A stretch of 61,167 bases of DNA from Nemertoderma westbladi (lineage: Eukaryota; Animalia; Xenacoelomorpha), in assembly GCA_032718475.1 (NCBI GenBank), contig JAUCBJ010007094.1, forward strand, positions 1 to 61,167, in the 5' to 3' direction. A program made the position numbers and the translations under genes. Shown here in pieces: positions 1-61,167 of this stretch. Under the pieces are notes generated by a model. It was given only the letters and a program-made list of their open reading frames with translations. It was not told the DNA's origin and did no database searches. Positions within the stretch are counted from its first letter, which is position 1. Each line of letters begins with the position of its first letter.

Positions 1-1489
1 ATTTTAAGTAAGGGCTAACAGTAAATAGCCAGATAAGGCCTATTCAACCGCATTCATCAAAAATGTTTATCAGTTGATTTCGCTTCGTATTTAATTGATA
101 TGGCTTACGGAATTCTACTAATAAAGCCTATCTCCACCAACATTTTAGGATTGATTGAGCAGTAAGATTAATTTAGACAGTTAATTTAAAGTAAAATTTC
201 TGAGCTCTGTTCTTTCTGTTTGGTGCAAGTTTTCACTCACTCCCATTCTGGGAATGCCTAATTCATTTACGATACGGTAATTAAATTTAAACTTGAAGCT
301 TAATACACGACGAGATATTTAATCAGGGAACTTTACTAAAATTATGCAAAATAAGTGGTAAATAAAATCCTCACTGACTCTCTGATTTTAAAACTCCCTC
401 GTATTGTAATCTTATATAGTGCTAATTAAATCCGCAGATTATGTGAACGTTCTGGACATATAACTATTAGTAAAACAAATAAAAATAAGTCAAGTATATT
501 GTACTGTATATATTAATTTAAGTGTCGTTCAGCCTACAACCGGCCTTGTTGACTTGTTTGAAGAAATTCCAGTACTAACTAAATAACCTCGGGTTGACCA
601 TTGTTCGCATGGTAACAGAAACAAACTCTATAATGAGAACTCTTGTTTACTAATAGTTTAAAATTTCCGGTACACCGAATATAAAACGCCCTAAAGTAAA
701 TCTACTCCTATTGTAAACGGCAATAATAACATCAGTAGGATCTACTTGCAGCTTTAATAACTTTCATTCTAGTTAGCTCGCTGCACTCGACACATGCAGA
801 CTATCGAGGAAACAGATGGTTGACTACAGGGGCCCAACCATAGCATATTAATTGAATATAATTGCTCCAAGTGACTAGAAGCCCAGGGCAAAATTGGGGC
901 CGCGTTTAGTGAACAAACAGGTTAAATTAGTTGGGATGGAGGGAGGCAATCGGATACACCAATCTAAGTTAGTGCGTAAACACATCAATTAGTACACAAT
1001 ATTGGCCTCCCCGCTAATAATTACAGGTATTTGCAGTTGCCACCAGAAAGAGAATGTATGCAATTTTAATAAATATAGTCCAGCAGATATTTCATTATAA
1101 CTTGCATGAAAGTATATATGAAATATGTTAACAGATTCAGATAGGAAATTTTGTTTTAATCACTAATCAGACTGGTGCCCAACTAACTGGTATCATTGAG
1201 GCTTTTTATACCCTGAATCATGACTTTAAATGCAAAGGCAATACGATTTTTCATCCCCCAGGCATGTGTTCCAGAACGTTTTTACTATATATATAAGGAA
1301 GTTCTGTACAGTAAAATTAATTTAAAAATTACTTGAATAACATACAATTTCATCAACTTCAATCTTAAACTAATGGTTTTATCTTAGTTTATTTAAAAAT
1401 CCACTCCATAATTGCGATCGGTGTATTAAATTATTCAATTTCCAGCTAAATGCATTCAATAACTTTACATAATCGTCTCCAGCAAACCT

Positions 1490-2294
1490 GTGTGTGGCTC
1501 TATCCCATCATAGTAGACATGTACCGAACAACAAGAGTCCCACAAGAAATGAAAACCAATAAGTTGGTGCCAGTTCCTAAGAAGGGCAACCTAACACTCT
1601 ATGGTTCTTTTCGGGGAATCTCATTGATCTCGATTGCTGCAAAGCTATACAATAGAATTCTATTAAATCGCATCAGGGATCCCATTGAGAGACTGTTACC
1701 TGGGATCATGGATCCGGAAGTCAGGTGATGACCTTCGAAAACGTAAGGGCAGCCTTGAATAGGCTTTCCAGGATTTGGAAGTCAACGAGAATTAATCGGA
1801 AACTTAAGGTCCGATTATTTAGAGCAGCAGTAGTTCCAGTACTCCTCTAAGGGAGTCCATGCTGGGCTCTAACTGCTGAGGACACCAAATCTCTGGATGG
1901 CACATTCATAATAATGCTACGCCGGGTTCATTGTGTCAAGTACAATGCACACATCTCCAACCAGACACTATATAACATTGGAGGTGTCTCATTGGTTCCC
2001 CCAAGCTTAACACTAGAACAAAATCGCCTCCGCTTTGCAGGAGATTGCTTTCGCCGTGAGGACCAGCCAGTGCATAATCTTGTACTTTGGCAGCCTCATG
2101 GAGTGAATAAGCATGGTGGACAGCCCATGACTTTCTTGAGACGCATCTTAAAGGACACTGGCCTTAAAGATGCGGATGATCTAGCAAATGTCATGGGTGA
2201 TAGGGAGTTGTGGCGGTGCAATTTTGTCGACAAGCCGGCACAGCATTCTTAAAAATGCAGCTGCAATGCAGCATGCCGATCCTAGTAGTAGTAG
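1490..2294 (+). mobile_element. Decayed RTE-clade LINE fragment (family A) with internal RT deletion and (TAG)n tail
   Basis: ORF 1450-1728 has early RT motifs (LVPVPKKGNL..FRGISLISIAAKLYNRILLNRI). It joins directly to C-terminal RTE-like sequence (RLRFAGDCFRRE..LVLWQP..DRELWR). Frameshifts and stops are present, and it ends in tagtagtagtagt. Boundaries are approximate. Confidence 0.85.
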
Positions 2295-5200
2295 TTTGTG
2301 GCGTGCAACTGAAATGAAAATTGTCATAAAATTGCGCCATAGGATGGGGATTTCGGCGAGTACCGTTTGCTAATTTCCAACAGTTTAATATGTTTCCAAA
2401 ATAATTGGATACAATTTGGTTAATTGTATTAACCGTTCCTAATGCAAATCTCCCACACAACTTCCTGTATAATTTTGTATTAGTTTTTATACTGTATTTT
2501 GTACAATAATTTCCTACCAAAATCATCCAAAATATTTATTAAACTCACAGGCTATACTATGTACTGTATAATATATTAGATACACCAGTGAGAAAACGGC
2601 ATCTATCTGTCTGACAAATAATAACTTTCTTGCCAGAGTTTTCATATCTCAACTATTTATACTAATAAATCACAAACTTAGTTTGTCAGTCCGAAAACAC
2701 AATAAACAATGTAAAAACGAACATACTGTTAAAAAGAAGTAATGTCCTTCGATAAGACAAATGTATCCCAGTCCAAAGAAGCACTTTTTGTTACTATTAT
2801 ATATTCACTAAAATTCAGCGTTGGCATTTAAGAAATATCAATATTATTCGGTTGGGCAGACTATTTTTAATTTACTTTTTCGTATTTCCTTCTTTTTATT
2901 TCGTTTGGCTAAAACAATTTTATTGAAATGAAAGTTCTTTCCGAATACACTATTTTATTTTTTATTAAGAATGATAATAATTATCAGAATTAAATAAATA
3001 TTAAATGCAAATTTGTAAATCGTTTAATTTTTCATATAAAAGAAGTGTAGAAACAAGCTCCTACCCACGACGAGTTCCAGTTAAACGAAATTCAGATATT
3101 CTGCCATCGTGTATTGAGTTTTACACTTTTTCTTTTGCACTCGTTGGAAAAAGAAACATGCGAACTCGTGAAAAAAACTACACTAAGATGCAATCAGACA
3201 GATTAGTTGAATTTATCTCAATTAAAAATTTTGAGAAATAGTGTTTTTTGGAAAATAAACATATACATTGCTACCTTAAATTTTGTTCGTTTAGTTTGTT
3301 TTAGCGAGTGATTTTGTGGTATTTGGCCATGTTAATTGAGTTGTTTGTGACCGAATGTAAAGGGACATTTCATTGAGATAAATACTCTTTTGACCCTGGA
3401 GTGGATTTGGATTAACGAGTTGTGAATGGATTGTAAATAGGCAACAGTTACCGGCCTTTTGAGACTTAAATATTTTAAACCCAATAAATTAGAACCACGG
3501 CTCGATAAAACCTCTTTGTTATTCATACTTAATCCGTTTTGGCGGGTTTCTAAATGCAATTATTAGAGTCGAATTCCGTTGTAATTCTGCCTCTTAAATC
3601 GTCAATATTTATGACTTGTTAAAGTACAAGGTCGCTTTAATTACTAGAGAATATTATAGGAAATTGTTTCAGAAACGATAACAAAGCAACATTTAAGTCA
3701 ACTTTGTATTAGTAATTGTCTGTGACATGGAAAATGGACATGAATTTAATTTAAATTTAAATATAATTGCATTATTTATATTATATAGTTTCCTATTAAA
3801 TGCCTTTATCCAATGCTTGTTGTAAAAGACCTTCAATGGAATACATTATAAATTTCATCACTGGAATATTTATTGTCTGAGTCTCCATGGATGCGACACC
3901 TGAATATTTTTCACAACATTATATTGTCATATAATATATCACATCAGAAGAATCTCAGAATCAAATTAAATTCTCATTTGAATTCTTAATTCTGTACAAT
4001 TTTGGTATGTCCTTGAACAATACTCTTCGGATGTTAGTATGCTTTCAAAAGCCAAAAAATGTAATGTTGGATAATTACACCTAAAATTGGCTACCGTAAT
4101 TACGCGGTGTTAATTCTTGGGAGACAGTGTGGCGCCTTTCCTGCCTGATGTAGGTGACATCACAACCATGACATAGCTTTTCACCCTTACTGAAAAATTA
4201 CTTTTACCTTTGTGACTAATTTATTATATATTCAATACAATTATAAATCTCTCCCTTCTCATGCGCTCCTCTTCAACTGCTGCCCACTGTCTCCGTCTCA
4301 TTGCCTGTGATGCACCTTGACCCACATGTCTAAGCTCTACCACACTCTATCCATGAGACACCGAGTCTGTGCTCTCATACTCATAACTGACAGCATCCAC
4401 CTTATTTGCCCAACCATACTGTACCTTCCCCAGATCTGCATTTTTTAAATATTTTTCAGGAATATAATCGGAATAACTGAAAAAAATAACTGTGGTTGAA
4501 AATGGTAGAGTTTTATTATCGAGCGATATTATTAGGCGAGCGTAGCGAGGCAAATATGAAAGCAAGACAAAACACATACTTCGCCGCCATATTCTGTTGT
4601 TTTATTTGTTGAAAATCACTTTCTAAAAAAAAAAAGCTAAATATTGATATACTGTAGGTAATTTAAAAAATGCGGTAAATAACCCGTGGAAACCTCCTCT
4701 GTATAAATTAATGTAATTTTATTATTAATGTCATGGAAATTACTTTGAAATATTACTTTTTTGTTGACGATTTTGACAAAAATTTACTTTCAACAAAAAA
4801 AATATATAAATTATATAAAATATAATACGCGGGACCAATGCCCAACTTCTGCTCATGTAATATTATATACAATAAATGTTGAATGTTTTTATACAAGTTA
4901 TATTATTGAATAAAATTATAGTCATTTAGGTAGTTCGAATAGGTTTCATTTATATCAAGCGCTCATATTGAGACTACAGTAGTAGGCCTACCTACTCAGT
5001 TACATGGAGTACATTGAACTGAAATTCGTTGTTCAACTTCAAATTGAATAAATTAATCCCCATTTCAGGTAATTGATTTCGCAACGTAATTCTCCTGTTT
5101 CATAGAGTGACGACAGTTCTCCCCAAACCTGATTCAATTACCTCAATTATTAAAAGTGTGCGAGACAGACAGGCCGTAGTGCGGGGATAGGGTCAGGGGA

Positions 5201-5764
5201 TTCCTTAGGGAAACCTAACCGAGTGGCCCTCACGGCTCACGGTATTGCACGCAACAACTACGGAATAAATTTCACTGGACATGTTTGCTAATGAACTCGA
5301 GAAGTGGCGAGGACCCTAATCTAATTGAGTTAAGTGGCTGACTCGATAAGCCTTTTGTTTGTTTAATATTAAGAAAATTGAATTTTTGAGTAACAACATT
5401 TCTGACGGGAAATGACAGCTTGGTGAAAAGGGAGTGATGCCGGCTTTACCCTTCCATGAAATTCATTATTGAATTGGCGAATTATATAATTTTGTGCGAA
5501 TTTTAATTATTTGTTCACTGCTAACACAAGTAGGCCGGCCTACTTTCATCGAATGTGCCTTCGCACGTGTCTCTCGTCAATTCGACAAAATTGGTATTAA
5601 ATATATAAAAATAATATAATAAAAGCATTACAACCAAATTTGTTTTCGAATTTCTTTCCCTTGTATTTATTTGACTTTGGAATTGTAGTGTAAATAGTAT
5701 TGTTGAAGGCTATATTTTCGCCCAGGTTGCACAAAATTTTAATTAATTAATTACAACCTCCAAT

Positions 5765-6140
5765 CAACTAAGGAAGGTCGACGACTTCCAGTACCTTGGA
5801 TCATGGATAGAAAGTTGCAAAAAAGACATAGAAGTTAGGAAAGCAAAGGCATAGGTAGCTCTATCAAAAATGGATACCATCTGGAAATCAGACCTCTCTA
5901 AGTAACAGAAGTCTACGTTATTTGGAGCCACAGTAGAAAGTGTACATTTATACGGGGGTGAGACCTGGATACTGATGAAATTACTTGAACAACTGGACGA
6001 CCACCGGCTATAACATATAGGACCAGCTTTAAAGGGATGCTGGACTTGTGAGAAGTGAATTTGCGACAACTTTAGAGAATCGTGAAGCCTGGAAGGATCT
6101 CATTTTAACTGTCAGACCTCGCTGGACTTAGTCGTTGTAG
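5765..6140 (+). mobile_element. Decayed RTE-clade LINE fragment (family B)
   Basis: Translates as LRKVDDFQYLGSWI..KKDIEVRKAKA*VAL..IWKS, the post-RT F.YLGS motif. Homologous to 36770-36931 and 37394-37790. Confidence 0.75.
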
Positions 6141-6789
6141 TACAACCTCTATTATTTTTTTTATAAAAATAAGAAGTTCTATGATTCCGCTCCATTTATC
6201 TATTGAAGTCCCAGAAAATCTATACGGAGTCTAATTAAAATGATATATATATATAAATGATATATATTATTATAATTATTATATCATAAGGAAAACCTAT
6301 AAATGCGATTTCCGCCATCAGCAAACACGCTTCTTTCATTACAATATATTTAAGTACAATCAGTTATATGCCGACATTATATTCACATTAACTTTGAAGC
6401 TTTCTTTAGTGATAATTAATTTTGTTGAACAGCTCAAGATTATCTGGAAATGCTGCCACTATAACCTACTCCTTACCCCGTTACGAAATATAGTAATTTA
6501 AAAATGTTCTAAAAGTTTCAATAAAAACGGACATGAAAATTGATTGATTATGCAAAAAAATCCCAACCGTGAATACAGTAAATACAATGTTTGGTCTCAA
6601 GTCCTAATAATAGCAAGAATTAGGTTGTTACTCATATTTAAACTATTCATATGACATGTAATTCATCTGCATAATATCATCTCAGTATATTTAGCCCAAT
6701 TATTTTATCCTTAAATCTTATCTCTGTGTGCCGATATTTTAAGAATCATAGTAAAGTACAGTAGTTGCACAATGTTAATGTTACAATGG

Positions 6790-7139
6790 CAATGGGGTTA
6801 TCCAATGGGGTTATCCAATGGGGTTATCCAATGGGGTTATCCAATGGGGTTATCCAATGGGGTTATCCAATGGGGTTATCCAATGGGGTTATCCAATGGG
6901 GTTATCCAATGGGGTTATCCAATGGGGTTATCCAATGGGGTTATCCAATGGGGTTATCCAATGGGGTTATCCAATGGGGTTATCCAATGGGGTTATCCAA
7001 TGGGGTTATCCAATGGGGTTATCCAATGGGGTTATCCAATGGGGTTATCCAATGGGGTTATCCAATGGGGTTATCCAATGGGGTTATCCAATGGGGTTAT
7101 CCAATGGGGTTATCCAATGGGGTTATCCAATGGGGTTAT
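6790..7139. repeat. 13-bp minisatellite (CAATGGGGTTATC), about 27 copies
   Basis: Perfect tandem repeat read directly from the sequence. Confidence 0.97.
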
Positions 7140-7398
7140 TCTTACAAAACAATAAACAAGAGTCAATAAGGTTACATTTAAATTTTTGACGGGTCGAAGG
7201 AAAATAATTAAGAAGTACAGCAAGTCTGGTGGCGTTAGGTAGTACAAGTTCAGTTGCCTAGGCATGTTAATGGTAGTACTGAGGCACCAGGAATTATGGA
7301 GGTAGGTATTAACTGCCTGATACACCAGGATGGGGTCACACTAACTCCCAAGGTTGAAATATACACTATTTCTTTACCCCTCAGCAGAAGCAGGGTTC

Positions 7399-8682
7399 GA
7401 TGTACGGATACTGCCCCCCCGGACACTTCCCCCCCGGACAGTCCCCCCCCCCCCCCCCCCCCCGTTAAAGTAGGACACTCCCCCCCCCCCCCCCCGTTAA
7501 AGTAGGACACTTCCCCCCGGACACTGCCCCCCCCCCCCCCCCCAGACACTTCCCCCCCGGACACTTCCCCCCCAGACACTCCCCCCCGGCACTTCGCCCC
7601 AGACACTTCCCCCCCGGACACTTCCCCCCCGAATGTTCTTAACTTCGCACATTCTTATTTTTCATTTTGTAAAGTAAACGGTCCGTTTGTATCCAGACAA
7701 GTTGTATCCAATTTTCCTTTCTTAGCTCAGAAAGTGATCTTTTGCATCCCGATTTTACATTTTGTATCCAAGTTTTATTTATGGGTTTTATCGATGCAAT
7801 TACATTGTATTGTTTGCTAATCTTTAAACAATTAATTAAATGACCTATAAATTCCATCCCCCGAATGATATACTGTTTTTATTAACTATAGAATTATAAT
7901 AATTAAATGATTTAATTATAGGTATTATTATGTAATAGTCTTCTTCAAATTGTAGCAGATGGGGTTGAATATTATTGATGCAAATCAAAATTATACCTCT
8001 CCAGGGTAAAATCGACATGCGTCGACCTGTATTCTGTGTTCAGCATTACATATTGAAATATTAATTAAATTTTCTGGTTACTAGAAATATTTTTAATAGG
8101 ATTTTGTTGAATTATATAATATTGTAGTAATTTATATATTAAATTGGTTAACATTCAATACAGCTCATACTTTAGGCTTAGTCAATTTATTATCTGATGA
8201 TACAAACATTAATTGATTATTTCAAAATGGTCTTACAGTCTTTCACCACGGGCACACAGGGAAATGCCGGGGTTTGGTGGCGAGAGCCCCCAAGAAAAGA
8301 AGCGGGGGTTTGGGGGCGGCTGCCCCCAAGAAAAGAAGCGGGGGTTTGGGGGCGGCTGTCTCCAACAAAAGAAGCGGGGGTTTGGGGGCGGCAGCCCCCC
8401 AACCTAAGAAACGGGGGTTTGGGGGCGGCAGCCCCCAATTAATAGAAAAACAAGCAAAATTTGACTATAAAAATGTTTCTTTTATAATTTTGAAAAAACT
8501 TGACTAGATACAACTTGTCCTGTAACCATCTTTAACTTTTGTTTATTGCTTTGGTACACCCAGATTAATTTTAATACTTTAACTGGGGGGGAAGTGTCCG
8601 GGGGGGAAGTGTCCGGGGGGGAAGTGTCCTACTTGGGCGGGGGGGGGGGGGAAGTGTCCGGGGGGAACTGTGTCCTAGATCC
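7399..8682. mobile_element. Non-autonomous TIR element with GGACACTTCCCCCC subterminal repeats (Mutator/Foldback-like), copy 1
   Basis: Inverted arrays of ggacacttcccccc and ggggggaagtgtcc at the two ends. Imperfect 9-bp flanking duplication gcagggttc/gccgggttt. Full-length inverted homolog at 42048-43233. Confidence 0.85.
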
Positions 8683-8786
8683 GCCGGGTTTCCATTATAT
8701 CGCTCTGGCTTTGAATAAGCACAATATCTAAGTGTCTTGCCTAGGGACAAATCAGTGCGTAATATCAACTGCCTTTATTAGGATTA

Positions 8787-11700
8787 GAAGATCACCCATG
8801 GTGGTGAACAGGCATTCCTTTATAAAACAGAGTGGAAGGGTTTACTGTGGGAGATCACCCATGGTGGTAAACAGGCATTCCTTTAGGAAACAGAGTGGAA
8901 GGGTTTACTGTGGAAGATCATCCATGGTGGTGAACAGGCATTCCTTTGGGAAACAGAGTAGAATGGATAACTGTGGAAGATCACCCATGGTGGTGAACAG
9001 GCATTCCGTGAACAGGCATTCCTTTAGGAAACAGAGTGGAAGGGTTTACTGTGGAAGATCATCCGTGGTGGTGAACAGGCATTCCTTTAGGAAACAGAGT
9101 GGAAGGGTTTACTGTGGAAGATCATCCATGGTGGTGAACAGGCATTCCTTTGCGAAATAGAGTGGGAGGGTTTACTGTGGAAGATCACCATGGTGGTGAA
9201 CAGGCATTCCTTTGGGAATCAGAGTAGACGGGTTTACTGTGGAAGATCACCCATGGTGGTAAACAGGAATTCCGTGAACAGGCATTCCTTTAGAAAACAG
9301 AGTGGAAGGGTTTACTCTGGAAGATCATCCATGGTGGTGAACAGGCATTCCTTTAGGAAACAGAGTGGAAGGGTTTACTGTGGAATATCACCCACGGTGG
9401 TGAGCAGGCATTCCGTGAACAGGCATTGCTTTAGGAAACAGAGTGGAAGAGTTTACTGTGGAAGATCATCCATGGTGGTGAACAGGCATTCCTTTGGGAA
9501 ACAGAGTAGAAGGGTTTACTGTGGATGATCACCCATGGTGGTTAACAGGCATTCCGTGAACAGGCATTCCTTTGGTAGAAGGGTTTACTGTGGAAGATCA
9601 CCCACGGTGGTGAGCAGGCATTCCGTGAACAGGTATTCCTTTAGGAAACAGAGTGGAAGAGTTTACTGTGGAAGATCATCCATGGTGGTGAACAGGCATT
9701 CCTTTGGGAAACAGAGTAGAAGGGTTTACTGTGGATGATCACCCATGGTGGTTAACAGGCATTCCGTGAACAGGCATTCCTTTAGGAAACAGAGTGGAAG
9801 GGTTTACTGTGGAAGATCATCCATGGTGGTGGACAGGCATTCCTTTAGGAAACAGAGTGGAAGGGTTTACTGTGGAAGATCACCCATGGTGGTGAACAGG
9901 CATTCCTTTAGGACACAGAGTGGAAGGGTTCACTGTGGAAGATCACTCACGGTGGTGAACAGGCATTCCTTTAGGAAACATAGTGGAAGGGCTTACTGTG
10001 GAAGATCACCCATGGTGGTGAACAGGCATTCCTTTAGGAAACAGAGTGGAAGGGTTTACTGTGGAAGATCACTCACGGTGGTGAACAGGCATTCCTTTAG
10101 GAAACATAGTGGAAGGGCTTACTGTGGAAGATCACCCATGGTGGTGAACAGGCATTCCTTTAGGACACAGAGTGGAAGGGTTTATTGTGGAAGATCACTC
10201 ACGGTGGTGAACAGGCATTCCTTTAGGAAACATAGTGGAAGGGTTTACTGTGGAAGATCACCCATGGTGGTGAACAGGCATTCCTTTAGGACACATAGTG
10301 GAAGGGTTTACTGTGGAAGATCACTCACGGTGGTGAACAGGCATTCCTTTAGGAAACATAGTGGAAGGGTTTACTGTGGAAGATCATCCATGGTGGTGAA
10401 CAGGCATTCCTTTAGGACACAGAGTGGAAGGGTTTACTGTGGAAGATCACTCACGGTGGTGAACAGGCATTCCTTTAGGAAACATAGTGGAAGGGTTTAC
10501 TGTGGAAGATCACCCATGGTGGTGAACAGGCATTCCTTTAGGACACAGAGTGGAAGGGTTTACTGTGGAAGATCACTCACGGTGGTGAACAGGCATTCCT
10601 TTAGGAAACATAATGGAAGGGTTTACTGTGGAAGATCATCCATGGTGGTGGACAGGCATTCCTTTAGGAAACAGAGTGGAAGGGTTTACTGTGGAAGATC
10701 ACCCATGGTGGTGAACAGGCATTCCTTTAGGACACAGAGTGGAAGGGTTTACTGTGGAAGATCACTCACGGTGGTGAACAGGCATTCCTTTAGGAAACAT
10801 AGTGGAAGGGCTTACTGTGGAAGATCACCCATGGTGGTGAACAGGCATTCCTTTAGGACACAGAGTGGAAGGGTTTACTGTGGAAGATCACTCACGGTGG
10901 TGAACAGACATTCCTTTAGGAAACATAGTGGAAGTGTTTACTGTGGAAGATCACCCATGGTGGTGAACATTCATTCCTTTAGGACACATAGTGGAAGGGT
11001 TTACTGTGGAAGATCACTCACGGTGGTGAACAGGCATTCCTTTAGGAAACATAGTGGAAGAGTTTACTGTGGAATATCATCCATAGTGGTGAACAGGCAT
11101 TCCTTTAGGACACAGAGTAGAAGGGTTTACTGTGGAAGATCACTCACGGTGGTGAACAGGCATTCCTTTAGGAAACATAGTGGAAGGGTTTACTGTGGAA
11201 GATCACCCATGGTGGTGAACAGGCATTCCTTTAGGACACAGAGTGGAAGGGTTTACTGTGGAAGATCACTCACGGTGGTGAACAGGCATTCCTTTAGGAA
11301 ACATAATGGAAGGGTTTACTGTGGAAGATCATCCATGGTGGTGAACAGGCATTCCTTTAGGACACAGAGTGGAAGGGTTTTCTGTGGAAGATCACTCACG
11401 GTGGTGAACAGGCATTCCTTTAGGAAACATAGTGGAAGGGTTTACTGTGGAAGATCACTCACTTTGGTGAACAGGCATTCCTTTAGGAGACATAGTGGAA
11501 GCGTTTACTGTGGAACATCACCCATGGTGGTGAAAAGGCATTCCTTTAGGACACAGAGTGGAAGGGTTTACTGTGGAAGATCACTCACGGTGGTGAACAG
11601 GCATTCCTTTAGGAAACAGAGTAGAAGGGTTTACTATGGAAGATCACCCATGGTAGTGAACAGGCATTCCTTTGGGAAACAGAGTAGAAGGGTTTACTGT

Positions 11701-11947
11701 GAAAGATCACTCACGGTGGTGAACAGGCATTCCTTTAGGAAACATAGTGGAAGGGTTTACTGTGGAAGATCACCCATGGTGGTGAACAGGCATTCCTTTA
11801 GGATACAGAGTGGAAGGGTTTTCTGTGGAAGATCATCCATGGTGGTGAACAGGCATTCCTTTAGGACACAGAGTGGAAGGGTTTACTGTGGAAGATCACT
11901 CACGGTGGTGAACAGGCATTCCTTTAGGAAACATAATGGAAGGGTTT
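8787..11947. repeat. 63-bp satellite array, left part
   Basis: Unit GGAAGATCACCCATGGTGGTGAACAGGCATTCCTTTAGGAAACAGAGTGGAAGGGTTTACTGT, about 50 copies, interrupted at 11947 by the LTR element. Confidence 0.97.
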
Positions 11948-12855
11948 TGTTCGCGCTTTCAGCGCAATGAATGTTGCGGATAATCGCATAAACTCTGAAT
12001 AATAAATATTACGCTACGCGTACAAACTACTCAAACAAAATACAGACCGAACACTGACAGACTACTATCAAGCCTAAACAAACTACGGTATATGCAGACT
12101 CCGAAATGATTAGGGAGTATGCGCTCTATCCCAGTAGTGCGACTTATTCTTTAGTTGGGGGTTTACCTTACAGCGTTCGCTGCCCCTACTGCCTAACCGT
12201 ACTTAATCGGACAGATGATCTACACACGCAGCAATCCGTTCAGACCTAATAACAGCCAGACAACTATCCAGCCTACAAATTATTTAAATAAAATTATACG
12301 CTACCCGTACAGACTTACACAAACAAAGTACAGACCAAACGATGGCAGACTACTCTCAAGCCTAAATAAACTACAGGACATGCAGACTCCGAAATGATTA
12401 GGGAGTATGCGCTCTAACCCAGTAGTGCGACTTATTCTTTAGTTGGGGGTTTACCTTACAGCGTTCGCTGCCCCTACTTCCTAACCGTACTTAATCGGAC
12501 AGGTGATCTACACACACTGCAACTCGTTCAGACTTAACAGCAATCAGACAACAGCTCAGCCTACAAATTGTCTGTACAATCTGATCAGGCTTACACGCCT
12601 TCTGTTCAATACTGGCCTACAAACAAATAAAACTTGACAGAAATAAGTAAAAATCTCAATAAAAAACCAGGGCGGGCCCTCCCTGATTAATTATTAAGGC
12701 CTACCGGTATATAACTATCAAAATCGAATAATACTGCTGTACCTGTACTGCTGTAGGTACCGGTCCGGGTGGTTAGGTAGTCAGGCCTACTGGGTACCGG
12801 TTGCCGGTACCTCAGCTTTATTGCCTACTGCAATACAGAGGCATATATCCTTTAA

Positions 12856-14057
12856 TGTTCGCGCTTTCAGACCTTTGGCAGTTTAACCCGCCAAATTAAG
12901 ATGTCTTCTAGATATTAAATCGCTTTTTAGCCTATGACAAGTATTTGATTCACTACACTAGTCGAAACCAATCCGTGCGCGACCATTCACCCGCTGGATA
13001 TTCCCGGGAGATTGGGTTCGACGGTTTAATTTTATTGCTATGTAAGTTTAATGTATTATTCGACTGACAGTATTATATAATCTCTGACAATATTATTTAC
13101 CTTCGGGAATATTAACAGTTCCTTTAGGACGTGGCGCTTTATCTATATAAACAGAGTTATGACTTAAACTACTCACAACGATATGGCTTAATTATAATTC
13201 ACATATATGGCGCATTCTTTAGGAATTGCTTCTTTAACAGACTCGCTCATACGCAATGCTGCACAATACTGCACACTAATCTGCCAATCTTCACTGATTT
13301 TAGTCACATATAAAAGGAACACAGACTGACTCATGTAGGGTCTATCAAATAACATTAGATTCACTTCAAACCACTTTAACATAAGTCACAATCGTTATTG
13401 GTAACCTTTCTCTCTTACCTTCGGTATATCAAGAATATTGGGTGTCGGGGTTATTTCTCGTTATTCCAATATAATAATTCATCAACAAATATAATGAATA
13501 ACCGACAACAAATAGCAGTATGCAGTATTCACAGATCAATCGTGCCAGTTTGTTTTGATATTTACAGAGTTTAAAGCCAGGTTGTTTGATGCGTAATTGC
13601 AGCCAGTTAAAGGATATATGTCCTTGTAATTAAACCTACTAGTGTTGAGCTAAAAAGCATAAAACATAAAACACTACAAAGCCGTTCTTTCGTGGCTTTG
13701 AAAAACTCGTGACTACTGCTCTATACGAGGATACCAACTCCCTTATTCCACGAAGCTCCCGTTCAACACAGAGAAAGAGCAGTGAGATAGGAAATTTTCA
13801 GTTCAGTACTCTGTGATAGGTCAAAATCAAGGCTAACTCAAATTCTATTGGGAGATACAAAACAAGGCTATGACGCAACCTCCCTAGGCTTGTTGGCCGA
13901 TTAAACAGAGCCCAGATGCCTGCGTACAGCAAATCAGCCAATAAGCTGGTAACTTGCACTATTTTTAGCTGTAGATCACTTTGAGAGTATTCTTAGCGAC
14001 TGGGGGGGAACTGGCCAACAAGGCAAACGAATCAGTTATCCCACAAAAGCTTTTACA
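12856..14057 (-). repeat. 3' LTR (1202 bp)
   Basis: Plus strand reads TGTTCGCG...GCTTTTACA. Matches 29129-30330 at a constant offset of 16273; I noticed one substitution by eye. Preceded on the minus strand by a purine-rich tract. Confidence 0.85.
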
Positions 14058-14068
14058 CCGCTCCCAGA
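14058..14068 (-). other. Polypurine tract (PPT)
   Basis: Minus strand TCTGGGAGCGG lies immediately before the TGTAAAAGC start of the 3' LTR. Confidence 0.7.
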
Positions 14069-14135
14069 AAATGGGATTTAAGTCTATAAAATATACAAAA
14101 GCACAGTTTCTAAAATATAAAAATACTCTAAACAG

Positions 14136-14342
14136 TTAGACTTTCTTGCGCGGACGGCGTTTACGCAGTTTCTTGAGGCTAGCAAGAGTCCTTTTCTCTT
14201 TGGGGAGAGCCACTTTACGAGGAGGGCTGTAGCTCCTAGGCGAAGGGTGCAATATGATTGCATTAGAAGGTTTGGATTTACGGTCGGTGTCTCGTCCATT
14301 TCGATATGCTTCTCCTCGAGCTGATTTTCCTCCGCTTGTCAT
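14136..14342 (-). CDS. Putative small basic accessory ORF (68 aa) of the retrotransposon
   Basis: Its ATG overlaps the upstream ORF's TGA (ATGA at 14339-14342). Lys/Arg-rich C-terminus LKKLRKRRPRKKV. Confidence 0.35.
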   Translation of the reverse strand: MTSGGKSARGEAYRNGRDTDRKSKPSNAIILHPSPRSYSPPRKVALPKEKRTLASLKKLRKRRPRKKV

Positions 14343-14716
14343 GGGATACGTTCGTCCAAAACTCTCGCAGAGAATGATAGAATGGTAGGATATTTCAATC
14401 GTACCATTTCCCTTTTGGTGTCGACATTGTCCGTATCGTGTAGATCGATAGGATGACCAGTAGTTAAGAAGCCCATATACGTACCATTACGCTGCGTATA
14501 TCGAGCAGCGAATTTTCTATAGTCCAACTCACGCGTGAGCTGCTCTTGGGACATTGGCGGTTCGATATAACGACCATCGTCCTCCGCAGCAGTTGGACTA
14601 ACGTCGCCGCGTATTAAGCTATCAACAAACGCTTGTAAAGTAGAGTATATCGCTCCCCGATACCAAGACCATCTTCTATCAACTCCGTCATATCTGCTAT
14701 ATATGAGTTTATCCAT
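14339..14716 (-). CDS. Putative accessory ORF (125 aa) between pol and the 3' LTR, function unknown
   Basis: ATG-initiated, same strand as gag/pol, protein-like composition, in a GC-richer island within an AT-rich 3' region. No domain recognised. Confidence 0.45.
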   Translation of the reverse strand: MDKLIYSRYDGVDRRWSWYRGAIYSTLQAFVDSLIRGDVSPTAAEDDGRYIEPPMSQEQLTRELDYRKFAARYTQRNGTYMGFLTTGHPIDLHDTDNVDTKREMVRLKYPTILSFSARVLDERIP

Positions 14717-16344
14717 ATTATAATGAGTTTATATTTAGGCGAGCGGGCGTCGCTGCCTACCTCAATCAACCCCCGGACAGTACGAGATCCTCAGCGCCGA
14801 TGTGTCGTCGTCGCTGTACTTTCACCAACGACGTAGCCGCACAACGACAACGACAACCGGCACAAGTCACTCGACTGTCCGTCCCAAAGTCTTAGATGTA
14901 CTTCAGGTTTTCCTTGGAGAGTTAGGTTACTTTTACGATTGCGACTGGCTACTGTAAACACACCTTAGCAGTAACATTCACCTATAAACTCACAAATACC
15001 ACACACACAACTTGTCACAAATTACACACATTCGGGCCATTTGTCCGTTAGTCAATGCCTTCCAGAATGTCACTGTATTAGTATGTATCCTGGGATACTA
15101 GTAGTGCGCTATTTATTCCCTATGCTATTCAATGGGACAAGCTTTCTATTGTTCTTTTAACTCAATTCTAATTCTAGCGTGGTTGTTGCTATGGTGACAT
15201 TATGCAAAGCTAGCGGTAGAATTAGGGTAGTTCCAATGCATACAGATCTGGGATGTTATTTAATAGTATTCTTTAATAGTCAATGTTCTGTTTTATACAT
15301 GACTTTATGAATTTTATCGGCTATTGACTATGTTTGGGAGACTTTCACACACTCATACGCATGATAAGATAAATCTCCGCTCCCTTGATCTATTAATTAA
15401 TGAAATTTTGGGAACTTTATAAATTGCGTAAAAATGGCAATTTATTAAATTCATTAAAAGGCATGAATTTAAATTTATTCCCTGAAATTTTATTATTTGA
15501 CAACTAAATGGACATATTTTGATTCTAGAACATGTCTGGGGACACAAGATCCTTAATTCTATGACAATTGTCTTTTTAAGAATATCGGTAAATGCTACGA
15601 TATCTTAATTGACTAGAATTATTGCAGGATCTGAATTTTACAGATTTTGATTTATTAGATTTTGCAAATATTAATTAATTAATATTTGAGATGGGCACCG
15701 ATTTATTCCAGAACTTGTCTGGGGACGTTAACCACTGATTCTAGAATTTGTCTTTCAAGTATATCGGTGGGTGCCGCGATATCTTAATCGACTAGAATTA
15801 CAGATGGTCAAAGGGTTTAACAGATTTATTTTGCGTTATACGCTACTGTTAAAGGGACATCACGCTACTATATGTATTATTTAATATACGGTATGAGAGC
15901 AATATCGCACGAAGCAATGTCAGTGTGAAGAGGCAAGTCGTTTCCAAGGTCTACCCAGAGCTTGGTTTAGCCGAGACACGAGGATCTGAACTTTGCATTC
16001 CTAATACTCTGCCTACCAATAATACTAAATATAGTAGTGGCTTTATTGTACTTTAATAAGTACGGACATTTCATCTTACTGTAGTTACGTATTTATAATA
16101 TAATACGGACAGTAAGGAAAGAGAAAAAATAATTATTTCTTCGCCGTCTCACTAAATATAATATAAGTAATTACGTACGTAATAAACACGAATATATTGC
16201 ACTATTCTACAAAATAATCGCCAAAATAATATTCTACTAAATTAAATAAAACGATTATAATAAAATTACATAGTAATACATACATAAATATAAAATGATA
16301 AAATAATATAAAATAATAGAGTCACACGCCCACTCCGAACGATA

Positions 16345-19300
16345 TTAAGTTGGGGAGTCCCTAGATGTCGGTTGGATTAGGGAAGTGGTCGTGGGAAGAG
16401 TTTCTTGCCTTCCATAGTTTCCGGAGAGCTCTCTGTCTCTTTCCAGTAAACATAAACGTCCCACTGGGCGATTGAGCTGTTGAGTCTCAAAGACTATCCC
16501 TGGTTTCTTAAAGTTCCGCCGCATGACGACGAGCTCTACTGATCGCACCAAACCATCGCTCGAGATATAAGTCTCGATGATACGTCCTGTTTGCCATCGC
16601 TTACGTGGGAGATCGGGGTCCACAATAAGCACCATGTCTCCCGCGCTGACGTTTTCTTGCTGCGCAAACCACTTAGTTCGAAGTTGTAGAGTGGGCAGGT
16701 AATGTTTCTCGAAATGGTCAGCGAAACGACGGGATAGCAACTGCATAAGTTGCCAGGTTCGACGGCAGTACTCGTCTCCGTCGGTGATCTCCGATCGTGG
16801 GAGCATGGCTACGGGCTTCTTCAGTAGAAAGTGCGCGGGTGTTAGCGCTTCCAGGGAATCAGGATTTGAAGAGACTGGCATAAGCGGTCTTTCGTTGAGA
16901 TAGGCGGCGATTTCCTCCATTAACGTCCGCAATAGTTCGTCGGTGAGATAAGCGCGACAAGGCACAATAAAGTGGAACGATCTCATCGTGTTACTGGTTC
17001 CGAAGCGAGCGATCTGTCGTCGTAAACTCAACACGAAGCTGTTGGTGGATAGATCGTTTACCATATCGAGATGGATAGCTCTACAAGTCATACAAACGAA
17101 GATGACACACCATCTCTTGACTATAGTCCGGGCACGATATACTTCAATAGGGCCAAATAAATCCACACCGGTATTAGTAAAGGGTGGTTCATAGAAGCTT
17201 ACTCTTTCCCTAGGTAATTCTGCCTCTCGCTGTGTTAAAGGCCTACTGAATGCTTTCCTACAGGGTATGCAGTTCCTAAGAACTTGGTTCAGAGCCCTAC
17301 GAGGTTTATAAAAATAGTAGCGAGTTCGAATTTCGCTAAGAACTCGTTCTCTTCCAGCATGATACAGTTTGCTATGAACATCTACAATCATCTTGATTTG
17401 TATGTCAAGATTTCTAATGAGGATGGGAAACTTAGTGTCAAAGGATAATGGAGCGTTGGTCAATCTATCTCCAACACGTATTAACCCATCTATCATGGTA
17501 CTAGAGAAGCGATCCCTTAAGCGCATCTGTGGATTTCTTAACAACAGTAAATACTTATCGGAATCCTCATAGCATTGTAGGAGTCTCAGCATCTGTTTGT
17601 TGGTTTCATCATGCTCCTGGTAACTGATCTTTTCCTTTAGAAACCTGTCGGGTATCTTGTATTTAGGAAGATCTTTAATAACATGGACTCGTGCAGATGT
17701 TGATGGAGCCTCATCACTATGAGTCTTTGTCCCGGAGTAACGATGATGAAAACATCGTTTCAAATAGGTAACCGCTTTACAGAGCCGATTCCAGGAACTG
17801 TAGTGACGTATCGCTCTCTGCAAGAGAGGTGAGAGTCCTTGCGAAATATCTGGTATTCCAGATTTCCAATCCTTGTCACGGATTTCCAAGACTTCTTTAG
17901 CCGTGGCAGTGGGTTTCTGATCCAAAGCATCATCTCCGGAAGTAAATAATACAGATAGATCAACCGCAGGTTTAAACAACTTCGATTTACTCGCTCGAGT
18001 TTTGGGTTTAACTTTCTCCGCTCCCTTGGCCTGTCTGATCTCTGCTGTTGTGAGATGGGGAGGCCATTCTTCTTCTTCCCTGTAGAGAAAGTCGGGTCCT
18101 CCTAACCATTCAGGAGTATTTACCAATTCCTTTGGAGTCGCTCCTCGGGACGCGATGTCTGCTGGATTAATCGTTCCGGGGCAATGTCTCCATTGGTCCA
18201 TCGTCGTGCGACTAAGTATGATGGCTACTCTGTTGGTAACGAAGACGCTGAACTGACAGACTTCATTGGTTATATACTCTAACACGAGTAAAGCGTCGGT
18301 CCAATAGACAGTTTTCTCTAATGGATAGTCAATCTGTTCGGCTACATTCCGGCCGATGGCTGTAGCGTATAGAGCCGCTTTTAACTCCGCTCGAGGAACT
18401 TTCAACTTGTTGTTGATTAATGCCTTAGAAGTAACCAAGGCGACTTTGATTCCATCCGGAGTTTCCACTCTTAGGTAGGCTACTATACCGATTCCCATAT
18501 CGCTGGCGTCTCCAAACACATGGAGTTGATAGGAATACGTAGGGAGAACATGACCAAAATATGAACGGGAAATTATAAAATCCTCGATCGCTGGTAGAGA
18601 ACCTTCCCATTTCATCCACTTCTTCAATAATTCTCCCTTAAGTGGATCGTCCCATGAGTGGTTTTCAAGCCACATTTGTTGTACCAAACTTCGAGCAATC
18701 AATATAACTGGGCTAATAAATCCCAATGGATCGAAATAAGTGCTCAGTATACTTAAGCAAATTCGTTTGGTTCGAACTGGATTATCTCGCTGTTTTAGTT
18801 GGAAAAACAGGATATCTCGCTCTGTGTCCCATTTCAAGCCGAGTGTCTTGGTCTCTGGCAGATCATCTTTGATCAAATCGAGATCTTTCGCTCCGCGATC
18901 TTCCGCAGGGATCGACTCCAGAAACTCACGGGAGTTGCTGGTGAATTTGGTTAATCGAAATCCACCTCTTTTTAAGCACTCTATCATTCCTTTAGCGACC
19001 TCAATGGCTTCCTCAACTGAAGGGAGGGACTTCAGATTGTCGTCCATGTATATGTCTTTTTTGATGTTGTCGATTACTTCCTTAGAGAATGCCTCTTGAT
19101 TGTCCTCTGCAGTAGTACGCACTACCGAACAGGCGTTGGAAGGGCTTGAGATTATCCCAAAGGCCTGGATGGTCATCCAGTACTCCACCGGTTTCTGGTT
19201 GAGGTCTCCTTCGGGCCACCATAGAAATCGTAAGCTATCCCGATCCCTATCCAACACTTTGACTTGTAAGAACATGCCTTCTATATCGGAGGCGAAAGCA

Positions 19301-20343
19301 ATCGAATATTGTCTCAATCTTAAAAGAATTCCCAACAAAGATTGAAGTAAGTTGGGTCCGGGTAACAGTTCAGAGTTAAGGGATTGACCCATGTAAAGAG
19401 CGGAGCCATCAAACACTACTCTCACTTCATTAGGTTTACCGGGTTTCGGAACGTAATGGTGAGTTAAATAATACGTTCTTTCAGTCACAGGTGTTTCTTC
19501 CGGTACCCTCTCCGCGTATCCCTTATTAATAAATTTTTCCAGCTGTGTTTGATACATTGCTTTAGCTGATGAATTAGCCGTAAGGCGTCGATGGAGTTGC
19601 GCGATTCTTTTTTCCGCCAAAGGTCTGTTATTGATGAACTTCGGTTCTTTCTTGCGGAAAGGTAAACCAACTTCATACCTACCTTGATCTTTGAGGAAAC
19701 ATGTAGTTGTCTCTTGGATCTGCTTGGCCCTTTCCTCTTCCACCGACAAGGCTTTATCGTAGGAATTGGGCTCTACCGCCTCTTGCGTAAAGAATCGTAC
19801 AGCATGTTCATCCCGAATCTTGGCATTATGACGCTCAATGACGTCATTTAACTCGTCGTTATAAGCTTCTCGTTCAGATGGATAGAGAAGTTGACATAAG
19901 TTCACTTGGTTTTGCCAAGCCTCGTTTTCCTTAAGGAGATCAATGGTATTCTCCTCATCAAAAAGCTGGTGAACATCGTCGTTATCTGAGGAGTATGGAA
20001 TTCCCTCAGTTGAATCGTCTCCCTCACTAGCATCATCTTCCCATTCACTCACCTGGTAGACTCTCTCTTGCGGCAGTCTTTCTCTGAGTGTTCTACGGGA
20101 AGGGCCAGTAAAGTACCAACCTACTCTAGTTCTTACCGCATAGGTCTGTAGGGGCTGCGGTTGAACAGGCCGTTTCTCTAACGTCTCCAGCGCCTCATGC
20201 GCGTTTTGGCCAATGAGTATTTGCACTCCAGGATAATCAGTCTGAAATCGAGGTATGTTAAGATGTTGGATGCTCTCATCCTCGTCCCAATTATAAAGGT
20301 CTGCTTGAGTAGTAGCGAAGTTCTTTATAGCCACCATTTTCAC
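16345..20343 (-). CDS. pol: BEL/Pao Pol (protease C-terminal half, RT, RNase H, integrase with deleted core)
   Basis: ILIGQN; YYLTHHYV..K..VRVVFDGS; SDIEGMFLQV; FGIISSP; YMDD; HVFGDAS; PRAEL; YWTD; WRHCPG..NPADIASRG; H-x4-H..C-x2-C; TGVDLFGP; LTPAHFL; GDMVLI. Confidence 0.92.
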   Translation of the reverse strand: MKMVAIKNFATTQADLYNWDEDESIQHLNIPRFQTDYPGVQILIGQNAHEALETLEKRPVQPQPLQTYAVRTRVGWYFTGPSRRTLRERLPQERVYQVSEWEDDASEGDDSTEGIPYSSDNDDVHQLFDEENTIDLLKENEAWQNQVNLCQLLYPSEREAYNDELNDVIERHNAKIRDEHAVRFFTQEAVEPNSYDKALSVEEERAKQIQETTTCFLKDQGRYEVGLPFRKKEPKFINNRPLAEKRIAQLHRRLTANSSAKAMYQTQLEKFINKGYAERVPEETPVTERTYYLTHHYVPKPGKPNEVRVVFDGSALYMGQSLNSELLPGPNLLQSLLGILLRLRQYSIAFASDIEGMFLQVKVLDRDRDSLRFLWWPEGDLNQKPVEYWMTIQAFGIISSPSNACSVVRTTAEDNQEAFSKEVIDNIKKDIYMDDNLKSLPSVEEAIEVAKGMIECLKRGGFRLTKFTSNSREFLESIPAEDRGAKDLDLIKDDLPETKTLGLKWDTERDILFFQLKQRDNPVRTKRICLSILSTYFDPLGFISPVILIARSLVQQMWLENHSWDDPLKGELLKKWMKWEGSLPAIEDFIISRSYFGHVLPTYSYQLHVFGDASDMGIGIVAYLRVETPDGIKVALVTSKALINNKLKVPRAELKAALYATAIGRNVAEQIDYPLEKTVYWTDALLVLEYITNEVCQFSVFVTNRVAIILSRTTMDQWRHCPGTINPADIASRGATPKELVNTPEWLGGPDFLYREEEEWPPHLTTAEIRQAKGAEKVKPKTRASKSKLFKPAVDLSVLFTSGDDALDQKPTATAKEVLEIRDKDWKSGIPDISQGLSPLLQRAIRHYSSWNRLCKAVTYLKRCFHHRYSGTKTHSDEAPSTSARVHVIKDLPKYKIPDRFLKEKISYQEHDETNKQMLRLLQCYEDSDKYLLLLRNPQMRLRDRFSSTMIDGLIRVGDRLTNAPLSFDTKFPILIRNLDIQIKMIVDVHSKLYHAGRERVLSEIRTRYYFYKPRRALNQVLRNCIPCRKAFSRPLTQREAELPRERVSFYEPPFTNTGVDLFGPIEVYRARTIVKRWCVIFVCMTCRAIHLDMVNDLSTNSFVLSLRRQIARFGTSNTMRSFHFIVPCRAYLTDELLRTLMEEIAAYLNERPLMPVSSNPDSLEALTPAHFLLKKPVAMLPRSEITDGDEYCRRTWQLMQLLSRRFADHFEKHYLPTLQLRTKWFAQQENVSAGDMVLIVDPDLPRKRWQTGRIIETYISSDGLVRSVELVVMRRNFKKPGIVFETQQLNRPVGRLCLLERDRELSGNYGRQETLPTTTSLIQPTSRDSPT

Positions 20344-23300
20344 TTACCTGATGCTGTGTTCTCCTAGTTCGTCTTGTGGGGTGGACAACGCGCCTACATA
20401 ATAATCAGCTGTTATTGTAGATTTCCAAACTTGCATTATGCCAGACATGTTGAGCTTAGTTTGGAACTTGAGTTGTCCAGCAAATATATCTTCGGCTAGC
20501 TCTTTGTCGATGAATGTTCCTGTACTACCGGAGTCGAGGAGGGCGTTCACTACATAACTCCTCTTAGGTCCGTGAACCCTCACCTGCACCACAGGAAACT
20601 CTCGGATCCCTACATTTGAAGATGGCTCTTTCCAAGATGGTTGTCGTTCAGAAGTAGTTAGAGTAAAGTCGTTGTCTGGATCCTTTTCATATGTGAGTGC
20701 TCGATACACTGCGGTATTTATCATGTAACAGGATTCGTTTTCGTCGGAGAACTCATCTGTATAGAATCCTTCCATCTCAGATTGATCAGTGTCGTTCACA
20801 TCACTGAATTGGACATGTAACTCGGAATCACTTACCTGATTCGGACTATTTCGATCGAATTCAGCGTGCAACAAGATATGATGTTTCGCACCACACTTTG
20901 CACATCTTATGTCCGAGAAACAGGTTCGCCGTTGGTGTCCTTGTCTGAGGCAATTATAACATAACCGCTTATCCCACATAACTTCGCGTCTCTCCGTTAA
21001 TGATTTCTTTAGAAATTCATCACACCTATTCAAATAGTGGGTCCCGTCACACAGCGCACATTTTGATTTGATGTTACTTACCTTATTCTGAGTCACATTG
21101 TGTACACTTGCCCTTTCTTCGGGTTTTCTCACCTGAATTCTCTTGGGAGACGTGGGAGGAGTTTTTCTTACCTGTTCCCTCCTGTCATTTGTTCGAGACT
21201 TAAATTTACTTACCTGATCTTTAGGCATTTTATTCACGTAATAAGATCTATCCGTGTCCTTCCCGCTATCTTCTCCTTGAGAAGTCTGGCTTTCGCCGTC
21301 ATCGGTATAACATACTGGTGTTATTTTTCTCCTAGAGACGGGTTTTTCACTTACCTTGTTTTCCGGTGTTTTCTCCCTAGACTGTTTCAGGAGCTGTAAT
21401 TTCACTTCTCCATCTAGGAATGACATGAGATCAGCCATGGTAGGGTCTCGCCGTTGTTGTTCCATCATATATAACACTTTCTTATCCCAGCGTGTACCTA
21501 CTCCACCTTTAGGTAAAGTAGAAGCCACTGCTCTAATAACCATAGTGTTCTGATACTCATGAGACTTACCTAGCCAGTCTAATTGTCTGCAGATCTCCTG
21601 GATCTCATCGGAAAACTCGATAATTCCGCTACTAATAAACTTTCGGGGCGCTACTAACTTGGCATACAAGTACCCAGCGATATTATTCCTATTACCATAC
21701 CTGATGTTTAGTGTATCCCAAACTTGTCTTAATCCGTCTGGATGTCCAATAAACTTTAACGCCATTAACTTGGGAGATCCTTCCAAGCACTCGATGAGGT
21801 ATCTAAGTTTTTCTCCATTAGATAGTACAGAGTTCTGTATGTTATCTTTGTAATATTCATTAAAAGGTAACCATTTCATCTCATCTCCATTGAACTTGAC
21901 GATCTCTCCAACCTTTACCGCTTGCCGGGCTTCGGTTCTAGCCATTTGACGCGTAAAACTTTCTTGGGCCATCGTGCTATTTAATATCGAGTTATCGGTA
22001 TATAAATTTCTCGGATTATGATCAGTTCTATAGGGAATATCATTATCAACAGGTCTATAATTACCCTTAATAGGGTTCACTATAGGAGTTTCTACTTCGC
22101 TAGCAGTATAAATGCGTGTAGGCTCCACACCTTGCGCATGCGATACTTCAGACCTAACAGGTTGACACATTGTTACAGAGGGTGGTGGTATACCTTTTTG
22201 AGTATTTACTAATTTATCGCGTTCTAGCGCGATACTTTGCTGCACTTCTTGCAACTCTAGCCTACTTTCCCTTACTGTGCCCTTGAACTGCTGGACAGTC
22301 TCCTGCATCTGTCCGAACAGGATATCCATCCCCCGCCGTCTCTCGTCCACCCATTCGACCGCCGAAGCGGGAGTCGCCAACGTTGTAGCGGGCGGACGAG
22401 GGACAACGGGCGACAAATTGTGAATATTTCGCTCGGGGTCCAGGACCTGAACTGTCTCCTGGGCAGTTCTGCGGGGCACAGGTAGCTTAGTGCTATGCAG
22501 AGGGAATTTAGAGGTAGTTTCAGGGAGCACAGGTGTGTCTATCACCGAAGGGGTGATTTCAAGAACAGGCCTAATTATTTCAGGCTCATCTAATATAGTA
22601 GGGAGTCTTTCTATTTTAATTATTTGGTCTGTGGGCTCTGTACTACCTAAGTTGGTGTTACTTAGTTGCCTTCTAACAGCTGGAGGCAAATCAGGCAATT
22701 TCTGACGGTGGAATGTTCTTTTACGTCTGCTTAGACGAGATCTATTTCCTTTGCCTTCAGTATCGGTGGTATCGCCTTCCTCAGATGATGTATAACCTTG
22801 TCGTTTGGGAGTAGATCGATTCATCATCTGCATATTACTAGCTGTTAACTGTTTATTAAAGTTATCTTGCCTCTCTTGAAGATTTTCCAACTCTAGTTGG
22901 GTTGTCTCTTCAGATGCCCTCCGTTCTGCTTCTGCCACTGCCTCCGCCGCTTTTGCCTCTGCCGCTGCCTCTGCTGCTGCCACTTTTCTTTCTGCTTCTG
23001 CAGCTGCCACTGCCGCTGCTACTGTCGCTTTTGCTTCTGCCACTGCCTCCGCCGCTTTTGCCTCTGCCGCTGCCTCTGCCGCTGCAGCTTTTGCCTCTGC
23101 CGCTGCCTCTGCCGCTGCCGCTTTTCTTTCTGCTTCTGCAGCTGCCACTGCTGCTGCTACTGCCGCTGCCTTTCTGTCTTCTATACGTTTTTTCTTTACT
23201 TGTTCTTCTTGGTCTCTAGCGATGCGGAGTTGTTCATCGAATTTAGCTTGGTTCGCCGCTAACCTATCCACATCAATTGCATCCAACACACGCTGGGCTC

Positions 23301-24345
23301 CTTCACTATTAGGGCTAAGCCCATCTAGTCTTCTCCGCAACTCTTCATCACCTACGAAACGCTGATAGTCTGACAGATAGATGTCAATGGCATCCCTCTT
23401 ATGCGGTTTCTCTGCCGTCGCTTCACTTTCCACTTGGGAAAAAGTAGCGTCTGTTGATTCTCCATGGGTTGAGCGCTCCTCCAACTGAGCTTTCCACTGA
23501 GCTGCTCCTTGAACCTGGCGACTCACCCGTTGAAACCAAGTCTTTACGGCAACTTGCAACGACGTGTCTTGCCTTCTTTTAGAAGCCTCCTCAAAGGCGG
23601 ATAAGATTAGCCTAATCCGCAGAACTCTTTCTCTAACTTGATAAAGCAGCGATCCCTGCTCTTGAGGTCCTTGAGGTTGTTTAAACAGTTGTCTTTCTAC
23701 TCGCTCCATAGAGCTGAAGAATCCCTGTGCGTATCCGGCTGCTGACCTCTTCCACACAGCTGGATCGATGGTTTCCTTGGCTACTCCCATCCGGTGTATG
23801 TCTTCCCAGGCAGCTTCTGATAAATCAAACGGGAATCCGGGTCCGGGGAAGTTCCATTGCGACTCGACAATAGACTTCAGTTCTTCACTAGTGTATCCCG
23901 CGTAGCTATCTCTAGTTGACCGTTGACTTCTCGCCCAATCGATCTGGTGTTCTTCCACCGCGATCAATAACCCAGCGAGCACGGCTGCAGGAAGGATGAG
24001 AAGGGGATCCGTATAAACCGCATCCGTCATCTCTGCTCCGCTCTCGGGTGTCAGCTCTACAGTATCCTCACTACTGGAGCTGCTGGGCCGCTGAGGAATA
24101 AGTTCTTGACTAGTGGGTTGTTGCTGTTCCGCTGCCTTTTGGTCCCGCTTGACCTGAGCTCGAGTGCCTATGATAGACCTACGATGTTGGACCAGCCTAG
24201 GTTCTGTTATTACTACTGGAGGGATGACCTTCCTCACAGTGGGAGGTGAACTGGATTTACGACCAGACGGTTGTACGTCTCTATCTGAGTCGCAGATAGT
24301 TACATCTAATAAACTGTCTGACAGGTTCTGCTTAGTATCAGACAT
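20344..24345 (-). CDS. gag: BEL/Pao Gag plus protease N-terminal half (1333 aa)
   Basis: Pao capsid-like FNGD..W..F..EKLRYL..CLEG. Knuckles CALCDGTHYLNRC, CYNCLRQGHQRRTC and CAKCGAKHHILLH. Aspartic protease motif ALLDSGS. Confidence 0.92.
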   Translation of the reverse strand: MSDTKQNLSDSLLDVTICDSDRDVQPSGRKSSSPPTVRKVIPPVVITEPRLVQHRRSIIGTRAQVKRDQKAAEQQQPTSQELIPQRPSSSSSEDTVELTPESGAEMTDAVYTDPLLILPAAVLAGLLIAVEEHQIDWARSQRSTRDSYAGYTSEELKSIVESQWNFPGPGFPFDLSEAAWEDIHRMGVAKETIDPAVWKRSAAGYAQGFFSSMERVERQLFKQPQGPQEQGSLLYQVRERVLRIRLILSAFEEASKRRQDTSLQVAVKTWFQRVSRQVQGAAQWKAQLEERSTHGESTDATFSQVESEATAEKPHKRDAIDIYLSDYQRFVGDEELRRRLDGLSPNSEGAQRVLDAIDVDRLAANQAKFDEQLRIARDQEEQVKKKRIEDRKAAAVAAAVAAAEAERKAAAAEAAAEAKAAAAEAAAEAKAAEAVAEAKATVAAAVAAAEAERKVAAAEAAAEAKAAEAVAEAERRASEETTQLELENLQERQDNFNKQLTASNMQMMNRSTPKRQGYTSSEEGDTTDTEGKGNRSRLSRRKRTFHRQKLPDLPPAVRRQLSNTNLGSTEPTDQIIKIERLPTILDEPEIIRPVLEITPSVIDTPVLPETTSKFPLHSTKLPVPRRTAQETVQVLDPERNIHNLSPVVPRPPATTLATPASAVEWVDERRRGMDILFGQMQETVQQFKGTVRESRLELQEVQQSIALERDKLVNTQKGIPPPSVTMCQPVRSEVSHAQGVEPTRIYTASEVETPIVNPIKGNYRPVDNDIPYRTDHNPRNLYTDNSILNSTMAQESFTRQMARTEARQAVKVGEIVKFNGDEMKWLPFNEYYKDNIQNSVLSNGEKLRYLIECLEGSPKLMALKFIGHPDGLRQVWDTLNIRYGNRNNIAGYLYAKLVAPRKFISSGIIEFSDEIQEICRQLDWLGKSHEYQNTMVIRAVASTLPKGGVGTRWDKKVLYMMEQQRRDPTMADLMSFLDGEVKLQLLKQSREKTPENKVSEKPVSRRKITPVCYTDDGESQTSQGEDSGKDTDRSYYVNKMPKDQVSKFKSRTNDRREQVRKTPPTSPKRIQVRKPEERASVHNVTQNKVSNIKSKCALCDGTHYLNRCDEFLKKSLTERREVMWDKRLCYNCLRQGHQRRTCFSDIRCAKCGAKHHILLHAEFDRNSPNQVSDSELHVQFSDVNDTDQSEMEGFYTDEFSDENESCYMINTAVYRALTYEKDPDNDFTLTTSERQPSWKEPSSNVGIREFPVVQVRVHGPKRSYVVNALLDSGSTGTFIDKELAEDIFAGQLKFQTKLNMSGIMQVWKSTITADYYVGALSTPQDELGEHSIR

Positions 24346-26575
24346 GACTAGGTATGTACAGTTGAATGCCTACTGCTATATTACAGTCTAAGCAAGTCTA
24401 GTAACTCAGTATGAACTGCTAGCCTAGTAATTAATTACCGTTACTGCTACTCAGTGTAGCGTGATATATATATAATATATTAGAATACCGGTATACTTAT
24501 AGTATATATAACTATATAAGTATTATTACAGACTAGGTTTATCACAGAATACCGGTATAATTTTAGCACAAATATATATAAATATATAATAGGCCTATCG
24601 GAATACCGGTATACAGCTTACAGTTTGTAGGATATATAATTCTGAAATAGAATTAATTACAAGTACCGGTATAATTTCAGCCTAGATTTATAGAAATAAA
24701 GATAATAGGCCTATCGTAAATACCGGTATATCAATTATTTCAAATAATTGAATTTCTGTTACTTTAGGGTTACTTTGTTACTTTACTTACTTTATTACCG
24801 TTATTTGAGCAGTAATCCAACTGATATTGGGACCTAATGGTTGTATGGTAGGCCTACTATTTATAAATCGTTAGATTTGATTTATAATATATATATACCC
24901 GTTTTAATGGGTTTTGTCAATGTTTGAAATAAATGTTATTATTTCTGGGGGTAATCACTACACAAAGCGGTGCGCTTTCAATGAAGTGTTACTTATGAGA
25001 CACTAAAACAAATAATACTAATTTACCTAAGTTACTTAATACTACAAATTACGTACAATTCGGGTGAGATTACAATCTCTAAATAAACACAAAAATTTAC
25101 AAAAACACAAATACGAATTTTTAGGGTAATTTTACAAGAAGTCTACAAACCAGCCTAACAAAGGGTTAGATAACCGGTTATTACAACGGACAGAGTACTA
25201 CGGTATTTGAAATAATAAGTAGTAGTAAATACACTGCGTTGTCTAGATAGGAAAATACCACCGCCTGACGACCTATAGCCGTATCGCTATAGGTTCTACG
25301 TTATGTATCACGGAGTGTTCCTACCTAGAAGTTAATAGAGCTAATCGAATGTGCCTATCAACCACTTTACAACACAAATATAATGCCTACACTAATTATT
25401 CTCGGAAAGCACTGTACACTAAACCCTAAATTAGGTACGAGTACTTGTACAACAGATAATCAGTAATTAAATATACTTGAACAGCTAAAAGAACCACGGC
25501 ATCTGCTGGAGTGACCGATGCACAAAATCACCAGTCTTTACCTACGCCAAGCAGCCCGTGTAGTACCGAGGTTAATTTAACTATAGCGGTATGTATAACA
25601 AACACAATTACTGTAGGAACAAACTTGGGGACTTGAATGTTGCGAATAATCGCATAAACTCTGAATAATAAATATTACGCTACGCGTACAAACTACTCAA
25701 ACAAAATACAGACCGAACACTGACAGACTACTATCAAGCCTAAACAAACTACGGTATATGCAGACTCCGAAATGATTAGGGAGTATGCGCTCTAACCCAG
25801 TAGTGCGACTTATTCTTTAGTTGGGGGTTTACCTTACAGCGTTCGCTGCCCCTACTGCCTAATCGTACTTAATCGGACAGATGATCTACACACGCGGCAA
25901 TCCGTTCAGACTTAATAACAGCCAGACAACTATCCAGCCTACAAATTATTTAAATAAAATTATACGCTACCCATACAGACTTACACAAACAAAGTACAGA
26001 CTAAACGATGGCAGACTACTCTCAAGCCTAAATAAACCACAGGACATGCAGACTCCGAAATGATTAGGGAGTATGCGCTCTAACCCAGTAGTGCGACTTA
26101 TTCTTTAGTTGGGGGATTACCTTACAGCGTTCACTGCCCCTACTGCCTAATCGTACTTAATCGGACAGGTGATCTACACACACTGCAATTCGTTCGGACT
26201 TAACAGCAATCAGACAACAGCTCAGCCTACAAATCGTCTGTACAATCTGATCAGGCTTACACGCCTTCTGTTCAATACTGGCCTACAAATAAATAAAACT
26301 TGACAGAAATAAGTAAAATCTCAATAAAAAATCAGGGCGGCCGTTCCCTGATTAAGTACTAAGACCTACCGGTATACAACAATCAAATCGAATAATACTA
26401 GTGTACTTATACGGAAGTACCGGTTAGGACAGCTAGGCCTACGGAATACAGAAGTACCGGTTCTAGCGGTTGGGCCTACTGACTACTGACCTACAGATGT
26501 ACCGGTTCAGGTTTACCGGTTGACCGGTACTTTCAACTTTATTGCTTACTGCAACAAAGAAGCTATATCCTTTAA

Positions 26576-27807
26576 TGTTCGCGCTTTCAGACCTTTGGCA
26601 GTTTAACCCACCAAATTAAGATGTCTTCTAGATATTAAATCGGTTTTTAGTCTATGACAAGTATTTGATTCACTACACTAGTCGAAACCAATCCGTGCGC
26701 GACCATTCACCCGCTGGATATTCCCGGGAGATTGGGTTCGACGGTTTAATTTTATTGCTATGTAAGCTTAATGTATTATTCGACTGACAGTATTATATAA
26801 TCTCTGTCAATATTATTCACCTTCGGTAATATTAACAGTTCCTTTAGGACGTGGCGCTTTATCTACATAAACAGAGTTATGACTTAAACTACTCACAACG
26901 ATATGGCTTAATTATAATTCACATATATGGCGCATTCTTTAGGAATGCTTCTTTAACAGACTCACTCATACACAATGCTGCACAATACTGCACACTAATC
27001 TGCCGATCTTCACTGATTTTAGTTACATATAAAAGGAACACAGACTGGCTCATGTAGGGTCTATCAAATAACATTAGATTCACTTCAAACCACTTTAACA
27101 TAAGTCACAATCGTTTATCTGTAACCTTTCTCTCTTACCTTCGGTATATCAAGAATATTGGGTTTCGGGGTTATTTCTCGTTATTCCAAATATAATTATT
27201 CATCAACCATATTATGAAGAACTGACAGTAAATAGCAGTATAAAACAACAACTGAACACTGATTGTTATGAGTTTGCAATGTTTCAGCAGTCAGGATGTA
27301 TAATCATCAGTCAGCAGTAGTCGTTAGGTTAAAGGATATATGCCCTTTATAATTAAACCTACTAGTGTAAGACTAAAAAACAGTAAAGCACAAAATACTT
27401 CCAAGCCGTTCTTTCTTTGGCTCAGGACTGAATGTAAACACTGCACATAGGCATTGCGTCATTTCTCGGAAATTTTCTGTACAAGGAGCCACAAAAACGC
27501 TCCAATTGGCTGACTGAACTGAGAGACGCCGTAGAACAAAGGAAATCAACACGTATGAATGTCAGCTGTTAACCGTAGTCATAGTAACTACTGTTCAAGA
27601 GTAGCTATCACCCCTTTGCGTCACGAATTGCCATAGAATCATAAAATATGCCTTTCACAGTACACATACGGAGGAAATAGGTCTTAGATCCTCTAAAAAC
27701 ACCGATACAGCAATAATACGGTCTCTTACACTTATTAAATCAACTACAGAGTATTTTAATGTAAAAGATAATAAAAATAACGGGGCAATTCAGCAAAGGC
27801 TTTTACA
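26576..27807 (-). repeat. Internal variant LTR (1232 bp)
   Basis: Same termini (TGTTCGCG...GCTTTTACA). The U5-side ~650 bp is highly similar to the outer LTRs, while the U3-side ~390 bp does not align apart from the tip. Confidence 0.85.
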
Positions 27808-29128
27808 TACGGTATTTGAAATAATAAGTAGTAGTAAATACACTGCGTTGTCTAGATAGGAAAATACCACCGCCTGACGACCTATAGCCGTATCGCTATA
27901 GGTTCTACGTTATGTATCACGGAGTGTTCCTACCTAGAAGTTAATAGAGCTAATCGAATGTGCCTATCAACCACCTTACAACACAGATATAATGTCTACA
28001 CTAATTACTTCGGAAAGTACTGTAGACTAAACCCTAAATTAGGTACGAGTACTTGTATAACAGATAATCAGTAGTTAAATATACTTGAACAGCTAAAAGA
28101 ACCACGGCATCTGCTGGAGTGACCGATGCACAAAATCACCAGTCTTTACCTACGCCGAGCAGCCCGTATAGTACCGGGGTTAATTTAACTATAGCGGTAT
28201 GTATAACAAACACAATTACTGTAGGAACAAACTTAGGGAATGAATGTTGCGGATAATCGCATAAACTCTGAATAATAAATATTACGCTACGCGTACAAAC
28301 TACTCAAACAAAATACAGACCGAACACTGACAGACTACTATCAAGCCTAAACAAACTACGGTATATGCAGACTCCGAAATGATTAGGGAGTATGCGCTCT
28401 ATCCCAGTAGTGCGACTTATTCTTTAGTTGGGGGTTTACCTTACAGCGTTCGCTGCCCCTACTGCCTAACCGTACTTAATCGGACAGATGATCTACACAC
28501 GCAGCAATCCGTTCAGACCTAATAACAGCCAGACAACTATCCAGCCTACAAATTATTTAAATAAAATTATACGCTACCCGTACAGACTTACACAAACAAA
28601 GTACAGACCAAACGATGGCAGACTACTCTCAAGCCTAAATAAACTACAGGACATGCAGACTCCGAAATGATTAGGGAGTATGCGCTCTAACCCAGTAGTG
28701 CGACTTATTCTTTAGTTGGGGGTTTACCTTACAGCGTTCGCTGCCCCTACTTCCTAACCGTACTTAATCGGACAGGTGATCTACACACACTGCAACTCGT
28801 TCAGACTTAACAGCAATCAGACAACAGCTCAGCCTACAAATTGTCTGTACAATCTGATCAGGCTTACACGCCTTCTGTTCAATACTGGCCTACAAACAAA
28901 TAAAACTTGACAGAAATAAGTAAAAATCTCAATAAAAAACCAGGGCGGGCCCTCCCTGATTAATTATTAAGGCCTACCGGTATATAACTATCAAAATCGA
29001 ATAATACTGCTGTACCTGTACTGCTGTAGGTACCGGTCCGGGTGGTTAGGTAGTCAGGCCTACTGGGTACCGGTTGCCGGTACCTCAGCTTTATTGCCTA
29101 CTGCAATACAGAGGCATATATCCTTTAA

Positions 29129-30330
29129 TGTTCGCGCTTTCAGACCTTTGGCAGTTTAACCCGCCAAATTAAGATGTCTTCTAGATATTAAATCGCTTTT
29201 TAGCCTATGACAAGTATTTGATTCACTACACTAGTCGAAACCAATCCGTGCGCGACCATTCACCCGCTGGATATTCCCGGGAGATTGGGTTCGACGGTTT
29301 AATTTTATTGCTATGTAAGCTTAATGTATTATTCGACTGACAGTATTATATAATCTCTGACAATATTATTTACCTTCGGGAATATTAACAGTTCCTTTAG
29401 GACGTGGCGCTTTATCTATATAAACAGAGTTATGACTTAAACTACTCACAACGATATGGCTTAATTATAATTCACATATATGGCGCATTCTTTAGGAATT
29501 GCTTCTTTAACAGACTCGCTCATACGCAATGCTGCACAATACTGCACACTAATCTGCCAATCTTCACTGATTTTAGTCACATATAAAAGGAACACAGACT
29601 GACTCATGTAGGGTCTATCAAATAACATTAGATTCACTTCAAACCACTTTAACATAAGTCACAATCGTTATTGGTAACCTTTCTCTCTTACCTTCGGTAT
29701 ATCAAGAATATTGGGTGTCGGGGTTATTTCTCGTTATTCCAATATAATAATTCATCAACAAATATAATGAATAACCGACAACAAATAGCAGTATGCAGTA
29801 TTCACAGATCAATCGTGCCAGTTTGTTTTGATATTTACAGAGTTTAAAGCCAGGTTGTTTGATGCGTAATTGCAGCCAGTTAAAGGATATATGTCCTTGT
29901 AATTAAACCTACTAGTGTTGAGCTAAAAAGCATAAAACATAAAACACTACAAAGCCGTTCTTTCGTGGCTTTGAAAAACTCGTGACTACTGCTCTATACG
30001 AGGATACCAACTCCCTTATTCCACGAAGCTCCCGTTCAACACAGAGAAAGAGCAGTGAGATAGGAAATTTTCAGTTCAGTACTCTGTGATAGGTCAAAAT
30101 CAAGGCTAACTCAAATTCTATTGGGAGATACAAAACAAGGCTATGACGCAACCTCCCTAGGCTTGTTGGCCGATTAAACAGAGCCCAGATGCCTGCGTAC
30201 AGCAAATCAGCCAATAAGCTGGTAACTTGCACTATTTTTAGCTGTAGATCACTTTGAGAGTATTCTTAGCGACTGGGGGGGAACTGGCCAACAAGGCAAA
30301 CGAATCAGTTATCCCACAAAAGCTTTTACA
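29129..30330 (-). repeat. 5' LTR (1202 bp)
   Basis: Direct repeat of 12856-14057; abuts the TSD GGTTT. Confidence 0.88.
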
Positions 30331-33300
30331 GGTTTACTGTGGAAGATCACTCACGGTGGTGAACAGGCATTCCTTTAGGAGACATAGTGGAAGCGTTTAC
30401 TGTGGAACATCACCCATGGTGGTGAAAAGGCATTCCTTTAGGACACAGAGTGGAAGGGTTTACTATGGAAGATCACCCATGGTAGTGAACAGGCATTCCT
30501 TTGGGAAACAGAGTAGAAGGGTTTACTATGGTAGATCACCCATGGTGGTTAACAGGCATTCCTTTGGGAAACAGAGTAGAAGGGGTTACTGTGGAAGATT
30601 ACCCATGGTGGTGAACAGGCATTCCTTTAGGAAACAGAGTGGAAGGGTTTACTGTGGAAGATCACCCATGGTGGTGAACAGAAATTCCTTTAGGAAACAG
30701 AGTGGAAGGGTTTACTGTGGAAGATCACCCATGGTGGTGAATAGGCATTCCTTTAGGAAACAGAGTGGAAGGGTTTACCGTGGAAGATCACCAATGGTGG
30801 TGAACAGGCATTCCTTTAAGAAACAGAGTGGAAGGGTTTACTGTGGAAGATCACCAATGGTGGTGAACAGGCATTCCTTTAGAAAACAGAGTGGAAGGGT
30901 TTACTGTGGAAGATCACCCATGGTGGTGAACAGGCATTCCTTTAGGATACAGAGTGGAAGGGTTTACTGTGGAAGATCGCTCACGGTGGTGAACAGGCAT
31001 TCCTTTAGGAAACATAGTGGAAGCGTTTACTGTGGAACATCACCCATGGTGGTGAAAAGGCATTCCTTTAGGACACAGAGTAGAAGGGTTTACTGTGGAA
31101 GATCACTCACGGTGGTGAACAGGCATTCCTTTAGGAAACAGAGTAGAAGGGTTTACTATGGAAGATCACCCATGGTAGTGAACAGGCATTCCTTTGGGAA
31201 ACAGAGTAGAAGGGTTTACTATGGTAGATCACCCATGGTGGTTAACAGGCATTCCTTTGGGAAACAGAGTGGAAGGGTTTTCTGTGGAAGATCATCCATG
31301 GTGGTGAACAGGAATTCCTTTAGGAAACAGAGTGGAAGGGTTTACTGTGGAAGATCACCCATGGTGGTGAACAAGCATTCCTTTGGGAAACAGAGTGGAA
31401 GGGTTTAGTGTGGAAGATCATCCATGGTGGTGAATAGGAATTCCTTTAGGAAACAGAGCGGAAGGGTTTACTGTGGAAGATCACCCATGGTGGTGTACAG
31501 GCATTCCTTTAAGAAACAGAGTGGAAGGGTTTACTGTGGAAGATCACCAATGGTGGTGAACAGGCATTCCTTTAGGATACAGAGTGGAAGGGTTTTCTGT
31601 GGAAGATCACTCACGGTGGTGAACAGGCATTCCTTTAGGAAACAGAGTAGAAGGGTTTACTATGGAAGATCACCCATGGTAGTGAACAGGCATTCCTTTG
31701 GGAAACAGAGTAGAAGGGTTTACTATGGTAGATCACCCATGGTGGTTAACAGGCATTCCTTTAGGAAACAGAGTGGAAGGGTTTACTGTGGAAGATCATC
31801 CATGGTGGTGAACAGGAATTCCTTTAGGAAACAGAGTGGAAGGGTTTACTGTGGAAGATCACCCATGGTGGTGAACAAGCATTCCTTTGGGAAACAGAGT
31901 GGAAGGGTTTTCTGTGGAAGATCACTCACGGTGGTGAACAGGCATTCCTTTAGGAAACATAGTGGAAGGGTTTACTGTGGAAGATCACCCATGGTGGTGA
32001 ATAGGCATTCCTTTAGGAAACAGAGTGGAAGGGTTTTCTGTGGAAGATCACTCACGGTGGTGAACAGGCATTCCTTTAGGAAACAGAGTAGAAGGGTTTA
32101 CTATGGAAGATCACCCATGGTAGTGAACAGGCATTCCTTTGGGAAACAGAGTAGAAGGGTTTACTATGGTAGATCACCCATGGTGGTTAACAGGCATTCC
32201 TTTGGGAAACAGAGTGGAAGGGTTTTCTGTGGAAGATCATCCATGGTGGTGAACAGGAATTCCTTTAGGAAACAGAGTGGAAGGGTTTACTGTGGAAGAT
32301 CACCCATGGTGGTGAACAAGCATTCCTTTGGGAAACAGAGTGGAAGGGTTTAGTGTGGAAGATCATCCATGGTGGTGAATAGGAATTCCTTTAGGAAACA
32401 GAGCGGAAGGGTTTACTGTGGAAGATCACCCATGGTGGTGTACAGGCATTCCTTTAAGAAACAGAGTGGAAGGGTTTACTGTGGAAGATCACCAATGGTG
32501 GTGAACAGGCATTCCTTTAGGATACAGAGTGGAAGGGTTTTCTGTGGAAGATCACTCACGGTGGTGAACAGGCATTCCTTTAGGAAACATAGTGGAAGGG
32601 TTTACTGTGGAAGATCACCCATGGTGGTGAATAGGCATTCCTTTAGGAAACAGAGTGGAAGGGTTTACTGTGGAAGATCACCAATGGTGGTGAACAGGCA
32701 TTCCTTTAGGAAACAGAGTGGAAGGGTTTACTGTGGAAGATCATCCATGGTGGTGAACAGGAATTCCTTTAGGAAACAGAGTGGAAGGGTTTACTGTGGA
32801 AGATCACCCATGGTGGTGAACAAGCATTCCTTTGGGAAACAGAGTGGAAGGGTTTTCTGTGGAAGATCACTCACGGTGGTGAACAGGCATTCCTTTAGGA
32901 AACATAGTGGAAGGGTTTACTGTGGAAGATCACCCATGGTGGTGAATAGGCATTCCTTTAGGAAACAGAGTGGAAGGGTTTTCTGTGGAAGATCACTCAC
33001 GGTGGTGAACAGGCATTCCTTTAGGAAACCCAGTGGAAGGGTTTACTGTGGAAGATCACCCATGGTGGTGAATAGGCATTCCTTTAGGAAACAGAGTGGA
33101 AGGGTTTTCTGTGGAAGATCACTCACGGTGGTGAACAGGCATTCCTTTAGGAAACAGAGTAGAAGGGTTTACTATGGAAGATCACCCATGGTAGTGAACA
33201 GGCATTCCTTTGGGAAACAGAGTAGAAGGGTTTACTATGGTAGATCACCCATGGTGGTTAACAGGCATTCCTTTGGGAAACAGAGTGGAAGGGTTTTCTG

Positions 33301-34218
33301 TGGAAGATCATCCATGGTGGTGAACAGGAATTCCTTTAGGAAACAGAGTGGAAGGGTTTACTGTGGAAGATCACCCATGGTGGTGAACAAGCATTCCTTT
33401 GGGAAACAGAGTGGAAGGGTTTAGTGTGGAAGATCATCCATGGTGGTGAATAGGAATTCCTTTAGGAAACAGAGCGGAAGGGTTTACTGTGGAAGATCAC
33501 CCATGGTGGTGTACAGGCATTCCTTTAAGAAACAGAGTGGAAGGGTTTACTGTGGAAGATCACCAATGGTGGTGAACAGGCATTCCTTTAGGATACAGAG
33601 TGGAAGGGTTTTCTGTGGAAGATCACTCACGGTGGTGAACAGGCATTCCTTTAGGAAACATAGTGGAAGGGTTTACTGTGGAAGATCACCCATGGTGGTG
33701 AATAGGCATTCCTTTAGGAAACAGAGTGGAAGGGTTTACTGTGGAAGATCACCAATGGTGGTGAACAGGCATTCCTTTAGGAAACAGAGTGGAAGGGTTT
33801 ACTGTGGAAGATCATCCATGGTGGTGAACAGGAATTCCTTTAGGAAACAGAGTGGAAGGGTTTACTGTGGAAGATCACCCATGGTGGTGAACAAGCATTC
33901 CTTTGGGAAACAGAGTGGAAGGGTTTTCTGTGGAAGATCACTCACGGTGGTGAACAGGCATTCCTTTAGGAAACATAGTGGAAGGGTTTACTGTGGAAGA
34001 TCACCCATGGTGGTGAATAGGCATTCCTTTAGGAAACAGAGTGGAAGGGTTTTCTGTGGAAGATCACTCACGGTGGTGAACAGGCATTCCTTTAGGAAAC
34101 ATAGTGGAAGGGTTTACTGTGGAAGATCACCCATGGTGGTGAACAGGCATTCCTTTAGGAAACAGAGTAGAAGGGTTTACTGTGGAAGATCACCCATGGT
34201 GGTGAACAGGCATTCCTT
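30331..34218. repeat. 63-bp satellite array, right part, with higher-order structure
   Basis: About 61 copies, resuming in phase after the TSD. A diagnostic TAG variant recurs at 31408, 32353 and 33424. Confidence 0.97.
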
Positions 34219-36769
34219 GGCTTAACGAGCCTAAAATATTCTCCCATTCATTATTTTTATTTATATTATAAGTAGATTAGAAGATCGAAGTTTATTTATA
34301 TTTTACTTTACTTTACTTTATTCTGTATTAAGCCGTATAAATTACGGTTCACTAACTTGGTTAAATTGTAATACCAAAATTGCGTTGGTTTTCTTGTATA
34401 AAGGGGCCATTACATTGGAAGGGAGCCAAACTCGCTCAATTACAGCGATAGCCATCACCATTTAACCACTAATTGGATGACTGCTAACAGCTAAACCATA
34501 AGGATTTAGGGCCGGCCCCAACAAAATATATGTTTGTACGCTCCGGTTGACAACGACTAAAACATTCACAATCCTGTTATCGGATCAACATTAGCTAGAG
34601 AAGCATTGGAAGTTGGTGTAATTGCGCTAATGCTGTGTGGAGCAGGAATGGAAGGTTGTTAAAAAGTACGTGTTCTTCCGAAAAGCATAGATGTTTAATG
34701 CCTAAATAGGCCCCTTTGTATAATGGGACTGTGTTACTATCTTATATCTAAGCCTATTACATTCGGTTGAGACCCCCACCGGACAATCATGTGTGCAACT
34801 CGCTTCCGCTACCGCCTATCTCCTCAACTAACCGGAGATCAAGTCCTTAACCACATCATAATCAACAGGGAGGCCTGCATCCTCCCCAATTAATTAAGCC
34901 TCTCATTGAATCTCATTCAGGTTGGCTTATTAAACGGGATGTTGATCTATTGTAAGTTATTAAACTCACAGTTTATCAAATAGTTATCACTCCGTAGTAG
35001 ATCATCCCAGGCCCTTGTTATCGGTTAGTCAAAATAAATTATAGAGCAAGAGTTGCGAATGGGAAGTCATAACTCATAAAGTCTCCATTATGTGCAATAT
35101 AATTCGGCTGATAATGTAAGAAGTGCAAAATCAGTTGATTCCCGCACCGTTTCATGATGTTATCGGCTACTATACCGCAATGGTCTGTGAAGAAATGGTC
35201 CAGTCCGAGCGGTATGCGCCGCCAATGACTGTCTCCAAATCTTCCGAAGAAGAGGAAAAAGACGGGTAGATCAACACATTCCGAAACGGCAAGAAGGCCA
35301 TATCAGAAGCCCAACAGGAAACAGATGTAAGTTGAAGGAATGAACAACTCCTAAACATACTCACAAGACTGCATTAACAACACAGAGAGACAGAATAGAC
35401 ATTAATCCAACAGTCTGAGCTGGTCAGTGAACAGATTACTGCCATCAATGCCGCCAATGAAAGAGGATAATAATGGCTGCATGGCCGTAAATTGAATTTC
35501 TCAATGTCACAATTCCACTGCCAATGTGATCAGACTGCAGCTGATCACCTGGATGGTATGGTGGAAGGCTCACTTTGGGAAACTGATCAATAATGATCGA
35601 GTACTTAGTAATTACCTCACTATACTTACTACGTTTGTATTCTTGAGTGCGAAGACATCTGGTCAATATAGATATATATCTGATGCCTTATAGATGCTAT
35701 CTGGAAGATATAGGGTCATGTATTGCTTGTGCCATGCAGTTATTATCTGATATTATATGGCAATATGGGATGAAATTTAAGTCCCCAGATCTATAAAAAT
35801 GATAATTAATATTATACATATAGTATATGTTTTGTTATCCACAAGAAAATTTAAAAACATAAATAAATCAACAAATACAAATACAAATTGTGATTTAGAT
35901 TGAAATAGCCCAACTTATACTGAGATGCGGAAAAAAGGTCAAACATTTATATGTGCTTGTAGGCCTTTTACTATGTAAATTGTCGTTTATATGTTTATTT
36001 GCTGAATAATATGATATTACTTGTGTAAAAAAAAACGCAATATTATATACATATGCAATATATACATTATATTTGTTGCTGTTTGTTAATTCCACTTCCA
36101 CAAACACCACACCTACGAACACACACATACAGAGCTGACACTTATTGTGTGATTATATTAAATCAGTTGTTTTTATTTTAAATGTATGTTTGGTCATCAT
36201 GAAAGTAAATACATTGTAAATTAATTCATTTTCCTCGGTAGCAGGGATATATAAAAGCAAATTATGTATAGCAAATTGCGAGAAAAGTCACACATATCAA
36301 TTTGTGTGGATTCGATTACTAGTAATCTTGAGTTCATCATCAAGTTCATTAATATCAAAAAAAGAAAACTTTCTAGTTAATGGAAATAATATAAAGTTAG
36401 ATGATTTTTTGCTGAGAAGGCTTAATATAATTGAAGCGCGTTTACTGATTACGTTAAAAGAAAATCGCATTCATAAGACATCCTTTATAATATATTTAAT
36501 TTAAATTATTTTAATTAGAGTCTGTATAGATTCTGTATTGCTTCAATAGATAATGGGAGATGAATCATATATATCCCCATTAATAAACGGTTGATATGAT
36601 AAATTCTGATGTAAAACAGATGTAGATAGAGTATGTAATAGAATATGTAACAGCATTATAGAAGACCGTGGAGTGAACATGTAGGCTATACCGCATATAT
36701 TTCCTATAGTGGTACCGACAATATTATGAGGTATAATATATATTGAGAAAGACAATGTAGCGGATACAT

Positions 36770-37790
36770 ATAGGACACGGATAGAGAGAGAGCTACAAAA
36801 AAACATAGAAGTTAGAAAAGCAAAGGCTTGGGTAGCTCTATAAAAAATGGATACCATCTGGAAATCAGACCTCTAGGCACTTGAAGACTAAGTTCTTTCG
36901 AGCCACAGTGGGAAGTGCACTTTTATACGGTACTACTAGGATCGGCATGCTGCATTGCAGCTGCATTTTTAAGAATGCTGTGCCGGCTTGTCGACAAAAT
37001 TGCGCCGCCACAACTCCCTATCACCCATGACATTTGCTAGATCATCCGCATCTTCAAGGCCAGTGTCCTTTAAGATGCGTCTCAAGAAACTTATGGGCTG
37101 TGCACCATGGTTATTCACTCTATGAGGTCGTCAAAGCACAAGATTATACACTGGCTGGTCCTCACGGCGAAAGCAATGTCCTGAAAAGAGGAGTCGACTT
37201 TGTTCTAGTGTCAAGCTTGGGGGAACCAATGAGACACCTCCAATGTTATATAGTGTCTGATTGGAGATGTGTGCATAACCCGAGATATGAACCCGGCATA
37301 GCATTCTTGTGAATGTGCCATCCAGAGATTTGGTGTCCAGCAAGGACTCCCATAGAGGAGTACTGGAACTACTGCTGCTCTAAATAATCGAACCTTTTAT
37401 ACGGTGGTCGTGGTGAGACCTGGACACTGACGAAATCACTTGAACAACGAATTTATGGATTGTTGTTATATACAAGTAAGCACGTATGGGTAGCCCCAAG
37501 CATCAGCTGGAGACAACACATGACAAACGCCGAGCTTTATGGTACAATACCACCTGTATCAACCACCATCCGTGAACGCAGATTAAGATTCAGTGGGCAC
37601 TGGTGGCGAAGTAAAGACGAGGTCATACCAGATCTACTTTTCTGGCAACCAACTCATGGAAAGTGTAGCCGTGGACGACCGGCCATAACATATATATATC
37701 AACTTGAAAGGGATACTGAACTTGGGAGAAACGAAATTGCGACAACTATGGAGAATCGGAAAGCCTGGAAGGATCTCATCTGTCTGTACT
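36770..37790 (+). mobile_element. RTE LINE fragment (family B), interrupted by a family A insertion
   Basis: IEVRKAKAWVAL..IWKS before the insert; TIRERRLRFSGHWWRS..LLFWQPTHG..RGRP..ENRKAWK after it. Confidence 0.8.
36932..37393 (-). mobile_element. 5'-truncated RTE LINE (family A) with 12-bp TSD
   Basis: Reverse complement of about 1810-2290. TSD CTTTTATACGGT at 36920-36931 and 37394-37405. (TAG)n tail. Confidence 0.9.
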
Positions 37791-39729
37791 CGACGCCTTA
37801 TATTAGAAATTCAACAAATTTTATCCAATTATAAGTCATTTAGCCGTGTTGCTTAGCAAGTTGATAGCGAAACGCAAGTAAAACATAATTCACAGAACTC
37901 CACTTAATAATTATAATCTTAGCATATCCGCTCAATGTGAATCCGCATCAGAGGTTCCAAAGTGGGCAATTTTGACATCCGGTTACAACGGCAACAGTTC
38001 CAATTACGTAAATCGTAAAAATATTTTTCTTTGGGAAACTAGTTTTTAACTAATTTACAAATCAAATTGTTAGCTCTTTGTTTTCCAGGTCAGGAACGTA
38101 AGTGTGTTTCTTAAATTTATATATTTTATATATTTGCATCCACTTCAGCAATGCATCTGATGATTTATCCTAAAACCCAAAACACCAAATATATTTAGTA
38201 ATTCACTCTATCAACATGGGGTGTGGGGGATTCTCTATTGGAGAATACATTTTATTTTACATCATTTTATTGACTTTATTTTATAGTTTTATTATATATG
38301 TAAAATTTATAATTTATTATTAAAAACTTTTAAAAAGGTCCTTCAAACGTTATTAAGCCTTGACGATAAGTTATTTAGCGCCACAAAGCGACGGACAGTG
38401 AACTTGCGCCAGAAACTGTCTCATTTAATTGATATAACTTTCGTTGGCACAGCTTTGCTAATTAGGCAATGTCGTCCAGGTGGGATCGAACCGGTCACCT
38501 CCAGCGCTCCAGGTTGGAATTCTGACGAGGTCAATACCATAATCTGCTGCCACTGTGGTCAACCCTACTGTACATGGCCGTCTTGTCACCACTTCAAATC
38601 AAAACCTTCACAACCGCAAATGAAAGGTTAGTGTATATTAACCAATAACCATCACGGCCACTATGATTAATTACACACTCTAAATACTAATTTAGATATG
38701 ACAGTTACACCCATAGAGAAGTGCGACCTGTATATTTCATATTTATTATTGGTGTTTTGGGTGAATGAGTGGTTACATATTATTATAACTTTTGTTGGGC
38801 TCAGCCTTACAAAGTCATTTAATTGGGAACATTCCATTGGTTATTACGTAAAATGTCGTCTGGTCATAATTTATCAAGCCTAGACGAAGTGATATTTAGC
38901 GCCTCCTAACAGCTGACCATTGAATTGCAGGACGCCAAAATTATCTATACTTTCTAAACATTTTCTATACCAAATTTCAAAAATTAAACTGAACCGTTGC
39001 TGAGATATTATGGCGTCCAAACATTGAGCCATACATACATACAAACAGACAGACGGAGTGATGGACAACTCTGATTTGGCCCAATATTAATTAAACCTTA
39101 TGCTAAGATTCCGTTTAACTTCGAAGCTCGCCCCACAATAATTAAAGTAATCAAATATCCTAAATATCTATCAAGTGAGTCTCTTTAATATAATTCACGG
39201 TGTAGGTGGACTTTAGACCAAAGTCTGAGTGTAGTAGATCAGATCCCATAGTGGGCGGTTTTTGTGGATTGCAGAAGTGGCGCAAGATACACAAATTAAT
39301 ATTATCACCAGTCCCTAACCCTATCAAATTTTGATATATGTATTGCTACTCCATGCGATCCTATTTATTAATCTTCCAAACTGCTTGTATTTTCTTTCGA
39401 ATGGAAAGTTTACCATTCTATATGAATGTATATTGAGGTAAATGGGGATATGAAAAATAGGGGGTAGTGGGACTTATCTTATGTTTAAATGTTTACAGTA
39501 TTAATTAGATCGATTACATTATTTGACAATCACACCATAGTACATACTGTAATCAACCTGCCCTCGAAATAAATTATACTATAATTTATTTATAGTACAT
39601 TTTTTTCCACCATGCTTCCTAAATGCACTGCACAATGCACATTCTTTATAACAACACATGTAACAAAACTTTGTAATACCTCCTTATTCTTCCATTTTGC
39701 CTTCTATTTTTCCTATAACTAACTATCCC

Positions 39730-40033
39730 GTTTGTCATTGGTCACAGATCTGGTATTTGGGGAGTGCCGCTGCTCCTATTGGTCAATGAATCAACTATCT
39801 CCCAAATTATTCTTGCTTGCACCTCATAATGTAGTTCAAACCTAACTAACTGTGATTGGTTTGGATGTATATCAACTGTCTAAGAGTTATAACAAGTCAT
39901 TTATATCACAAGTGATCTGAGTCGTAAGCATTGTTATAATTATCCTAGCATTATTTCAGAAGTGTTATCAGAAATCTCAGAAGTAAAGTTCTTTTATTAA
40001 TATTGCAATATTCTGTTCAGAGAATAGGTAAGT
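39730..40033 (+). promoter_or_regulatory. Candidate rx promoter and non-coding first exon
   Basis: Three reverse CCAAT boxes (ATTGG near 39737, 39778 and 39856), followed by a consensus donor AG|GTAAGT at 40027/40028, upstream of the acceptor at 40580. Confidence 0.35.
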
Positions 40034-40285
40034 TTTAATTATCATAATGAATTAGTTAAGATGATCAGAAACGTTTTTCCTATTCATAATAATTAGAATA
40101 ACAATTTCAGGTTCAGACTTCTAATTATCTGATGAGTGAGTGAGATGCTTCAATGCAGCTAAATAGTTAAACTAGGTAGAAGGGCTGCGGCTAGTTTTAG
40201 TAGGCCTATCTCAGATTTATTATTTATTTGTATATTAGATGTTAAACATAAATAAGTTACATAATATTATTTAAGATTCGGAAAT

Positions 40286-40418
40286 AGCCCAACCCAGGCT
40301 TTCATCCTTGCCTAGTCGATAAATGGATACCATTTTATCTTGAGAATACAGAGTGGATGGGTTTGCTTTGGAAGATCACCAACGGTGGTTAAAAGGCCCT
40401 GAATGAATGAGCCTAAGA
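40286..40418 (+). mobile_element. SINE remnant (Nin/Deu-like core) with a single satellite-like unit
   Basis: GCTTTCATCCTTGCCTAGTCGATAAATGGATACC is followed by ACAGAGTGGATGGGTTTGCTTTGGAAGATCACCAACGGTGGTTAAAAGGC. Confidence 0.7.
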
Positions 40419-40588
40419 CGATTGCGCCATTCAATAAAAAAATTATTTTAAATTTTAAAAAAATTTCAGCTTTTATCGTCGAATAGAGGTGGTATGGTAG
40501 GCCAAGATGGAAACGTGGCATAAGTTTTGTTGATTTCTTTTCGTAAATTTATTACTAATTTATTTTGTGTTACGTTTCAGTTATAGAA

Positions 40589-40724
40589 ATGTTGACCAAC
40601 CACCATATAGGCTCATCGGGCATGCCAGTGTCACCCAGGAAGAAGAGTCATTCAATAGATGCTATCCTCGGCATAGGCGCTTCAAATGTCTCCGAACACC
40701 ATCCTAATCATAATAGCGAACTCC
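40589..40724 (+). CDS. rx: Rx coding exon containing the octapeptide (eh1-like) motif
   Basis: MLTNHHIGSSGMPVSPRKKSHSIDAILGIGASNVSEHHPNHNSEL. Acceptor tttcag ends at 40580. Phase-1 donor GTAAGT at 40725. Too short for the ORF track. Confidence 0.88.
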
Positions 40725-41109
40725 GTAAGTCATCTTATTAATTAACTTAATTAATACTTACTTAAGTTTCGATAAATAAATTTTGTTAACATATAAACAA
40801 TTTTTTCCCAGACAATCTCCTTCGCAATTACGTTATCGCCTTATTGCATGGAATAATTTTATTACCTTATATTTTTCTGGATTGGAAACCAAAATAAAAA
40901 TCATTTTAGTGTAACTAATTTAAAGTAAATGTATTGTATAATGTATTATTTCTGGGTACCGGTACTATTTTAGCACCCACTATATTTGTGTAAAGATGAT
41001 ATTTTTATTGGGTTATTCAGCATCTTTATTAAATGCGTCTCAATAAAGTTTCACCAACGATAATGCCAAGTCAAAAGTTGAGAAATATTCCAGAACATAT
41101 TATTATTAT

Positions 41110-41285
41110 TTAATGGTGACATTCCTGGGCTTCCAATCAGGAGACACCGGTTCGATTCCTAGATGGGGCAGTCACTGTTTGGGCACAGTGATTTAAAAGC
41201 TACAGCCTAGTCAAACCCTGGCTTTCATCCTTGACTGCTCTATAATTGTGAGCCAAGGTAATAGGGAAACCGAATGTAAGTGTTT
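41110..41285 (+). mobile_element. tRNA-derived SINE head with Nin/Deu-like core, in the rx intron
   Basis: B-box GGTTCGATTCC near 41149, A-box-like TGGTGACATT, then GGCTTTCATCCTT; runs directly into the 63-bp array. Confidence 0.7.
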
Positions 41286-41892
41286 AGAAGATCACCCATC
41301 ATGGTGGTGAACAGGCACTCCTTTAGGAAACAGAGTGGAAGGGTTTACTGTGGAAGATCAGCCATGGTGGTGAACATGCATTCCTTTGGGAAACAGAGTG
41401 GAAGGGTTTACTGTGGAAGATCAGCCATGGTGGTAAACAGGCATTCCTTTTGGAAACAGAGTGGAAGGGTTTACTGTGGAAGATCAGCCATGGTGGTGAA
41501 CAGGCATTCCTTTTGGAAACAGAGTGGAAGAGTTTACTGTGGAAGATCACCCATGGCAGTGAACAGGAATTCCTTTAGGAAACAGAGTGGAAGGATTTAC
41601 TGTGGAAGATCACCCATGGTGGTGAACAGGCGTTCCTTTAGGAAACATAGTGGAGGGGTTTATTGTGGAAGATCACCCATGGCATGGTGGTGAACAGGCA
41701 TTCCTTTAGGAAACAGAGTGGAAGAGTTACTGTGGAAGATCACCCATGGTGGTGAACAGGCATTCCTTTGGGAAACATAGTAGAAGAATTTGCTGTGGAA
41801 GATGACCCATGCAGTGAACAGGAATTCCTTTAGGAAACAGAGTGGAAGGGTTTATTGTGGAAGATCACCCATGGTGGTGAAAAGGAATTCCC
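41286..41892. repeat. 63-bp satellite, short diverged array (about 9.5 units) in the rx intron
   Basis: Same unit as the 8787-34218 array, with more indels. Confidence 0.95.
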
Positions 41893-42047
41893 TGACTTTT
41901 AATCTTTAAATTAAAAATTCGATAGCCATTTCATCAAATTTGGAAACATTGGGTTTATATGTAATTTTTGCTTATGAATTCCAGTCATGGACTCGCCATC
42001 CAGCACTGATCTTACTCTTCGGTACTGATACTCACACTCACTGAACT

Positions 42048-43233
42048 GGATCTAGGACACTTCCCCCCCGGACACTTCCCCCCCGGACACTTCCCCCCCG
42101 CCCAAGTAGGACACTTCCCCCCCGGACACTTCCCCCCCGGACACTTGCCCCCCGGACACTTCCCCCCCAGTTAAAGTGTTAAAATTAATCTGGGTGCATC
42201 AAAGCAATAAACAAAAGTTAAAGATGGTTACAGGACAAGTTGTATCTAGACAAGTTTTTTCAAAATTATAAAAGAAACGTTTTGTTTGTTTTCCTTTTAA
42301 TTTCTTTAATTCTTTTAATTTCTTTTAATTGGGGGCTGCCGCCCCCAAACCCACGCTTCTTTTCTTGGGGGCTGCCGCCCCCAAACCCCCGCTTCTTTTC
42401 TCGGGGGTTATCGCCCCCAGACCGCGGCATTTCCCTGAGTGCCCGTGGTGAAAGACTTACGACCACTTTGAAATATTTAATTCATGTTTGTATCAACAGA
42501 TAATAAATTGACTAAGCCTAAAGTAGGAGCTGTATTGAATGTTAACCAATTTAATATATAAATTACTACAATATTATATAATTCAACAAAATCCTATTAA
42601 AAATATTGCAAGTAACCAGGAAATTTAATATGTAGTGTGTATAATATCTATATAGTATATATAGTAGTAATATGTATATCAATATGTAATGCTGAACACA
42701 GAATACAGGTCGACGCATGTCGATTTTACCCTGGAGAGGTATAATTTTGATTGCAACAATAATATTCATCCCCATCTGGTATACAATTTGAAGAAGACTA
42801 TTACATAATAATACCTATAATTAAAACAATTAATTATTATAATTCTATAGTTAATAAACACAGTATATCATTCCGGGGATGGAATTTATAGGTCATCTAA
42901 TTAATTGTTTAAAGATTAGCAAACAATACGATGTAATTGAATTGATAAAACCCATAAATAAAACTTGGATATAAAATGTAAAATCGGGATGCAAAAGATC
43001 ACTTTCTGAGCTACGAAAGGAAAATTGGATACAACTTATCTGGATACAAGCGGTCCGTTTACCTTACAAAATGAAAAATACGAATTTGCGAAGTTAAGAA
43101 CAGTCGGGAGAGGGGGGAAGTGTCCGCGGGGGGGAAGTGTCTGGGGGGGAAGTGTCCGGGGGGAAAGTGTCCTACTTGAGCGGGGGGGAACTGTCCGGGG
43201 GGGAAGTGTCCGGGGGGGAAGTGTCCGAACACC
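42048..43233. mobile_element. Non-autonomous TIR element (Mutator/Foldback-like), copy 2
   Basis: Inverted homolog of 7399-8682. Perfect TSD ACTGAACT at 42040-42047 and 43234-43241 (9 bp if the terminal C is counted). Confidence 0.9.
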
Positions 43234-43955
43234 ACTGAACTAATAAGTAATAACTAAATAAATAATTAACACTAAGACAATAACAGGAACAGCTCACTAA
43301 TCTGCATTTTCATTTACATATTGATTAATCTTAAATGTGTGGAGAACATGGCTGTGTATGTCTACTACCTCTGTAGCAGGTCTGGGTCTGGGGGAGGTGT
43401 TGAAAGTATTCATGACACGCATATGCGCATATGGCAAACCAGGTTGTAATACCTACCATTACCAACAATATTGCTGAAAAGTACGCGAAAGCCGATTTTA
43501 GAGAGACAAAATGTTAGAACAGTTCTTAAAGGTATGAACATTTAGGTTAATAATATGAGTTACACTGTTCCTTCCACTACAAGGAAAGTACATCTGTTAT
43601 ACAGTATATCCTTCCAACAACATGGACACAAAGTCTGTTACTGTTATTAGTAATGCTATTATTATATTATTTGGCAGTATGTTTAGTCCTCCACTCTGCA
43701 CAAGTTCGATGCATAGTAGCATAGTTTATAGTTACCAAAAATAGTTAATTACCAATTATTGTTTATTGCAAATACATGTACGAGTAACATTGATATGTTA
43801 CTAGTTACAGGGATTTTAAAACAGTGATTGTTTTTTTTTTTCAATATAATTATCTGCGCCTTGGATTTTATTTAATGAGTCATGCGTTTAATGTTGTATG
43901 AAGGCGTCACATTGCAATTTTCTAATTTATTATATATCATGGCAGATGATTATTT

Positions 43956-43990
43956 GAGAGAGAGAGAGAGAGAGAGAGAGAACAGAGAGA
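43956..43990. repeat. (GA)n microsatellite
   Basis: Read directly from the sequence. Confidence 0.9.
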
Positions 43991-45328
43991 TATGTAATAG
44001 CTTAGAAGCCGTTATAAAATACGGACAATGGGTTGCTAATATCGATTGGTTGTATCGGGATCCCTTGTCAGTGGGTAATGACTTTAAGCCGGTTCGTCTT
44101 TGTGCAAACACAAACGCTGTGAATATATAAAAATATATATTTTGTAATTAACAGGCTCGTTTATATATATCCGCTGATATTTGCTTGCTAAAGCGGCGAG
44201 CGGGAGAAATTTCTTAATGAGCAGATGTGATTGTGATAACAATAGCGTAACAGCCGTAGCAGCGGTCGTCTAAATAAATTAGAAGGACAATAGCGTCCAT
44301 TTGTGGACACAAATCGTCGTTTAACGTTCTATATTTATCGACTAGCTATAACTTACTAGCTAGCTCCAGAAACATCGAGATGTGGCCTAACAAAGCTAAA
44401 CAAAATCAATAGCAATTTCCTCTGCGAAAAATTTCAATTTTAATTTTTTTGAAAGGCCAATTTTCTTGGGCATTGTATTAACCAAATGGATTGTATGTCC
44501 TTGAGTGAGTAGGAAGTAATTTGGTCTGTATAAATTGACCGGCTATTTTAGTTGTATAACTGGGGTACTTGTAAACAGAAACTCGAAACTTAAGGACTTG
44601 AAATTTGATTGCGTGACAGGTGCACGCAGCGAGGGAAGGAGCTCGTTACAACATTCTACCAAGTTCCTCAAACACACATAGACAAACTTATTGATTATAA
44701 TCAATCTGAACTTAATTACTTTACCTAATGTAATTGTTAGCCTATAATAACAATAACTAACATTTGCTTATTAATATTTTCCTGCTAAAATTGAGTATTT
44801 ATTATTTACGTTTGAAAGATATTGTCAAAAATGTATAAATTAATATTATAATGTGGTTAAGAAAGTTAACTTCTCAAATTTGTGCCTAATTTTATATGGC
44901 CATAAAAAAATCAATAGCTAAGAAAAAGGAAGATTAAATATTAATAATATCTGACTATTTCATCAACCTTCTCTTTGTGTGATTCAGTTTATCTAGAATA
45001 TTGTTCAACTCCTCTCCCATAATGCTATTTAACTAAATTGTTCCTAACACTTTGTGATTATCAGAGAAATTGTTCGCTATAAGCGCACAACGTTTAATAT
45101 GTAACCGTGATTTCCTGGAATCATCAACCAATAATGAACCATTATTGAGAAAGACATTGCTTTTACAGTTATAAAAATGTACACATTTGAGTATATAGTC
45201 GCATTGTTATATTGTATATTCAGATAAGATATGCCGATTTCATTCACTATACAGTATATATTATTATTATAAGTTATAATAAATACAACGCATATTAATT
45301 ATCTAATCTTTATTCTATTTCTAATCAG

Positions 45329-45552
45329 CTGATATGATGGGATCGCCTGATGACATTGAAGTTAACGATGACTCCGACAACCCATACGATGACGAGGACG
45401 GTATGAAGAAGAAACATCGGCGTAACAGAACCACCTTCACTACCTACCAACTGCACGAACTCGAGAGAGCGTTCGAGAAGAGTCATTACCCAGATGTATA
45501 CGCAAGAGAGGAGATCGCATTGAAGATTAATCTACCTGAAGTTAGGGTGCAG
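45329..45552 (+). CDS. rx: Rx exon: acidic linker and homeodomain residues 1-46
   Basis: [49 protein letters not shown]. The phase-1 acceptor matches the previous donor (C+CT = Pro). Donor CAG|GTAAGG at the PRD-class 46/47 intron position. Confidence 0.96.
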
Positions 45553-45947
45553 GTAAGGAATTTATATTTACTGCAATAAGTGTTAAGTTAAATTTTAAAT
45601 AATTGATTAATTCAGGGAGTGTGAAAGGAGGAAAAATATTATTTATTTATTATGTATTCTTTATGGTTAGATGAGAAATGTTAGGTTTATGGTGGAGGTA
45701 TGAGGCTGGGGACTAGCTTTCCCAATCAAGGGAAAGGAGCAGGTAACTGTGGCATGTTATTTTAACCAGAACAATAAACGAGAGTAAACAGTTTCATTAT
45801 TTGTCGTAATCAGTTGTTGTTATTTGTGTCAATATTTCCCTGGAGGGAATTCACTTTTGATTGCGCTAGAAGCCCCACCCCACCCCACCCCACCCCCCAA
45901 TAGAGTGATAAATGCGTTTTGATAAAAACATAATAATTTTTTTCCAG

Positions 45948-46481
45948 GTCTGGTTTCAAAACAGACGAGCGAAATGGCGAAGACAAGAGAAAATGGAGCA
46001 AAACATCTACAAACTTCCGGACTTCTCCCACTTCCGGTCCCACGGGCCTCTCGACTCATTGTTCGCCGTTCCCAACGGCGCCACTCCGCTGCACAACCTC
46101 CCGGGCTTCGTCACCATGACTACCAGCCCGTACGGCGCCCTTATCCCGCCCCCCATGCTGGGTTCCATCCCTCCCCCGGCCTTCAGTCACGGATTCCCCA
46201 ACTGCATCCCCCAATCTGTACCATCCGCGTTCCCGTTGCCGATGGCAACCGGATTCTCTATGACGTCATCTCATATGCGACGCACGACGCCAGACCGCGT
46301 AAGCACTAAGATAGGGCCAGAGTCTTCGCCATCGCCGTTACCCTTGGTTACGCGCAGCTCGCCCTCACCGCCTGAGGAGGTTGGCTCACAGAATACCAGC
46401 ATTATGGCCCTCCGACTAAAGGCTAAAGAACATTTGATTTCTGTTGGGAAATCCTGGCAGATTCCCAGTCAAGGGAACTAA
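45948..46481 (+). CDS. rx: Rx last coding exon: end of helix 3 (Q50), Pro-rich region and OAR motif
   Basis: Acceptor ttttttccag, then VWFQNRRAKWRRQEK and OAR QNTSIMALRLKAKEH. The three exons total 894 nt, i.e. 297 aa plus stop. Confidence 0.96.
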   Translation, partial: VWFQNRRAKWRRQEKMEQNIYKLPDFSHFRSHGPLDSLFAVPNGATPLHNLPGFVTMTTSPYGALIPPPMLGSIPPPAFSHGFPNCIPQSVPSAFPLPMATGFSMTSSHMRRTTPDRVSTKIGPESSPSPLPLVTRSSPSPPEEVGSQNTSIMALRLKAKEHLISVGKSWQIPSQGN

Positions 46482-49400
46482 TGGAATCCAAATAATGTTG
46501 CAGTATGTTTTTGTAACTGGGAATGTGAACTTTGAATAACTTAATGTTGATTTAGTTTGTGAACTGGGAATGTTTCCTAAAGAAAAAATATTCCGTGGAA
46601 AAATTAATAAGAAGAATTTATAGTTAGTTCATTGAGAATTTAATTTATAAGAAGAATTTATACTTAGGCGACTTTACAAATACAATAAGCCGGACTCTTA
46701 GTAAGACACAATAATATATTATCGCCTGACGAGATGCGGAACATACAGTAGAAACCTAGGTACCGGGTTCGATCCCCAACAAGTTCTGAGATATATTTTC
46801 GCAGTGGAGAGAGTTATTGAACGAGGAAATAACATAAAAATTTAAATTTATCTTGCTAAGATGTCATTGAATTCCTTGTAAAACATATTTTAGAATTCGA
46901 AACTAAAAAATTCATTCCAGTTTACAAACTAAAATTAAATTAAATTAAGTTATTCTTACTTTGGCGCACAGGTAAATAATTTTTTGTAATATTTTTTCGT
47001 TTCCTTCTTACTTAATGTTAGGTTGGTTATAGCGTACACGTTAATTAATTATTGTGCATTAATATTTATAAAGATCATATCAATTACGGACTATTTGTTT
47101 TATCCGCTACAACAAAACAGCTAAAGTAATTAAACTTAAATCCAATAATACAGTAGTAATAATTTAACCATTTTCAAATGTTTTACTAGTGATAATGCTA
47201 CAGTAATTATTTTATAACTTGCTACTAACATTTCTGTAATGGTTCATCATACTGTTATTCTATAAAATTATTTTGGAATGATTGTTGCCATGTTAATGAG
47301 AAATCTGGATTTTAACAAGTAGTTTTAATTGTTTTTTAGTGAAATACAAATTAGAGTATCCGTGGTGTGAGGTGCAAGTGTTATAAACTGGAATAACATA
47401 AAAAATAAAATTACTGTTTTTCTCTATTATTCTTACATATTGTGCTTTATTTACCCTTAGTCCATTAAGATTCAATTAATAGTTGATACTTATTATTATG
47501 ATATTATTAGTAATCAATGTTAGTAATGCCTCTTATATAGTGGATATAAATATTAAAAAATTTGATTAAAATACGCAATAAGATAACCCCTGTTTTACTT
47601 TTTTTATTGTGAATCCCAACAATAATTCTCCAAAATTTGAACTCGCTGAATGTGAAATATATAGGAACGTTATCATTAAATGCCTTGATAAAAATATGCG
47701 GAATTAAACAGATTGATTTAAACATATTTCCAAGATATATTGGCCCCGCTAGCTAAGCAATCTGTGGGATTTATAGGCCGTCCAAGGTCAATTCTGAAAG
47801 CTAAAGGGAGGGACGGGGCACGCATTTAGCTCACACAGAGCCAACCACCAGTATTGTAAATGTAGTCATTGGCAATTAGTTCAACTAGCTACCTCGCCAG
47901 TGACCTCATGGCTAGGCTTTGACTGTCCGGACATTAAAGGCTGCACACACTGGTGGGCACAATGGGGCCTGGTTCCAGTAAAAGTTAAGCTGATTGGGAG
48001 CGATTTTCATTCAGGTCTAAGTCTCCTTTACTGAGAGCTGCCTGAATGGCGGAAGGCTGTAACCATTCTAGCGTAGCCAACACGCTCACTAATTGGTTTG
48101 CAATAAACTCCACTAAGGTATTCCGGAGACTTGGTAAATAGCCCCATTGACAAGCTCTTAGCCCACCCCCTGGCCATTACACTAATTAGTGGACCAACGC
48201 TCGATTAACTGCAACCACAATGCCACTAATAGATGAATTACCGCAGGGACAGACTCGAAGAGTTTAGCTCCCGATTACCACTGACCCATTATATGATAGG
48301 CCTAAAGAGACCGGTAGGTATTATGTACAGTACTGGGTTCAAGTTTAAGTCGACAGGCATTGAACGGAAGATAGTAAACTGGGACAGACGCCTGCTTTAA
48401 ATAAGGGCCTTTCCTATGGGGCCCCAATTAATGGAGGGCCGTCAGGCCTTTAGGTATACAAAATACGATTGAATATACCCCCTTAAAAGCTGTAGTCGTG
48501 GTTCATCACATATTATTGATTACATTGGGATGGTCAGCGGACCTCTTAATTAGCAAACTGTGGGCCTTGAGTGAGTTTGAATGGGGTTCGGTTGGAGGGA
48601 TGCATTGTCCGGTAATTGGGTCTCCAGCCCAAGTTCATATGAATTAGTCCTGTGTCCGTCCCAGTAGAGTATGATAATCTACGCGGGTTGAGAGATAATT
48701 GGTTATAATGGAGATGAGGGGTGTAAGTGGTACCGCTGTAAACACTATTCACTCCCACTTGGCCAGCCAAACTATAGGCCCCTATCTATATTAGCTACTA
48801 TAATAAATATATTTATCTATTGAGCCCTATATTATTTTTAATTCATTTAATAACGTTATATGTTACGGGCGATTAGCAGCACTTATTAATAGCTAACTAA
48901 ACAGATATCTATAAGGAATAAACACCGCTAGGCCTAATTGTTGCCTACAGCGTTTGGCCGCGTTTGCATGTGTAACTGATTGGATTTTCCGTTGTTAATT
49001 AGTCACAGTCGAACAAACAGATCAATCAGTGGCTCTCCATACCTTAGACACACACCGGGCACCTAATTAGTGTTGTTCATACGTTCCCTAAGAAGGTCCC
49101 TAATTACTACCTAGTGAGTAGACTACTGCACAATAGTTACAGCAGTAATTGTCTTGTGTTACTCACAGCGTGATGCATTAAATTATTTGAAAAGGAGACA
49201 CGCTGGATTATCGCTTAATTTAGGCCAAATTAGGTGCTAACTGATACAAAAATTATTGGTTTAGTGACCATCTCTCTACCAATTCTGAATAATTATCGCA
49301 ATTAGGGCCTGAATGAATCGAACTATATGATAAATATAGAAAAACCCTAGGGCTGACTTTGACTACTAGCTAGTACATCATAGCAATAAATGAAGGCGGA

Positions 49401-49547
49401 TGACATCATGAATGGAACAAAACCTGGACTGCAGCAATCTCCCTCTAATCGTTATGGCAATAAATCTTAGTGTAGCGATATCTAAAATATATGCAGCACT
49501 GTCGACCATTGCTAGCCATAATTTGTAGATGGAATCTTGAATACCCC

Positions 49548-50445
49548 TACTACTACTATAATCGGCCTTCTGCATCGAAGCTGCACATTGATATGCTTGC
49601 TGGCTTAACAAAAATATTTTGCCACCACAATGCAATCCATAATTGGCAAGCATAATGCAGCGTGTATTAAGAGTGCTATAAGCATTAATAATGCTTAACA
49701 AAAAACGTTGCACCGCCACAACTCCCTATCCCCCACGACATTCACAAGATTAACCGCATCTTCAAGGCCAGTGTCCTTTAAGATGCGTCTCAGGAAAGTC
49801 ATGGGCTGTCCACCATGCTTATTCACTCCATGAGGGTGCCAAAGTACAAGATTATGCACTGGCTGGTCCTCACGTCGAAAGCAATGTCCTGCAAAGTGGA
49901 GGTGGTTATCAAGCTTGGGGGAGCCAATGAGACACCGCCAATGTTATATAGTGTCTGGTTGGATATGTGTGCATTGTACTTGACACAATGAACCCGGCGT
50001 AGCATTCTTGTGAATGTGGCATCCAGAGATTTGATGTCCTCAGCACTTAGAGCCCAGCATGGACTCCCACAGAGGAGTACTGGAACTACTGCTGCTCTAA
50101 ATAATCGGACCTTAAGTTTCCGATTAATTCTGTGTGACATCAAACTCCTGGATTGCCCATTCAATGCTGCCCATGCTTCCTGACTTCCGGATCCATGATA
50201 CAGGTAACAGAAGTCGTCCACATGATCAAGCATACCAAGCATGCTCATACGATCAGCATGCTCATGCAACATAGTCAACCACAATTATGAATAAGAATGG
50301 TGCAAGTGTGTCTTCCTGGAGGTGGAGGACTCCCCCTAACACTTCGAATGGTTCTATGTCAACATCAACTGTAGACACAAATATCGTCGAACCATCGTAT
50401 GCTGATCTGATTGCTGCAATAATTTCATCAGGAATTCTTAACATA
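49548..50445 (-). mobile_element. Decayed RTE LINE (family A)
   Basis: GVL..Q.DTLAPFLFIIVVDY RT motif. C-terminal part homologous to 1700-2230. (TAG)n tail at 49548-49560. Confidence 0.85.
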
Positions 50446-51024
50446 CTTAAGCCGGAGCTGTTATTCCAACTGTCAGAAGATGCTCTTACTGTGGATGTTT
50501 ACCATCACAGTTGCGTGATACCTACCTATTTTTTGGTATATCAAACTTGGTATACGGACTTTTCGTCCACGTTTCTTTTCGTCCCTGACTTTTTTGTCCC
50601 TCACTTTTCGTCTCGGACTATTTGTCCCGGTCTTTTCATCCCTTTAGCTACCTTATGACAGTAAGATGGTAGCTAGTAATATTGATTTTGTGTTAGCTAC
50701 AGTAATAGAATGAATATTTATTCATAGTTAACTTTTAAATCTATACAAAATACTAATAAGTTAATGAATAATATATGTAACTAATAATTATCACCCGCTT
50801 TGACACCCGACAATTAAGTAATACTGGGATTGTTCATTTAGCTAATGGTATCTGAGTCTGAGCATTTGATTGGAGAGTGCTTTATGACCCGGAACGGAGG
50901 GGAAGTTTTCTTTAGACTCATAAGGAACAAGTGACTCTCCTCTTCAGCCACAAAGTTCCCCGCCTCGGTCGCTGAAGGTGACAATGTTGTAACCAATAGT
51001 AGAATCATAATTGTGGTAGCTCGG

Positions 51025-51303
51025 TTATCCATTTATATCTATAGGGGGTACTGGAAGTCCTGCGCCGTCCTCGAGACCAAGTCCGCTTCGCCACTTCATT
51101 CCAGAGCCTCGGATGCAGTGGGAAACTCCTCGAAGAATTGCGAATTGGACCCGACAACAGACCCACCCCATGACTGTGCTGTAGGGGCGCTGCCAGGAAC
51201 GATGGAGTCGGTGAGCGATTATCCGCAGGATCTTATCCGCGTGGGGCGCCAGCACGCCATCACAGGACGCAACGAAAGGAGCAAAGTCCGCCCGACGAGC
51301 CAA
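51025..51303 (-). mobile_element. 3' fragment of a CRE-like non-LTR retrotransposon
   Basis: FAPFVASCDG..RLHRSWQRPYSTVMGW..RVQFAILRGVSHCIRGS..WRS resembles the C-terminus after the REL endonuclease. Confidence 0.65.
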
Positions 51304-51589
51304 TCGTTAATACTTTTTATTAGCTAGTGAAAAAAATGATAATGGAAAAAGTGAAAAATAATTTGATAAACTTTTTCTTGTGAAAATGATTTATTATGAG
51401 GTTTTTGTTCTGGAACAAAATTTGACCTTCTGACATTAAGATGGTAGCTAGTAATTTTGATATTGTGTTAGCTGGTACATTTTATTAGCTTGTAAAAAAA
51501 TTAAAAAAATAATTTAATCTTCAATTAAAATATTTGTCTGGAACCGGAATATTTGTCAGCTACCAGCCAATACATCACCATCAACCGCC

Positions 51590-52250
51590 ACAGGACAGCA
51601 CACATTGATAACAGAGGTGCAAGAGGCTAGCTTGGAAGTCCTCCGTAAAGAGGCATCACCCTCAGACACGTTTTCCCAGGCACACCATGAAACAAAATTG
51701 TAAAGAGTGCTCTCACTACCTGTGACATCCCCACAACGCTGGAGCCCCCGGGTCTGTGCCGCATTGAGGGCAAAAGAGTCGATGGAGTCACCCTAGAGCC
51801 GTGGTCCAGAAGATGAACCCTAACATGGGACGCAACTGTGGTGGACCCCCTGGCAGCCAGCCATACTTCGCTTACACTCTCTTCTGGTGGAGGGAGCGCA
51901 GCCGAGGAAGCGGAGGTCCGGAAGAAAAAGAAGTATGGTGAACTGATGGACAGAGTCAACCTGTTCCATCCAGTAGCCTTTGAAACGATGGGCCGGGCAG
52001 GACCTGAAACAGAAAAGTTCCTGGCAGAGATAGGGTCGAGGGTGAGAGACTCAACCAAAGACTCGCTCCCACTTGTTCCTCCTGTAGAGGTTGCTGGTCG
52101 CAATCCAGATAGGTAATGCAGCATCCATCCTTGGTAACATCAGTGAGGAGGGGGGATGGACCTTCTAGGATGATTCGCCTCTTATATTTGTGTTCTCTGT
52201 TAACCCTTATCCTATAAATCTATCTTATAAATCTTATCAAATGATTGTAA
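51590..52250 (+). mobile_element. CRE-like non-LTR fragment with restriction-like endonuclease
   Basis: EPPGL.R..GKRVDGVTLEPW...LTWDATVVD...AAEEAEVRKKKKY...FHPVAFETMG, with stops and frameshifts. Confidence 0.75.
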
Positions 52251-52269
52251 AATAATTAATACCTTAATA

Positions 52270-53166
52270 CACCATGTCCCAGAATATAGTGTCGTAATTC
52301 AGTGAAACGCCCCCCCCCCCCCCTAATTTTTTTACAAATCGTAATGAGATTGCATGAAATTTGAAACAGAGATAGTTTCACCTCCCGACCACTGACTGGG
52401 TGAGCCAGAATTTTTATTTTTGCTTTCAATCTTTAGCTACAAGCGTTTAAAAAAAGTGTCTCCAGCGATATTACACCAGTTACACCGCAGTTATTCTTCT
52501 ACCTTATAGCTGTTTGTTTGTACCAATGGAAAGCTGGCCCTGCAAGGATTTCAAATATGTAAAACAATTTGAAATTCGTTAAAAAATAGCTAAGATAATG
52601 GGCGTTCAAATGTTGCATGGTTATGCACCTGCTATTTTATTATATTTAATAAATGCATCATAATCTGGAATATTTTGTTTATCCAAATACGTAGCTGGGC
52701 AACAAAGCATTACATCTTTAATCATACGAAGCTATTCATACATTTAAAAAATGTTCCAGAATATGGTTTATTTATTAATAGAATAAAATAGCCTCGCGCA
52801 GGTGCATAACCATGCAACATTTAAACGCTCATATCTCAGCTATTTTTCAACGAAATTCAAATTGTATCAAATTACATATTTGGAATCCTTGCATGGCCAG
52901 CTTTCCATTGGTACCAACTTAACAGCTTTAAGGTAGAAGAATAACTGCGGTGTAACTGGTGAAATATTGCTAGAGACACTTTTTTTAAACGCTTGTAGCT
53001 AAAGATTGAAAGCAAAATAAAAATTCTGGCTCACCCAGTCAGTGGTCGGGAGGTGAAACTATCTCTGCTTCAAATTTCATGCAATCTCATTATTAAGATT
53101 TGTAGAAAAATTAGGGGGGGGGGGGGCGTGTCACTGAATTACGACACTATATTCTGGGACATGGTG
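52270..53166. mobile_element. Long-TIR MITE with TA TSD (Tc1/mariner-type)
   Basis: TA|CACCATGTCCCAGAATATAGTGTCG...CGACACTATATTCTGGGACATGGTG|TA. Inverted arms of at least 360 bp. Confidence 0.92.
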
Positions 53167-54853
53167 TATATAAAATATATTATTATTAATTTTGTCTGGA
53201 ATAATTTATATTTTTCATAATTTATGGGATAGCCTACAGTATTCGTGCAATACTTACCGGTACCTGTATTTACTGTATGGTTTGGTGCAGGTTTCCTTGT
53301 GCCTTGCCTTGCGGTAGTTGGGTTGGGATATGTAACACTAAAATCTATTTGGTATTTCATTTATTTAATGGGCTGTAGTGCCTGAGTACTAGCAGTGGTC
53401 CAAGTGGCAAATGCTTGGTACTATCCGAGGGAATAAGACCCCATGTCCTATTTTATTGTTTTCATATTAAATTATATTTATTCCTACCCAACTGTATATG
53501 AACTTCATTTTTTCGTCCCAATAGTTATAACAATGTTATAATGTATAATATGTTTTAAATAAAAGCGGCACCCTGCCGCCCTGGGGGTTAATTATAATTA
53601 TCTAAAGGCGGCACAGTGCCACCTTAATAGCCCTGTCCTGAATTGGTGAGAATGTTAAAGTATAAAGTTGTAGTGAGAATGTTAAACTGGTAAAGTGTTT
53701 TTAAGTGTACACAAAGGGTTAAAAAATTACACAATAACAATGCTAATATCCAATTATATGGTATAGTATGATAAATTATATAAACAAACAATAATTTAAT
53801 TGACATAGAATCACAATAAAATAGGCCTACCTTGTAGGTGTAGGTAGAATCAGTTGGGGGAAATTATAAAATAACTGGAAAATAAGAAGATGTGTTGATG
53901 ATGCAGAATCTTGTAAGATAAAAGCCGGACCACGGAAAGAAGACAAGCTACAACCCCGGTAGTTTAACCGGTAATAGGGGAAAATTGATAAAACTAATCG
54001 ATGAATTTATTCATCTAAATTATATTTTTTGGATTTTCAAATTTAATGAGATGCGCGTGGCGGCGGTGCGGGTTAGAGGGATCGATTTGGAGTTGGTCGA
54101 ATGGGATTAATTATCCGTGGGACAAGCGCCGCTACTGTGCTGGGGTGTGTTCCTTAATTCGTTAAAAGCCCAGCATCATCGATCCCCTAGAACAATCGAA
54201 CCCGCCTGTAACTCAGGTATAGTTTACGCAGATCCAATAGGCCCAACATTGAACCGTGGGTATAACCTACGCGGCGAATGATTAAAACAATCAACTTTAA
54301 CAAATTACTTATCTCTTGTCAGCCCAACAACATTTAATCATAACTAAATGGGACCCCCATGATTCTAATTCGCGTTCAAATAATGTTTAATGAAATTATT
54401 TCATTTTTTTCTTCGGGGATATAATATTTCTAAGATTAATAATGTCCAAATATATTTTGAAAGCGTTTTAGTTCCACATTCAGTGAAGTAGTGAGATTAC
54501 ATACAAGTGGCGGAATATACTGTAATATATATGCAACTCATTGGGCAGCACCAATATTCCCAAATATTTTAATCCTTGAACAACTCTAACGATCCTTTCT
54601 GCACTGTATATAAGTCGTCAGACTTATTGCGTAATCCATTCCCTGGTCTAATCGAGGCTGACCAAACCTAAACGAAACGAGGTTTATGTCCAGTTTATTT
54701 TCTTGGGCCAATATATTGCCGTGTACAGTAGGTCCAAAAATGTGTCGTTCGTATAACAACGTATACTTGCTAGAAATAATTCCGAGATAGACATAGTTAT
54801 GGACCCAACTAGCCTCCAGAGATTCCATGTTAAACGTTCCAGAACATGGGTCG

Positions 54854-55240
54854 AAGCTTCCACAAAGTTGGTCAAAGCTTCCACAAAGTTGGTCAAAGCT
54901 TCCTCAAAGTTGGTCAAAGCTTCCACAAAGTTGGTCAAAGCTTCCACAAAGTTGGTCAAAGCTTCCACAAAGTTGGTCAAAGCTTACACAAAGTTGGTCA
55001 AAGCTTCCACAAAGTTGGTCAAAGCTTCCACAAAGTTGGTCAAAGCTTCCACAAAGTTGGTCAAAGCTTCCACAAAGTTGGTCAAAGCTTCCACAAAGTT
55101 GGTCAAAGCTTCCACAAAGTTGGTCAAAGCTTCCACAAAGTTGGTCAAAGCTTCCACAAAGTTGGTCAAAGCTTCCACAAAGTTGGTCAAAGCTTCCACA
55201 AAGTTTGTCAAAGCTTCCACAAAGTTGGTCAAAGTTCCAC
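54854..55240. repeat. 21-bp minisatellite (AAGCTTCCACAAAGTTGGTCA), about 18 copies
   Basis: Read directly from the sequence. Confidence 0.96.
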
Positions 55241-55631
55241 AGTAAATATTTTGCTTCAGATTTCAACCGGAAGTCGCAGATTTCATGATGCTTAGCAGGC
55301 ATTAATACTATAAACACCACATGACCAGTATTAGTTTTATATGTATAAAATATGTCGTCTTAGTTCAACAATTCCGTTAATTACATAACATAATAAACTT
55401 ATTCAAAGCAAAAAACATACTCTGAGTAGTTTAAATATAAAAAATGATCCAACCAATGTCTGCTCTGCAATCTACATAATCCTACTGTTAACTGCCACTC
55501 AGTCATTTACAAAAGTGAATATGTTTCCTTGTTCAATGTAGATCAATATAGAATAAAACGCTAGGCCGAAATAATGTAATAACTATATAAATAATAAATA
55601 TAATTAGATAAAATCATTTATTTAATATGTA

Positions 55632-55817
55632 GGTTTGTGGAACCTTTGATCCATTTTGTGGAAACTCTGACCCTGTGGAACCATTGACCCTGTGGAACCA
55701 TTGACCCTGTGGAACCTTTGACCCTGTGGATCTTTTGACCCTGTGGATCCTTTGGCGTGGAAAATTTGACCCTGTGGAAGCGGTGTGCGTTGACCCTGTG
55801 GAAGATTTGATCCTGTG
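55632..55817. repeat. 17-18-bp degenerate tandem repeat (TGACCCTGTGGAACCAT)
   Basis: Read directly; related to the 21-mer in inverted orientation. Confidence 0.85.
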
Positions 55818-57348
55818 CAATGTTTGACGAAAAACGACCTCATCACCTCATATACCAGTTACTATTGAATCGGCATTCAATTAAGTATCAATCAATCTGT
55901 GATCTGACGAATGAGCAATACCAATATTGTTTTATGCTATTTAACAGCATAGCAACATTAATATCCGATGCAATTGTTGATTGAAGCAAAATTTAACAGT
56001 TTTATAAGGAGGAGAGCAGCTTAGAGAATCATCATATTCTATGAGTATCGTGTGTGGAGAGCGGAGAGCGAAGCCACAATCTCCGTAAATCATCAATGAA
56101 GTAGCTAATGATGACTGTTTGATTTGGTTCAATAGGTTAGATAACAAACCCGGCCAGTGCCGCTGATAAACTAACCAAAATAGCTAATTGGACACTAATA
56201 TTCCTATAAGCTTATCATAATTTAGGCGTTACAGTCCAACTGGCCCGAACGTTCTTAGAACACTCTTCACCCCTTATCGGAACTCCGTCAATTCATCGAT
56301 GTTCGGTTTCGTTGGAGTTTTACTCGCTAATTGTAGCGCATTTTATTTTCTGCTGCGAGTCATTCATATTGTGAGTGATAAAGTGAACTGGTGGGGTAAG
56401 GGTTGTTGTTAGGCTATCCACTCAATGCTGCATTATTCTGAGCCATACAGTATGTGTTCGCACAGCATTAAACACTGTACAGTAGGCCAACCTACATTCT
56501 GAAAAATAAATTATGAAGTTTATATTTATTGACCAAAACATTTAATAACCACAAATTTAAACATAAATTATTTATTATTTAGCATCAGCAGCACGCTAAT
56601 AGATTATGTTGCCATTTTTAATATTTCCTTCTATATAATATGTAATTGTCCTTACAATGTTCTCAGTTTATGAATTATTCTCTAAATGCAATATACAGTC
56701 ATCTTTAAAAAACAAGAAAACCCACAAAAAATATTGCAGTTGTTTATCTCCTTAACAAGCAGGATGGCGTTTAAACGAATTTAACCTGTTAACCGAATCA
56801 ACTAGCAGCCGACCAGACCCATAGCCCATCCCATTAAGGCAGTTAAACTAGATCAGTGTAATCTGATAAATGGTTAGCTAAGAACCGCCGCCAAACAACC
56901 CCCCTCAATGTGATTAACGACCAACTCCTTCTATATATTTTCGTGCATCTCAACAATCGCGGCAATCACACCTAGTATTGTCATGCCTATCCACCGAGTG
57001 ATTACGCTCATTACTCGCTAATATATGGGGTTTAATTGAGTTTATTAAACTGGCGGATGGTGGTTGAATCATTGAATAAGCTAAATTAATTATCTCTTCT
57101 CCGCTACTGGGGCCATTGATTGTTTGATTCTTCTACCGAAATCTCTCGATCTCCTTATTTAAACGGGGTATCTAACATTTCTTCAATCACTCTATTCATA
57201 TGTGTAAATTTCCAGTGTTCTTATAAATATCAGTATGGAAAAGGCTAGTATTATATAAACCTGATGAAAACTCAGTGGATATATTTCTAACTGCTACCTA
57301 GATAATAAAGTAGTGTGAATTCTGAGTTCGCACAGTAGATACACGTTC

Positions 57349-57669
57349 GTGGGCTCTTCGCGCAGCACAAAGTGAGCAAAGCCTTTAGCATATGGGTACC
57401 ATTAACGAGTTGTCTGCCGTTAGTCAGAAGTCTTCAACACAATACTCGTCCTCGTCTTGTGCCTCGTTGCGTTCGTTCGTTTTTGACGAAACTTCAGATT
57501 CTTTCTAAACTTTTGACGGGCTACATACATATCGAGTTTCGTTTAATTTCATCAAGGAATAACCGAGTTATTAGCGATCAAAAATTTACGACGACAAACG
57601 ATGACGACAGACAACTCGCCAATAGCACCCATATGCTAAGGCTGCGCTCACTTCGTGGCTCGCCCCACA
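57349..57669. mobile_element. Small inverted-repeat MITE
   Basis: AAGTGAGC..AGCCTTTAGCATATGGGT..CGAGTTGTCTG on the left pairs with CAGACAACTCG..ACCCATATGCTAAGGCT..GCTCACTT on the right. Confidence 0.65.
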
Positions 57670-57689
57670 GTAGGTCAACCACCCAAAAA

Positions 57690-58935
57690 AGGTCACGGAA
57701 TATAATGTCTTAATTCAGTGACATCAACCAAACCTTTTCTACAAATCTTAATTAGATTGCATGAAATATGAAACAGAGAGAGTTTCACCTCCCTTCTCCT
57801 TACTAGGTTAAGATTAATTAATAATTGAATAATTTCATTGTATGAAAAGTAGCTTTATGTGAAGACGGGGTAGCTCAGTTGGTTGAACGCCGGGCCTGTA
57901 ATCTATTGGTTGTAGGTTCAACCCCGCCACGCCGCCAGGGTCCATTCAGCCTTTCATCCACTGGGGTCGATAAAATGAGTACCAGTTAAATGACTGGGAG
58001 CAAATCTTGGGATAGGAGTAGCGCTCACCCCTACCTTCGGGTAGCAGCTATCGAAAGAGGAGCCTTCGGGTCGCCTCCGGTTTCGGCAGCCTTATGCATG
58101 CATCCTTCTGATTTGTGGAAAACAACAAAGTAGCTCTTTTCCTTTGCAGCGTTGCGTTATGACCCGAGTTTATTTATGTACCGAGCGAGCGCATCGAGTG
58201 AGGTTTACATAAACAAACAAGGTTCTTTAACATTGAATATTGCCATTTTCATTCAAAGGTGCGTAGGTAATTTTGGTACATATCACCTTATCGGGGTTCT
58301 GGATGCTAAATTATTATATTTAATATTGAATATTGACGAAATTCTTGTCATTTATATGCAATTAGTTGCAGTGTCGTCTCTGTAACAACTATAGACCTAC
58401 TGTAAATAAACTTAGACTTAGTATTCAATGACTATCATCAATGGGGAATTCTAAAGACGTGTTCTAGAAGTTTATTGTTATTAAGTTAGTGATTACTTTG
58501 CTACGTTCCTTCCTAGAGACTGCAAAGATGCAAAGTGGTACTTTATTTTACTGCGTTATGAGGATATCACCAGAACGCTGATAAGTTGATATAATGTAAA
58601 CAAAATTATTATTTTGGCTTTGATTCTTTAGCCTACAAGTGATTAATACCATCAAGTGTACTGCAATTATTCCATAACCTTATAGCGGTTCATTGGTACT
58701 GGTGGTACAGATTACGTAGCAAGGATTCCAAATATATAATATTCTGAATTTGTTAAACCGATGTAAGATTGGTGCAATATCGAAAGATACACTTTTTAAA
58801 CTCTTGTGGCTAAAGATTGAAAACAAAAATAAAATTTCTGGCCCAACCAGTAACGAGGAGGGAGGTGAAAGTTTCTCTGTTTCAAATTTGATGAAATCTC
58901 ATTAGGATTTGTAGAAAAATTGAAGAAGAGGCGTA
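57690..58935. mobile_element. Degenerate copy or copies of the CACCATG long-TIR MITE family
   Basis: 57690-57800 resembles the left arm and 58790-58935 the right arm of 52270-53166. Confidence 0.6.
57867..58092 (+). mobile_element. tRNA-derived SINE with Nin/Deu-like central domain
   Basis: A-box TAGCTCAGTTGG, B-box GGTTCAACCCC, core CAGCCTTTCATCC..GGGGTCGATAAAATGAGTACCAG, and a 3' hairpin-rich tail. Confidence 0.85.
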
Positions 58936-59229
58936 ACGAGCCCTTCTGGCGCCCAGCGGAATGAAGCTGAAATACCCCCTTCCCCTTCAAAATACCCACC
59001 TTCAATAATTGTAACTTTTCATTTATTACAATTATCATTATATTCAAATTATTCACATTATATTCATTCATCATTATTATTACAAATCTTCAATATTATA
59101 TATCTAACAGTATATAACTATATCAAATCTATTAAAACACAGGATTGATATAGTGCACTTATAACATTGAATGGCGAGGGAAGCGAGCAAAGAAATTTTT
59201 TCCACATTTTCGCTTATGTCCTGTAAATA

Positions 59230-60323
59230 CACCATGACCCGTAATATAGTGTCATTTTCCGATGACACGGACCCCCCCCCCCCCCAAATTTTTCTACAAA
59301 TCTTTATCATATTGTTTGAAATTTGAAACACAACTAGTTCAACTCACCGTGGTTGTCACATGAAGCCGGAATTGTCGATTTTGCCTTTAAATTTTATTTA
59401 TAAGCGTTTTAAAAAAGTGTCTTTTGCGAAATCGCACCCTCTGTATCATTGCCATTCTTCACTTTAGTCGTAATTTTTTCACATCAATAGAATGCTTGCG
59501 TTGCAAGGATTCCAAATATGTCACAATGTCTGAATTTCGTTGAGAAACAACTGAGATATAGGCGTTTAAAGATTGCAAGAATTATTGTTCGCTGAAGGCC
59601 ATTTATTCTATTTAATAAATACACAATATTCTGGAACAATTTGTTTATATAAGATTAGCTAGGCAATATAGATATTGTATAGGCATACCGCTGTTGCCTC
59701 CCAACTCATAAAATGATACATAATAAATATTGTCATCAATGTAAAACGATTAATCATAAATGTAAAAGAAGTAGATCGTACCAACAACGTCATAATGTAA
59801 CCAACTGCAATAGCATAAACTCCATCTCCACCAACTCATAAAATAAATAACACGTTCTAGAATTTTGTGTATTTATTAAATAGAATAAAATAAAAAAATA
59901 TAAAGAAAATAATATATAATAGAATAAAAAAATAAACTAAATTTGTTATTTGGCTCTATTCGTTGTTATTTATCTGGTTGTGCATCATGGGCATTTTTTA
60001 TAAATATTCGGTAATCGCATCTTATATCTTGTAAACGTTCTTGATAATGAAATTATTTGCTTCATATTATATTTTTGTTAGTGGTAGCTAAGTTGCATTT
60101 TTTATTATGTGGGGCGAGCCACAAAGTCAGCTAGCCTCACGCCTTGCAGTTTAGACAATTTTAGTTTACTTACTGCTGACTGACATAGTTCTTTGTAATA
60201 GTCCTGGCTAGGATTTTTCCCCCGGGCTCCTTCATATTTCAAACAACATGATAAAGATTTGAAGAAAAATTTGGGGGGGGGTCCGTGTCATCAGAAAATG
60301 ACACTATATTACGGGTCATGGTG
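59230..60323. mobile_element. MITE with TA TSD, related to 52270-53166
   Basis: TA|CACCATGACCCGTAATATAGTGTCATTTTC...GAAAATGACACTATATTACGGGTCATGGTG|TA. Confidence 0.9.
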
Positions 60324-61167
60324 TACTTGTATCACAATCACTGACTTTTCACTGATTTGCCATATATTTTACAAGAATTCCATGACATATCAGCGCCCTG
60401 GATGAGTGCGCCCGGGAGGGGGGACGCCCCCCTACCCCCACCCCCCTCTCTACGCCTCCCTTTTGAAGGGCGGGCTTAACCACTCCAGGGGAAAATCAAC
60501 GTAAATAACATTCCGATTACTAGCAAAAATGAAACTGTGTTCTGTTCTGTTCTATGCTATGGACTCTAATTTATTGGTTTAGTTTTTCCACCGAAATGTG
60601 ATTTGCGTGAAACCTCACCAACAAAGCCCCACTCCTTGTCTTAATAATTTTGAGTGCTTTTGAGTCATGTTTCGAGTCATTCGAGATATTTTTGAGTTTT
60701 TGAGGCGTTACTATAATTTAATGATAAGGTAATTCACACAAATTATATTTGACTTTTATTAATTTGTATATATTCAAATAAACATAGTTTGCAGTCAAGT
60801 CATCCTTAGTAGATTTATTTATATAAGGCCTGATGAATGGATAATGTGGTACAAATTGTTTCCATTAATCCATTATATCATATATCAAAATATTTTTAAT
60901 TCGGACAGAGCCGACAAATAGAATAATAAATATTAAATGATAATAAAAACATAAAGAAGATAACCAGCTAAAATTGCCAACATAAAACATAAACAAACAT
61001 TAAAAATATACAGGGAAAGGTTAAAATTTAGATCGGGATAAAATACGAAACAAAGAAACGGTTGCGTGATGGAAGAAATCGAGCTAGAATCAGTTTTGAC
61101 GAAGGTCGGTAAGAAGCAAATTGTCCTGGGCTATTGTCCGTGGGCCAATTGTCCTACTGTAGTTCTT

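What the first reader, a model, noticed from the sequence alone, without database searches (positions are those of the whole stretch)
29115..29893. Candidate tRNA-independent self-priming in a BEL/Pao retrotransposon
Seen: directly after the 5' LTR the element strand reads ..GCGCGAACA|TTAAAGGATATATG (29128-29115), with no TGG tRNA-type PBS. Its exact 14-nt complement CATATATCCTTTAA lies inside the LTR (29893-29880), and pairing extends further across one bulge. The same pair occurs at 12842-12855/13607-13620 and, as 12 bp, in the variant LTR (26564-26575/27329-27340). There the motif ends a conserved ~85-nt block flanked by divergent sequence. The 3' end of the paired strand sits right at the LTR tip, the correct geometry for priming. 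Known: S. pombe Tf1 (Ty3/Gypsy) self-primes from its RNA 5' end; BEL/Pao elements are generally described as tRNA-primed, and I know of no self-priming case. Inference: the element's own R-region RNA acts as primer, either a cleaved 5' segment or the transcript's 3' end.
Basis: partly seen in the sequence, partly recalled or inferred. Interest (0 to 1): 0.88.

Follow-up and report, generated by a model that had tools for sequence, protein, structure and literature searches.

The report
Self-priming signature in BEL/Pao retrotransposon
A BEL/Pao jumping gene has no tRNA landing site where its DNA copying must begin; the 14 letters there pair exactly with a stretch of its own terminal repeat, and distant relatives keep such pairing with different letters, often only across a predicted splice joint, so it likely starts copying itself with a piece of its own RNA.

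Summary
Confirmed. A BEL/Pao element (minus strand, 30330-11948, 5-bp target duplication) has no TGG after its LTR; the 14 nt there are the exact complement of LTR 29893-29880 (1 of 2000 shuffles). A nested variant LTR keeps the pairing (12 nt; 21 bp with two bulges in both) while neighbouring sequence diverges to about 43%. The 12842/13607 pair is a near-identical copy, not independent. Among 13 distant relatives with readable LTR ends, 8 match their site only across a predicted GT..AG intron junction inside the LTR (10-13 nt, 0 of 500 shuffles each), 2 match contiguously (one weakly), and 3 have TGG sites and no clear self-match. Self-priming is therefore likely. A 5' fragment is favoured over the transcript's 3' end, since AATAAA lies 571 nt downstream. 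Against or open: no RNA reads, host tRNAs unavailable, and the helix is predicted only if the RNA starts within about 35 nt of the motif. It works like Tf1 but is no Tf1/sushi member; ICTV lists BEL/Pao as tRNA-primed. This scan found the same signature, splice junction included, in other genomes before; I reached it here first, on other DNA.

The parts
29129..30330 (-). 5' LTR (type A), 1202 bp, TG...CA
   Evidence: AAACC lies directly outside (30335-30331)
29115..29128 (-). Non-tRNA primer-binding site, 14 nt, flush with the LTR tip; pairing extends to about 29107
29880..29893 (-). Exact complement of the site inside the LTR (LTR nt 438-451): predicted 3' end of the self-primer; also the loop and 3' arm of a weak local hairpin (-3.5 kcal/mol)
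29880..29918 (-). Core of the conserved block (95% identical between LTR types); predicted body of the primer RNA
29919..29964 (-). 5' part of the block (78%): U-rich tract ending in AG at 29923, acceptor-like or promoter element; its inclusion abolishes the predicted helix
   Evidence: tract+AG also seen in loose ends of runs X1 and X5
29298..29309 (-). AATAAA/ATTAAA, predicted poly(A) signal, also in the variant LTR (26756)
26576..27807 (-). Nested variant LTR (A'), 1232 bp; upstream part unrelated except the 9-nt tip; motif kept at 27342-27329
26564..26575 (-). Variant primer-binding site, 12 nt perfect, 21 bp with bulges
20344..24345 (-). gag-protease ORF: DUF1759, three Cys/His knuckle-like motifs and a DSG motif read from the translation
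16345..20343 (-). pol ORF: RT (YMDD), Pao domain PF05380, integrase zinc domain, DUF5641; same frame as ORF1 behind one stop; about 50-70 residues missing in the integrase core relative to three relatives
12856..14057 (-). 3' LTR (type A), preceded by a purine-rich tract; 1 mismatch to the 5' LTR; motif at 13620-13607
11948..12855 (-). Aberrant 3' extension: 890-nt copy of the leader (with the site, 12855-12842), 3 extra bases, then the last 15 nt of the LTR; AAACC follows

Best explanation
This BEL/Pao retrotransposon has no tRNA-type site after its LTR and likely primes minus-strand DNA synthesis with a piece of its own RNA, whose predicted 3' end is the 14-nt LTR motif. Shown: the site sits flush with the LTR tip, its exact complement lies 751 nt upstream inside the LTR, and both are kept between two LTR types whose neighbouring sequence has diverged. 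Inferred steps: (1) the genomic RNA begins, by transcription start or by processing, within about 35 nt upstream of the motif (about 29928-29893); (2) this 5' segment folds onto the site as a 14-bp core plus a short second helix; (3) the RNA is cut just after the motif, probably by the element's RNase H as in Tf1, giving a primer of some 14-50 nt; (4) RT copies U5 and R back to the cut, then jumps to the 3' LTR, from which motif and promoter are inherited. In most readable relatives the same pairing arises only after an LTR intron is removed; this element would be an intron-less form of that design.
For: Exact 14-nt match, 1 of 2000 shuffles; 0 of 11,117 internal positions. Identity profile A vs A': site 100%, core 95%, flanks 42-48%. 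In public DNA contigs the family is abundant and variable; summed depth is 335,649 at 29896 against 5,882 at 29857 in run X1, and in X3 other variants rejoin this copy at 29881. Relatives from 80 loci: 8 of 13 with readable LTR ends match only across a GT[AG]AG..YAG junction, 0 of 500 shuffles each; 3 of 13 have TGG and 4-7 nt of self-match. Blind scans: 7 of 10 further loci put the best junction match (10-15 nt) 0-5 nt after a CA/TA. Ten different junction-type site sequences in all, six of them outside the set from which I drew the idea. The related trio L037, L044, L051 changes site and LTR motif together. A complement to an exon-exon junction cannot come from a DNA inversion (inference). 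Predicted helix probability 0.91-1.0 across 751 nt for RNA starts at 29928-29893.
Against: No RNA-level evidence: only contigs could be laid. Host tRNAs and small RNAs could not be searched (no genome held). The helix is not predicted (0.00-0.01) if the RNA starts at 29938 or further upstream, including the start of the 85-nt block; forcing it costs 4.3 kcal/mol. In relatives the predicted core pairing was 0.75 or more in only 5 of 9, and 0.0 in 2. L037's contiguous match is weak (30 of 1000 shuffles), no better than TGG-type L039 (31 of 1000). The cross-control gave two 10-nt false matches (L023 site vs L005/L079 LTRs). Relatives are distant (at most 46% identity) and this element is a long, unstable branch, so their behaviour is analogy, not close-family proof. 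Introns in relatives are predicted from sequence only. This copy's pol is broken, so it is probably not autonomous.
Confidence: 0.76

Rival explanations
1. Trans-acting self-primer: a separate short RNA from any LTR of the family (including solo LTRs), ending at the motif, is packaged and anneals to the site. Still tRNA-independent, but no cis fold and no RNase H cut.
For: The loop is 751 nt, longer than in the relatives folded (90-329 nt). The block is conserved as an island, and the family is very abundant. The cis helix is not predicted for longer 5' ends.
Against: No terminator or poly(A) signal near 29880; no Rfam match at the block; the cis helix is predicted for short 5' ends.
Confidence: 0.1
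2. A host RNA primes, most plausibly a half-molecule tRNA-Lys cut in the anticodon loop, as for fungal FunCo1 copia elements; the LTR match then serves structure or regulation.
For: The FunCo1 site ATTAAGAGTCT (PMC5445492, passage) shares its first five letters with LTR-tip+site here, and the next letters fit a UUU anticodon register (my inference from tRNA anatomy). Host tRNAs could not be checked.
Against: That register would give about 8 bp with one wobble and then fail, and it uses the LTR's last base, against 14 perfect self pairs. Ten-plus different site sequences in relatives each follow their own LTR, which one host RNA cannot explain.
Confidence: 0.07
3. The transcript's own 3' end (R ending at the motif copy, 13607) loops back and primes.
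For: The conserved block ends sharply at the motif (43% identity right after it).
Against: AATAAA/ATTAAA lies 571 nt downstream in both LTR types and none lies just upstream of the motif; a poly(A) tail would need removal; in relatives the match ends 5-10 nt into a downstream exon, mid-LTR.
Confidence: 0.04
4. The pairing is real but not a primer: an LTR-leader helix for packaging, dimerisation or splice control, or the relic of a small inversion.
For: Priming is not shown; the motif also forms a local hairpin in both LTR types.
Against: The match starts 0-5 nt from the LTR tip in every positive case and is absent or weak where a TGG site exists; no other primer candidate is at hand.
Confidence: 0.03

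Closest known systems
Tf1/Tf2 of Schizosaccharomyces pombe and the Tf1/sushi group (Ty3/gypsy), including Tcn1
   Same: No tRNA site; the site pairs with the element's own LTR-derived RNA. In Tf1 the first 11 bases pair and RNase H cuts between bases 11 and 12 (PMC7175516, passage).
   Different: Different superfamily (BEL/Pao domains). 14-bp core plus second helix, 751-nt loop; the primer need not be the first bases of the RNA. In relatives the pairing is built across a predicted intron junction, not mentioned for Tf1 in the passages I saw.
Plant TAR lineage (Houba, Osr-1; Ty1/copia), predicted self-priming
   Same: Called by the same criterion: 10 nt or more of LTR complement starting 0-5 nt after the LTR (PMC6317226, passages). 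This element meets it.
   Different: Ty1/copia of plants, contiguous match only; a prediction there too.
Belpaoviridae / Semotivirus as described by ICTV
   Same: Gag, PR, RT, RH, IN order; LTR of 1.2 kb; purine tract before the 3' LTR.
   Different: ICTV gives an 18-nt site complementary to the 3' end of tRNA-Arg or tRNA-Gly (PMC8742986, whole text); insect Achilles has a tRNA-Tyr site (PMC4580426, passage). Absent here. The unit is 18.4 kb because of a nested LTR and a long leader.
Half-tRNA-primed copia elements (FunCo1, Osser, Bianca) and fungal GalEa hairpin site
   Same: No TGG after the LTR.
   Different: Those use internal tRNA regions, or a hairpin with no LTR complement (PMC5445492, PMC6317226, passages); here a perfect LTR complement exists.

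Membership tests
BEL/Pao (Belpaoviridae) | Pao-type pol and gag domains in the order Gag-PR-RT-RH-IN | tested here: met
   PF03564, PF05380, PF17921, PF18701; top hits carry the same families; motifs read
BEL/Pao (Belpaoviridae) | TG...CA LTRs, target duplication, purine tract | tested here: met
BEL/Pao (Belpaoviridae) | 18-nt site complementary to a tRNA 3' end (ICTV description) | tested here: not met
   no TGG within 40 nt; 3 of 13 readable relatives do have one. Family membership rests on pol, so this marks a variant
BEL/Pao (Belpaoviridae) | Named clade (Suzu, Sinbad, Pao, BEL, Tas and others) | not tested
Tf1/sushi group | Ty3/gypsy chromovirus-type pol | tested here: not met
   Pfam and homologues are BEL/Pao
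Tf1-type self-priming (mechanism) | Site next to the LTR complementary over 10 nt or more to LTR sequence, no tRNA site | tested here: met
   14 nt at offset 0
Tf1-type self-priming (mechanism) | Complement is the 5' end of the transcript | not testable with these tools
   no raw RNA reads; folding only predicts a start at 29928-29893
Tf1-type self-priming (mechanism) | RNase H cut creates the primer 3'-OH | not testable with these tools
   needs biochemistry
Half-tRNA priming | Site complementary to an internal tRNA region | tested here: inconclusive
   partial resemblance to the FunCo1 site; host tRNAs not held; none in the window or in 15 of 80 loci scanned
Splice-built self-primer (seen in relatives; earlier scan notes) | Complement split by a GT..AG intron in the LTR | tested here: not met
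   no junction match in A or A'; the motif is contiguous. Whether other family copies carry an intron is open

The most novel reading that the evidence does not exclude
A large share of BEL/Pao elements prime with their own RNA and let the host spliceosome build the primer. In this element the splice has moved upstream: removing the U-rich tract at the conserved AG at 29923 (cis- or trans-splicing) would be the switch that lets the primer helix form, turning an mRNA into a replication-competent genome.
Probability: 0.2. Interest if true: 0.9.

Novelty: new variant of a known kind. Interest (0 to 1): 0.72.

Why it matters
BEL/Pao is described as tRNA-primed, with replication 'poorly understood' (ICTV profile). 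Self-priming would add a third LTR superfamily to this mode and would explain BEL/Pao elements in which no primer site is found. It would free them from tRNA supply and tRNA-fragment defence (inference). In the relatives it would tie host splicing directly to primer formation. The prediction is sharp and cheap to test: RNA 5' ends at 29928-29893, a 3' end at 29880, and element RNA on strong-stop DNA.

Tried and rejected
No whole genome is held, so no host tRNA search and no survey of family copies. No RNA holder listed (one run is only guessed to be RNA); contigs cannot show RNA ends. A close look at within-family variation inside the motif was not obtained, so intron-bearing family copies and in-family compensatory changes remain open. 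The motif pattern was not found in metagenome contigs; no relatives in viral contigs; no Rfam family at the block. Contiguous complement in the first five relatives was not significant (6-8 nt), which led to the junction test. One search (29 loci, relaxed rules) gave four artefact rows from a script overrun (L051 split row, L058, L018, L027) and several weak rows, all dropped; its contiguous hits (L007, L034, L051, L075) had LTR ends chosen by the scan, so their shuffle counts (6, 2, 2, 0 of 1000) are optimistic. L063 and L002 were negative in the blind scan (L002's 5' LTR is truncated). 47 of 80 loci were examined; the other 33 were not. Removing candidate introns downstream of the motif did not rescue the helix. 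No donor conserved between A and A' was found for the AG at 29923. 'LTR = the whole 2092-bp repeat' rejected: no terminal CA/TGG at its inner end, and the element's true end is GCGCGAACA. Loose ends at 30331 are satellite contigs, not evidence of targeting. Literature: searches; the term 'bel pao' scored zero occurrences and probably misses 'BEL/Pao', so those two say nothing on BEL. No listing or passage seen described BEL/Pao self-priming. Four older papers were not held. Recalled and unverified: reports on C. elegans Cer elements with odd LTRs and a self-encoded tRNA-like primer, which could lower novelty. Repbase and GyDB could not be searched; no supplements were read.

Full report
Anatomy. 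The finding lies in an LTR retrotransposon on the minus strand. It starts with TG at 30330, ends with GCGCGAACA at 11948, and is flanked on both sides by AAACC inside a 63-bp satellite. Two same-frame ORFs carry DUF1759, the Pao domain PF05380, an integrase zinc domain and DUF5641; the 120 listed homologues carry the Pao domain at 38-44% identity. It is a BEL/Pao element. One stop separates the ORFs and about 50-70 residues of the integrase core are missing against three relatives, so this copy is probably not autonomous. The LTR is 30330-29129 (1202 bp). A variant LTR (27807-26576) is nested in the leader. The 3' end carries the LTR, 890 nt of leader, 3 extra bases and the last 15 nt of the LTR; the 2092 shared bases differ at one position.

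Observation. All coordinates hold. No TGG lies within 40 nt of either LTR end. The 14-nt match was reached in 1 of 2000 shuffles and the variant's 12-nt match in 2 of 2000; 0 of 11,117 internal positions reach 14 nt. Both duplexes extend to 21 bp over two bulges with partly different letters. Between the two LTR types identity is 42% upstream, 78% at 29964-29919, 95% at 29918-29880, 43% just after the motif, 97% in the last 616 bp, 100% in the first 12 nt of the site and 48% further into the leader. The pair at 12842/13607 is a copy and adds nothing. In public contigs (four runs laid) the family is abundant and variable; summed depth in run X1 is 335,649 at 29896 and 5,882 at 29857, and contigs of run X3 with another sequence downstream rejoin at 29881. 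The motif is thus an island shared by variants; depth is not a copy number.

Relatives. A metagenome scan gave 80 loci. In 13, both LTR ends could be read (L005's end was taken from same-family L002, L044's end is uncertain). Most lacked TGG, yet contiguous LTR complements in the first five were only 6-8 nt. Reading those LTRs I noticed a GTAAG..YAG intron whose exon junction matches the site. Tested on all 13: 8 match across such a junction over 10-13 nt, each in 0 of 500 shuffles; 2 match contiguously (L044 12 nt, 0 of 1000; L037 10 nt, 30 of 1000, weak); 3 have TGG sites with 4, 4 and 7 nt of self-match (791, 964 and 31 of 1000). Five of the 8 gave me the idea, so they are not an independent test. 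In the cross-control, sites matched foreign LTRs only within the same type, apart from two 10-nt false matches. Blind scans of 10 further loci, without a preset LTR end and without shuffles, put the best junction match (10-15 nt) 0-5 nt after a CA or TA in 7; one gave a contiguous 10-nt match at offset 0, and two were negative. This makes ten different junction-type site sequences, six of them new to the idea. A relaxed scan of 29 loci added contiguous 11-nt matches in L034, L051 and L075, with LTR ends chosen by the scan, and produced artefact rows that I dropped. L037, L044 and L051 fall in one supported clade and change site and motif together. On the RT-RNase H tree self-matching rows are spread widely, the TGG rows sit in two other groups, and the window element is a long branch (1.56) of unsure place.

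Mechanism. A complement to an exon-exon junction exists only in RNA and cannot arise by DNA inversion; its position at the LTR tip, and its absence or weakness where a tRNA site exists, point to priming (inference). For the window element the motif is contiguous. AATAAA lies 571 nt downstream in both LTR types, so the motif is unlikely to be the RNA's 3' end. Folding predicts the helix across 751 nt with probability 0.91-1.0 when the RNA starts at 29928-29893, but 0.00-0.01 from 29938 upstream; the variant gives 0.70-1.0 within 31 nt, 0.29-0.41 at 36-46 nt and about 0 beyond. The switch coincides with the 95% core and with a U-rich tract ending in AG at 29923, also seen in loose ends of runs X1 and X5; no conserved donor was found. 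In nine relatives the predicted core pairing was 0.75 or more in 5, 0.54 and 0.17 in two, and 0.0 in two, so folding is only a guide. Best reading (0.76): the RNA's 5' segment pairs with the site, is cut after 29880, probably by RNase H, and primes. A trans-acting short RNA (0.10), a host RNA such as a half tRNA-Lys (0.07), a 3'-end primer (0.04) and a non-priming helix (0.03) remain. None of the steps from RNA start to extension is shown.

Known systems. Tf1 self-primes with its first 11 bases after an RNase H cut (PMC7175516, passage); Tcn1 and plant TAR elements are predicted to, by a criterion this element meets (PMC6317226, passages). The element works like these but is not a member: its pol is BEL/Pao. 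ICTV describes Belpaoviridae as primed by tRNA-Arg or tRNA-Gly (PMC8742986, whole text); Achilles has a tRNA-Tyr site (PMC4580426, passage). Term look-ups found no mention of tRNA or PBS in PMC554778, PMC3118150 and PMC8556966. Passages of PMC3601003, PMC5443660, PMC5445492, PMC3286476, PMC8220671 and PMC13524379 did not describe BEL self-priming. Ten searches listed no such report, but two used a term that probably misses 'BEL/Pao', subscription papers are not held, and I recall, unverified, older C. elegans reports of odd BEL LTRs and a self-encoded primer.

Earlier scan notes. Six notes on other genomes describe the same signature, three with the splice junction; none matched this sequence or genome. 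My junction test came before I saw them. They are unchecked AI notes and are not counted as support; one (e1-7809694) reports intron-less copies within an intron-bearing family, which fits my reading but is untested here.

Verdict. New variant of a known kind; interest 0.72.

Noticed in passing
window 12855-11948: The 3' LTR is followed by 890 nt of leader, 3 extra bases and the last 15 nt of the LTR, then the target duplication. It reads like an early template jump after about 15-18 nt of minus-strand synthesis, which would put the start of synthesis at the LTR tip; a deletion in a tandem dimer is the alternative.
   Followed up: partly
window 27807-25199: A second LTR with an unrelated upstream part sits inside the leader, so the unit is LTR-leader-LTR'-internal-LTR; probably a nested insertion followed by recombination.
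   Followed up: partly
window 20350-20340: The single in-frame stop between the two ORFs lies in a splice-donor-like context; most relatives have one continuous ORF.
   Followed up: no
window 29691, 29449, 29373, 29416, 29101: Donor-like and acceptor-like sites downstream of the motif in the LTR and just after the site.
   Followed up: partly
window 14716-14339 and 14299-14084: Two small sense ORFs (125 and 71 aa) in the 2.3-kb region between pol and the 3' LTR.
   Followed up: no
window 8787-11947, 30331-34218, 41300-41891: 63-bp satellite into which the element inserted.
   Followed up: no
window 7527-8646 / 42055-43227 and 52267-53169: Repeats with long inverted arms, MITE-like.
   Followed up: no
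L005, L009, L017, L029, L031, L036, L047-L049, L051, L079 and others: Most self-matching sites in relatives begin with GT, so the predicted primer ends in AC, often followed by C; many show a core, a primer-side bulge and a short second helix.
   Followed up: partly
L073 405-420: A BEL/Pao relative with the TGGTAGCAGAGC site that PMC5445492 gives as the tRNA-Met site of GalEa copia elements.
   Followed up: no
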